Origin: Euglena gracilis | Lineage: Eukaryota | Direction: 5' to 3' | DNA length: 64,000 nucleotides | Assembly (NCBI GenBank): GCA_039621445.1 | Contig: CP154954.1 | Location: 12,704,716 to 12,768,715 of the forward strand | Part shown: piece by piece, positions 1 through 64,000 of the stretch | Layout of the letters: the number at the start of each line of letters is the position of its first letter | How positions within the stretch are numbered: the first letter of the stretch is position 1 | Made by a program: the position numbers and the translations under genes | Notes under the pieces: model-generated | The model's database searches: none | What the model saw: the letters and a program-made list of their open reading frames with translations, nothing else | What the model was told of the DNA's origin: nothing

Positions 1-312
1 TTCTCCTCGGGGTGGGTTGCCCTGCGCACTCCCAGGGCGAGAGGGTCTAGAAAATCGCATTGCTGCTGAAGAAAAAGAATCCCCAGGGCGGCGCCCACGG
101 GCCGCTTCCCTGTTGGGTCGCCAAGGGGCTTGGGGCCGGGGCAAATCCCGCTTCGCTTGCTCCCCTGCGGACGGGGTTGGCGGGGCACAGGCACCACGCT
201 GCCTGCCACCCGCCCGGACTTGGCTCGGTCTCGCTCCGGGGACGTGGCTCCCGCAGGGTTGGTGGCCCTGGGGAGGGCCGTGGGGGTGGCGCCTTGGACC
301 GGGGTGGTCGGC
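1..312 (-). CDS. Downstream continuation of the same ORF after removal of the MITE (ADHPGPRRHPHGPP...), open to the window edge
   Basis: Joining 634 to 312 gives GGG GAG|GCC GAC CAC CCC GGT CCA (GE|ADHPGP). All 104 codons from 312 to 1 are stop-free (checked by hand). Confidence 0.6.
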
Positions 313-317
313 CTCCC

Positions 318-630
318 CAGGGCGGTCCATAAGGGACGGGAAGTTTTTTTTTTTTTTTTTCGTTAAGGACCGCCCCTTAAGGACCGCCCCCCCGACCAAG
401 GATCGACCGGGACTTGAACGGGGGTCGAAAACCAAAAAGTCGAAAAACGCATTTTTTGACGCTATGGGCGGATGGGCGATGTTCCAAAAGTGCCAGGAAT
501 CACTTTTTTTCCCCGAAGTCGACCCGTTTCGGGCAAAATACGGCCACTTTTCGGTCATGGATTTTCAAAAAAATTTCTCGGCTGTGCCGGGACGGGATTT
601 TTTTTTTTTTTTGGCTTAAGGACCGCCCTG
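318..630. mobile_element. hAT-like MITE (313 bp), candidate introner
   Basis: TIRs CAGGGCGGTCC(A/T)TAAG; perfect 8-bp TSD GGCCTCCC at 310-317 and 631-638; same TIR family as 33545-33855. Confidence 0.92.
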
Positions 631-633
631 GGC

Positions 634-2233
634 CTCCCCGATCCTGGCACCTTCATGCCAGTCATGCGTCTGGCGCTCGAGGTCCGCGGGGCGCTCGACG
701 TTCTGGACTGCTGCGGCTTCTTGCCATTCTTGGATGATGCTCCGCCGCTGGGGGCCGCACGAGGCCCAGACCTGGTTCTGCAGATCTGGGTCCCATGATT
801 CGTACACGGCTTGTCCTCGTCCTGCTTCTCGTGGATCCTTCAGCACCGCCTTCCACTCCTCGTACTTGGCTCGCCGCTCGGCAGGCCACTCACTCAACGA
901 AGTGAATTTCCTCTTCTTTGTGGGGCCTTGGGAAGAGGTGTCGTCGTCGGTGGTGTCGCTGGGTGGCGGCGGGGGAGCGGTGAGGAGGAGGCGGTTGGGG
1001 GCCTCGATGGCGGGAATGGGGAGACCTTGGAGGAGGGCCAAGGAAGACGAGGAGGAGGAGGGGCCGATGGTGAGTGCGTTGAGATGCACATTCTGCACGA
1101 TGGAGGGGGCTTGTGGCGCGGAGGGAGGGAGGTAGATGGGGATGGGTACCCGGACCTCCACGGGGACGGGGACGGGCATGGGGACCCGGACCTCCACGGG
1201 GACTTGCACGGGGACCGGGACGACCCGCTCGATGACCCGATCCACGAAGACAGGCTCCCGCACGGGAACGGGGACCTGCCTCTCGACGATGACGACCCGC
1301 TCCTGGAGGACCTCACGGGTGGGTGGGGGGAGGCATGGGGTTGGGGAGGCGGAGTCCGGGTTGGGGAGAGGGGAGCCTTGGGAGGCTGTGGAGGCCGTTG
1401 GGGCGCTGGGGGATTGGGAGGCGGTGCTTGGCTGCGCTGCTACCACCTCGAGGGCGTCCGTCTCCGTCTCCATGGCCGTGGGCTGGCGACTCTCAGGCCC
1501 GCCCGGGCTCCCCGGGGGAGGGAACCTTGGCGGCGTCACCCCCGGTTCACCGCCCAGCGTAAACCCCGCTCCGGTGTGGGCCAGCCTGTCGCTTGGGGCG
1601 TCCCCCCTCGGCTCTGAGGCCGGTTCTGGCAGCACGATCACGGACCCGCCCGGGCTCCCTGGGGCTGAGATCCTTGGCGGCGTCACCCCCAGTTCACTGC
1701 CCGACGTAAACCCCGTCACGGTGTGGGCCAGTCCGTGGCTCGGGGCGTCCCCCTCGCTGTCCTCAGGCCCGCCCGGGCTCCCCGGGGGCGGGAACCTTGG
1801 CGGCGTCACCCCCGGTTCACTGCCCGGCGTAAACCCCGCCCCGGTGTGGGCCGGCCTGGTGCTGCGGCTGGTTGGGGCGTCCCCCTCCTCTTGGCTGGTT
1901 GGTAGAGGCTCGCCCGGGCTCGCCGGGGGCGGGATCCTTGGCGGCATCACCCCCGGGTCCTTGCCCTTGCTGCTCACGGATTGGGCGCACCTCACCTCTG
2001 GGGCGTCCCCCTCTCTGAGCCCTGGCCAGTGGACGGATCGGGACGCTCCTCTCGGGGCCTGCTGCTTGCTGTGGCGCACGTGGGCCTCCCGGTCGATGAT
2101 CATCACGTCCACGTCGGAGGGCTGGGGGGCGGAGGGGGAAGGGGGCGGCGTCATCTCGGCCAGCAGGTCGTCGATGCCCCCGGGGAGGGGGGGTGCGGGG
2201 TGGCCGAAGACGGAGAGTGCGGGGTGGCCGAAG

Positions 2234-2281
<48 letters not shown>

Positions 2282-2538
2282 AATTGGTATGGGTGGGGAG
2301 CTGGTTGTTGGGTCGTGTGGCGGTCGAAGTCGGCTGGTGCGTTTCGCCCCGACCGGTGGGATTGGGGCTGATCACAGGAGATCCCACCGGCCTTTGCTCC
2401 TGACGCTTCTGTCGTCCTTGGGCCTTCCTGCCGGGTGGTCGGCGGTCGTGTTGGTGGTTGGGAAGGTCGGACTGGGCGGGGGGTGGGGGCTGGAAAGAAC
2501 ACCTTTCCCGCTAGTGGCACCAATTGTGTGATGTGCAT
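634..2538 (-). CDS. Pro-rich, repeat-containing protein, upstream exon (possible non-LTR retroelement N-terminal ORF or host gene); start uncertain (ATG at 2538 or 2154; frame open to 2916)
   Basis: 766-codon open frame in GC-rich sequence. Contains ~40-aa repeats (GDAP..HTGAGFT.G.EPGVTPPR.PPPGSPGGP), a VPV-rich block, and a non-repetitive C-terminal part ending ...DWHEGARIGE. The ORF-track stop at 616-618 lies inside a MITE TIR. Confidence 0.65.
1490..2030 (-). repeat. Coding tandem repeat, ~120-135 bp unit, about 4-5 copies
   Basis: Recurrent ccttggcggcgtcacccccggttcac and ggggcgtccccct motifs. Confidence 0.85.
2236..2277. repeat. (CT)21 microsatellite
   Basis: Read directly; 42 bp, so frame-preserving. 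Confidence 0.95.
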
Positions 2539-3047
2539 GCGCCAGGAGTGTCGGGTAGAAAGGGAAGGGGAGGAAATGGGGCAGTGAGGCCAGTCCTCGG
2601 CACATTTCAGGCTCGGTCTTTCACGAAGCCTGAAGGCCAGGCCTGGACACTCATGGGGAGGCAGGCTTGCTCGTATTATGGGCTGAGGCCGGGTCTGGGC
2701 GTGGCTCCCGGGGCTGGCAGCAGACCCGGTCTCAATGCTCCAAGGCCAAGCCTGGTGGCCCCTCGGGGGCAGGTGCAGACCTTGGGGGGTCCTGAGGCTG
2801 AGCCTGAGCGCTCCCAGCAAGGGCAGGCGCAGGCTCCTCGGACCCAGTCCGGACCTGCGCACGCACCTGTTGCTGACAGGCCTGCCCTTCTGCAATCGGA
2901 GGCCCAGCCTGGGCAACCAATTGGAGGGAGGAGAGGCCTCTTTCCCACCAAGAAGGGGACCGGCCGAGGCGCGGTTTCCTGCTTGGGACCCATGGGAGAA
3001 ACAAAGGGCGGTGGAGGCCTTTTCCGGGTCTCCAACCGCCGTACACT

Positions 3048-3408
<361 letters not shown>

Positions 3409-4134
3409 CTCACACTTTTAAATATTTATCTATTTTGTTGTTGTATGAAGGGGGGAGGTTGTTATCGTTGGTGGGAAGGATATGAAATGCCTGTCATCGT
3501 TCATTTCGTTGCAACGTTGGCAAAACAAATTTTGCTTTTGGGGCTATTTTGCCTGGTGTTGTTAGGCATAGCCTCAGTATTTATGGACCTTCCCCCCCTT
3601 TTGGTCCGCAGGCCAACTGGGAAAAGTTGTTGGTTTGAAAAGCAGGTGCTGGCTTGACCCCCTTTCTTTGGAATTTCTTTGGTATATTTTGCCTTGTGTT
3701 GTTAGTCCTAACGTCAGGATTTCAAGACCCCCCCCCACCCCGAGGGTCCACAGGCCTACTGGGAAAAGGTGCCGGCTGGAAAAGAAGGAAGGGGCTGGCT
3801 TGACCACCTGGGGGGGGGAGTTCAGTGGGGGTCCAGCCAGCCAGCGGAAAACAGCCCAAATCCAACTGGGTTGGCATTTTTGAGCCAGAATTTGGAGCTG
3901 AAAATCCAAAAACCACAATAAAATGCCATTTCAGGCCATTTTTGACCCTTTTTTCAAAAAGTTCAAAATTTGCAAAACCGGCTTCAATTTTCCTTTTATT
4001 TCAGCTGACCCCCCCCCCTGGGGGAAGGTCCGCAGCCCGACTGGGAGGGTAGGGTCCTCCGCCTTCAGAAAACCCTTAATTATAACTGCTGAAACAAAAC
4101 GAATTAACGAACAGTGCCACTGGAGCAGTGGATG

Positions 4135-6290
4135 CAAGCTGGTCCGTTTACAATTTTCGGTGCCTTTCCACCCAGCAGGATGGACAGCGAAGCGGCTTGT
4201 TACTGATAGCCAGTCTCCCCACACCCTCGGCCGTGCCACGCCTCTGCCAATCGCGACCCTTTCCTTCGTTCATGACCCCTATTCTTTCGACTGTCCCTGG
4301 GTTTATGCCAAGAAAATTCTTCAACTTCTTCAGAGGAGCCTTGCTGTCACAATGCACTCATTCTTTTTCTACAGATATTTGTCGTCTTCCAGCGTCCCTC
4401 CCCCCAACCAGCAGTTCTTATTTTGGCTAGCTGGACCTCCTGGGTCTGAAACAGCCGGATAATGAGCGCCAGGTTCAGTAAATGGCTTGGTGTATTTGAC
4501 GAAATAATGAGAAACATGTTTGTAAAAATGATTTTATTGTGGCCCACCCACCCACGCCCCCCACACTCAAGAGAAGTTTGGACATGTCTTTTTCATGTTT
4601 AACATTTTTACGACCAGTTGCATGGTTGTTAGGGCATTTGTTCTTCAAGTGTATGTCGTGAATGTTTTGTCGTTAACTGTGTAGGGACCGCTCTTCGCAG
4701 TTTCGCTTATTGTTTCACAAAAAAATGAATTTGAATGCAGTGTATTCAATGTATTATTTTCAGGTTCGCTAGGAAACCAATTTGAAAAAATTTGTCACGT
4801 TGATCCCAGGGACTGCGCCAACGGACCCCGTGCCATATGCTGACGACACATCCCAGCATCTTCCTCTCGGCCTGAGAATGGAACACGAAGTAAAAACCCT
4901 TGTGTTATCAGAGGGGTTTGTCACCAGAGACATTGGCTGAACGATGGATAATTTTAAATAAGGAATTATCAAAAAAAAATGATTGGACAACGGATAATTT
5001 CCCACTCAATTTTGAGGTTGTACACCTAACATAAAACAGCTTTGGGGCAACATTTCTACCTCATTGTGCATAGTGCATAACCTCCCAAAAGAGTATCAGG
5101 AAAAAACAGTGGGCATGGCTTATGTCGCAACCCCCCCCTGAAGGATGAGTAATAGGTTTTTTGGCCCAAACCCTTGCCTTTGGGAGGGGGGTAGCAAAAA
5201 AAGTATCGTTTACAATTACCCAGAAAATATTTTCCATGGATTTAGAGTGTTTCTATCCAGAGTGACCGACCACACGTCAGGGGGGGGGGTTAGACTCGTT
5301 TCTTTTTTTTAAAAAGAATGTGGCAGATTCGTTGTTGGAACCCCCCCCACGATCAGTCTTAGGCGGTTTTTGGCCCAAACCCTTGCAGGGGGGGGGGTAG
5401 CAAAAAACCGCTTTAAAATGGCCCAGAAAAAACTTGGCCAATTTTCTTTGGATTTAGAGTGCTTGTCTCCAGAGCGTAACTCGCAGTTGGGGAATTTTTG
5501 TCGGAAACATTGTCTGCTAATGCTCTACAAAAGTCGGCCCCGCATCTGGGAAAGCAAAAATATGCTTGTTTCATGCCTCGCGAATCCTGTTTTACCATAT
5601 GTTGCAAAAAATTGGCGCTTCACTAGCCTTAGTTGGGAGTGGGGGGGTCCTCAGAATTGGGGCGGGGGCGGATATGCTTCAGGTCCATGGAAAACTTGTA
5701 TCATCGCAAATGTCGCCTCAAGTGCAACAGAAGGCTGATATTTTGGGTACAGAGAATATTTAATTTGAAACACACGGTGGAAAAATTGGAAAATCGATTC
5801 CAAACCTAGGAAACCGGAAGATGACAGATGCGCAATTTTATAAACTTTTTAAAATTCCGGAACTCGTTCGTTTTTTGAGAAACAATTCATTTGCACACCA
5901 ACCATTGTGAATTATTACAAATTATTGCATAACAAAGAAGTTCCGGTCTCAGGTAGTGCATCCTGTTTGGTAGGTTACGTCCTGTGACAGATAGTTTGTC
6001 TCTGCTCCATGTGCACTTTTGTATGTTTTATCTCCTTCCGCCAGTCGTTTTCGTGTCGGTTTACATAATCCGTGAAAATGATGTAAAAGCAGAGGCACAT
6101 TTGCAAGCAACCGTTCTTCGTCGCACACTGCACACTGTTCCCATTCACAAACCTTGAACAATTTGACCAGCTGAAAACCAGAAAAAGTTAGCTGTTACAT
6201 TTCATGAGGCAAACAAAAAGAAGCAAACAGGATGTTTTAACAATTTCAGCTTAAGGGATGGATTGCACAAATGTGTTACACTGACCACGT
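4135..6290 (+). pseudogene. Degenerate multi-exon gene of unknown function (copy A; homologue 37860-39850)
   Basis: Peptides conserved between copies despite frameshifts and stops (TLSFVHDPYSFDCPW, FDEIMRNMFVK, FVTLIPGTAPTD.VPY, YKSR.RIWE.KN.LVS.LA); AG acceptor-like sites precede the TLIPGTAPTD exon in both copies. Confidence 0.5.
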
Positions 6291-6399
6291 CCACGTTTGC
6301 ATAAATGATCCCGGATGATTCTGGATCTCTTCTATTGGAATTGGCTGCTCCAGCATAGCGGCTGTGTAGCAAGTGTGGTATTGAGACAGGTAGGCAGAC

Positions 6400-6819
6400 A
6401 GCAGCTCAAATCCAACCAGCAGCCCAAATTCGGGCTGGGAGCCCCCCCCCCACCGGGGGTTGAGTGAAATAAAGTCGGGACCAGCCCGGCCGGAGGCCGG
6501 GCCAGCCGGCTGCCAACTGGGCTGCCTAGCTCACTTATCCCTGGATTTTTTTCTCTCATCGGAGCTTCTTCTATCACAACCCCCAGCTTTGATCTAGCTC
6601 CATCCATCAAACTGTCGAGAAGGCAAAAAAATGTTTTTGATTTTTTGTTTTTCATCGACCCAGCCCCAGCCAAGCCAGCAGCTCGTTTCCAGCCAGCAGC
6701 CTTTTTGCCTTTTTGCTGGGCCCCCCGGTTTTGGCTATTTTTGGCACAAAACACTGACAGTTTTTTAGCCCATTAATTACCCCCAAAAGTGGGTACCCCC
6801 CGGCCTTTGAAAAATCCTG
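6400..6819. mobile_element. Truncated CAG-terminal MITE; internal part is the reverse complement of 60049-60420
   Basis: Ends gggtaccccccggcctttgaaaaatcctg; other end missing. Confidence 0.6.
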
Positions 6820-7576
6820 ATTTGTATACAACTCCCAACTCCCGGCATCAAGTTTGCCTGTTATGCGGTTCTAAGTTAGAAATAATATATGATTTCATCC
6901 ATTTTTCACATTTGTCTGCTGCCTGTCAACGACAAATGTTTTGTTTGCGCCGTTGCTGCTGCAGAAGGTCGCTTTTTCCATTCAAGCAGTCGCCGTGGAG
7001 TACTGAGACAACTGAGTCATTACGCAGTCCGCTGGGTGAGGGAGAAGGAGGAAAGTCGCCCCGCCCCGTTGCTGCCAGTCAGCCTTTGTTACAAAGACGC
7101 TGCAGGACGAGGCCGGGCAAAGGTCCCCTCCCAAAATTATGAGACCCTTTTCTGTCCAGAGGAGAGTTGAGAGGAATGGAACTTCAGATGGCTCCGGTTT
7201 GCCATGGTGCTTATTTGACATATGTTGCAAAGAACGAAGTGAAATGAACCCGATGGGTGCAATCGAGCAGGAGCACGCCACGCCGCGGACCAGTTGCTTG
7301 GAGCCCAATTGCGAACCCACAGTTAGTATAGTAAACCCCCCCGTGATAGCTGACCTTCAACCTACCCATTATTGTCAGCCCACAAGACACGGAGCCTGGC
7401 TTCTGATTCTGTAACATATCTTTCATGAACGACGTCAATCTCCCTCATTTTATTTGGAGTGGTTGTTTCCTAGACGACGAATTGAAGAAGACCAATATTT
7501 GACCAAAGAGTTGTTTTTTTTGCCTCTTTCATTGTATTTTTTTGTATTTTTTACAAAAAAAATCAGTGGATTGTGT

Positions 7577-8271
7577 CAGGGATTGGTACTCATACCGAAA
7601 CAGATAATTGCAGATGATTACGGATAGCTATGGATAAGCCCAAAAGCCCCAAATATTAATAACTGCGGATAATTACGGATAAGCCAAATGTTTTGATTGT
7701 TGAGGCCATTTTTGCCAACTACAGGCCATTTCTTGATTGTTGAGGCCATTTTTGGCAATTATAGGCCACTTTTAGCTCTCTGGTTGCTCTTCTTTGATTG
7801 CTTCTGGCTGCTATTTAGGCAATTCTGGCCTCTTTTAGCCCGCTGTTTTTTGTCAATTTTGGCCATTTCTGACTGCTTTTGGTTGCTTCTGACTGTTTTG
7901 GCTGCTCCCCATCTTTAGCCCACATTTGGCCATTTCTGGCTGTTTCTGGCCGCTTTCAGCTGTTTTGTGGTCTTTTGGATTTTTTTTTGATTGGTTTAGG
8001 CTTTTGTGTGTCTCTGTCTCTCAGTTTTTTTTATTATTTAGGCCGCTTTGTTGCTTCTGGCTATTTCTGGCTGCTTCTGGCCGACTTAGTCATTTTTCAG
8101 TGACATTTTCCTGATTGTAGGCATTTCTGAGGCGATATTACGATCAATCTTTCTGTTCTCATTAGCTGCAGCCATTTCTGGGTGGATGTTCCCAGTCAGC
8201 ACAGGCATTTTTGCAATTACGGATAATTACGGATAACTGCGGATAACGACGAATGTATGCCCCATGCTCTG
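7577..8271. mobile_element. Old CAG...CTG element with subterminal TTACGGATAA repeats, shared by copies A, B (~44615-45208) and C (~60007-61050)
   Basis: Starts cagggattggtac, ends ccccatgctctg; clustered (t)tacggataa repeats near both ends; separates two conserved coding-like segments; TSD no longer recognisable. Confidence 0.55.
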
Positions 8272-8959
8272 ATTATCGTACTCTCACTAGCGATGCGAGG
8301 CTTGCAGGTGTCATTCAGCCTCCGCTAAGACCCCGTGCCCTGGTTGCTATTGCCGTGCCCACGCCAGGTGTAAAACACCCCATCCGCTCATGGCCCATAT
8401 CTCCATATCTGTTCCCTCCCCTCCTTGTTTGACGAGGTGTCACTCACATTCCAGGCAGGGCGTCGCTTAAGCCAAAGGGCACCTCATCCCCGGGTGGGAG
8501 GGTCCACCAGCCAGTTGCCTTTTTCCATCCTCGGACACCCCCCCCCCTATCGATGATTTATTTTGCAGTCCCAGAAAGAAGGCTGGATGGTAACGTATTT
8601 TTTTTTGCTTTTGTGGGTTACATACAGACCAAAAAAAAACGCGCAAAAATGGGCCGCAAACAGTGGCTAGCGCATTATTTGGGTCGAAAAATTGATTTTT
8701 GCATACTTTTTTGTCTCCTTCTGCAGTATGGCTGGACAAATATTATTCATTTTATCTATTATTTTATAGTTTTTTATTATTATTTCTAATGGTAAAGGTA
8801 TACATCCATCAAATATTATCATTTTTACATTTTATATAACATAGTATTAGTTGATCTATTATTCTAAACATATTATATTATGTTGTGTTACAATATATTT
8901 ATAATAATATTAATTCTAGTAGGCATAGGTGTTCGTCCTACCAGAAATTTTGCAGTTTC

Positions 8960-9128
8960 GACTTTTTTTTTTAACCCAATTCGACTCCAGTAGCCTTTGT
9001 CCAGCCCAAATTTTCCAGCCACACCCCTCAGCCCTCAGGCGACACCTTGTTTCCAAATTCCTGTTCGTGTAGGTGCTTAGGTCTTCCTGCCTGCGATACT
9101 CCAAAAATGGCTGTCGGAATGTGACCAA
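8960..9128 (-). pseudogene. Coding-like exon remnant (TFRQ.FLEYRRQEDLS....YKNRNLETGRR), also at 46830-47020 and 61450-61650
   Basis: Same peptide readable on the minus strand in all three copies. Confidence 0.5.
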
Positions 9129-9139
9129 CTCCCACTGGG

Positions 9140-9846
9140 TGGGACAGGCGTTAAGCAGTGGTATGCATCAGACATTTTTTCCCCCAGAACCTGGGCAGAG
9201 GGGAAAAAAAAGTTGCCAAGAGTTCTTAATCACACAGAAAATGCCCAGCAGAAGAAGGAAAGAGTTTAAAAATGTCCGGATCAGAACAGAACATAAAGCA
9301 AATCAGAAATTGAACATTGATTGAGTGTTTCCTATCCCTTAGCCGATCTAACGTATGTTCCCATGGGATGCGGTATGCATTCCCACCCTCTGGGGGGGTG
9401 ACTGACTGGTTTTCTGGCCGAGACCCCTCCGCGGGAAGTGGGCCCAAAAATGAAAGTGGCTGCCACTTTCAGGCTGGCATGACGCCTGACGCCTGACGCG
9501 GAATATTTTGAAATTTTTGAGATTTTTTGGTAGATGTTCATTGCCTCCTCTTCACAACAACCCAAAAAAGAAAAGCCTGCCACTCGAGAACATCCACTGC
9601 GATCGGATCCGAGACACAGTTCTCAAGATAGATAAGATCCTGAAACTGGGTGAGACCACACATGAGAAAATACCTCCAAACTCATTGCATCACCATAGTG
9701 CCTTGCCAACATAAGCGTATTCAAGAGTGACCGCCCCCCAGGGGAGGTTAAGTGACTGACTGGTTTCTGGGGAAAAAAGTGACTGACTGGTTTTTACAGA
9801 CAGGAAAGTTCCCCCCCCCCCCGGGGGGTCGCTAAGGAATGGTATG
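9140..9846. mobile_element. CAT...ATG element whose left end and flank were subsequently inverted
   Basis: Similar 14-mers taagcagtggtatg (9152-9165) and taaggaatggtatg (9833-9846) are followed by catcagac and gtctggtg (reverse complements, 7/8). Empty site gtctggtg at ~47278 in copy B. Confidence 0.6.
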
Positions 9847-10050
9847 GTCTGGTGATTGGCTGGTTTGATATCAGCGTTCTTTTGGGATGTCTTTTCCTCT
9901 TGCCTCAATCACAGCAATATATCTTGTGGTATTTCTCAGCAGGAAAATACACACACATCCGGGATACCCCTAAGTGAACACGAAAAATTATTATGTTGTT
10001 GTTGTTGTCGTTGTTGTCGTTGTGGTGGTGGTGGTGGTGGTGGTGGTGGT

Positions 10051-11674
10051 CAGGCACTTATAGCTAAAATGGCCTAAAATGGCCTTAAATGGCCTAAAAT
10101 GGCCTAAAATGGCCTAAAATGACTTTTTGACCCCCGATAGGTGGGGGTCCCTAAAATGGCCTAAAATGGCCTAAAATGGCCTAAAATGGCCTAAAATGGC
10201 CTAAAATGGAAAAAATTCTGTTGCACAACATTTTTTTTTGTGAACAACTGATGCCATTCAGGTAATTACTTTCGGTGTCTTTTGTTACAGCTGGTTGCGG
10301 AATATGTATCGAAATCAAAATAACTGCCAATTTTCTCAATTGTAATTGGTCAATTATATCTAAATAATTGCCAATTTTCTCCAAACAATTGTCAGTTTTC
10401 TCAAAACAATTGCCAATTTTCTGAAAACAATTGCCGTTTTTCTCAAGAATGAATGCCCTCATGACAGTTGTGTTTGGAAGACAAGTTTCTGTTTCATAAT
10501 CGTCTCTTTCTCTTACATCCATGTCTGATCCGAATAATGCTCGTCATGGGTACAATGTGTTGGCCAGGGGTTTGCCTAAAATGTGGGCCCTCCTGACGGG
10601 GCTGTCGGATGACTTTCTTTGACTGTCCACCTCAATGGACACTTCTTTTTTCTGATTATGAGACATTGCAATTGCTTTTGAGAAGATTGCAGTCATACTT
10701 TGAGACAGTGGCAAAATTTTTGAGACAGGTGGCAATTCACTGTGAGTATCAGTATCAGTCCCCATGGTCCCCAACCTTCTTTTGGTATTTGAATTTTGAA
10801 GGTTTGGACACCTGGATTTTTTTTCTTACTCCCATCTTTTTTGGTGCAACGATGTCTGTTTTGCAAATAATGAAACAGTGCAAATTTGGAAGCATGTGGA
10901 AAAAGACAGGGAAAGAAAGAAAGACGAAAGATGTTGGAAAAATCTCAATTGAAAGATGTGCATGCTCATTTGTTTTGTTACGTACCAGGGATTCCTTCAA
11001 ATCACGAACCAGCACAATTTTGGGGATTTTCCAAAACCACAAATTATCAAGCCGAGTGATCAAGTGACCCAAGCAACCACAAACAATTATGAATGAGATT
11101 ATCTCCTGTTTATGAACCTTTTTAGTATTAAGTTTCCCCAAAGGGGAAAACAAACACGGAGAAGAGGAATTGCTCTCAGCTTTGCTCAGCTCTCAAATTG
11201 AATTTCACCATGCAACAGCATCATCTTTCAGAAAAATGGCTTCTTTTTGCGAAATCCTGCAAAATGGCGTAGATTTCACAAAATACAAAAAACTGGGCGC
11301 TTTTTTTTTGGTTGCGCAAATAAAAACTTTTAATATTTGTCAAACGTTTTTTATGAAAATTTTTCATTGCCATAATTTCTTACTGTTTAGAATTCCTCTA
11401 TGGGTATGAATTAAGATTTGTTGATCATGGTTCTGATACATTGTTCATGAATTTTGCATGCTTTTTTGTATGTATATTTCTTACTGAATAAGAGAAGGTT
11501 TGCACACGTTATGATACAGTTTTTTGGGACAAAAATGACGAAGAATTATGATTTTCAGAATCCCCACCTATACCTTAAAATGGCCTAAAATGGCCTTAAA
11601 TGGCCTAAAATGGCCTAAAATGGCCTAAAATGGCCTAAAATGGGGAAATTTTTGGGCTTGACTATAGGTGCCTG
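10051..11674. mobile_element. Non-autonomous hAT-like element (1624 bp) inserted in a (GGT)n tract
   Basis: TIR CAGGCAC(T/C)TATAG; flanks GTGGTGGT on both sides (within microsatellite); subterminal (AAAATGGCCT)n arrays at 10066-10208 and 11577-11642. Confidence 0.82.
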
Positions 11675-11721
11675 GTGGTGGTGGTGGTGGTGGTGGTGTT
11701 GTTGTTTGGAGTTGGAGTTGG

Positions 11722-11755
<34 letters not shown>

Positions 11756-11809
11756 ATTGTTATTATATTATTATTGTTGTTGTTGTTGTTGTTATTGTTG
11801 TTGTTGTTG

Positions 11810-11855
<46 letters not shown>

Positions 11856-11902
11856 GTATTATTATTATTATTGTTGTTATTATTATTATTATTATTATTA
11901 TT
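11675..11902. repeat. Compound (GGT)n/(GTT)n/(ATT)n trinucleotide tract (left part at 9990-10050)
   Basis: Read directly. Confidence 0.95.
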
Positions 11903-11904
11903 AA

Positions 11905-12270
11905 ACCCCCTCAAACAGCCAAATGCATTCGCCGCTGCCGTACCAGCGCAGGCAGGTGTGTTGTGAACAGCACGTTAGTTCCCATTGGCTGCTGCTGACC
12001 GTTTTCTGGACCCACCCAAGCCCCCATCGTCTGAAGCGCACCAGTGGAGCACTGGACCACTCTCTGCACAAGCACTCTTGCCGAAGAAAAGCAGCTTTCC
12101 CAAAATGTAACTTCGGTGTTGTGTGTGTTTCTGTGGTCGATTCGTCAATCCACAAATCCCGTAAGTTGAAGACATTCCGCAAACGAAGATTTGTTGAAAT
12201 GGATCCAAGAGGGTGGGCAAGGTTCTGTGCAACGACCTCCCCCTCTTCTGATCTGATGCGATCTTTCTGG
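11905..12270 (-). pseudogene. Cys-rich coding-like exon remnant (FQQIF.F..SS..MICE.TTETHTTPKLHF...RQECLCREWSSAPL), also at 47495-47860 and 62045-62345
   Basis: Peptide reconstructable across three copies with differing frameshifts. Confidence 0.45.
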
Positions 12271-13608
12271 ACACGTTGGCTCCATAAAATAAATATGGAT
12301 TATGATTTTATTTTATTTTTGTGTTTTTACTCAGTAAAAAATGGTAAAATGACCAAACATGGAAAAATTTACAATAAAATGCTGAATAATTATATATGGT
12401 GAGGAAAAAGGGTAACACATTACTGTCTAAAATTGATATGAAATTTTGAAAGCAGCTCCGCATTGTGCAAGCTCTGCAACAAAGTGGCCAACAGTCGCTA
12501 AAAGTGGCCAGAAATGGTAACTGGTCAAAAAATAACCCTCAAACGGTCAAAAACAGCCAAAGTGATGAAATTAGTCAAAAAATGGACAAAAATGCTAGGT
12601 GTTTGCCACCTCCCACCCCCCTCCTTTCATGCAAACCTGGCCCCCTAAAGTTAGGCCCCCTATTTTTAAGTTTTCTGGCTGATTTTGCGACTAACCCAAT
12701 AATTTTCTAACTATACAAGTTTTGGACCAAACCTAAGGCCCCTTTTCCCCTCTCCGTTCCACAATGAGTTCCGGCACTGCATGAACGTTCCACAAGGGAA
12801 TCGAGGTTATTTTTTGTTATTTTGTTGTAAATTTGCCGAAATTTACAAAATTTATAAAATGTGTACAAAATTTGGCGATCTCTGGGCCTTTACAGGTTTT
12901 CCCCCAATTTCTGCTGGGAAATAATTACTAACTAGAAAAACTCCGCATCCCAGACCAGGTTTTACCTGAGACCAAAATTTTCAGCAATTTTTGCCGTTTT
13001 TGGCTGAATACCATATTTCCAAAACCAGCCTGTTCCCAAAACCCCAAAAGTCATGTTTTTGATCCTTTTTGGTGGAAAGATGTGAATTACGACTCAAATT
13101 TTCCATCAATTTTGCAAAATGACCAAAGTTGTGAAATTTTTCTATGTCCCCTCCAGCAGAAGTGCATTAATTCTCAAAACCGAATTTACTCATTTTTTGA
13201 CCAACTTTTCCGCAATTCCCGCAATTTTTCGGCCATTGTTCCCGCAATTTATCCGAAGGCCTCCGATATCAATTGCCCACCCCTGCGATCGAGCAAAATT
13301 TCAAAAAATAAGACCCCCCAAATATGACCCCTGGTGCGAAGCGTCAGGGACGGCGAAATTTTTCCTGTTAAAAATGTCGCAGCGCCAGAGGAAAAAAATT
13401 CGCTTCTTTTGAAACCATTCGAAAAAAACACACACCAAAAACCCATTTTCATTTGGGCAGACAGTTGGTGTGACTTTTCCAGTTGGGGGACCTGGTGGAC
13501 CCGGACCCCGGACTTCCCAGGAGAGAGGGGTCCAGCTAGTGGCTTCTCGATTGGCTAGTTTTCGGACCCCCCGGGATCCCAATGCAAAGCCTGGCTCTCA
13601 TAATGCAA

Positions 13609-13611
<3 letters not shown>

Positions 13612-13660
<49 letters not shown>
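13612..13660. repeat. (GT)n microsatellite (homologous tracts 49661-49717 and 63366-63491)
   Basis: Read directly; similar flanks in the three copies. Confidence 0.95.
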
Positions 13661-13664
<4 letters not shown>

Positions 13665-16600
13665 CGTTTATGTTTGTGTGTGTCTGTGTGTTTTTGGTTT
13701 TTGATTACTGGTTTTAATTTTCGTTGCAAATTGTCCCACCGGCTTTTCACTGGCACTCGATCCGGCTGCACTGGTCTTGAACCTGTACACCTGCAATCTA
13801 ACCAAGGTTTTGAAAATTCATTTTTGTTCCGCCCTGCTTGCTGGAGTATAGTAAAACAACATCTATGCAGCTTTCGTGGCACATCCCCTTTCCAACCCAT
13901 CGTGGGACCATGGCAACCTGCTGAAGCGTCCCCCGCTGGCTGCATCGTTTGTTGAACACTGGTTGCAGTCTATTTCATTTGAGTTGGATTGGACATTGCA
14001 ATGGTCCATCTGAATGAGGATCTTACCTGCAGCTAACCGCCCCCCTAATGTTCAACACCCCCAACTTTTTATTTTGGTGGGATTTCAAGATCCTCAGGGC
14101 GGGCTGTACATTTTTGGGGGGGACGTCACATTTATCTGGGTGACCTATACGAAAATTGTTGTGCATCCCTTTTTCCCCCAAAAAATGCATACATCCACCC
14201 CCCCAAATTTTTTTGGTTTTCTCCTGAATGGCACCATTGGCAGGCTTTGTGTCTGGGGGGGTTATACTTGGGGGTTTTCAATATTTTTGTGTATGACTTC
14301 CTGGGTTTCTGGTTCAAGGAGTGGAGTTGGCTTTCAGCAGTTGAAAGTAGTAAGTTTGACTGATTGAGCCTGCGTCCATAAACCAATCGCCCCCGGCCGA
14401 CATTTAAGTATACAGCTTCCCACGCTTTCTCCTGCTTCGGGCCCAGGATTCTTCAGTTTTGCTGAAATACTGAATTGGCGAGTTAATTTCGAAGTCAAGC
14501 CTGCTGGGTCACGAGGGTTATGTGCGGATTTTGCGCACTTGTCGTAGTTTTTGAATTTGGTAAGTGGAATCCAGACCGAAGCTCGGTATGCTTCGGAGTA
14601 AAAGAAATTCACTAGAAGCCCCGAAAACTCTGTTCCCAAAGAAGACTCTCCCCATTCCTTTGGGAGTCGCTGCCCGAAAGCCTTGTAGCAAGCTTGCTAC
14701 CATTGAGGTGTGGAAGTGGCGCAAACTGGGAATCCTGCCAGTAGTTGCCTCCACGAGCTGTTTACCATGGCTGCCTTTGATTTTGCCCCTTTCTGGTTTT
14801 TCCATGCCTAACATGAGCCACTCTTTGGCTTAACTATAGGTGCTTGCCCGGCTGCGTGAAATCCCCTGCAGATGCCCGTCAGCTGGTTTCACAGGGTTTG
14901 TTTATGTCCAGTGGTTTTCATCAAACGAGTTCACTGAACCACGATGATATTTTCTCTCGTCCCCACTTTTGATGTTGGCCCATCCAACCAAAGGAAGTAG
15001 TGAGGTTCGGGTGCTCTGCTACATTTTTCTTCCTGCGGCGGCTGTGCTACTTCCCCCAGTGGCGCATTCCTCTTTATCAGATACCATTTCAGTGAATGCA
15101 TGCAAATGCATTGCAAAGGTTTGCGGGAAAGCACCTGTGAAATGACTGGGCACCACTGGGCCCTATTGTTTGTGACTGGCTTTGATGACACTCATGGGGG
15201 GGGGTCCGTGCATAGATCCACCGAGTGACCCCGGGGGCACTTCTTCCCAGGCCCAAACCCACCCACGACCCCCCCCCCCGGGGTGGTCAACCACCCACCT
15301 ACCCACCCAAAATCTGGCCAAGATCGGCCGAAGAAGCCGAAAATTTTTTCCTCCCCGCCATGGCGCACCGCCCCCCCCCCAGGTCACACAAGTGATCTAC
15401 CAAGTGTCACACAAGGTAATCTAAGGTTCCATGTCGAATGTGGCCACTTTTGGCCACGTTTAGACCTTTCTTCTCCCTTTTTGTCCGTGTCTGGCCGTCT
15501 TTGGCTATTTGTTCCTATGCATGTTTTTGAGTATTTTCGGCCATTTTTTGGCCAATGTTCTTTTGGCCAGGTTTGACCTTTTTTTGGCACTGGGATGTCT
15601 GTGTGTGGACTGGTTGTGAGTGAGCGTAACTGGGCATGACTGGGCGTGATTGAGCGCGACTGGATGGCCACAGGTGCTTGGTGGGCGGGATTAATGCGAA
15701 AACATATTCTTTTTTTGCTTTTGTGTAATCGCCGTGAACTTGCATAATTCCGGACCATATTCACGGATGCAAAATGAAGTTTCCACAAAACAAGGAAGGG
15801 GAGCGACGGTGGTAGGCGGGCGAGGACGTGGGGATGGTCTGGCTGGAGACGTGCTGGATGGTCGCCCTGCCTCCATCCGTTGGAAACAAAATGAGGCAAA
15901 AAAGAACTAAGCCCTGAAGAAAAAAAACCCGGGGGGGTCGGAAGTTTGGGTCTGGGAGCTGCTCCGAATGAGGTGGATCAAGACGTCATTCTCACAAGCC
16001 ATGCAGCGTGGTTCGCAAACATTTGGTGCCTCCACAGGCAAATTTTCCCCACACCCTCTGACACCACTACGCTCCCCACCCCCACACCCCTCACTGACAG
16101 GCATGGTAGCTCGAATTTTTTCCGAGGGAAATGCCAAATAGTTGAAATTTTGGATGTGCACGGAGGGCTGGACACCCTTTTGGGGTGCTCAAGAATACAC
16201 TTCCTCGCGTTCACACACGTTTCGAGGTGTTCTAGTGCACATGAAAAGTGGAACCATCCCACAGGCCTCAAAATGGGGTATGCCCGCAAACAGGAAGAAG
16301 ACGCAGAACAAATTATTGCTGCCAAATGATTGCAAAAAAGTCAGTGGCTGATGAAACAATGCCGCTCAAAAGTGAGAATATAGTGAAGGTTGCTCTGTGC
16401 CTGCTCCCAGATGCTGCTTGTATTTTTTTCTTCTTCTAATTACCTATTATTGTATTTCTGTACTTCAAAAATTGCGATATCGCAAGGATTTCTGAACAGA
16501 GGTCTTTCTTAAGGACCTGCTGGGGGTTCCCTGACTGGAAAACGGCTATTCATCAAAACCTGGTCAATTAGGGCACCAGACGAGGCCATCCGAGGCAGAG

Positions 16601-17681
16601 GGTGGCAATCTGCCCCCGGGTGACACATGTCAAAAACAGAAACGGGCTTGCCCAGACCCCAGGGATGCAATGCCACCAACCTACGCCCTCAGTGTTTAGC
16701 CTATCTCTCAGCATTTCAGCATTGAAATGCCAGGGGCACCTACCGCGGACGTTATTGTGTGCTTGGGGAGCGCACGTGTGCCACCGGTTGAATGACTCTC
16801 TTTTCCAACCTGCCTTGGAGCTAACTCCAGGCTATATCGGACCTCCTCCCCCCCCCAACCCTGACCGCTTTGCGGGCAGCAGCGTGCTGGTTTGACCTCG
16901 CTAACCCATCAAATGCGCTGGAAGTAGCCGGCCGTTGGACGCTTCACTGGCGAATTTCCGCGATACCAGTGATTTTTTTTGGGGGAGAATGGCAAAGTTT
17001 GTTTTGTTCCTGTTCCAATAATCAGGAAGCGGTTAGTGCTGATGAACCGGGCATTTCCCTGTGCATGGGAAAAAATTGCAGGAAATAAAGAGTTTTCAGA
17101 AAATCTCGGAAATACGGAAAGACCCCCCAAATATGACCCCTGGTGCGAAGCGTCAGGGACGGCGAAATTTTTCCTGTTAAAAAATTGGGGGTTTTACCCC
17201 AACGATCCCTCATGTCTTGCTGGGATGTCGCAGCGCTAGAGGAAAAAATTTCGCTTCTTTTGAAACCTGCCATGGAGGTGAGGGGTGGGGGTCCGGACAC
17301 CCCCTCCCAACATATGGGGATCGCTACCGGAAACTTTTTATTTGACCCCAAAAAGCTGCCAAAAATTGGAACAAAACCATTCGAAAAAAAAACACACCAA
17401 AAACCCATTTCCATTTGGGCAGACAGTTGGTGTGATTTTTCCAGTTGGGGGACCTGGTGGACCCGGACCCCGGACTTCCCAGGTGAGAGGGGTCCAGCTA
17501 GTGGCTTCTCGATTGGCTAGTTTTCGGACCCCCCGGGATCCCAATGCAAAGCCTGGCTCTCATAATGCAATAGGTGTGTGTGTGTGTTTTGGGGGGGGGG
17601 GACGTCAAATTTATCTGGGTGACCTATACCAAAATTGTTGTGCATCCCTTTTTTCCCCAAAAAATGCATACATCCACCCAC

Positions 17682-18085
17682 CAGGCTTTTGCTTAAGGGA
17701 TTGCAGTACCCCCCCCCGGGGGGGGGCTGGACTGCAGCTAGTCCAAATTTGGCTAGTGGGTTTTCTAGCAGACCCCCCCCCGGGGGGGGGTCTGCTAGCA
17801 GGGCTAGCCAGTGGAAAATTTTTTTCCAGTGACCGGCGCGAAGCGCCGAAAAAATTTTTTGGGACCCCCAAAAATGGCCAAAAATGCCCGTTTTTGGCCA
17901 TTTTTGGGAATTTTTGGAACAAAATCAGCCAAAAACCTGTTAAAAAATTTTTTTCCAGTCCGGGGGACCCCCGGACCCCCCCCCCCCCGGGGGGGGAGGG
18001 GGGGGTCTAGCTAGTCCACTTTTTCCAGTGTCTAGCCGATTGGCTAGCCAGTACCCCCCCCCCGGGGTCCTTAAGCAAAAGCCTG
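17682..18085. mobile_element. hAT-like MITE (404 bp), present only in tandem unit 2
   Basis: Perfect 17-bp TIR CAGGCTTTTGCTTAAGG; TSD CCACCCAC at 17674-17681 and 18086-18093; empty site in unit 3 (~21555). Confidence 0.96.
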
Positions 18086-21000
18086 CCACCCACCCAAATT
18101 TTTTTGGCTTTCTCCTGAATGGCACCATTGGCAGGCTTTGTGTTTGGGGGGGTTATACTTGGGGGTTTTCAATATTTTTGTGTATGACTTCCTGAGTTTC
18201 TGGTTCAAGGAGTGGAGTTGGCTTTCAGCAGTTGAAAGTAGTAAGTTTGACTGATTGAGCCTGCGTCCATAAACCAATCGCCCCCGGCCGACATTTAAGT
18301 ATACAGCTTCCCACGCTTTCTCCTGCTTCGGGCCCAGGATTCTTCAGTTTTGCTGAAATACTGAATTGGCGAGTTAATTTCGAGGTCAAGCCTGCTGGGT
18401 CACGAGGGTTATGTGCGGATTTTGCGCACTTGTCGTAGTTTTTGAATTTGGTAAGTGGAATCCAGACCGAAGCTCGGTATGCTTCGGAGTAAAAGAAATT
18501 CACTAGAAGCCCCGAAAACTCTGTTCCCAAAGAAGACTCTCCCCATTCCTTTGGGAGTCGCTGCCCGAAAGCCTTGTAGCAAGCTTGCTACCATTGAGGT
18601 GTGGAAGTGGCGCAAACTGGGAATCCTGCCAGTAGTTGCCTCCACGAGCTGTTTACCATGGCTGCCTTTGATTTTGCCTCTTTCTGGTTTTTCCATGCCT
18701 AACATGAGCCACTCTTTGGCTTAACTATAGGTGCTTGCCCGGCTGCGTGAAGTCCCCTGCAGATGCCCGTCAGCTGGTTTCACAGGGTTTGTTTAAGTCC
18801 AGTGGTTTTCATCAAACGAGTTCACCGAACCACGATGATATTTTCTCTCGTCCCCACTTTTGACGTTGGCCCATCCAACCAAAGGAAGTAGTGAGGTTCG
18901 GGTGCTCTGCTACATTTTTCTTCCTGCGGCGGCTGTGCTACTTCCCCCAGTGGCGCATTCCTCTTTATCAGATACCATTTCAGTGAATGCATGCAAATGC
19001 ATTGCAAAGGTTTGCGGGAAAGCACCTGTGAAATGACTGGGTACCACTGGGCCCTATTGTTTGTGACTGGCTTTGATGACACTCATGGGGGGGGGTCCGT
19101 GCATAGATCCACCGAGTGACCCCGGGGGCACTTCTTCCCAGGCCCAAACCCACCCACGACCCCCCCCCCCCCGGGGTGGTCAACCACCCACCTACCCACC
19201 CAAAATCTGGCCAAGATCGGCCGAAGAAGCCGAAATTTTTTTCCTCCCCGCCATGGCGCACCGCCCCCCCCTCCCAGGTCACACAAGTGTTCTACCAAGT
19301 GTCACACAAGGTAATCTAAGGTTCCATGTCGAATGTGGCCACTTTTGGCCACGTTTAGACCTTTCTTCTCCCTTTTTGTCCGTGTCTGGCCGTCTTTGGC
19401 TATTTGTTCCTATGCATGTTTTTGAGTATTTTCGGCCATTTTTTGGCCAATGTTCTTTTGGCCAGGTTTGACCTTTTTTTGGCACTGGGATGTCTGTGTG
19501 TGGACTGGTTGTGAGTGAGCGTGACTGGGCATGACTGGGCGTGATTGAGCGCGACTGGATGGCCACAGGTGCTTGGTGGGCGGGATCAATGCGAAAACAT
19601 ATTCTTTTTTTGCTTTTGTGTAATCGCCGTGAACTTGCATAATTCCGGACCATATTCACGGATGCAAAATGAAGTTTCCACAAAACAAGGAAGGGGAGCG
19701 ACGGTGGTAGGCGGGCGAGGACGTGGGGATGGTCTGGCTGGAGACGTGCTGGATGGTCGCCCTGCCTCCATCCGTTGGAAACAAAATGAGGCAAAAAAGA
19801 ACTAAGCCCTGAAAAAAAAAAACCCGGGGGGGTCGGAAGTTTGGGTCTGGGAGCTGCTCCGAATGAGGTGGATCAAGACGTCATTCTCACAAGCCACGCA
19901 GCGTGGTTCGCAAACATTTGGTGCCTCCACAGGCAAATTTTCCCCACACCCTCTGACACCACTACGCTCCCCACCCCCCCACCCCTCACTGACAGGCATG
20001 GTAGCTCGAATTTTTTCCGAGGGAAATGCCAAATAGTTGAAATTTTGGATGTGCACGGAGGGCTGGACACCCTTTTGGGGTGCTCAAGAATACACTTCCT
20101 CGCGTTCACACACGTTTCGAGGTGTTCTAGTGCACATGAAAAGTGGAACCATCCCACAGGCCTCAAAATGGGGTATGCCCGCAAACAGGAAGAAGACGCA
20201 GAACAAATTATTGCTGCCAAATGATTGCAAAAAAGTGAAACAATGCCGCTCAAAAGTGAGAATATAGTGAAGGTTGCTCTGTGCCTGCTCCCAGATGCTG
20301 CTTGTATTTTTTTCTTCTTCTAATTACCTATTATTGTATTTCTGTACTTCAAAAATTGCGATATCGCAAGGATTTCTGAACAGAGGTCTTTCTTAAGGAC
20401 CTGCTGGGGGTTCCCTGACTGGAAAACGGCTATTCATCAAAACCTGGTCAATTAGGGCACCAGACGAGGCCATCCGAGGCAGAGGGTGGCAATCTGCCCC
20501 CGGGTGACACATGTCAAAAACAGAAACGGGCTTGCCCAGACCCCAGGGATGCAATGCCACCAACCTACGCCCTCAATTTTTAGCCTATCTCTCAGCATTT
20601 CAGCATTGAAATGCCAGGGGCACCTACCGCGGACGTTATTGTGTGCTTGGGGAGCGCACGTGTGCCACCGGTTGAATGACTCTCTTTCCCAACCTGCCTT
20701 GGAGCTAACTCCAGGCTATATTGGACCTCCCCCCCCCCAACCCTGACCGCTTTGCGGGCAGCAGCGTGCTGGTTTGACCTCGCTAACCCATCAAATGCGC
20801 TGGAGGGAGCCGGCCGTTGCAGCTTCACTGGCGAATTTCCGCGATACCAGTGATTTTTTTGGGGGAGAATGGCAAAGTTTGTTTTGTTCCTGTTCCAATA
20901 ATCAGGAAGCGGTTAGTGCTGATGAACCGGGCATTTCCCTGTGCATGGGAAAAAATTGCAGGAAATAAAGCGCTTTTCAGAAAATCTCGGAAATACGGAA

Positions 21001-24000
21001 AGACCCCCCAAATATGACCCCTGGTGCGAAGCGTCAGGGACGGCGAAATTTTTCCTGTTAAAAAATTGGGGGTTTTACCCCAACGATCCCTCATGTCTTG
21101 CTGGGATGTCGCAGCGCTAGAGGAAAAAATTTCGCTTCTTTTGAAACCTGCCATGGAGGTGAGGGGTGGGGGTCCGGACACCCCCTCCCAACATATGGGG
21201 ATCGCTACCGGAAACTTTTTATTTGACCCCAAAAAGCTGCCAAAAATTGGAACAAAACCATTCGAAAAAAAAACACACCAAAAACCCATTTCCATTTGGG
21301 CAGACAGTTGGTGTGATTTTTCCAGTTGGGGGACCTGGTGGACCCGGACCCCGGACTTCCCAGGTGAGAGGGGTCCAGCTAGTGGCTTCTCGATTGGCTA
21401 GTTTTCGGACCCCCCGGGATCCCAATGCAAAGCCTGGCTCTCATAATGCAATAGGTGTGTGTGTGTGTTTTGGGGGGGGGGACGTCAAATTTATCTGGGT
21501 GACCTATATAAAAATTGTTGTGCATCCCTTTTTTCCCCCAAAAAATGCATACATCCACCCACCCAAATTTTTTTGGCTTTCTCCTGAATGCCACCATTGG
21601 CAGGCTTTGTGTTTGGGGGGGGTTATACTTGGGGGTTTTCAATATTTTTGTGTATGACTTCCTGAGTTTCTGGGTCAAGGAGTGGAGTTGGCTTTCAGCA
21701 GTTGAAAGTAGTAAGTTTGACTGATTGAGCCTGCGTCCATAAACCAATCGCCCCCGGCCGACAATTTAAGTATACAGCTTCCCACGCTTTCTCCCGCTTC
21801 GGGCCCAGGATTCTGCTTCAAGCCCATGTTTTGTTGAAATACTGAATTTGCGAATTAATTTCGAAGTCAAGCCTGCTGGGTCACGAGGGTTATGTGCGGA
21901 TTTTGCGCACTTGTCGTAGTTTTTGAATTTGGTAAGTGGAATCCAGACCGAAGCTCGGTATGCTTCGGAGTAAAAGAAATTCACTAGAAGCCCCGAAAAC
22001 TCTGTTCCCAAAGAAGACTCTCCCCATTCCTTTGGGAGTCGCTGCCCGAAAGCCTTGTAGCAAGCTTGCTACCATTGAGGTGTGGAAGTGGCGCAAACTG
22101 GGAATCCTGCCAGTAGTTGCCTCCACGAGCTGTTTACCATGGCTGCCTTTGATTTTGCCTCTTTCTGGTTTTTCTATGCCTAACATGAGCCACTCTTTGG
22201 CTTAACTATAGGTGCTTGCCCGTCTGCGTGAAGTCCCCTGCAGATGCCCGTCAGCTGGTTTCACAGGGTTTGTTTAAGTCCAGTGGTTTTCATCAAACGA
22301 GTTCACCGAAACACGATGATATTTTCTCTCGTCCCCACTTTTGACGTTGGCCCATCCAACCAAAGGAAGTAGTGAGGTTCGGGTGCTCTGCTACATTTTT
22401 CTTCCTGCGGCGGCTGTGCTACTTCCCCCAGTGGCGCATTCCTCTTTATCAGATACCATTTCAGTGAATGCATGCATGCATTGCAAAGGTTTGCGGGAAA
22501 GCACCTGTGAAATGACTGGGCACCACTGGGCCCTATTGTTTGTGACTGGCTTTGATGACACTCATGGGGGGGGTCCGTGCATAGATCCACCGAGTGACCC
22601 CGGGGGCACTTCTTCCCAGGCCCAAACCCCCCCACGCCCCCCCCCCCCCCGGGGTGGTCAACCACCCACCTACCCACCCAAAATCTGGCCAAGATCGGCC
22701 GAAGAAGCCGAAAAATTTTTCCTCCCTGCCATGGCGCACCCCCCCCCAGGTCACACAAGTGTTCTACCAAGTGTCACACAAGGTAATCTAAGGTTCCATG
22801 TCGAATGTGGCCACTTTTGGCCACGTTTAGACCTTTCTTCTCCCTTTTTGTCCGTGTCTGGCCGTCTTTGGCTACTTGTTCCTATGCATGTTTTTGAGTA
22901 TTTTCGGCCATTTTTTGGCCAATGTTCTTTTGGCCAGTTTTGACCTTTTTTTGGCACTGGGATGTCTGTGTGTGGACTGGTTGTGAGTGAGCGTGACTGG
23001 GCATGACTGGGCGTGATTGAGCGCGACTGGATGGCCACAGGTGCTTGGTGGGCGGGATCAATGCGAAAACATATTCTTTTTTTGCTTTTGTGTAATCGCC
23101 GTGAATTTGCATAATTCCGGACCATATTCACGGATGCAAAATGAAGTTTCCACAAAACAAGGAAGGGGAGCGACGGTGGTAGGCGGGCGAGGACGTGGGG
23201 ATGGTCTGGCTGGAGACGTGCTGGATGGTCGCCCTGCCTCCTTCCGTTGGAAACAAAATGAGGCAAAAAAGAACTAAGCCCTGAAAAAAAAAAACCCAGG
23301 GGGGGTCGGAAGTTTGGGTCTGGGAGCTGCTCCGAATGAGGTGGATCAAGACGTCATTCTCACAAGCCACGCAGCGTGGTTGCAAACATTTGGTGCCTCC
23401 ACAGGCAAATTTTCCCCACACCCTCTGACACCACTACGCTCCCCACCCCCACACCCCTCACTGACAGGCATGGTAGCTCGAATTTTTTCCGAGGGAAATG
23501 CCAAATAGTTGAAATTTCGGATGTGCACGGAGGGCTGGACACCCTTTTGGGGTGCTCAAGAATACACTTCCTCGCGTTCACACACGTTTCGAGGTGTTCT
23601 AGTGCACGTGAAAAGTGGAACCATCCCACAGGCCTCAAAATGGGGTATGCCCGCAAACAGGAAGAAGACGCAGAACAAATTATTGCTGCCAAATGATTGC
23701 AAAAAAGTCAGTGGCTGATGAAACAATGCCGCTCAAAAGTGAGAATATAGTGAAGGTTGCTCTGTGCCTGCTCCCAGATGCTGCTTGTATTTTTTTCTTA
23801 TTCTAATTACCTATTATTGTATTTCTGTACTTCAAAAATTGCGATATCGCAAGGATTTCTGAACAGAGGTCTTTCTTAAGGACCTGCTGGGTGTTCCCTG
23901 ACTGGAAAACGGCTATTCATCAAAACCTGGTCAATTAGGGCACCAGACGAGGCCATCCGAGGCAGAGGGTGGCAATCTGCCCCCGGGTGACACATGTCAA

Positions 24001-25129
24001 AAACAGAAACGGGCTTGCCCAGACCCCAGGGATGCAATGCCACCAACCTACGCCCTCAATGTTTAGCCTATCTCTCAGCATTTCAGCATTGAAATGCTAG
24101 GGGCACCTACCGCGGACGTTATTGTGTGCTTGGGGAGCGCACGTGTGCCACCGGTTGAATGACTCCCTTCCCAACCTGCCTCGGAGCTAACTCCAGGCTA
24201 TATCGGACCTCCTCCCCCCCCCCCAACCCTGACCGCTTTGCGGGCAGCAGCGTGCTGGTTTGACCTCGCTAACCCATCAAATGTGCTGGAGGGAGCCGGC
24301 CGTTGGACGCTTCACTGGCGAATTTCCGCGATACCAGTGATTTTTTGGGGGGAGAATGGCAAAGTTTGTTTTGTTCCTGTTCCAATAATCAGGAAGCGGT
24401 TAGTGCTGATGAACCGGGCATTTCCCTGTGCATGGGAAAAAATTGCAGGAAATAAAGCGCTTTTCAGAAAATCTCGGGAATTCAAACAGAGCCGCCATGG
24501 AGGCCTTTTAAACCCCCGGGGGACATGCACCTCCCCTGAACGTGGAAACATTCCGTCGACCATGGTGCCTGCCATAGCAGAAGCACAAAAAAGTTCCCAT
24601 AGAGATGGCATTTTGCCCCCCTGGCACAATCTGGGTGTGCCGCACTATACCCCTGTGACATGCCCCGCCCTTGGCGAATGGCAGTGCTGGGGGGGAATCA
24701 CTGTTTTTTTTTGATGTATCTGAAGTTCATTTTCGAATAATTTCTGTTTTTTTTTTACACTCTCCTCTTTTTTTTCTGCTTTTTCAAGCTGGCAGATCCA
24801 GGGCTGGCAAAGTACAAGCCCCAGAGTGGCACTTGCTACGTATTGCCAATCAAAAAAGAAATTAAAAAATAACTGTAAAAAATTCAACAAAAAATAAGAA
24901 TAGGGACAAACAAATAATAAAAATAACTCAAATAAATAACTGACATATGAAATGAGAAAGGCATCATAGAAACTGTAAACAAAAATGACATAAATCGAAC
25001 GAATTAAAGCAATGATAGAAATACATAAACAAAATAGCATCTGGGAGCATGATTTTTTTGAGCTGCATCTTTGAAGTTCTGGGCACCCGTCGTTTTCGCT
25101 TTCAGGCGTTGTCCAGCACACTTGGAAAT

Positions 25130-25413
25130 CAGGGGTTTTTTTAGTCGTGGACCCCCGGGGGGGGAGGGGGGGGTGAGGGTGGGTGGGTCCGGCCGGGTCC
25201 GGCCCCGGGGGGGGGGGGTCCCCCCGGAGGGGGGTGGAATATACTTTTCGGCGCCGCAGGCGCCGAAAAAATGCTATTTTTAGCACTTTTCGCTATTTTT
25301 CGGCCATTTTTTGTGGGTCCCCCGGGACCCCCCCCCCCCGGGGGGGCCCCCAGGGGGGGGGGGGGGGGGGGGGGACCCCCCCTCCCCCGCCCCCGGTCTT
25401 AAAAAAACCCCTG
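25130..25413. mobile_element. hAT-like MITE (284 bp)
   Basis: 14-bp TIR CAGGGGTTTTTTTA; TSD TTGGAAAT at 25122-25129 and 25414-25421; empty site at ~56041 in copy B. Confidence 0.94.
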
Positions 25414-25916
25414 TTGGAAATGTGTGTGGATCCGAAGCAGTGTTTTCTTGAGGACCCCAAAGGGGAGTCCAACTTCCAGAGGTGCATGCTGGCTGGACCC
25501 CACCCGCCCTTTTTCAGCCAGGTTGTTGGAACCAACTTTTGGCCCCCCCCCCCGCCAAATTATTTGGGTCCATTTTTCAGCGCCGTAAAGGAATTTTGCC
25601 TAAAAAGGGGGTCCGAAGTTTCTGGAACACTCTTTTTTGCCTCTCCCCCAACCAAGTTATTCAGCCGCTGCCAGGAGGAAGTGCCCCCCACCAGGTTATT
25701 TGGTGGGGGGGGGTTAATAAAAGCCCTAACACCCTCCCCCAAAGCACCCGCTTTTGACCATATTTGGACCAAATTTCACCGACTTGCATCCGAAAAAAAA
25801 AAACAGCCCAAGCCCGCCAGCACCCCGGGATCCCCTTCCCCCTGCAACCGTATCCCTCACTCTCCACTCATTTTTGAGGGCATTTTAATTTTATTCAGCA
25901 ATCGATTAATTACTTA

Positions 25917-26197
25917 CCCCCCCCCTCGTCGTACGACCACCCCTCATTTACGACCACCCCCCGGTCGCAGGTTGCAGGTCATGGGGGTGTTATGACCCCC
26001 CCTGGTCGCAGTTGCAGGAACCCGGTCGTACGACTAGGGGGGGGGTAATTATTTACCCGCCCCCCCCCTCCCCGTCGTATGACCACCCCTCATTTACGAC
26101 CACCCCCCGGTCGCAGGTTGCAGGTCATGGGGGTGTTATGACCCCCCCTGGTCGCAGTTGCAGGAACCCGGTCGTACGACAAGGGGGGGGGGGCGGG
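25917..26197. mobile_element. Two adjacent TA-flanked MITEs (25917-26045 and 26056-26197), Tc1/mariner-like
   Basis: Termini TA|CCCCC..GTCGTA(C/T)GAC ... GTCGTACGAC..GGGGG|TA; same family as 48253-48510. Confidence 0.8.
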
Positions 26198-29076
26198 TAC
26201 TTAATTAATTAATGATCGATTGATTGCTTAATTATTTTTTTTCGACGCTTCCCTCCTGAATTGGCCAGAGACGCCCAAAGGAGTGGGATTTTCTGCTTGT
26301 CTCCCCTGCTTCTCCGGAGAATCGCCACCGTGGGTCACGCGGTCACACGCCTCCCAGTCATGTCCGGTGCCTTGAGCACTGTGACGACCCCTGACTCGCC
26401 CCTGCACGCGTGCTGCCTTCTGCCTCGGTCGCCTCCACCCCCAGGGTGGGACGCGCCGCCGGTTGCTCAGGCATGGGAATGCCATTTTCTGGAAAAGGAA
26501 CTTGGAAGCTGAGAACCAGCCTTGGCAAGTCTCGTGGATTGAGTCTCCCCTTCTTAATTTTCACCTCACACTTTCTTCATGACAATCAACAGAGAGATTC
26601 AGGGTTCTTTGGTAATCATGGTGTATATTGTTCTTTTTTCCCCATTGGACCACAGAGCCCCCCACCAGGCTTATGGCTGGACAGTTTGTTGTGGTACATG
26701 TTCTTCAAACTCGCTTTTTTTTGTGTTGGTTGTTTTATTTTTGCAACGTTTTTTTGTGCATGCGTGTGTTGATTTTGAGAGTTTTGATTAGAAACGATTT
26801 CGATTCAACAGAATTTCCTGATTTGGGAACCAATTTTTTTTGCCAGAAATCGAAAATTTCAAATCTTTCTGTTCCCAATGATACAAACGTTCTGTTTCTT
26901 GATAATTTGATAACAGCACTTTATTTTAGGTGGCCCATACGTTCAGTCTGGAACCAATTTTCTATTCATGCATCTCGTTTCTAGGTTGTTTGTGTTTTTT
27001 TTTTCTGCGGTGGAGTGTATTGTGGATGGTAGATCATTTTGAATTTCTTATCCACAAATCTCGGCCCCAATCGACAGAAGTGCTTCTTTTGCATTTCCAA
27101 CTCAGGCGAAATATTTTTGATGTGAACTCAGTGAGTGGGGTCGGATTCCCCCTCGTGTCGCCCAGTCTCCCCCCTCGGGTTTCTAAGTGCCCCCCACGAC
27201 CACGGGGATCTGCGAAAACAGATTTGGCGAACATTTTTGTTGTGTTTGACTTTTTCCCAACAAAAATGGTGAAAATGGTGAAATCGTGGCTCGTTTTTGG
27301 CGTCCCATTCTCCGCCGGCGCCGCCGGCCCACCCTGGCGGTCTCTCCCTCCCGCCATTGTGCCTCTGCCACTTGGCCGGGATCTCCCCCCCTCCGGTCTG
27401 CACCGCCAGCGCTGACTGCCCCGCCAGCGCGCCGGGCCTTCCACACGCGCTCAGCCGCTGCGAGTCGCGCACTTCGAGACTCCCGGGTTGGGTCGCGCAC
27501 TCTCGGGTGGGAAAGGGACCTTTCCACCCCTGGACTGACCCCGTGTGGAAAGCCGTGCAAGACAACCGTTCACACGTGTCTCTCTTTTGCTCTTTTCCAG
27601 GTGTAGTTATTATTATTTTTAATATATATTTCATGCATTTTTTTCTGAAAATTTACGGCATCTTTAAGGCATTTTTTAAAGATATTTTAAGGCATGTTGA
27701 GGCTGTTGAAGACTCCATTTCCCAGCACAGACCTACCTACCCCACCCACAGCGGTGTCCGAATTGGAAAGGCATCTGGCATGGCTGTCAATTGGGCAATG
27801 GTTGGTCCGTTGGCGCCACCCAACCTTTGACATCCAACCCGCAGTTTTCTGTTTTGTATGGGGTGGAGGTTTTACACTACCACTCAACCACCCCCAGGTT
27901 GGGGGGGGGGCATGGAAGGTCAAATTTTTGGGACAAAATTTTCTTCGAATCCAAAATAGGCGAACCTTTGCCCTCTGGAAGGGACTCCGCTCAGCCCAAC
28001 GTCGTCAGGTGGGGCAACCCCCCCTCTCCCCCTCACAGGTCGCCATCTAAAATATTTCTGAATCTAAACTTCTAATAATAATATCCAAAAATGAAATAAA
28101 ATAGTGAATGAGTGATATGAGCAGGACCCACACCAGATGAGGGCTGGGCCGTCGACCACCGGAAGCAAGTCCCGGGGAGGGGGTACCCGGGGAGAGGTAC
28201 CTTTTTATCAGGGTGATTAAATTAGTGATGTGTTTGTGTCTGAACCCCGGGGGAGGCGCTTCAAAACATGCATCAAACCTACCCCCCCCATGTATATGGA
28301 CCTGGTCAAGTTTCGCCCAACAACAGAGGAGGGATTCCATTTTCTAGAATTTCTCCATCCTTGGGCTCCCATGCCACCACATGAAAAATTGGCATTTGGT
28401 GTTCGCATTTGCCAGAAATACCCCCCAAAAACTGTTTATTATGCAATTGTGGTGTGGGCAATTCGGAAGTTTGCCCCTTGGTCTGTTTTGGCCAACACGA
28501 ACACATCCGGGGAGCACTTGACCCCATCCCAAACTTTGATGGCATTTGCAACGTTCCATCCCCCACTCCCACCTTTTCCCAGACACGCCATCCAAACAAA
28601 ATGCTCTCCTCTCTGTCGCTGCCCTGCGGTGCCGATGTGCGGGTTGAGTGGACGGGCCCCAGAGCAGCTCGGACGGCGTGCAGGCGATTGCTGTGCTTAG
28701 CCGAAGGTTGTGGTGGTTTCAACCTTCCTGGGATGGGTTGCATTGGATTGCATGCAATTTGGAAATATAAGACAAAATGATATGCAGGCTCGGCGACTTT
28801 GTTTTTGCATGGGTCTGCCGCACGCCGTCATCAAGTGCTTCCACCGGAGAGTGATTTCCAGAAATAAATACAGATACTCGGGCCAACAATCGGCAATTTT
28901 TCTTTCAGTTTCTTGTCTTTTTTTCCCCCTGAAGTTCCTGAAGTTTAATTGTTGTGGTTGGGGTTTAGCTGTTTGGAGGGACTATTGGCCGAGTCGGCCC
29001 CACCAGGGCAGACCAGGGCCGACCTTTCTAATCCCCGTAGGTGGGGTTACGACCAGGGCCGGCCGGGGGGAATGCT

Positions 29077-29488
29077 GCCACACCACGTGCACCACGTGCG
29101 TCACCGCGTGCACCGCGTGGCGCAGCGTGTGCACCGTGTGGGAAGGTTCACTCATTTCCAACATTATTCGATTTTTTCTTTCATTTTGGCCACCTTTGAC
29201 GCTTTTAACCTCGTTGTTCCATCTTCGCCTACTTGTTGCCAATTTTTGGCTCCCCCCCCCCTTTTTGGCGTTGTTTCCCATTTGAACTTTTTTTGAGGCT
29301 ATTGTCTATCATTTTTGGCCGCTGTTTTGCAATTTTAGCAATATTTCAATTTTGAACCTTTTTTTAGCCAATTCTTTTTGCTTGTTGTGGTGGTTGCAAA
29401 AATTGTTACACAGAGTGCCGCACATGGTGCACTTGCGGCATCATGCGGTGCACGCGGTGCTGCGAAGTATGTGAAGCACGTGTTGTGG
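29077..29488. repeat. Imperfect ~65-bp inverted repeat (29077-29141 / 29417-29488) around a T-rich spacer
   Basis: ccacaccacgtgc..caccgcgtgcaccgc..gtgcaccgtgtgg aligns with the reverse complement of the right arm. Confidence 0.7.
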
Positions 29489-30048
29489 AAGCGTCCACAC
29501 GCCAAATATGAAATTTGTCGGCCGAGTCATAGGAAGTTCTGCAGCCTTTCTCCCCTGTTTGCTTTGGTTGTTCATTGATTGGAATGGCACACTTTGCATG
29601 TGATTTGTAAACCATCAAAACAGTGCTGGTTGAAGCCATTTCTTGGTGGCAATAGAGTGGTAAAAGTGTGAAAACACAAAATGGCAAAATGGCAAAACAG
29701 CAAAACGGGCTAAAACTGGCCCTCTGGTGATAAATTGGCTGCTGAAGAGAAGAAAGCTTTCGAAGGCAATGTACCTTCTTAATTGAATTAAGATGGATCT
29801 TCTTTCCTTCAAATATTTTTTTCCAGAAATTCTATGCGTGAAAACTGCAGTTGATTTTGCCGTTTATTGAAGCTGGAAAAACACTGCTGGCTGGACCAGG
29901 TTTTGAACAGTGCTGAGATTTTAATGGGATTTGCGTACAATGGAAGGCTGAAAAGACTAGCATTGCAAATTGCAAAAGCTCAGCGACCCCCCCCCACCCC
30001 CCAAACCTCCTTTTTTTAATTTTTTCGTCTTTTTGGTTCAACCAAAAG

Positions 30049-30409
30049 TGGATGTTTCCAAAATATGTCGAAAATGAAGCAAAATGAAAGGAAAACTGGG
30101 GGCCAGTGTCGAAAAACGCTCATTTTGATTTGCTCCCGCAACTCCCTCTTTTTTGGGCCCAGGATGCCAAAAAGCATCGTTTTCAGGCAAGTTCTTTGGC
30201 CATTTTGTACAGTTTTTGGCCAAAATGGCCGAAAACAGCGAAGTCAAAACAGGCCAAAACTGTACAAAATGGCCAAAAATTGCCTGAAAAAGGCCGTAAG
30301 GCTGGGCGGGGAGTTGCAGAGCAAATCAAAATACTGTTAGGTTTGACACTTTAAGGGCTTCAATTTCCTTTCATTTTGCTTCATTTTCGACATATTTTGG
30401 AAACATCCA
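30049..30409. repeat. Perfect 46-bp inverted repeat (30049-30094 / 30364-30409)
   Basis: tggatgtttccaaaatatgtcgaaaatgaagcaaaatgaaaggaaa and its exact reverse complement. Confidence 0.93.
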
Positions 30410-33094
30410 TTTTTTTGAACCTCAAAGCCGCCCAAAATGGCCCCAAAATTGGGCCAAAACACCCCAAAACGGCCGTTTTGGGCCTCAAAAGCACGTCGGA
30501 ACACGGGCCAGGCGTGTCCGCAGCCAAAACGGCGAATGGTGGGCGATAGAGGGCTCCGGGGGCACGTTTCGTCAGCTAATAGCTCCATGGTGGGATTACA
30601 CATTTGGTGTTCATGCCATGGTTTGGCAAATAGTTGGCCGCAGTGTTGAGGAGGGTATGTCAATACAAAATAATCATGACTCAGAACCACAAATGACATT
30701 TGTGGCAATGTCATGCATTTTTTGCCCATCTGGGCTTTGGGAGTTTTTGTCACAGAACTTGCCAGACCTTTTACTCTTTTATTTTACACAATATTTTGAA
30801 TATTCGATAAATTCGATTATTTGACTTTGATGTCTTCAGCCACATTGTAAACCCCATTCCAGGGAATTTCTTAAACCGGACCCCTCCCTACCCTTCCGGG
30901 GGGGGGGGGTCCAGCGAGCCAGCCCCATTTTTCCAGCCAACACCTGCCTGTCAGATGGGAGACCCCCCCCCTCCCCCGGGGAGGTGCATCCCGTGCCATG
31001 CATCTCCAACACAGAGAAGTGGGAAGAGGGCAGGAGACAAGAGCAGCACTGGGGTGCAAAGGTGTAGACCCACCCACGGGAATCACACCAACCACACAAG
31101 GAGAGTATGTCCCCACAGCGTTGGAATTACACCAGAATTACTCACCCAGCCAGGGGGAGCAACAATAGAACACTGGTGTAAGGGGTTCCTGGCCACTCAC
31201 CTCAACTGGGCCAGAAGCAAAGTTAGCGCTGGCCATAAACAGACAAGAAGCCTTAATGCAACTAAAGGGGGGGGTGCAATATGATCTTTGAGGGCCAGTG
31301 AAACCGGCCTGGACCGAAAAAAAGCAAAAAGGGGTGCAAAATGGACAAAAAAAATGGCCATTTTTCCATTTTTGGTCGATTTTTGGGTTCTCAACTCAAT
31401 TATTTGGCGGGAAAAGGAACCAAGACAAGTGGATTTAGGCTGTTTTTGCTGGGTGCCAGCCGGGTCCAGCCCTGGAGATTAGGAGCCAACCCCCCCTGGA
31501 CCCCTCTGGGGGAGGGGTTGCTGAGCTCTTATCCCTTCATGGGTACGAGCGAAGCTTACCCCCGGAGAAAAGGGGGGGTTCGAACCCCCTCCAGGTTGGC
31601 TACAGGAGCTACAGGAACAGGGGCTACAGGAGAACCGGCGGATTATCTCCATGATCCCGGCTCCGTTCCCTTTTTTAATTCAGTTGCGAGCGACTGGATT
31701 TTTTATTTCCGAATCACCTCCGTTTGACCCCAAATCCCCCGCCAGGCTTGCGTCATTCAGCCGCGAAGGGGTCCAAAATGGGTAGGATTGGTTCGCCCCC
31801 CCCCCTCCCTCTTCCGACTCTGTCATTTTGTTGGGGCCCAAAAATCGGACCAAGAATCGATTTTTCAAAAATATCTTGAGGAAACGTAAATTTACATTAT
31901 TTCCGGAAATGCCCAAATGATGGGCATCATGGGTCATGATGGCCATCATGGGTCATGATGGGCAGGGGAGTCGAAAAACGCTCATTTTCGGCTCGAAAAC
32001 ACTTCTTCCGGGTGGGTTTTGAGCAAAAAAATTTTTTCCAATTTTTTCGACTTTTTTGGCCAAAAACGGCTAAGTCCACCAGTGGAAAAAAGTGTACAAA
32101 ATGGCCAAAATCGGCCGAAAAACGGCCGTAGTACCTCGGGCTACGCGACCAGTTGCGGCAAAATACCGGTAGATGGGGCGTTCCAAGGGCTTCAAATTAG
32201 GTCTCCGGACATTTCCTTTGATTTGGCTTCATTTGGGTCTACCGCAAAAGTGGAATCCTAACCTTTTGGTTACCTCCGAGGAGGCTCCGCGGAGGCTCCT
32301 CGGAGCCTAAGGTAACCAGCCTCCGCGGAGGCTCCGCGGAGCCTCCTCAGAGGCTAAGGTAACCAGTTTTGCCAGGGCATGTTGTGAACATGGTAGTAAC
32401 GGGAATTTGTTTTTTTGTTTTATAAAGAGAAACGTTATTCAATGTCAAACATGGCGACTGCACTCAGTGGCAGATCATGCTATTACAAACCTGTCAGAGC
32501 CTGTCCATTTTCTGCCCATTTGCATAGAGGATGCAAAAAAAATTCACGTTCTGACAGGTTCGGAAGCTGCCACTGGGCGTCAGTTGTATGTTCCCAGCGG
32601 GATGACAATTTTACATACAATTCTGGCCTCTGGATAATTTTGGTGCAATTCTGGCTGAATAAATCCATTTTCGGTTTCATTTTAAACTGTATGTTATCAC
32701 TCAAAGTCCCTGTCCGTTTGCTGCCCATTTGCACAGAGGGGAAAATAATTCACGGACTAACTCACGGACTAATTCACAGACTCACAGGTGTAACAAAAAA
32801 TTAACAGATTTCGGGAGGCAACATAGAGCATAAGCGAAATGGAAAATGAATTTATTCAGCCAGGATTTTACCTGAATTATCCAGACGCCAGAGTTGTGCC
32901 TGAGATTGTGATCCCATTGGGATTTGCTGCTACTTTTAATCCTGAATTGAACTAAAGAATCTTCAACCAGGTGAACGAACAGTCACGTGGGGGGGAGGTG
33001 GTAGACAAACTGCACATCAGCATGGATGTGATGTTGCAAATAAAGGCCAGGTGAAACCCAAAGTGGTGTCCATTTGGCTGTGCCCGGGGGGGGC

Positions 33095-33125
33095 GGCCCC
33101 CTCCCCCCCCGCCCCCCTCCCCCCG

Positions 33126-33161
<36 letters not shown>

Positions 33162-33226
33162 CCCCCGGACCCCCCCCACCCCCCTTCCCCCCTCCCCACT
33201 ACCCCCCACCCCCCTCCCCCCTCCCC
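33095..33226. repeat. Poly-C-rich tract
   Basis: Read directly. Confidence 0.9.
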
Positions 33227-33252
33227 AATAACAACATCCCTTTGTGTACACA

Positions 33253-33995
33253 AAGTTTGGGGGACATGGCGTAAATAGCAAACGGGTAAACGGTAAAAGC
33301 AAATAAGGCGGACATGGCGTTTTTGTTGCAAATGGATTTTTGGTTTCAACAAGTTTGGCGGACATGGCGAAAACAGCAAATGGGTAAACGGTAAAAGCAA
33401 AATCAGGCGGACATGGCGTTTTTGTGGCCAATGGATGAATGGTTTTCAACAAGATTGGCAGACATGGCATTATACAGCGAACGGGTAAACGCTAAATGCA
33501 AAATAAGGAGGCAAATGGATAAATAGTTTTCAACAAGTTTGGCGCAGGGCGGTCCTTAAGGAAATAAAAAAAAACAATATTCTGCCGTCCCACACTCAAT
33601 AAAAAATAAAGGAAAATGGGCAAAGAAATTTGGAATTCTTCGGCGACAACAGGTCGATATCAGGGGGAAAAACTGATTATTGGCATCCTGTGACCATCGA
33701 CCAATCCACCCAGATCATCCAAAAGTGTGTTTTTTTTGGACTTTTTAATTTTGGACCCCGTTCAAGTCCTGCCCTTGGTCGGCCCTTTGGCCGAAAGGGG
33801 GGCGGTGCTTAAGAAAATTAAAAAAAAACTTTCCTGTCCCTTAAAGACTGCCCTGGTTTGGCGGACATGGCGTAAATGGCAAACGGTTAAATTGTAAAAA
33901 TAAAAATTAGGAGGACATGGTGTTTTTGTTGCAAATAGATTTTTGGTTTTCAACAAGTTTGACATGGTGTATACAGTAAACGGGTAAACGGTAAA
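33253..33995. repeat. ~100-bp minisatellite (about 4.5 units) interrupted by a MITE
   Basis: aagtttggcggacatggcg-like unit starts at 33253, 33351, 33451, 33535 and 33955. Confidence 0.85.
33545..33855. mobile_element. hAT-like MITE (311 bp), same family as 318-630
   Basis: TIR CAGGGCGGTCCTTAAGG / CAGGGCAGTCTTTAAGG; TSD GTTTGGCG at 33537-33544 and 33856-33863; neighbouring minisatellite units provide empty sites. Confidence 0.93.
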
Positions 33996-36900
33996 GCGGT
34001 GCGATACCAGACATGGCCTGTGTACAACAGTGGTTACCTCCGAGGAGCCTCCGCGGAGGCTCCTCGGAGGTTCTAAGGTAACCAGCCTCCGCGGAGGCTC
34101 AAGGTAACCAGGCTCCGCGGAGCCTCCTCGGAGCCTCCTCGGAGGCTAAGGTAACCAGGTTCCGCGGAGGCTCCTCGGAGGCTAGGTAACCAAAACTTAG
34201 GATTCCACATTTGCTGGGACCCGCTTCATTTTAGAGAATTTGACATTTTGAAAATTGACGTTTTTTTTGCCTGAAATGGCAGAGTCCAACGGGGGGGGGG
34301 GGCTTAAAAAGGGGGGTGGGCCGATTCTACCCAGTTTGGACCCCTTCTCGCGTGAACTCGGGCCTGGTGGGGAGTTGGGGGTCAAACCCAGGTGATTCGA
34401 AAACTATGAATCCAGTCGCTCGCAACCGAAAAAAAATTTTTCCGGGAACGGGGCCGGGATCATGGTATAATCCGCCGGTTCCCGAGGTGGCCCCGAGGGG
34501 GGGAGGCGGCGTTGTGCTAGGGCACTTTTGGCCCTGTGCCCTATCCCCCCCCGGGGGGGGGTTCGGGGGGGTTTTCCCCCACGGGTAAGCTTCGCTCTTA
34601 CCCATAAAGGGATAAGGGCTCAGCGACCCCCCCCCCTGGAAGGTGGGATCCAGACCGGTGAGTCCTAATCTGCTTCCGGGCTAAACCCGGCTGGCAACTG
34701 AAAGCAGGCAAAACAGACATCCACCCGTGTTGGTTTTTTTTCCCCAGCCAAATTACTGATGTGAAGACCCAAAAATCGACCAAAAATGGGGGGGAAATGG
34801 CCATTTTTGGCCATTTTGGACCCTTTTTTCATCAATTTTTTTTCTGGCCTAGGCCGCTTTGGCTGGCCTGTGAAGATTTTATTACCACTCACCCCCGGGC
34901 GGCGGGGGTTTCCACCATCTGACAGGTGTTGGCTGGAAAAACGGTGCTGCCTCGAGTTTTTGTCACAGAATATGCCGTCCTTTTTATTCTTTTTTGTACA
35001 TGTGTACAGCAAAACATTGAATTTTCAACCTATGTCATGTTTTGACGTCTTCAAGCACATTGTAAACCTGTGCCCCCATTCCATTCCAGGGAATCCCCAT
35101 TCCAAGGAAATTCCTAAACCGACCGCGGCACACCTTTCCCGGGGGTCCAGCCCAGTGCCAGGATGGCCGAAAAATGTGTGAGAATGTCACAAGCATCATT
35201 GTGCTTTTTTGAAACATGGTTTTTTTTTGTATTGGCATAGCCTCCTCAACCTCCGGCCAAATTATTTGCCGGCTAGGGCTGACCAGTGGCGAGAAAAGCA
35301 AATTCGGAATGAACCATGCAGCTATTAGGTGGCATGTAAGGAACCGCATTTGCACAGTGGCCTGGGATTGCTGAAGCTCTTGCAATCCCATCACCGCCAA
35401 TTGGCCGTCCGAGTTGGCAGGGCTTTTGCAGATGCCCAAGGTGCAGTTATTGCCATTTGAAAGCCTCCAAGCCAAAAACACGCTTTTTGGGTTTTATACC
35501 AGTTTTATAACATAATATATTTTTAATATAATTAATATAATATTTTATTATATGTTCTTTTTTTTTATTCTGGTTTGTGTTCAATAACATAACTCCTCTC
35601 TCCCTCCCAGGCTCTGATGATTCTAGGTTTCAATCCATCTGGAATCTAATTTTCCCCTGACCTTTTGGATCTTTTATGCCATACAGGGCTCAAAGGTACC
35701 AACTCCCTCCTCCTTTGGTTCGATGGAACCCAATTTGTGTATTTGAGTACTTTTCACTTTTTGATCCATTGACCCTTGTGTGGCGACAAAATTTTGAGTG
35801 TCTTCCCATTTGCTTGGGTGGTGCATGATACGTATCGTGTTGTTCTGTTTTTTTTCTGTCTGTTTTTGCCTCATTTCACCAGGCCAAAATGCAGTCCAAC
35901 AAAGTGCGAACCGTTCCATGAGTCATCCCCAAGTCAAACCATAGCCGCTGTATCTTCCAAAACGGCAATGGCTCTTCAAGGACGAAAGGACATCCCCACC
36001 GACATCTCCGTTCATGTCTGTTAGCCCCGGGCTCCACTCCCTGGCTGACATGTCCCGCTGCAGGGTTCTCCTGTTATGTAAACGAGTGGTTATGAGGATC
36101 TCCCTTTCTCTCTCTCCGTTTCTCGTTGTGTGTGTGTGTGTTTATGTGTTTGTGATGGAGTGTATGTGTGTGTGTGTGCCTGCATATTGACAAGTATGAA
36201 TAATAATTTAGGTGTCCGAGTCAGGGGGGCATTTTATTAATTTGTTCATAATCAAAATTATCAGTTCAAGAGTAATGCATTTAATTTCAGGATTTGCAAG
36301 TTTTTTTGTATTTTTTTTTGTCGTCAATTCTCAGATTTGTTGTTCCAGTCATTTTTTTGCAAAATATGTTTGTTGTCTTATATGTCTTATTTTGTTTTTT
36401 TGGAAGAAAATTGATGATTTCCCGTTTTTTTTCCCTTTTGGTTTCCCTGTCAATGGAGTGTGTTTCTTAGGCTTATTGAAGGATAGAATTCGCGTTGCAA
36501 TTTTCTTGTGTATAATTCTGGACAGTAACATTTTGTGAAATTCAACATCTGAAATGCACAGGATTTTTTTTCTCGCAAGGGCCAGGTCATCAGGGTTCCC
36601 CCCTTTTACATTCTTCCCTCCTAAATTCACCTGCTAGGGTGAGTTCTTGCTGACAATATCGAACAATAAAACCCAGAACAACAAAAAAGGTGTATGTCAG
36701 AAGCAGGCTGCTATTCCAGTATGCCCCTGGCCTCACCTTGCACATCCCACTCCCTCCAGCCCCGCAAGCTCAGATAGCAGTGTGGGGACCCACGGTCCAT
36801 TCGGCAGGAGCCCTCCGCTCACCCCAGCGGTGACCGCGCCTCCCATTCCTCCACAGTGGTTGTGCGGCTCCATCGATTGCCACCGACCTCGCCTTATCAT

Positions 36901-37286
36901 GAAAACCACACAACTGCCAATACTGGAATTGTTGTTCATCTGAAGAGGGGGAAGGGATTCTGGATTTAGAAATAGAAAGGATTGAAAATAACCGTTCATC
37001 TTTTGCGCTTCCGAGAGGATACCGTAATGTGCTTAGTAGAAAATCAAATTTTTTTCTCAAATAATAATTGTGACAACAATTGATTAATTACAATCCTCCC
37101 AGTCAGATCTTAGGCTTTGTTACGACAGTGCAAATGTGTGTGCCAAACTGCCGAATTGTATGCCACGACACAGATAGCCCCCCTTCTTGAGGAGCCCCAT
37201 TTCACAGCAGAACCCTCTGTCGAGGGCTGCCCCACTGAATCACAAGACAATCAGGTTTGCTTCTGCGGCTGAATCGTATTGGCAAC

Positions 37287-37419
<133 letters not shown>

Positions 37420-37422
37420 GAA

Positions 37423-37704
37423 CAGGCTTAGTTGGGTGCCTACCCCACGGGGGGGGGTGCTAGGGGCAGGCACCCCATAGCACCACATCCGACCCCGGGT
37501 AGGGTTTTGGGGGGTGCCTGCCCATAGCAGGCACCCTCTGACCCCGGCGCAAAAGGTGCCGGGGCCCCGGAAAAGGCCATTTTCAATGAAAATTTTCTGG
37601 GTCCCCCCACGGACCACCCCCCAGTGGGGGTGTGCCTGGTAGGGGCCGGCACCCTGTAGCACCAACCCACCCCCCTCCCCCCCCGGTCGGTAAGCACAAG
37701 TATG
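37423..37704. mobile_element. MITE (282 bp) with CAG...ATG imperfect termini
   Basis: TSD CTTCTGAA at 37415-37422 and 37705-37712; ends CAGGCTT..GTGCCTACC versus reverse complement CATACTT-GTGCTTACC. Confidence 0.75.
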
Positions 37705-40700
37705 CTTCTGAATCGGTGTTGCTGGGGGACTACCTTGGGGTGAACCTTACTGACCCGACAGTGTGTGATTGTGGGGAAGTGTGTTGTCAAGTAAGTGTGG
37801 TGCGCGTGTGTTGTCCGTCTGTGTTGCGGTTTCACAACACAGATTTTGTTTGAACAGTTGTAGTTGGTCTGTTTACAGTTTTGGTGCCGTTCCACCAGGA
37901 TGGACAGCGAAGCCGCCTGCAACAGATAGCCAGTCTCCGCCTGCCACCCAGGCCCTCGGCCATGCCACGCCTCTGCCAATCGCGACCCTTTCTTTCGTTC
38001 ATGACCCCTATTCTTTCGACTGTCCCTGGTTTAATGCCAAGGAAATTTCTCAGACATTTTTCAGAGGGGCCTTGGAGTCATATTCCACTCATTGTTTTCC
38101 CAAGGATTTTGTATTTGCCGTCTTCCAGCATACCCCCATCCTCACCAGTTAGCAGTTTCTTGGGTCTGAAACAGCCGAAGAATCAGCACCAGGTTCAGTA
38201 ATGGCTTAGCGCATTTGACGAAATAATGAGAAACATGTTTGTAAAAGTGGTTCATTGTGGCCCACACATCCAGGACCCCCACTCTCAGGAGACGTCGGGT
38301 CGGCTCCTTTTAATTTCTAGTGACGGCCGGTTGGTCGTTAGGGCATTTGTTCTTTAGCGTGTGTCATGTGTGTCAGTGTAAATTTTATGCCGTCATGTGC
38401 ACCATTTCTTTGCATTTCAAAACAGTGCCTGATCTTCACAGTTTTGTTAGTTTTTTCTCAAAAAAAAATGAATTTGAATTCAATGTGTTCAATGTGTACT
38501 TTTAGGCTTGCCAGGAAACCAATTTACAAAAATTTTGTCACGTTGATACCAGGGACTGCGCCAACGGACCTCGTGCCATATGTGTGTGATGACACATCCC
38601 AGCATCTTCCTCTCGGCCTGAGAATGGACCGCGAACTTAAACCCTTGTGTTGTCAGAAAGTTTGTCCCCAAAGACATTGGCTGAGCGATGGATAAGGGGA
38701 GGGTCAGCAAAGAAAAACCTTAAAATGAAAAAAGATTGGCCAATTTTCCTTGGATTTAGGGTGCTTGCATTCAGAGTCACTGCCCCCCTCTCCAGCAGGG
38801 GGGATTACTGATTGGTTTCTTTGAAAAAAAAAACATTGACAGATTCATTGCTGGAAGAGTGGAAGGAACACCCCCAGGGTTGGTCTTAGGCGGCTTATCT
38901 CGCAGTTAAGGAATTTTTTTGTCGGTGTGTTGCAAATGCTCACAACGTTTTCTACAAAAGTCGGCACCGCATCTGGGAAAACAAAAATCTGCTGGTTTCA
39001 CACCTCGCGATACCTGTTTTAACCTGCAAAAAACTTAGTGGGCGGGTGGGGGTTGTGGGGGGTTTATTCCCGTTCTTGTGTGATTTTTTATAATTGCTCT
39101 GAAATCTGCCTTTACTACATTTGGGTCATTTGCACAAAAAAAGAAATGGTAAAAATTCTTTGCACAAAAAGGGGGGGTAAAGGGGGTGAGGGTTGTGCTC
39201 AGCCCCATGGTAGACTGTGTCGTTAGAATGCGGGGGGGGGGGGCATGCTTCAGGTCCATGGAAAACTGGCATCATCACAAATGTAGCCACAAGAGCAACG
39301 AAAGGCTGGCATCTTGGATACACAGAACATATCATTTGACACAACCCAGTGGAAAAATTGGAAACCCGATTCCAGACCTAGGCAACTGGTCGATCACAGA
39401 TGCGCAAATTTAAATTTCCGGAACTCTCGATGTTTTTTGGAGGAAAGATTCATGGGCATTTGCACACCAACCAATTATTACCGAATTATTAGCAAACAAA
39501 TTCCACTCTCAGGTAGTGCATCCCGTTCGGTAGGTTAAGTGCTGTGACAGAAAGTTCGTCTCCGCTCCATGTGCAATTTTTGCATTTTTTATCTCCTACC
39601 GCCAATTGTATTCATGTCGGTTTGCATAAACCGTTAATGTAAACCCTAAAAACAGAGGTGCATTTGCAAGTAACCGTTCTTCGTCGGACATTGCACACTG
39701 TTCTCAGTCACAAACCTTGAACAATTTGACCAGCTGAAAACAAGAAAAAAAGGTAAATGGGGCAAACAAAAAAAACAAGCAGGATGTTTTCCATAATTTC
39801 AGCTGAAGGGATGGATTGCACAAATGTGTTACACTGACCATGTGCACATTTGCACCCCACCATCCATTTGTGTATTTGTGCAAAATGGTCGGTGTGTGCA
39901 TTTGCGCACACCGATCTCCTGTGTGTGTATGCCAAATGGTGTGTGCATTTGCACATATTGACCATTTGTGTATTTTTTTTATTTCAAAAAATAGACCAAT
40001 GTTCGATATGACCAAATTTGTACAACAACCTTCAGTTCATAAGACCTGAAAAATTGATGTACTCATATTTTGGTCCATTAAAAGCAGTAAAGTTACGGAG
40101 ATGTGCTTTTCATGCCACAAGCATAATCTCTCCTGCTACACAAAAAAAATCTACTCTAGCTGCCCATCATCGTCCAAATCATGCGAAACCGTCGGTGTGA
40201 AACCTGTGCGCAGCACCTGGCAAATACAACGTCCGCATAGGTTTACCAGCAGCATCTGCTACCCACCTGCTTACAGACAAGAACACAAATCCGGAGGATT
40301 TGGGTTCTTGTCAATGGAGGTCCTGCAAAAAATTGGCACCCTTTCTGGAAAATTGACCCCCCCCACCCCCCAACCCTCCCTCACCCCTCCCCACTCCCCC
40401 CCCAACTGATGTGTGCGTGGGTGCCATCTTGTTTCAAGGGAGATGGAAAAAATGGTTGAATATTTGGTTGTGCCCGGGGGGGGGAGGGGGGGGGGCTGCG
40501 CCTTGGCTACGCCTGGGGCCTCGGTGGAGGCTACCGGGGGGTTGGTGACAGCCTTGTGGCCGCCATCGCCTGCGATCATGCACTGCGACTGAAAAAAGTC
40601 GCAAAAGAGTTTTTTTTGGGAGATTCAACCAGGCACCCCCCCCACCCCAACCCCTGCACCCACCCTGCTGCATTTGATGATTTTTGGGAAGGAAGGTGAG

Positions 40701-42039
40701 GTGTGTATTCCCCCTGATCCCGTCCTCATGAAATGCAAAAAAAATAGAGATTTCCCCCCCCGGTTTCATTCCCACACAAGAAATAAAAATTTATTTCACC
40801 CTCACATGCTCCACCAGAACATGCCCACACCTCCCCACATACTCCCTCAGAACGAAAGTTGTTTTTGCCCCAAAGCCCGTGCGAGGAAATTTTTGTGGGG
40901 ATGTTGAAGTCGTATTTTTTGAGATCATTTTTCAGTGTCGTTCAAAACCAATTAATTTAATGTAACACTTTTTGATGGATGAATTCAGTTCTACTGCAGC
41001 TTGGCAGATTGTGTTTTGATCGAAAGGTAAGAAACATAAAAGTTCATCTAAAATTCTAGGGAGAATTGGAGAGAGAAAATTGGTGCAGGGTGTGCGTGTG
41101 TGTGTGCGTGTGTATGGTAACATCTATTTGGCCCCCGTGTGAGTGAGTGAGTGAGTGAGTGAGTGAGTGTGTGTGTGTATGTGTGTTCCGGCCTTGTCGT
41201 GAATGCCGGGGAGTTTGTGCCGTGCAGAAAGAAAAAACAGCCGCAAGAAATAAGAAATTCGGCCAAAGCAGGGGAGTAATGGGTCTGTCGCACTTGTGCT
41301 CCCCCTCGATCTCAATATTCTGTGAGTTTTGTGCACCCCAACCAAAATAATTTTATGTGCGAGTTTGCCGCCCGAGTTATTAAAGAAATTTGTACTCCTG
41401 GCATTTCAAGCACCAACCCACCCACTGTTGGAAAGCGACGTCTGATCCAACATGGTTTTGGCCTTTGTATTCTAGTGGTCGGCCATTCCCATGGTTTCCC
41501 TCCTTTTGCCGCATCACAGCCTCGGTAGCCATATAACCACCGTGCAGGCCATGTTTGCCACATTCTTTCCAGGCCACACCTCTTGCAACAGGTTCACATG
41601 TGCTGCTTCTCTTTTCCAATCACTTTCATTTTCCATTACTTTTTCTTGTCTGCCCCCATTCTCTTTCTGATTTCTGATTCTAATTTTTATATATTTTTTA
41701 TTATTTTTTGATTATTTTTAATACCAGAAAATAGGACAACCGCATCAGGATGTGGACTTACACAATTAGTCGGGGCGACTTTCCCCCCACTCCACTCCAC
41801 TTGTGTCAGTACTCCGCATGCCTGAATGGAACAGCGACCCAGCAACGGCGCAAACAAAAAATTTTCTGTTGACAGCAACAGGCAGGCATGGAAAATAAGT
41901 GAAATCACATTTTGACATATTGAATCGCCCCAGGTACTGGAATACTTGGTCAATTTGTTTCAGCGGATAACAAAGTTCTAAAACGAAGTACAACCAATAC
42001 CTGTCGGTCTCTGTCGGCCTCTCTGTCTTGTATATAAAG

Positions 42040-42335
42040 CAGGATTTTTTTTTTTAGTCTGGGACCCCCTCCCCCGGAGGGAGGGGGGGGTAGGGTGGGT
42101 GGGTCCCTTGGACCCCCCTCCCCCCGGGGGGGGGGTGGAGGTAGGGGCTGGCGGGTATATCCTTTTCTGCGCCGAAGGCGCCGAGAATTTTGAAAAAGGT
42201 GCTATTTTTTGCATTTTCGGGCAAAAGTGGGCGGGTCCCCCGGGACCCCCCCCCCTCCCCGGGGGGACCCACCTGGGTGGGTGGGTGCCGACCCCCTGCC
42301 CCGCTCCCCCCTGGTCTTAAAAAAAAAAACCCCTG
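42040..42335. mobile_element. MITE of the 25130-25413 family, no TSD retained
   Basis: caggattttt..tagtc ... ggtcttaaaaaaaaaaacccctg; flanks differ. Confidence 0.7.
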
Positions 42336-43564
42336 CCCGGGGAAAGTACCGGCACCCCCAGCCCAGGACACCGGTACAGGGGTTCCCTGCCCACCCCCTT
42401 GGGGTCCCCCTGGGGGGGAGAGAGGTCTGGGGATCCACTCTTTGGGGGTAATTCTGTGGTTAAAAAAAAGTCGGTGTTTCGTGCCAAAAACGGCCAAAAC
42501 CCAACCTCCAGCAGGGGACCTCAACCTTGTGGGCTCTAAGGGGGGGGGGGGGCTGCGGGAAGGGGGGGGGGCACGGGAAGACCTGGTGGGGATGGTCGGC
42601 CAGATCCAGAGGGTCGACCCCCCCAGCCATCCAAGCCTGTGAAAATTTTGACCTAAATTTTTTCCGCCCGTAATATGGGAAGGCCTGGCTGGTGGGGGGG
42701 GTCGACCACCCCACCCACCACCCATTACCCTTTGGGAGGTAGGGGAAAGGTCAGCGACATAAAATTAAAAAAGAACAACCAAACAACCACAAAATCAGAA
42801 AATGTTTGAAAAGTTATGGATAGGGGGGAAAAAAACATCAAGAATACGCTTAACATCGTCGGTGAGCTTGAAGCAGCAAGGGCCCATAAAGCAGTGTGAA
42901 AGCGGATGATACAACGGAAAGCACCGGTAACCAGTGGGACATAAATGTTTGATACCAAGGAGGCATCAAGAAACTTGATTCTGAAAAATCCAACTCATTT
43001 ACTCAAGCAAGGTGCAACATCAAGTATGGTAGCTCGCTACAACATTTCAAAATGGAGTGAAGAAGGAAAGGGGACAAAAGGTGTTTTGACTCAAACATAT
43101 TGAAATGACTTGTGATTTGTGACAAACTTACAGCTTCTAAATAAAAAGTGTTAAAAAGTACGAAAAAGAAAAATGGGAGGAGAACCAACCAAATAAGCGG
43201 GGGGGATCCCATTGCGATTCAGGGATTCCTAAAAGCCCTGGCACACCCACCAACCCTACCCCTCCTTCTCATCCTTTGTGTCTCATATTCTTTGCTTTCC
43301 TGTCTGTCTGTCTGTCTGCCTGTCTCAGTGACACATTTGCAACACACCCATTGTGCTGGAGCAGCCAGTTCCAGTGGAACAGACCCAGAATCATCCGGAA
43401 TCATTTTCGATGGATGTGTGTAGGCCTTTCCAAATTCACCACTAAAAAGCATTGCAGTTTTCCGGAAGGTCGCCCCGCCCTGTTGCTGCCAGTCAGCCTT
43501 TGTCACAAACAGCCCAGACACTGCAGAACGGGGTCACACAATGGGGGTCACACAGCAATGTTAA

Positions 43565-43976
43565 ACCCACCCCAAATAATACCCCCCCGTTTTTTTATTT
43601 ACAAAAAAACGGGGGGGTATTATTTATTATTTTTTCGCCCGAAGTCCCGGCCCGAGGGGGGGATGTTATTTTTCCAAAAATTTCGAATTTTTCGAAGTCC
43701 CGTAAAACCCAAAATAGCACCCAAAACCCCCCTTTGGGGTCATTTTTTTGCACTTTCTTGTGAAATTTAGCATTTTTTGGAGGTCAGATGATCCAGAAAA
43801 ATCGATTTTTTTTGGTAATTCTTTGTCAGAGATTGCGATTTTTACCTACATTTTTCAGTTCAAAAATCCGGGCCTTCGGCCCGAAACCGGGGGGGGGGGT
43901 ATTATTTCGGTGGCCGAAGTCGGACCCCCTAGGGGGGAGGGGTATTATTTGGGGGGTATTATTTGGGGGGGGGGGG
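43565..43976. mobile_element. TTAA-flanked MITE (piggyBac-like termini)
   Basis: TTAA at 43561-43564 and 43977-43980; TIR (A/C)CCC.CCCCAAATAATACCCCCC. Confidence 0.65.
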
Positions 43977-45519
43977 TTAACCTCACGCTTTCAAAGAAGG
44001 GCCTCCCGGAAGCGTGATGCCCGGAGTGTAGCATTTTTATTTGAAATAAACCCAAGCGAACCAGCCTCTTTTCACCGTTCTTAAATGTATACCTCGCACA
44101 CAAAAGCACATTCATGGAACACAGGCAGAATCGACGTGGTGATATTTGTGAAAGTTGAATGTTGAATGCCGGGCAAAGGTTCCCCCCCCCGAAATTATGA
44201 CATCTTTTTTAGTCCAGAGGAGAATTGACAAGAATGGAAGTCCAGATAGCTCCGGTTTATGTTACAAGAATGAAGATGGGTGCAATGAACCTGATGGGTG
44301 GAATGGAGCAGCAGCACACCACGCTGCAGAACAGTTGCTTGAAGCCCTTTTGCAAACCAACCCACGCTATAATAGAAAAACCCCCCTTCGTTGTAGCTAA
44401 CCTTCAACGTACCCGCCACTGTCAGCCCACAAGACAAGGAGCCTGGCTTCTGATTCTGTAACGTATAATTCATATATGATGTCAATATCCCACATTTAAT
44501 TTGGAGTGGTTTCTTTCTAGTCGTGATTGAATTGAAGCACAGACCAATATTATTAGACCAAAGAATTTTTGCCTTTTCGTTGTATTTTTTCACAAAAAAT
44601 TCAGTGGTGTGTGTCAGGGATTGGTACTCATCGAAACAGACAATTACGGAAGATTACAGATAAGCCCAAAAAGATACATAAAAAACGAACATATGTGTAT
44701 GAATGTCTGCAGATAACTCCAGATAAAGCCAATTTTTTTGGTTGTTGAGGCCATTTTTGGAATTATAGGCCACTTTTCGCTGCTGCATCTGGGTATTTGA
44801 CCACTTTTTGGCTGCTTCTGGCTGCGTTATGGGCTACTTTGACCTCCTTTAGCCCATTTTTTTTTGACACTTTTGGGCATTTCTGACTGCTTTTGGTTGC
44901 CTTTGGTCATTTTTCACTGTTTTGGCCGCTTCCCATTTTTAGCCCGCATTTGGCTTTTGCTGGCTGTTTCTGTCCGCTTTCAGCCATTTTGTGGACATTT
45001 GTATTTTTTTTGACGTTGTTTTTCCTTGACTTTTGTGCCATTTTGGGGGGGGGGGGCTGCTTTGCTGCTTCTGGCTGATTCTAGCTGCTTCTGGCTGGCA
45101 TTTTCAGTGATATTTTCCTTATTGATGTCCAGTCAGCACAGGCATCGTTGCAATTACGAATAATTACGGCTATTTACGGATAACAACAATTGTTGCCCCA
45201 TGCTCTTATATTCATCCTAATGACCACCTCTCAATAGCGATGCAAGGCTTGCAGCCGTCACTCAGTCTCCGCTAAGACCCCGTGCCCTGGTCGCCATTCT
45301 ACTGCCGTGCCCGCGCCAGGTATGCAAGGTGTAAACAGCCTATCGGCTCATGACCCATATCTGTTCACTCCCCTCGTTGTTTGACGAGGTGTCTCTCGCA
45401 TTCTAGGCAGGGCGTCGCTTAAGCCTAAGGGCATCTCATCCCCGGGTGGCATGGTCCACCACCCAGCTGCCTTTTTCAGTCTCGGAACCCCCTATCGAGG
45501 GGTTTGATTTACTTTGCAC

Positions 45520-46653
45520 TTAAGCGGCCTAACTTGCACTTCAGGTTTTGATCTTAAGCGCCTAAGCGCAATGTTGCAATCTTTTTAAACCAGCAGTGAA
45601 ACCCACCCTTTTGACCCTTTGGCCCCACGGAGACCCTCCATGGTGGCAGCTGCATCATTTACCGATGTTGGGACCTGTGGAACAGGCCCAATTTTGGTGT
45701 TTTTCAGCCTGTGCACCATTTCAAAAAAGGATCAAAACCCTGGGTTTTAACTCCGGGACACGAACCAAAACAGTGCCAAAACCCCATTGTGAGTCCCTCT
45801 TTTAAAGCCTGGACTGTGTTCCCAGATGGTGCTACACAGGCCGGGTGAAATTTGACTTTTTTTGTTGTCATTTTAGGCTCTGTGATGTCCGTGAAGGGTC
45901 GCCTGCTGAGGCATCCAGAAGGTGGTCTCTGCACACGCAATGTGAACAGTTGGTGCCACAGATATACAACTTGTAAAATTCTAATGCAGCTGGGCTGTTG
46001 CGCCGATGCGCAATGTTGACCCAATTTCAAGACAATGTGATCGAGAGAAGGCTTCCTTCCACCTGTCCTAAATTTTGTCCTCTGTCCCCTCTGGTGTTCA
46101 TAAACGTGCCCGTTGTGCGGATGCGCAACGAAAACAAATGTTGACACATACGTTGTTATTGCGCACGTGAGCAATGATCCCCCACACGTTGAATTACAAA
46201 AAAAAATATAAAAAAATGTGGTGACACGCAATGTGTTTCTTTTTTGTGATGAAAAACACTGTTGCGCCATGGCTCAACTGCGCAATGGAGTTCCCTTATT
46301 TCACGCTCTGGGTTCATGCACATTGGCTCCGGGAGCCCTGTGCCCGTAGACCGCAGAATTACAAGTCGTTGCTTCCGTCCCCAGTCCCTGGGGGTGTAGG
46401 GACACATTAATTCGGATTGTGCTGAACCTCAGGCCTAGGTGTGCGAAAACAGACCTTTTTGGGACATCGGCGAAATTTTGCAGTCATTTTCAAAGCTAAT
46501 TTTGTACCCAGGCCCTGGGGGTGCAGCAGAACATTAATTCGGACTGTGCTGAACCTCAGTATTCGGTGTACCAAAAGAGACCTTTTTGGGAGACTACGCA
46601 TCGGCGAAATTTTACAGTCATTTTCAAAGCTAAGTGCGAGTTAGGCCGCCTAA
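45520..46653. mobile_element. 1.13-kb non-autonomous TIR element, superfamily unresolved
   Basis: 22-bp TIR TTA(A/G)GCGGCCTAACT(T/C)GCACTT; two ~125-bp subterminal direct repeats (46380-46632); absent at the homologous sites of copies A (~8560) and C (~61285). Confidence 0.82.
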
Positions 46654-48252
46654 ATTGCAGCCCCAGAAGGAAGGCTGGATACGAACGGATTCTTTTGCTT
46701 TTGAGGGACACAAACGGGCCAAATAACGCGCCAAAAATGGGCTGGAAACAGTGCTGGCGATATTTGAGTCGAAAATCTTTTTTTTTTGCATATTTCGCCT
46801 GTTGGTCAAGTATTTTTGCAGTTTCGATTTTTTTCTACCCAGTTTGAACCCAGCAGCCTTTGTCCAGCCAACCCACATTTTCCAGCTGCACCTCCCAGGC
46901 GGGTGGGTCCTCAGGCGACGTCCTGTTTCCAAATTTCTGTTCTTGTAAGTTTCAGCTGCTGTGGCGATGCTTAGGTCTTCCTGCCTGCGATACTCCAACA
47001 TGGCAACTGTCGGAATGCGTCCAACTCCTAGGCGGAGGGGGAGGGCGGATGGCACCACCGGAATGCATCCCTCATCCCAGGGGTCAAATGTGTCTTGTAT
47101 TTGTTATATCATAGGATACACTCAGTCAATGTTCTGATCAGCTTTATTTTTTTCTGATCTGATCATTTTTGCACATTTTTAAACTCTTTCCTTTTTTTGG
47201 GTTTTCACGCCTTTCTGTTTTGCTTCAGAAATCCTGGCACCTTTTTTCCCCTCCGCCCAGGTTCTGGGGGAAAAAGCGTCTGGTGATTGGCTTGATATCA
47301 CAGATCTTTGGAGACGTGTGTATTAGCCACATCCTATTTGCTTTCTCCTCGTTCTTTTGCGCCGCACCGATAATCCGTCACGCCACAGTTTAGGGGGGGG
47401 GGGGCACTCCCCGGCTCCGTCAGCCACACGGGTTTGATGGACCACCGCCTGGCCTTGTGTGTCCACCGCTGGGTTGGCTGCCTTGGAATACCCCTCAAAC
47501 AGTCAAATGCACTCCCCGCTGCCGTCCCAGCGCAGGCGGGCGTCTTGTGGGACCAACACGTTAGTTCCGGTTATGTGACTGACCGTTCTCTACACACCAC
47601 CCATGCCCCCATCGTCAGAAGCACACCAATGTAGCAATGGGCCGCTCTCGGCACACACATTCTTGCCGAAAAAGGCAGCTTTGCTTCTTTGACAAAATGT
47701 AGCTTCGGTGTGTGTTTCTGTGGTCGGCTCGTCAGTTCACAAATCATGCAAATTGAAGACTTTCTGAAAATGAAGATTTGTTGAAATTGATTCAAGAGAA
47801 GGTTATGTGCAACGACCTCCCCCTCTTCTGGTCCGATGCGATCTATTTGGACAGTTTTGGTCATGTATATTTAATTTTTGATTATTTTTTTTTGCTGATG
47901 AAAACAGTAAAATGACGAAACATCCACACAAAACAATTACAACACATTACTCAAAATGTTAAAATGGCAGGAGGTGAAGGATGTGAATTACGGCTCAAAA
48001 TTTCCATTGATGTTGCAAAATGACGAAATTTGTGAAATTTTTCTATGCCCCCTCCACCAGCAGTGTGTTAATTACCAAAACCACAATTTCCGCAATCTTT
48101 TGCGCAACTTTTCCGCAATTCCCGCAATTTTTTTTTTGCCAATTTTCCCGCAATTTTTCCGAAGTCCTCCGATATCAATTCCCCCCTCCTGCGATGGAGC
48201 AGAAATAAGCCCCCTGGTGCGAAACGTTGGGGTGGGTGATTTTTTTATTTTA

Positions 48253-48510
48253 CCCCCCCCCCCCTAGTCGTACGACCACCCCTCATTTACGACCACCCCC
48301 CGGTCACAGGTTGCAGGTCATGGGGTGTTATGACCACCCCCCCCGGTCACAGGTTGCAGGTTACAAAAATTTTAACACCATTTCACCTATGACCGCTCCC
48401 GCATTTACGACCACCCCCCGGTCACAGGTTGCAGGTTATGGGGGTGTTACGACCACCCCCCCCCCCCGGTCACAGGTTGCAGGAACCCGGTCGTACGACT
48501 AGGGGGGGGG
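48253..48510. mobile_element. TA-TSD MITE
   Basis: TA|CCCCCCCCCCCCTAGTCGTACGACC ... GGTCGTACGACTAGGGGGGGGG|TA; empty site ttttaccccaac at ~17192. Confidence 0.88.
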
Positions 48511-49656
48511 TACCAACAATCCCTCATTTCTATCTGGGATGTCTTTGGGCGTAGCTCCGGAGGATTTTTTTCGCATCTTTTGAAACTACCAATGGGGGAT
48601 GTTTGCGGTCCGGACACCCCCTCCCAACATCTGGGGGGGGGTAGCCCACCACGTCACCCCCACGGGGGGGGGGGTCCAGATTCCCCCACCATCTAGCTCA
48701 AAACTGAAAGGCTTTACATCTATACCTGCCTGGGGGTCCCTTCAGCTGGCCACTAGAAAAGGTTCCCGGGGCTACCGAATTCGTGACAAAAGAATGATTA
48801 AGTTAAACAATTCTATCATTTTCTGGAAACGGACCCCTGGGTGTTATTTTTGGGGTGGTGAAGTGTTTGTACAGGGGTGTTCCAGACTACTTCTCCCGTC
48901 TTCAGACTGTTGGGGTCTGGGACCCCCAGGAACCAAAAAAATTTTTGTCCTCCTGCGCTTTCCGCTGGAAATACACACAAACACACAGGAAAACACATTT
49001 TTTGGGCCTCCTTCAAGTCCGAAAATTTTCCGTCCTTTTTTTCCCCCAGGAGAAAGTCCAACCCCCCCCTCCGGGGGTGTCCAGTACCCCCCCCCCTGCC
49101 GCTTGCCCAGGTGGAAATAGGTTTTTGGGGTGGTTTTTTTTTGGCTGGTTTTGTTCAAAAAATGGAAAACGGCCATTTTTAGCAGGTCTTGGCCGGTCAA
49201 TTTTTTTCTGGTGCTTCCCGCTGGTCACTTGTAAAAAAAACACCAGCTAGCCTGCAAGCGGAACCCCCTCGGGGGGGTCCAAGCCAAATTTGGGCTAGCT
49301 GCAGTCGACCACCTCCCAGGGTTGTACTGTGAACCCTCATGAAGAAGCCTGATCACCAGGAATCGGGTTGCATTGTACAAACGGCGTCCAGGCTGGTCGA
49401 CGTTTTCTCAACACGCATCAACCTCCCATCCCCCTGTCCAACGAACATGAATGCTCGTCTCGCTAAATTTTTTTTGTCTCTGACCAGGATTGGGGTCGGC
49501 CAGGTTATGAAGAGAGCAGCCAGTTGGGATGAGTTTTCCAGTTGGGGGACCTGGGGGACCCGGACACCGGACCTCCCAGCAGAGAGGTGTCCAGCTAGTG
49601 ACTTTTCTAGTGGCTAGTTTTCGGACCCCAAGGCAGAGCCTGGATCTGATAATGCA

Positions 49657-49721
<65 letters not shown>

Positions 49722-51234
49722 CCCGCGCGCTCGTTTATGTTTGTGTGTGTTTGTGTGTTTGGTTTTTGATTGCAGATCTTGATTTTTCATTGCAAATTGT
49801 CCCACCATGTTGGTTTTTCACTGGCACTGGATTCGGCTGCATTGGTCCTGCACCTTTACACCTGCAATCTAACCAAGTTTTTCAAAATTCATGTTTGCTC
49901 CACTCTGCTTGCTGGAATATAGTAAGAGAACACTTTCTTCCTTCCCACCTCATTTGTTGCACTGCGACCACTTTGACCGTGCCATGTGTTTAACGGAGGG
50001 TGCTTTGTTTGTGGGTGGATGTGCAGTGTCGACTGAACTGCGCTCGAACCCTGCTGCATGAGTGTATGGGTATTAGCATTGCTATAAAAGCTGACGAACT
50101 GGAAGGCCCGGACCCCTGTTCATTGGGCAAGGGGGTGCAGTTTTTGATCACACTCTCACCAGTGTATTTCATTTTGGTGTCCATTTGGCTTTGGGAGGGG
50201 GAGGTCCATGAAATATAATTGCACAATAAAAATCAACCTGCGTTTCATGGATTTCATGTCCATTTCGCATTCCCCTTTGGAAAGTGGTCAACCACCGATG
50301 GTAGGTCAGGCATGAACCGTCACTGCTTGATGGGACAAGATATCGGAAGACTTGGCACAATGCAGCTTTCGTGGCATGGCCCCCTTCCAACCCATCATGG
50401 AACCATGGCAACCTGCTGAAGCGTCCCCCACCGGCTGCATCATTTGTTGAACACTGGTTGCAGTCTATTTTATTTGAGTTGGATGGGACATTTCCATGGT
50501 CCATCCGAATGAGGATCTTACCTGCAGCTAACCCGCCTCAAATGTTCAAGATGTGCAATGAAAACACGCATTGTTGATATATATGGTGTTATCATTGTGC
50601 AAATGGACGACTTCTGGTGAAAATGGTTGTATCCCCAAAATTTTTCTCCTGAATGGCACCATTTAGCGGGGTTTTTGGGGGGTGGCGGTGTATTATATTT
50701 GGGGGTTTTGCAATGTTGTTGGGTACGACCCCCTGAATTTCTGGGACAAGAAGGGGGTTGGCTTTCAGAAGCAGTGAGTATGACTGATTCAGCCTGCGTC
50801 CATCAACCAATCGCACCCGCCGACACCTAATTGTACAGCTTCCCACGCTTTCCCCTGCTTCGTGCCCAGGCTTCTTCAGCTGTTCTGAAACGCTGAATCG
50901 GTGAGTTAACTTTGAAGTCAAACCTGCTGGGTCACGAGGATCCTGTGGTCATATTTTTTGCATTTGGGAAGTGGGATCGGAAAAAACAGTATTCACCAGA
51001 AGCCCAAAAAACTCTGTTTCTGAAGAAGTCTCTCCCCATTCCTTTGGGAGTCGCTGCCCGGAAGCCGTGTGGCAAGCTTGCTACCATTGAGGTGTGGTGC
51101 GGAAGCTGCAGGGAATCCTGCTCAGTAGTTGACTCCATGGGCTGTTGACCATAGCTGCCTTTGCCTTGCTGGCTCTTGCTAGCTTTTTTTATGGGTTTCC
51201 TCAGTTGTAATCAACCCGTGTGCAAGAAACTAGA

Positions 51235-52648
51235 GTTAAAAGGCCTGAAATGATTTTTTGACCCGCTGTAGGTGGGGTGGGGGTCCCTAAAATAACCTAA
51301 AATGGCCCAAAAAAGCGTTAAATGGCGAGAAATGGCCTGAAATGGGAAAATTTATGGCGCACAAAATTTCTGTGGCCAAACTGAAAGCCATCAGGTGATG
51401 ATTTCTGTGTATGTGGATGGCAACCGGTCGATATGGTGGACGATGGTTGTGGAGCCTCCCCCTCTGACAAACAAGCAAGCCTATTTAGTGCCCATTTGTG
51501 TGAAGATAAAAATACATTGATATCTGAGCGCACACATTGCAACTGAGCAGTTACCCTAACTAAATGCCCTAAAAATGGCCCAAAATGGCCTGAAATGGCC
51601 CAATATGACCAAAAATAAAAAAAATTGCGGGCTGAATGTTTTATGACCCATTGAATGCTTTGTTAGGTTAATTTTTTTGTTATGAGTGAGCTTCAAACAC
51701 CTTGAATGACTTTTTCACCTCCCCAAAATGCCAAATGGCTTCCAACAGCTTGAATGGCACATATGGCAAATGATTGTCTCTTCTGACATGGGGTGGGATC
51801 CCATGCTCATAGCTTCAGCAAGCTTCTCCAGCAAGAACGTAAAGCCGAGGCACCTGGAACGCTAGCATTGAAAACAATCGGATTGAAAAAATCAACGATT
51901 ATATATATATATAATATATTATATATAGATATATATACAAATATATATATGTATAATAGAGTATATATATATCTATATATATATGTATAATCTGTATAAT
52001 ATATTATTATACATATATATCTACATTATTTATATATATATCTATATATATTATATATATATATAATATAATAATAATCTATCTATATACATATATTATA
52101 TATTATCATATACATTTGTACATATATATATATATATACAATATTATATATGATATATATATATTATATATATATATATGGTATACATATATGTTATATA
52201 TGTATATATATACATATATATGTATATATGCACAATTTTGTCCAACTTTTTTTTAAAAAAATTCTTCAGAAAATGTCTACCGTTCAGAATTCCGTCTTCT
52301 CTCTCTACGTGTTATATGTATATATATTTAGAACACACACATATATATGTATATAATATACATATATATGTAATATATGGCAGTCATTTTGGTCCAACTT
52401 TTCAGAATTCCTCTGTGGGTATGTATTAAGATTTGTTCAGCTCTTGTGGTTTCGATCCAGTGCCAAAATGTTTTGCATGCTCTTTTGGATGCGCGTTTTC
52501 TTATGAGTGTGAAGTTTTGCACACACAATGATGCGGTTTTTGCACAAAACAACCCAAAATTATGATTTTCAGAACCCCCACCTTCAGTTTAAAATGGCCT
52601 CAAATGGCCTTGAATGGCCTTGAGTGGCCAAAATAATGTCCTAAAATG
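51235..52648. mobile_element. Decayed relative of the 10051-11674 element containing an (AT)n-rich expansion (51900-52380)
   Basis: Shared blocks tttttgaccc..ggtccctaaaat and agaattcctct..ttatgattttcagaa; aaatggcc repeats. Confidence 0.7.
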
Positions 52649-55600
52649 CCGTCAGTTCGTTTCACAGGGTTTGTTTATGTCCAATAGTTTTCATCAAACG
52701 CAAAGGAGTTCACTGAACCACACAGACATTTTCCCTTGGTCCCACCCTTGACGTTGGCCCACCCAAATAGAGGAAGTTATGAGGTTCATGTGCTCCACTA
52801 CATTCGTATACCTGCGGCATCTAGGTTTTTCCCCAGTGGCACACTCCTCTTTAAAAGTGACCATTTCAGTGTATGCATGCATGTTTTTGCAAACGTTTGC
52901 GGGAAAGCACCTATGAAATGACTGGGCACTACTGGGCATATTATTCGTGAGTGGGGTGACTGGACACACTGGGTTCCGTGCATAGATTCACTGGTGACCA
53001 GGACGGGGCACTTTTTCCCGTGCCTAAACCCACACACCCACTTTTTTTTTTGAAAAATCTACCAACCCATGACCCCCCCCCTCGGGGTGGTCAATTGCCC
53101 ACCTGCCCACCCAAAATCCGGCCAAAATCGACGGGGCCTCTGGAACGCCCCCCCAGGGGGGTGATGCGCCATGGGTCAGAATTTGGCCCAGCCGAAGACT
53201 GGGCAGAAAAAAATATTACCTTCTTCGGTAACACACTCTTGAAACTCCCCGGGGTGTGGTCACACAGGTGTTAAGGTACTTTATGGTTCCATGGCTGGGC
53301 GTGACTGTAAAGTTTCGGCCACATCTAGCCACGTTTGGCCACATTTAACCTTTCTTCTCCCTTTTTGTCCGCTTCTGGCCATCTTTGGCCGTTTGTTTCT
53401 ATGCCTTTTTTGAGTATTTTTGGTCATTTTCAGCCCACTGTTGACCACTTTTGGCCAGTTTTGACCTTTTCTGGCACTGAGATTTCTGTGTGTGGACTGG
53501 TTGCGAGTGAGCGTGACTGGGCATGGCTGAGCGTTACTGCGTCTGGGATTCTGCATGACCATCTGTGCTTGGTGGGGCGGATGAATGCGAACGTTTTTAT
53601 TTTTTTTTATTTTTGTAATGCTGTGAATCTTCATGATTCAGGACCATTTTCGAAGGGGGAACCGTCTAAAAATGAAATGTCCACAGAAAGGGGGAGGGGA
53701 GTGATGGTGGTAAGCGGAGCAGGATGTGGGGAAGGTTTGGCTGGGGACGTGCTGGTTGGGTACCCCGCCCCCCTCAGCTGAAAAAGAAATGGGGCAAAAA
53801 GAACCAAGCCCTCAAAAAACCCATTTTTGACCGTTTTTTTTGACCAAATTTCAATAGAAAAACCACCCAGTCCTGCTTGCCCACTTTATTTCAGCGGGCA
53901 CCATGGGGGGGGTCGGAAGTTTGGCTGGGAGCTGCTCCAGGGAAGGGGGACCAAAACGTCATTCTCACAAGCCACGCCATGTGGTTGCGAACATTCGGGG
54001 CACCTCCACAGCTAAATGCCCCCACCCCCACATCCCTAACCGACGGCCATGGTGGTTCCATTTTTTTTTCGAGGGAAATGGCAAAATGAATGAATTCTGG
54101 CTGTGCGTGGACGGCTCGACACCCCTTTGGGGTGCTCAAGAAAACACTTCCTCGCGTTCACACACGTTTCGAGGTGTTCAGATACAAATCCTGAAAGTGA
54201 ATAGTAGAACCGTCCCAGGCCACTAAATGGGGTATGCCAAAGACGAAGAAGGCACACATTATGTCTGCCAAATAATTGCAAAAAAGTCAGCAGTTGATGA
54301 AACAGTGCCGCTCAAAAAGTGAGTGGAATATATTGAAGGTTGCTCCGTGCCTGCTCTCAGATGGTTTCAGAGGCTTGTGTATTTTTTTTTAAATTCTAAT
54401 TATATCTGCATCTCAAAGATTGCGATATACCGCAGGCATTTCTAAAGTCTTTCTTTAGGACCTGCTGGGGATTCCCCAACTGGAATTTTCGGCGAATCTT
54501 TTGAGGTGAAAAATATCAACACACTTAAAAAAAAATGCTGTTGTTTTTGGTCATTTTTTGTCAAAAAAAATTCTGCTGTTAAGTAATTTTTTTCGGTCCA
54601 GCCCAGCTTCGTCTCGCAGCACCACAGGGGGTGGGTTCGCAGCTGCTTGTAGCTGGAGCAGGGTAGTCCACTCAGGCTTAAGAAAACGCTTAGTGATGCA
54701 TGGCTGACTTTTGTGACGTTTTTGTCACCAAAAGAATGGGATCAGTAACAGGATCATCAGTTTGGGCGTGAAGCACGCATTTTGTTTCCATTCGAGGTTA
54801 TTCACTTGTCCAAGCACTCCCATCCTCTCCAGGTCTTGTTTGGGGAGATGCATTACCATCCCAAATTGATTTTGCTGCAAAGAGCTATTGATCAAAACCT
54901 GGTCAATTAGGGCACCAGACGAGGCCACCAGAAACAGAGGGTGGCAATCTGCCCCCGGGTGACACAACTCAAATCAAAAAAGGGCTCGCCCAGTCCCAGA
55001 GATGCAATTCCTCTAACCTACGCTCTCAATGTCCAGCCTTTCAGCCTTGAAATGCCAGGGTCACCGATGCCGCGGACGTCGTTGTGTGCTTGGGGGGCAC
55101 ACCTCTTCCAATCTGAAGTGTGCCACTGGTGGAATGACTCTCCTTCCCAGCCTGCCACGGGGTTGCCTCCGGGCTATGTCGGACCTCCTTCCCCCCCCCC
55201 TAACCCTGACCGCTTTGTGTGCACCAGTGGTGCTGGTTTGACCTCACTGAACCATCAAATGTGCTGGAGGGAGCCGCCTGTGGGACACTTCACAGTCGAA
55301 TTTCCACGATTCCAGTGATTTTGTTTGGGAGATTGGCGAAGATCCAATAATCGGGAAGCGGTCAGTGCTGTATGAACTGGACATTCCCCCCTGACCATGG
55401 GATAAAAAATTGCAAGCGATGTAAAGCAAATCTTGGAAATTCAAACAGAGCCGCCACGCAGGCCTTTCAAACCCACGGGGACATGTACCTCCCCACAACG
55501 TGGGACCGTGCCTTCGACCGTGGTGCTTGCAATAGCAGAAGCACAAAGTAGTTCCCATAGAGATGGCATTTTGCCCCCTGACACTACTGTGCCGCCCTGC

Positions 55601-57774
55601 GCCCCTGTGATATGCCCCCCCACCCCTGGCGAAGGGGGCAGTGCTCGGGGGGGGGGGGCAGTGCTCAGGAGTGGTGCTGGACCTTTTTTTAAAGTACCCG
55701 AAGCCTATTTTCGAATAATTTCTTTTTTTAAAACACTGGTTTCTTTTTTTCTGCTTTTGCTGCCGGGACTGGCAAAGCACAAGAGCCCCACAGCGGCTCA
55801 TGCAACATATTGCCAATGAAAGGAAGCAATATAGCTCGAATACCACAAAAAAAGTTAATAACAACAAAAAAAACTCAAAGAAATGACAGATATATCTAAT
55901 ATTAGAAACCAGAATGATATGATATGGATTGAAATTATAATCAAACGAAACTGGCAGCTTCTGGGAGCATGCTTTGTGCGGCATCTTCTTTGAAGTTCTG
56001 GGCATACTCCATTTTCGCTTTCAGGAATTGTCTAGCACATTTGGAAATGTGTGTGAATCTGAACCAGTGTTTTCTTGGGGACCCCAAAGGGACTGTCCAG
56101 CAGTCTGGCTGCAGAGGTGCTGGCTGGACCTACCCCGCCCTTTTTCAGCTGAAAAATGCAAGGTAAAAGGTATAAAAATCCAAACACCCACCCTCAAAGC
56201 ACCCGCTTTTAACCATATTTGGACCAAATTTCACCGATTTGCATTCGAACCCCCCAAGTCCACCAGCGCTCGGGACCTACCCCTCCCCCTCCCCCAGGAC
56301 CCTCACTCTCCACTCATTTTTGGGCTTTTTAATAATAATCATAATAATAATAATGTTTAATATATATATAATTATATAATATATAATTATATATATATGT
56401 AATTATTATATATAATAAATAATAATAATATATTTAATAATAATTTTTTGAGGTTTCCTGGATTGGGCAGAAATGTTGTCTGCTTGCCTGCCCTCCTTCT
56501 GCGGAGAATCGCCGCCGTGGGGTCCCACAGTCATACGCCTCCCAGTCATGTGCCCTGCCCCGGACACTGTGCCAACCCCTCATTTGCCTCCGCACGCTTG
56601 CTGCCTTCATCCGCGATCGCCTCCATCCCCAGGGTGGGACACACCGTGGTTGCGCAGGCATGGGGACGCCATTTTCCGGAATGGAACCACGGAAACTGAG
56701 GACCAGCCTCGGTTAGTCTCGTGTTTAGTCTCCCCTTCTTAACTTTCACTTCGCACTCTTTTCTTCACAATCAACGGTGCACTCTTGCTTCTCTGTGTAC
56801 TGGTTGTGCGCTCGTCGCAAATCGTGGAGGACAGAGTCCGGAGGGCCCTCAGGGCAGAATTTATTTTCCTTTGCGGCGAGTGTCTGGGGGTAGGACCATC
56901 GGTCCGGCTCGTTGCTCACCACGTGCCCCTTGTGGAACGAGGCGGTCTCGCGGTGGCGGTGCACGGTGTGGCACGTGCGCCCTCCAGGTTGGTTGGAAGG
57001 TTTTTAGGGTTTTTAAATGTAGAAAGGACACTGTTCTTCAAACTCCTTTCTCGTTTTTTGTGTTGGTTTTTTTTATTTTTGCAAGTTTTTGTTGTGTATG
57101 TGCGTGTTTTGATTTTGCGAGCTTTGCTTATTTCGAGGAATGATTTCGATTCAATTGAGTTTTCCGATTTGGGACCCAATTTTCAGCTGAAACCCTTTTT
57201 CCAGAAATCAAAAATATCAACTCTTTATGTTCCCAATAATACAAACATTCTGTTCCTTGACAGTTTGGTAACAGGACTTTTCTTTTAGGTGGCCCAAATG
57301 TTCAGTCTGGAACCAATTTTCTGTATGTTTTCCTGATTGATGCATCTCGTTTCTAGCTTTTTTTCCCACACAAAATGCATTGTTGATTATTTTGTAAATT
57401 TCTGACCCCCAAGCACCCTCCACGGCCATGGGGATGCATGAAAACTGACGGGGCGCCAGAAAAATTTGCGATGTTTTAATCTTTTTCGCATAAAAATGGT
57501 GAAACCGTGGCTCATTGTTGGCGTCCCATTCTCCGCCGGCGCTGTCGGCCCACCCTGGCGGTCCCTCCCTCCCTCTGTCGCGCCTGCTATTGGCCATGAA
57601 TCTCCCCCCTCCAGTCTGCACCGCCAGCGCTGACTGCACCTCCAGCGCTCCAGGCATTCCACACGCTTTTAAGCGGGAAGCTTTCCCCTGGGCAAAAGGG
57701 GGGGTCGGACCCGCCCCCCCTCTGGGGCGCCTCGGGCCGGCTCTGTTCCTGAAAAAAAATTTCAGTCTCGAGCA

Positions 57775-58305
57775 CAGGGATGGATGGGAAGCCCTTCGGT
57801 ATTGAGGTAGGTGGTAGGGGGGGGGGTGGTCCTGGCCCCCCCCCCCCCTGGGGGGTAAGGTGGTAGGGGGGGGTCCGGACCACCCCCCCCCCTAGATGTT
57901 GGGAGGGGGGGTCCGGACCCCCCACCCCCCCCTCCTTGACAGGTGCCAAAAATAGCAGAAAATTTTCTTCCGGCGCTGCGCGCCGGAAAATAAGCAAAAA
58001 CACCCCTTTTGCTGACTTTTGGACATATTGCCCATTTTTTTGATGTGTTGGTGCTTTCCTTCAAAAACATGTTCAAAAAAAATTCAAAAAATGAGCATTT
58101 TTGTATCGATTTTCAAAGAAAAATCAGGGTTTTTTTGATTGATTCCGACCCGATTTCCGGTCCTTTGCCCGTCCATGAAATCGAAAAAAGTTCGGCCCCC
58201 CCTCAGTTTCGAGGTAGGAGGGGGGGGTCCGACCCCCCCCCCCCCCTCCGTGTCGGGAGGGGGGGTCCGACCCACCCCCCCCTCAAGGATTCCCATCCAT
58301 CCCTG
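57775..58305. mobile_element. hAT-like MITE (531 bp) nested in another repeat
   Basis: Perfect 16-bp TIR CAGGGATGGATGGGAA; TSD CTCGAGCA at 57767-57774 and 58306-58313. Confidence 0.95.
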
Positions 58306-58403
58306 CTCGAGCAACTAGATTTCGAGTTTCCGAATCACATCCGTTTGACCCCCAACTCCCCTAGGCCTAAGGCCTTAGGCCTGACACTGATCAATAAGTT
58401 AGG

Positions 58404-58438
58404 CCTAACCCTAACCCTGACTCTTAACCCTAACCCTA
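58404..58438. repeat. Short degenerate (CCCTAA)n telomere-like tract
   Basis: cctaaccctaaccctgactcttaaccctaacccta. Confidence 0.6.
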
Positions 58439-60044
58439 TTCCTTCAATAACACAAAAAAATTTTGGGAACCCCCTGATCCAACTATATGCCCCCCGGAGG
58501 GCCGAGCCATGCAGGGCCGCCGGGCCGCTGGCCAGGCTAGGCCAGGCCGCTTGCCAGTCTGCCGCCCCAGGCCGCCAGACCACCAGGCTGGTCCAGGCCG
58601 CCCTGGCGCTACAGGCCCCAAACACCTGCTGCAGCATGGCACCATCATCGGCATCACACGTAAGGAGTTCAGCACAACACAAAACCTGTTGTGGAGGGGT
58701 GGTGTTGGGGGCAATGGGAGGGTGGGGACAATTTGCAAATAGGGGCGCAAATTTTTGCTGTACCTCCGTTTTGAATCGCGCAGGTTCTCCAATCGTCCTT
58801 CGCAATAGAAGTTTGTTTGCGAGTTACGCCACCCAAGTCAAAATGTGTGCTCCTGGCATTTCAAGTCAGTTTGGCACCCAGCCACCCATTGTTGGAAAGG
58901 GCAGTTGGGTCCAATATGGCTCTGGTTTTAATATTCCAGTGGTTGGTCTTCCCGAGTTTTCCCTGCAACTTTTTTCCACATCACAGCCTCGGTAGCCATA
59001 TGGCCACCATGCAGGTCATGTTTGCAGCATTCTTTTTTAGGTTACCCCCCCTGTTACAAGTTCACATGTGCTGCTTCTCTTTTCCAGTCAATCTCATTTT
59101 CCATCGCCCTTTCTTATCTCCCCTCATTCTCTTTCTTATTTCTGATTCTGATTCTTTAGTTTTTGTATTTTTTTATTGAATTATTTGAATTACCAGAAAA
59201 TGGGACAACCTCAGTCGAATGTGGGGAAAACCACAATTCTTTCCCGAAGTGCATTTGGAACCGCCCATATACATGCTTCCGTCAAAAATTTTCCCGGAAG
59301 ATTCTAGGTCTGTTCCATTGGAACTGGCTGCTCCAGCGTAGTGGGTGTGTTGCAAGTGTGTTACTGAGACAGACAGATAGGCAGGCAGGCACAGAATGTG
59401 AAACACAAAGAATGAGAATTCCAGGGCTTAGGGAATCCCCGATACCCAATGGGGAATGGGTGGTGGGTTTCGACACCCCCCCCACCAGCCTGGCCTTCCC
59501 ATATTACCGTGGGCCCCGCCGATTTTAAGGTTTTAAGGTCAAAATTTTCTGTGGGTGAGAGGCAGGGAGGAAGGCCGCGCCGCCGGCCTGCCCAGTTGCT
59601 GCCAGTCAGCCGTAATCGCAAACAGCCGAGCGTGGTGATATTTTTGAATGCTGAGCGTTGAAAGCCGGCAAAGGTCCCCCCCCCCCGAAATTAGAAGACA
59701 GTCCAGAGGACAGTTGAGAAGGACGGAAGTCCAGATAGCTCCAGTTTGCCATGGCGTTTGTTTGACGTATGCTACAAAGGATGCAGACAGGTGCAATGAA
59801 CCTGATGGGTGCAGTGAAGCAGGAGCACACCACGCTCCGGACCACTTGCCTGGAGCCCACCCAGATTATAGTGGAACCCCCCCCCCGTGATAGCTGACTT
59901 TCAACTTACCCACCATTATCAGCCCACAAGACAAGGAGCCTGGCTTCTGATCCTGACGATTTCTGCATCCTTCGTCGTTTTTTTTACAAGAATTTTTCAG
60001 CGGTGTCAGGGATTGGTGCTCATAACGAAACAGATAACTACGGA

Positions 60045-60469
60045 CGGCTGGCAAAAAGGCTGCTGGCTGGAAATGAGCTGCTGGCTGGACCCCCCCCAGG
60101 GGGGTGGGGGGTGGGGGGTCCAGGGCTGGGCTGGGCTGGGCTGGGCTGGGTCGAGGAAAAACAAAATTTTCTAACACATTTTTGCCATTTTCGACATTTT
60201 GATGGGTGGAGCTAGATGAAGGCTGGGGGCTGTGATGCAGGGGCTGTGATAAGGGGAAAAAATGCAGGGATAAGTGAGCTGGGCAGCCCAGTTGCGGCCG
60301 GCTGGCCCGGCCTACGGCCAGGCTGGACCCGACTTTATTTCACTCGACCGCTCCCGGGGGGGGGGGGAGGGGCTACCAGCCAGAATTTGGGCTGCTGGCC
60401 GGATTTGAGCTGCTGGCTGGTTGGACCCCGCCAGGGGGTAGGGTACCCTCCGGCTTAAAAAATTCTCTG
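60045..60469. mobile_element. Truncated CAG-terminal MITE related to 6400-6819
   Basis: Ends gggtaccctccggcttaaaaaattctctg; absent from the homologous sites in A and B. Confidence 0.65.
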
Positions 60470-60776
60470 TTACGGATAGCTACGGATAAACCCCAAACCC
60501 CCAAATATGAATAACTGCGGGCACATACTAGATTGTTGAGGCCATTTTTAGCAACAATAAGCCACTTCTGATTGTTAAGGTCAATTTTTGCAATTATAGG
60601 CACTTTTTGCAATTGGCCATTTTGGCTGTTTCTGGCCGCTTTCAGCCATTTTGTGGTCATTTTTTTTGGCTTGGTTTAGCCTTTTGCACCTTTTTTTGGG
60701 GAGGGACCCTTTACTGCTTCTGGCTGTTTCTAGCTTCTTCTGGCTTAGTCATTTCCAGTGACATTTTTTTATTGTA

Positions 60777-60879
60777 CCTCCCCCCCCCTTGTCGTCGACA
60801 CGGCGTGTCGATGTCACCCCCCCCGTGTCAACGGCACTCTCCTAGAACATTGGCGTGTCAACAACAAGGGGGAGGGAGG
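60777..60879. mobile_element. 103-bp TA-TSD MITE
   Basis: TA at 60775-60776 and 60880-60881; imperfect ~25-bp TIR; empty site attgtaggcatttctgagg at ~8114. Confidence 0.82.
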
Positions 60880-63363
60880 TAAGCATTTCTGAGGCGATAT
60901 TACAACAAATGTTTCTGTTCTCGTTGGTTGCAGCCATTTCTGGGTGGATGTTCCTGGTCAGCACAGGAAGGCCAGTCAGCACAGGCATTGTTGCAATTGC
61001 GGATAATTACGGATGATCACCGACAACAACGAATGGTGTCCCATGCTCTGATGATCATCTGAGGAGCACTTCTCAATAGGGATGCGAGGCTTGCGGCTGT
61101 CACTCAGTCTCCGCTAAGTCGCCGTGCCCTGGTTGCTATTGCCCGTGCCCCCGCCAGGTGTAAATACCATCCTCTCATGACCCATATCTGTTCGCTCCCC
61201 ACTTTGTTTTACAAGGTGTCTCTCGCATTCCAAGCAGGGCGTCGCTTAAGCTGAAGGGCACCTCCCATCGATGAGTTTATCATTTATTTTGCAGTTGCAG
61301 AAGGAAGGCTGGATGGTAACGAATTTTTTTAGCTTTTGAGGGGCAAACAGACCAAAAAGGCGCAAAAAACGGGCCGGGAAAAAGTGCTGGCTAGCGCAAT
61401 ATTTGCGTCGTTTTTTTTCATCCTTGGCTTTTCACGTGTATTTTTTGCACTATCGATTTTTTTCCTACCCAGTTCGACACCAGCAGTTCATTCATCCCAA
61501 AATTTCCAGCCGCACCTCCCCATGGAGCAGTGGGGGGACGACGCCCTGTTTCCAAATTTCTGTTCTTGTAAGCTTCAGCTGCTTTGGCGATGCTTAGGTC
61601 TTCCTGCCTGCAATACACCAAAAAATGCAGCTGTCGGAATGTGTCCCGGAGGGGGGGGGTCGTCTTGACGGAACCACCGGAATGCGTACCGCATCCCAGG
61701 GAATATGTGTTATATTTGTTACGTGATAGGATACCCTCAGTCAATGTTCGATTTCTAACTGAGTTTTATGTTTTTCGATGTGATCATTTTTGGACATTTG
61801 TAAACTCTTTCCTTCACACATTTGCACACACATCCGGGATTCCCCCAAATGGTTTGCTTTTTTATTCCTCGGTTTTGTATGAGTTACATCCTATTTCGCT
61901 GGGCTCCAGATTAGCTTTACCTTCACATTTTAGTCTCCTCTTTCATTTGTACCGCACCGATACACCACCACGCCACAGTTTAGGTTGGCACTCCCTGGCC
62001 CCTCAAACCACAAGAGTTAATTGCCTTTGAAGACCTGCCTTTGAAGACAGTCAAATGCACTCACCGCTGCCGTCCCAGCAGGTGCCTTGCGTGAACAACA
62101 GTTAGTTCCTGTTGTGCTGCTGCTGCTGACCGGTTTCTGGATCCATTCAGTCGTCAGAAACGCAGCAATGGAGCACTGGAACACTTTCTGCACAAACACT
62201 CTCGCCGAAAAAAGCAGCGTTCCTGGTTGACAAAATGTAGCTTCGGTGTCGTGTGTGTTTCTGTGGTCGATTCACAAATCATGTCAGTTGAAGACCTTGT
62301 GAAACCGAAGATTTGCTGAAATGGTGTGCCACGACCTCCCCCAGTGTTGTCGTGAATTTTTGGCATTGTGCAAGATTGCAACAAAATGGCCAACAGTTGC
62401 TAAAGTGGACAGAAATGGAAAACTGGTCAAAAAATGACCTCAAACGGTCAAAAATGGCCAAAGTCATGAAATTTGTTTCAGAATGGACAGAAAATCCAGG
62501 TGCTTGCCACCCCTCCTTTTTGTACTGGATGTTCCAGGCCACCCCCCTCCCCTCTTCAGACTGATGGGAGGTCTGGGTTTTTTTTTGTTCTCCGGCTCTT
62601 TGCGCCGGACCACAGTGAACTTAAATGCGCAATTTGTCATGTGCATTTAAGCATATTTTCTGGCGCTTTTTTTCCCAGAGGGAGTCCAACCCCCCTCCAG
62701 GGTGTGTCTTAACCAGTCCCCCCCCCTGCCCGCCCATTTCATAACCTGGTCGACACCCCCAACTGGTCAGAGACAGAAATGTTTTAGCGACCGCCTCCCT
62801 GGTCGGCGACGAATATCCATGGTTCAACAACTATGAATGTTCGTCTCTGACCAGGGAGGCAGACCGGGGGTGGGAGGTTGTTGGGTGTTGTGAAAACGTT
62901 GAGACCAGCCTGGACGCCAATGAACAGTGCAACCCCCTTCCTAGCGATCAGACTCCCCCATAAGGGTTCGCAGTACAACCCTGGGGGGGGGGTCGACTGC
63001 AGCTAGTCTAATTTGGCTTGGACCCGCTGGGGAGGGTCCCGCTTACAGGCTAGGTGGTGGTTTTTTGAGACCAGCACAAAGCACCGGAAATTTTTTTACC
63101 CCCAAACCCTGCCAAAAATGCCCGTTCTGCGTTTTTTAGGTTTTTTTTTGGAACAGAACCAGCCAAATAAAAAGCACACACGAAAAACCAATTTGCTCCT
63201 GGGGGGGCAGCTGGTTGTGGTGAGTTTTCCAGTCCGGGAGGGCCTGCGGGACCCGGATCTCGGACCTCCCAGGAGAGAGGGATCCAGCTAGTGGCTTCTC
63301 TAGTGGCTGTTTTTCGGACCCCCCCTCGGGATCCCAAGGCAGAGTCTGGCCCTGGTAATGCAG

Positions 63364-63493
<130 letters not shown>

Positions 63494-63519
63494 AGTTTGC
63501 GTGTGTTTTCGTGTCTGTC

Positions 63520-63616
63520 CAGGGGCAGGGAGATATTCCGGTCCGGAATAAACGGAATAAACCGGAATAGCGAAAACCGGAATAAACCGGAATAAGCCGG
63601 AATAACCAGAATAAAA
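63520..63616. mobile_element. Probable left end of a CAG-terminal element with subterminal CCGGAATAAA repeats
   Basis: Homology to copy B stops at caggggcagggg; about seven ccggaataa repeats follow; partner end not in the window. Confidence 0.45.
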
Positions 63617-64000
63617 GTGCCAGCCAATGGCTTGAAAATTCTGCAAGACACAAAGACAATGAAGGTGAAGTTTGATATATTTTCAGGTTTCAAAGTCACA
63701 AGAGCAACAGAAGAACGCAAGCGTAGCGCAATCGGCACTTGATAGCAGGAGCACACCTCCACTTTGCCTCTTTCTCCCCCTGGTTGAATACATTTTTTGT
63801 TTGGATTTTCTCCCCATTTGTGGGGTTGTACTTAGTGAATGTTTGTCCCTGACTTCTTTCCAAAGGGACATGAACTAGGACAATATCAAAGCTGATTTTT
63901 TGGGGGCAGGGATCCATTTGGACAAAGTGAATCATCCTTCAATCAGGGGGTAATAACACTTTTAGGCAGCCTAATTCGGCATTGAGGTTTTGATTCTTGC

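What the first reader, a model, noticed from the sequence alone, without database searches (positions are those of the whole stretch)
310..638. MITE inside an ORF that can be removed scarlessly as an intron (candidate introner)
Seen: a 313-bp CAG...CTG MITE with TSD GGCCTCCC sits in a long minus-strand ORF and supplies its apparent stop. On the coding strand the site reads GGGAG|GCC-CAGGGCGG...CCGCCCTG-GGGAG|GCC. Excising 633..313 (321 nt) restores the frame for 104 further stop-free codons and rebuilds RIGEADHPGP. That intron would have CAG at +4..+6, CTG at -8..-6, base-paired ends and a purine starting the next exon, and it also has GC...AG borders. Established: euglenid non-conventional introns have paired ends with CAG at +4..6 and CTG at -8..-6, and intermediate forms with partly canonical borders exist. 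Inference: this insertion is spliced out and is an intron being born from a transposon.
Basis: partly seen in the sequence, partly recalled or inferred. Interest (0 to 1): 0.9.

Follow-up and report, generated by a model that had tools for sequence, protein, structure and literature searches.

The report
Small transposon inside a repeated gene
A 313-base hAT-like miniature transposon really does sit inside a conserved reading frame and could in principle be cut out of the RNA, but the frame belongs to a very high-copy repeat family, no read shows splicing, and the host organism remains unidentified.

Summary
A 313-bp MITE lies at 318-630, with 11/11 CAGGGCGGTCC inverted ends and a perfect 8-bp duplication GGCCTCCC. 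It sits in a minus-strand ORF and supplies its stop. Removing 321 nt reopens the frame to the window edge.

The ORF is real coding sequence. Environmental relatives read straight through the site: P0001, and L001 with the identical RIGEADHPGP.

Frame restoration is automatic for any clean insertion. The ORF is also not an ordinary host gene. Its 3.1 kb is very high-copy in DNA runs. A contig in X1 appears to hold the MITE-free form. A longer relative carries a weak GIY-YIG hit, suggesting a retroelement.

No RNA or DNA read shows the proposed junction. The one raw RNA run gave no reads on the flanks.

The cis-signals do match the experimentally defined Euglena nonconventional-intron code, and also a dinoflagellate-style AG|GC duplication. 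The host could not be identified, and the MITE-to-intron idea is already in print.

Best reading: a recent nested insertion that kills one repeat copy. Splicing is possible but untested.

Side finding: the site lies inside a conserved 2A-like W..G.R.GEA.[NH]PGP motif.

The parts
318..630 (.). 313-bp non-autonomous hAT-like transposon (MITE), 49% GC, with internal T17 and T15 runs
   Evidence: 5 such CAG..CTG elements with 8-bp duplications in the window against 0 in 20 shuffles
310..317 (.). left copy of the 8-bp target-site duplication GGCCTCCC
631..638 (.). right copy of the 8-bp target-site duplication GGCCTCCC
318..333 (+). left terminal inverted repeat, CAGGGCGGTCC plus ATAAG
   Evidence: 11/11, then 1 mismatch, then 4 matches with the right end
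615..630 (-). right terminal inverted repeat
363..390 (.). two tandem 14-bp subterminal repeats (TTAAGGACCGCCCC). They are complementary to the left end and give a local hairpin.
616..618 (-). in-frame stop supplied by the MITE (reading ...RIGEA-QGGP-stop)
631..2154 (-). upstream part of the interrupted coding sequence, counted from the ATG at 2154. The stop-to-stop frame reaches 3054 but crosses a (CT)21 microsatellite at 2236-2277.
   Evidence: homologues; 9 of 16 variants synonymous in 639-1500
1..312 (-). downstream continuation of the same coding sequence, 104 codons, running off the window edge
   Evidence: aligned with P0001, L001 and L002, P0069
631..666 (-). first part of the conserved 2A-like motif, HDWHEGARIGEA
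295..309 (-). second part of the 2A-like motif, DHPGP, cut off from the first part by the MITE
33545..33855 (-). second, diverged copy of the same MITE family in a non-coding tandem repeat; duplication GTTTGGCG at 33537-33544 and 33856-33863
3048..3389 (.). 98-bp tandem repeat (3048-3249) and a CT-rich microsatellite (3253-3389) at the upstream edge of the GC-rich repeat unit

Best explanation
This is a recent cut-and-paste insertion of a non-autonomous hAT-type transposon (MITE).

**Shown.**
- The element has CAGG...CCTG ends and an 8-bp target duplication.
- It sits in the coding sequence of one copy of a very high-copy, GC-rich repeat family.
- As DNA it breaks that copy. It splits a conserved 2A-like motif between GEA and DHPGP and supplies a stop four codons in.
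- The restored frame follows automatically from a clean insertion.

**Inferred.**
- The family's long ORF is probably the N-terminal part of a retroelement protein.
- This copy is simply a dead, nested-transposon copy, and nothing requires the MITE to be removed.

**Open.** If the host is a euglenid, the transcript would carry every known cis-signal for non-conventional intron removal. That step is untested.
For: **The element.** Anatomy of MITE, inverted ends and duplication.

**The same kind of element is common in non-coding DNA.**
- Five CAGG..CCTG elements with perfect 8-bp duplications lie in 64 kb, against 0 in 20 shuffles.
- A sixth element, the second family copy, lies in a tandem repeat.
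- In RNA run X24, 28 of the 34 laid reads lay only partly on the stretch. Loose ends begin exactly at 317/318 and run into unlike flanks, so other copies are present unspliced in RNA.

**The ORF is real and was continuous.**
- P0001 (E 6.6e-45) and P0002 were found.
- P0001 aligns across the site.
- L001 reads RIGEADHPGP and is collinear at DNA level without the MITE.
- P0069 reads RLGEADHPGP.
- 57 profile hits in all.
- 9 of 16 variants in 639-1500 are synonymous in this frame and in the antisense + frame that shares its third positions, against 1-4 in the other four frames.

**The ORF region is a repeat.**
- 17 runs hold at least half of the sampled words, among them a run of only 2 million letters.
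- X2 laid 4644 contigs, with summed word depth of about 1e4 to 7e5 per bin over the whole 3.1 kb, the non-ORF part included.
- At positions such as 57, 61, 254, 784, 787, 907, 1441 and 1445, all depth in X2 and X1 carries another letter than the window. The window copy is therefore a private variant of a family.

**A MITE-free form in X1.**
- One 329-letter contig of depth 34.6 lies on 631-827 with 197 letters.
- A piece of the same depth ends at 309.
- Bin depths fit 34.6x101/104 and 34.6x98/104.
- This is my inference.

**Retroelement hint.** P0069 continues into a weak GIY-YIG match (Pfam E 0.1, 13.4 bits, below the cut-off) and one C.C motif at residue 1080. The unit also abuts a microsatellite.

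**No splice evidence.** No joint across the MITE in the 4 of 4 runs laid.
Against: - **Cis-signals fit splicing.** The insertion fulfils every cis-requirement shown experimentally for Euglena non-conventional splicing. It also has AG|GC inside the duplication, as in some dinoflagellate introner-like elements. RNA removal is therefore plausible in the right host.
- **The copy is otherwise intact.** It has 812 open codons upstream, stop to stop, and 104 downstream. This fits a still-used copy as well as a very recent insertion.
- **The RNA test was weak.** About 5% of one run was read, with zero cover of the flanks.
- **The MITE-free contig is not proven.** It is inferred from depths and lengths, not listed by the tool as a joint. 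The tool reported that it dropped one joint row for X1 at repeats.
- **The retroelement reading is weak.** It rests on a sub-threshold domain hit in one relative.
Confidence: 0.6

Rival explanations
1. Newborn euglenid-type non-conventional intron. The host is a euglenid. The pre-mRNA pairs the CAGG...CCTG ends. The unknown non-spliceosomal machinery then cuts 3 nt before CAG and 5 nt after CTG, a total equal to the 8-bp duplication. This restores ...RIGEA|DHPGP... exactly.
For: - **All four cis-rules are met.** These are CAG/CTG, a 3-nt and a 5-nt spacer, a purine (G) at the acceptor exon start, and 12 of 13 paired positions next to the motifs. They match the code defined by knock-ins and synthetic introns (PMC12501133, passages) and the +7/-9 G/C preference (PMC4770533, passages).
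- **Shared termini.** All 5 elements found by the strict scan begin CAGG and end CCTG with 8-bp duplications. The sixth, the second family copy at 33545-33855 (9/11 inverted ends, below the scan threshold), has the same ends and an 8-bp duplication.
- **Direct repeats at intron borders.** 84.4% of Euglena agilis introns have short direct repeats at their borders.
- **Circumstantial fit to a euglenid.**
  - The genome is repeat-rich and microsatellite-rich.
  - Contig totals of 1.4-2.3 billion letters in several runs compare with a 2.14-2.34 Gb E. gracilis genome.
  - No member of the ORF family carries an informative name or an NCBI or UniRef source in 20 of 20 clusters looked up.
Against: - The host is not identified. 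Spliced-leader motifs recalled from memory were not found in the window or the first six loci, L001-L006. This is weak negative evidence.
- CAG...CTG ends with an 8-bp duplication are the generic hAT signature, so any such MITE in any eukaryote would fit by construction.
- There is no junction read and no back-joined (circular) read in 4 runs.
- RNA reads show other copies unspliced.
- In the minimum-energy fold the two ends pair locally rather than with each other, z -1.98.
Confidence: 0.25
2. Spliceosomal introner of the dinoflagellate kind. Both splice sites are recruited from the duplication (GGGAG|GCC), giving a GC...AG intron flanked by G|...|G.
For: - The duplication contains AG|GC.
- Polarella glacialis has introner-like classes with 8-nt duplications. 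It also has classes that take both sites from an AGGH duplication, and GC 5' sites are common there (bioRxiv 10.1101/2020.10.14.339549, passages).
- A pyrimidine-rich stretch lies about 20-35 nt before the AG on the coding strand.
Against: - No dinoflagellate spliced-leader relic in 64 kb.
- No junction reads.
- The 5' site GAG|GCCCAG is a poor match for ordinary U1 pairing (my reading).
- The element's own ends carry no splice site.
- Copies lie mostly in non-coding DNA.
Confidence: 0.08
3. Artefact or chance: the direct and inverted repeats are coincidental or an assembly error, and the ORF is a GC-composition artefact.
For: - The region is 60-67% GC, and long ORFs occur on both strands, for example 411 aa on the + strand.
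Against: - 0 such elements in 20 shuffles.
- A second family copy has its own duplication.
- MITE-end reads are seen in independent runs, with loose ends exactly at 317/318.
- Homologues are collinear over both flanks.
Confidence: 0.02

Closest known systems
Euglenid non-conventional introns (Euglena gracilis, E. agilis)
   Same: CAG(G) at +4..+7 and (C)CTG at -9..-6, 3-nt and 5-nt spacers, paired ends, purine at the acceptor exon start, direct repeats at the borders. A MITE origin has already been proposed.
   Different: Removal from RNA is not shown here and the host is unknown. This is a full MITE with a perfect 8-bp duplication, sitting in a high-copy repeat ORF rather than a housekeeping gene.
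Dinoflagellate introner-like elements with 8-nt duplications (Polarella glacialis classes 3, 6, 8, 10; class 14 with AGGH)
   Same: A DNA transposon with inverted ends and a duplication that can supply splice sites. AG|GC is present in the duplication.
   Different: The 'GHN6' pattern of classes 6, 8 and 10 is not met, because the duplication starts GG on the coding strand. The element's end is CTG, not AG. No dinoflagellate signature was found.
Introners of Micromonas, Aureococcus and other eukaryotes
   Same: MITE-like elements that create introns on insertion, using the duplication for one splice site.
   Different: Those families lie predominantly in genes and are seen spliced. Of the two copies of this family in the window, one is in a tandem repeat. 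The four other CAGG..CCTG elements lie in stretches where no gene was identified. None is shown spliced.
hAT-superfamily MITEs (Ac/Ds-like)
   Same: 8-bp target duplication and short inverted ends beginning CAG (the hAT signature is recalled, not tested against a library).
   Different: No transposase or autonomous partner was seen in the window, so superfamily assignment rests on the duplication length and end sequence only.
2A / StopGo peptides (class A D(V/I)ExNPGP; class B of Rao et al. 2025)
   Same: The host ORF family has an invariant ...NPGP or HPGP preceded by a conserved W about 15 residues from the end. N/H alternation occurs as in class B.
   Different: The core is G-E-A-x, not D-V/I-E-x or EEGIE-P. 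There is no proline before N/H. W sits at position 15 rather than about 16. Activity is untested.

Membership tests
hAT-type MITE | 8-bp target-site duplication | tested here: met
   GGCCTCCC 8/8; second copy GTTTGGCG 8/8
hAT-type MITE | short terminal inverted repeats, small size, no coding capacity | tested here: met
   11/11 inverted ends, 313 bp, no long ORF of its own
hAT-type MITE | related autonomous element with a hAT transposase | tested here: inconclusive
   no transposase domain among 150 window ORFs scanned; no whole genome is held
Euglenid non-conventional intron | CAG after a 3-nt spacer, CTG before a 5-nt spacer, paired flanks, purine at the acceptor exon start | tested here: met
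   compared with PMC12501133 and PMC4770533
Euglenid non-conventional intron | absent from mature mRNA / released as circular RNA | tested here: inconclusive
   no skip or back joint in 4 runs, but no RNA cover of the flanks either
Euglenid non-conventional intron | host is a euglenid | tested here: inconclusive
   no genome held; spliced-leader motifs absent; Rfam nothing; only circumstantial fit
Introner (transposon-made spliceosomal intron) | usable 5' and 3' splice sites created on insertion | tested here: inconclusive
   GC...AG inside the duplication; usable only where GC 5' sites with weak consensus are accepted
Introner (transposon-made spliceosomal intron) | family copies enriched in genes and spliced | tested here: not met
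   of 2 family copies in the window, 1 is in a tandem repeat; RNA reads show other copies unspliced; genome-wide test not possible
2A/StopGo peptide (host ORF, side finding) | C-terminal NPGP or HPGP with a conserved upstream register | tested here: met
   W..G.R.GEA.[NH]PG. in 34 of 57 profile hits, 33 of them ending in P and 1 (P0045) in A; the others do not carry the strict pattern; G, R, G, E, A, N, P, G, P invariant in 12 of 12
2A/StopGo peptide (host ORF, side finding) | class A core D(V/I)Ex, or class B core EEGIE plus P before N/H | tested here: not met
   core is GEAx, and x was never P in the 34, compared
2A/StopGo peptide (host ORF, side finding) | peptide-bond skipping in translation | not testable with these tools
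   needs a reporter assay
Penelope-like retroelement with N-terminal GIY-YIG | GIY-YIG nuclease followed by a CxC linker and a reverse transcriptase | tested here: inconclusive
   P0069: GIY-YIG E 0.1, 13.4 bits against cut-off 22.6; one C.C at residue 1080; no reverse transcriptase in the 1151 residues; no PDB match; structure prediction not available

The most novel reading that the evidence does not exclude
The host is a euglenid, and its abundant hAT-type MITEs (CAGG...CCTG ends, 8-bp duplications) are the living source of non-conventional introns. The experimentally found 3-nt and 5-nt spacers would then be the two halves of the 8-bp target duplication. Any such insertion would be born splice-ready. 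This copy would be removed from RNA, repairing a 2A-like recoding motif in a retroelement ORF. My searches found the MITE-origin idea in print, but found no paper linking it to hAT or to the duplication length (0 papers; supplements could not be seen).
Probability: 0.2. Interest if true: 0.75.

Novelty: new member of a known kind. Interest (0 to 1): 0.38.

Why it matters
If the host is a euglenid and the element is removed from RNA, this would be a concrete, datable case of a transposon becoming a non-conventional intron. It would also give a simple mechanical reason for the 3+5-nt spacer rule. The origin of these introns is still called unclear (PMC12501133).

As it stands, the locus is an ordinary nested transposon insertion in a repeat. 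Its value is as a well-defined test case. It has perfect ends, a known ancestral sequence, and private SNPs that would tell this copy from its paralogues.

The side finding may be the more useful lead. It is a strongly conserved, undescribed-looking 2A-like motif shared by a high-copy ORF family and by environmental and virus-labelled contigs.

Tried and rejected
**Host identification. All routes failed.**
- No genome is held.
- Rfam gave nothing at gathering and only sub-threshold hairpin hits.
- No tRNAs.
- Pfam on 150 window ORFs gave only Zip and CRAL_TRIO at E 4e-4 to 7e-4, and nothing transposon-like.
- Spliced-leader motifs of dinoflagellates and Euglena, recalled from memory, were absent from the window and the first six loci, L001-L006.
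- Cluster look-ups of 20 relatives gave only ENA, JGI or Logan sources. The only names were 'hypothetical protein', in 3 clusters.

**Search for a same-species joined form at protein level.**
- P0004, near lengths: no hit.
- P0004, longer lengths: only P0069, at 58% identity.

**Introns in relatives' contigs.** L005 shows a frameshift rather than an intron, and L004 was uninformative.

**MITE end pattern in viral contigs.** 3 matches, each of 20 nt or less, so chance.

**Paper searches for sequence strings.**
- Inverted-end strings: only primers.
- Motif strings: only irrelevant 'arigea' hits.

**L009 upstream part.** By eye it looks like a polymerase with a GDD, but it has no Pfam or PDB support, so I do not claim it.

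**Habitat.** The run labels of X19 and X20 (small shares or coded names) are not used as evidence of habitat.

Full report
**1. The observation**

- GGCCTCCC occurs at 310-317 and at 631-638.
- Between them lies a 313-bp element, 49% GC. Its ends are CAGGGCGGTCC and the reverse complement (11/11, then one mismatch, then four matches).
- On the minus strand the site reads GGGAG|GCC-CAG...CTG-GGGAG|GCC.
- The stop of the ORF 616..3054(-) lies inside the element at 616-618, four codons in.
- Deleting 321 nt in any of nine registers gives the same product...HDWHEGARIGEADHPGP..., open for 104 more codons to the edge of the window. Deleting only the 313 nt shifts the frame.

The structure is not chance. 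A scan for CAG...CTG elements with at least 10/11 inverted ends and at least 7/8 duplications found five in the window. It found none in 20 shuffles or in the reversed sequence. A second, diverged copy of this family lies at 33545-33855 in a non-coding tandem repeat, with its own 8-bp duplication.

**2. What the restored frame means**

313+8 = 321 is a multiple of three. Removing any clean insertion with one duplication copy regenerates the pre-insertion sequence. The restored frame therefore shows that the ORF was intact before the insertion. It is not evidence for splicing.

**3. Is the ORF real?**

Yes.
- Two relatives were found by word search: P0001, E 6.6e-45, 59% identity, and P0002.
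- A profile search found 57 relatives, 23 of them at E<=1e-10.
- P0001 aligns without a break across the insertion site and on through the 104 downstream codons.
- L001, a metagenome contig, reads exactly RIGEADHPGP. It is collinear with both flanks at DNA level (74% and 68% identity) with no element between.
- P0069 reads RLGEADHPGP.
- Of 16 single-letter variants seen in public runs within 639-1500, 9 are synonymous in this frame. The antisense + frame that shares its third positions also scores 9, and the other four frames score 1-4.
- No Pfam family matches the window's ORF.

**4. What kind of gene is it?**

It is not an ordinary single-copy host gene.

*Copy number.*
- Seventeen runs hold at least half of the sampled words of 1-3100. 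One of them has only 2 million letters of contigs.
- In X2, 4644 contigs lay on the 3.1 kb. Summed word depth was about 1e4 to 7e5 per bin, over the non-ORF part as well.
- At many positions (57, 61, 254, 784, 787, 907, 1441, 1445 and others) all depth in X2 and X1 carries a letter other than the window's. The window holds a private variant of a large family.

*Domains.*
- Relatives have variable N-termini: OTU protease in P0042, P0021 and P0060, and DnaJ in P0035.
- Some carry CCCH-like cysteine/histidine patterns downstream (by eye).
- The longest relative, P0069 (1151 aa), runs on into a weak GIY-YIG match (Pfam E 0.1, 13.4 bits, below the 22.6 cut-off). It has one C.C motif at residue 1080.

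*Retroelement reading.* Penelope-like elements with an N-terminal GIY-YIG nuclease have a CxC linker before the reverse transcriptase and prefer microsatellites (PMC8557442, abstract and passages). The GC-rich unit here abuts a CT microsatellite and a 98-bp tandem repeat. I therefore read the ORF as probably the N-terminal part of a retroelement protein. This is inference.

**5. RNA and DNA reads**

I laid one raw RNA run (X24, about 5% read), one metatranscriptome contig set (X19) and two presumed DNA contig sets (X2, X1) on 1-3100.
- No joint from 309-317 to 631-639 was listed in any of the four runs, and no back joint.
- X24 gave 34 reads, nearly all on 313-624. Of these, 28 lay only partly on the stretch. 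Loose ends start exactly at 317/318 and run into other sequences. So other copies of the MITE are present, unspliced, in RNA.
- X24 gave zero reads on 1-312 and 625-936. The ORF family is close to silent in that sample.
- X19 covers most of 1-3100 but not 209-832.
- In X1, a 329-letter contig of depth 34.6 lies on 631-827 with 197 letters. A piece of the same depth ends at 309, judged from the 'from_end' values at 254, 272 and 274. The bin depths 33.6 and 32.6 equal 34.6x101/104 and 34.6x98/104.

I infer that this X1 contig joins 309 to 631, which is the MITE-free form, with 8 differences from the window. The tool did not list the joint. It said that it dropped one joint row of X1 at repeats. 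If the inference is right, MITE-free paralogues or alleles exist, and any spliced-looking read must be tied to this copy by its private letters.

**6. Could it be removed from RNA?**

In the right host, yes.

*Euglena.* Knock-in experiments define the non-conventional splicing code (PMC12501133, passages):
- CAG and CTG motifs;
- exactly 3 nt before CAG and about 5 nt after CTG;
- a purine at the start of the acceptor exon;
- complementary stretches next to the motifs.

Synthetic 50-bp introns built to these rules are spliced. Earlier comparative work gives the same picture, with G/C at +7/-9 in 31 of 55 introns (PMC4770533, passages). The element here meets all of these. The 3+5 spacers add up to the 8-bp duplication. 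The strict scan's five elements and the second family copy at 33545 all have CAGG...CCTG ends and 8-bp duplications.

*Dinoflagellates.* The duplication contains AG|GC. In Polarella some introner-like elements have 8-nt duplications. Some take both splice sites from an AGGH duplication (bioRxiv 10.1101/2020.10.14.339549, passages).

*Against giving this much weight.*
- CAG...CTG ends with an 8-bp duplication are the general hAT signature (recalled). Any such MITE anywhere would fit by construction.
- In the minimum-energy fold each end pairs locally rather than with the other end, z -1.98.

**7. The host**

I could not name it. Section Tried and rejected lists the attempts. The circumstantial points are:
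- The genome is rich in repeats and microsatellites.
- Contig totals of 1.4-2.3 billion letters in several runs compare with the 2.14-2.34 Gb, 58.8%-repeat genome of E. gracilis (PMC11252322, passages).
- No annotated protein of this very abundant family carries an NCBI or UniRef source, in 20 of 20 clusters looked up. This argues against a well-annotated host.

None of this is proof. I put a euglenid host at roughly 40%.

**8. What is known already**
- Transposon-made introns (introners) are established in several lineages (listing; PMC11282704, passages).
- A MITE origin of euglenid non-conventional introns, with duplication-like repeats at their borders, is in print (PMC11282704; PMC12501133 discussion).
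- I found no paper linking it to hAT elements or to the duplication length (0 papers). Supplements were closed, and subscription papers are not searched.

**9. Verdict**

- **Observation:** confirmed.
- **Best reading (0.6):** a recent hAT-type MITE insertion nested in, and disabling, one copy of a high-copy, probably retroelement ORF.
- **Main rival (0.25):** the same insertion is also a newborn non-conventional intron in a euglenid.
- **Lesser rival (0.08):** a spliceosomal GC-AG introner.
- **Interest:** moderate. The idea is known, the decisive RNA evidence is missing, and the target is a repeat. The locus is nonetheless a clean test case.

**10. Side finding**

The insertion lies inside the most conserved stretch of the family, (S/T)H(D/N)W.EG.R.GEA.(N/H)PGP.
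- G, R, G, E, A, N, P, G, P are invariant in 12 of 12 aligned members.
- The strict pattern occurs in 34 of 57 hits. Of these, 33 end in P and one (P0045) in A; 32 have N before PG and 2 have H.
- The window, L001 and P0069 have H.
- It also occurs in IMG/VR-labelled contigs: L009 SHDWKDDERIGEASNPGP, and L007 degenerate.

It recalls 2A/StopGo peptides:
- Class A consensus is D(V/I)ExNPGP (abstract listing).
- Class B has a conserved W at about position 16, EEGIE, P before N/H, and N or H before PGP (PMC12338488, passages).

The motif fits neither core. Its strings were not found in the searchable literature.

Noticed in passing
window 631-666 and 295-309 (minus strand); P0001-P0059, P0069; L001-L009: The interrupted ORF family shares a very strongly conserved 2A-like motif, H(D/N)W.EG.R.GEA.(N/H)PGP. 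It occurs in 34 of 57 profile hits, one of which ends PGA. It fits neither the class A nor the described class B core. It also occurs in IMG/VR-labelled contigs (L009, L007). N-termini before it vary (OTU protease, DnaJ). The conserved part after it reads ..NHAP..PAGE.AKG..PGP.P..SR(P/A)G(S/T)AQ. It may be a new variant of ribosome-skipping peptide.
   Followed up: partly
window 1-3400: The GC-rich (60-67%) first 3.4 kb is a very high-copy repeat unit in several public runs. It ends at a 98-bp tandem repeat and a CT microsatellite. A longer relative (P0069) has a sub-threshold GIY-YIG match and a C.C motif, which suggests a Penelope-like retroelement with an N-terminal nuclease.
   Followed up: partly
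window 10051-11674, 17682-18085, 25130-25413, 57775-58305: Four further elements of other families have CAGG...CCTG ends (10-11 of 11 paired) and perfect 8-bp duplications. This end type dominates the inverted-repeat elements of the window.
   Followed up: partly
window about 13400-25000: Three tandem copies of a unit of about 3.5-3.9 kb at 96-100% identity, with a more distant fourth copy near 49500-55300. No protein family or RNA family was matched.
   Followed up: no
window 10030-10230, 11550-11680, 51280-51640, 52550-52630: Arrays of a 10-bp unit (CCTAAAATGG-like) sit at the inner ends of the 1.6-kb CAGG..CCTG element and elsewhere.
   Followed up: no
window 318-390: The left end of the MITE can fold back on two subterminal 14-bp repeats across a T17 run. 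In the minimum-energy RNA fold each end therefore forms its own hairpin instead of pairing with the other end.
   Followed up: partly
L006 1290-1326: One metagenome relative ends its ORF one codon after NPGP. An A-run follows directly, as if the product stopped right at the skip site or the copy were a retroposed, truncated transcript.
   Followed up: no
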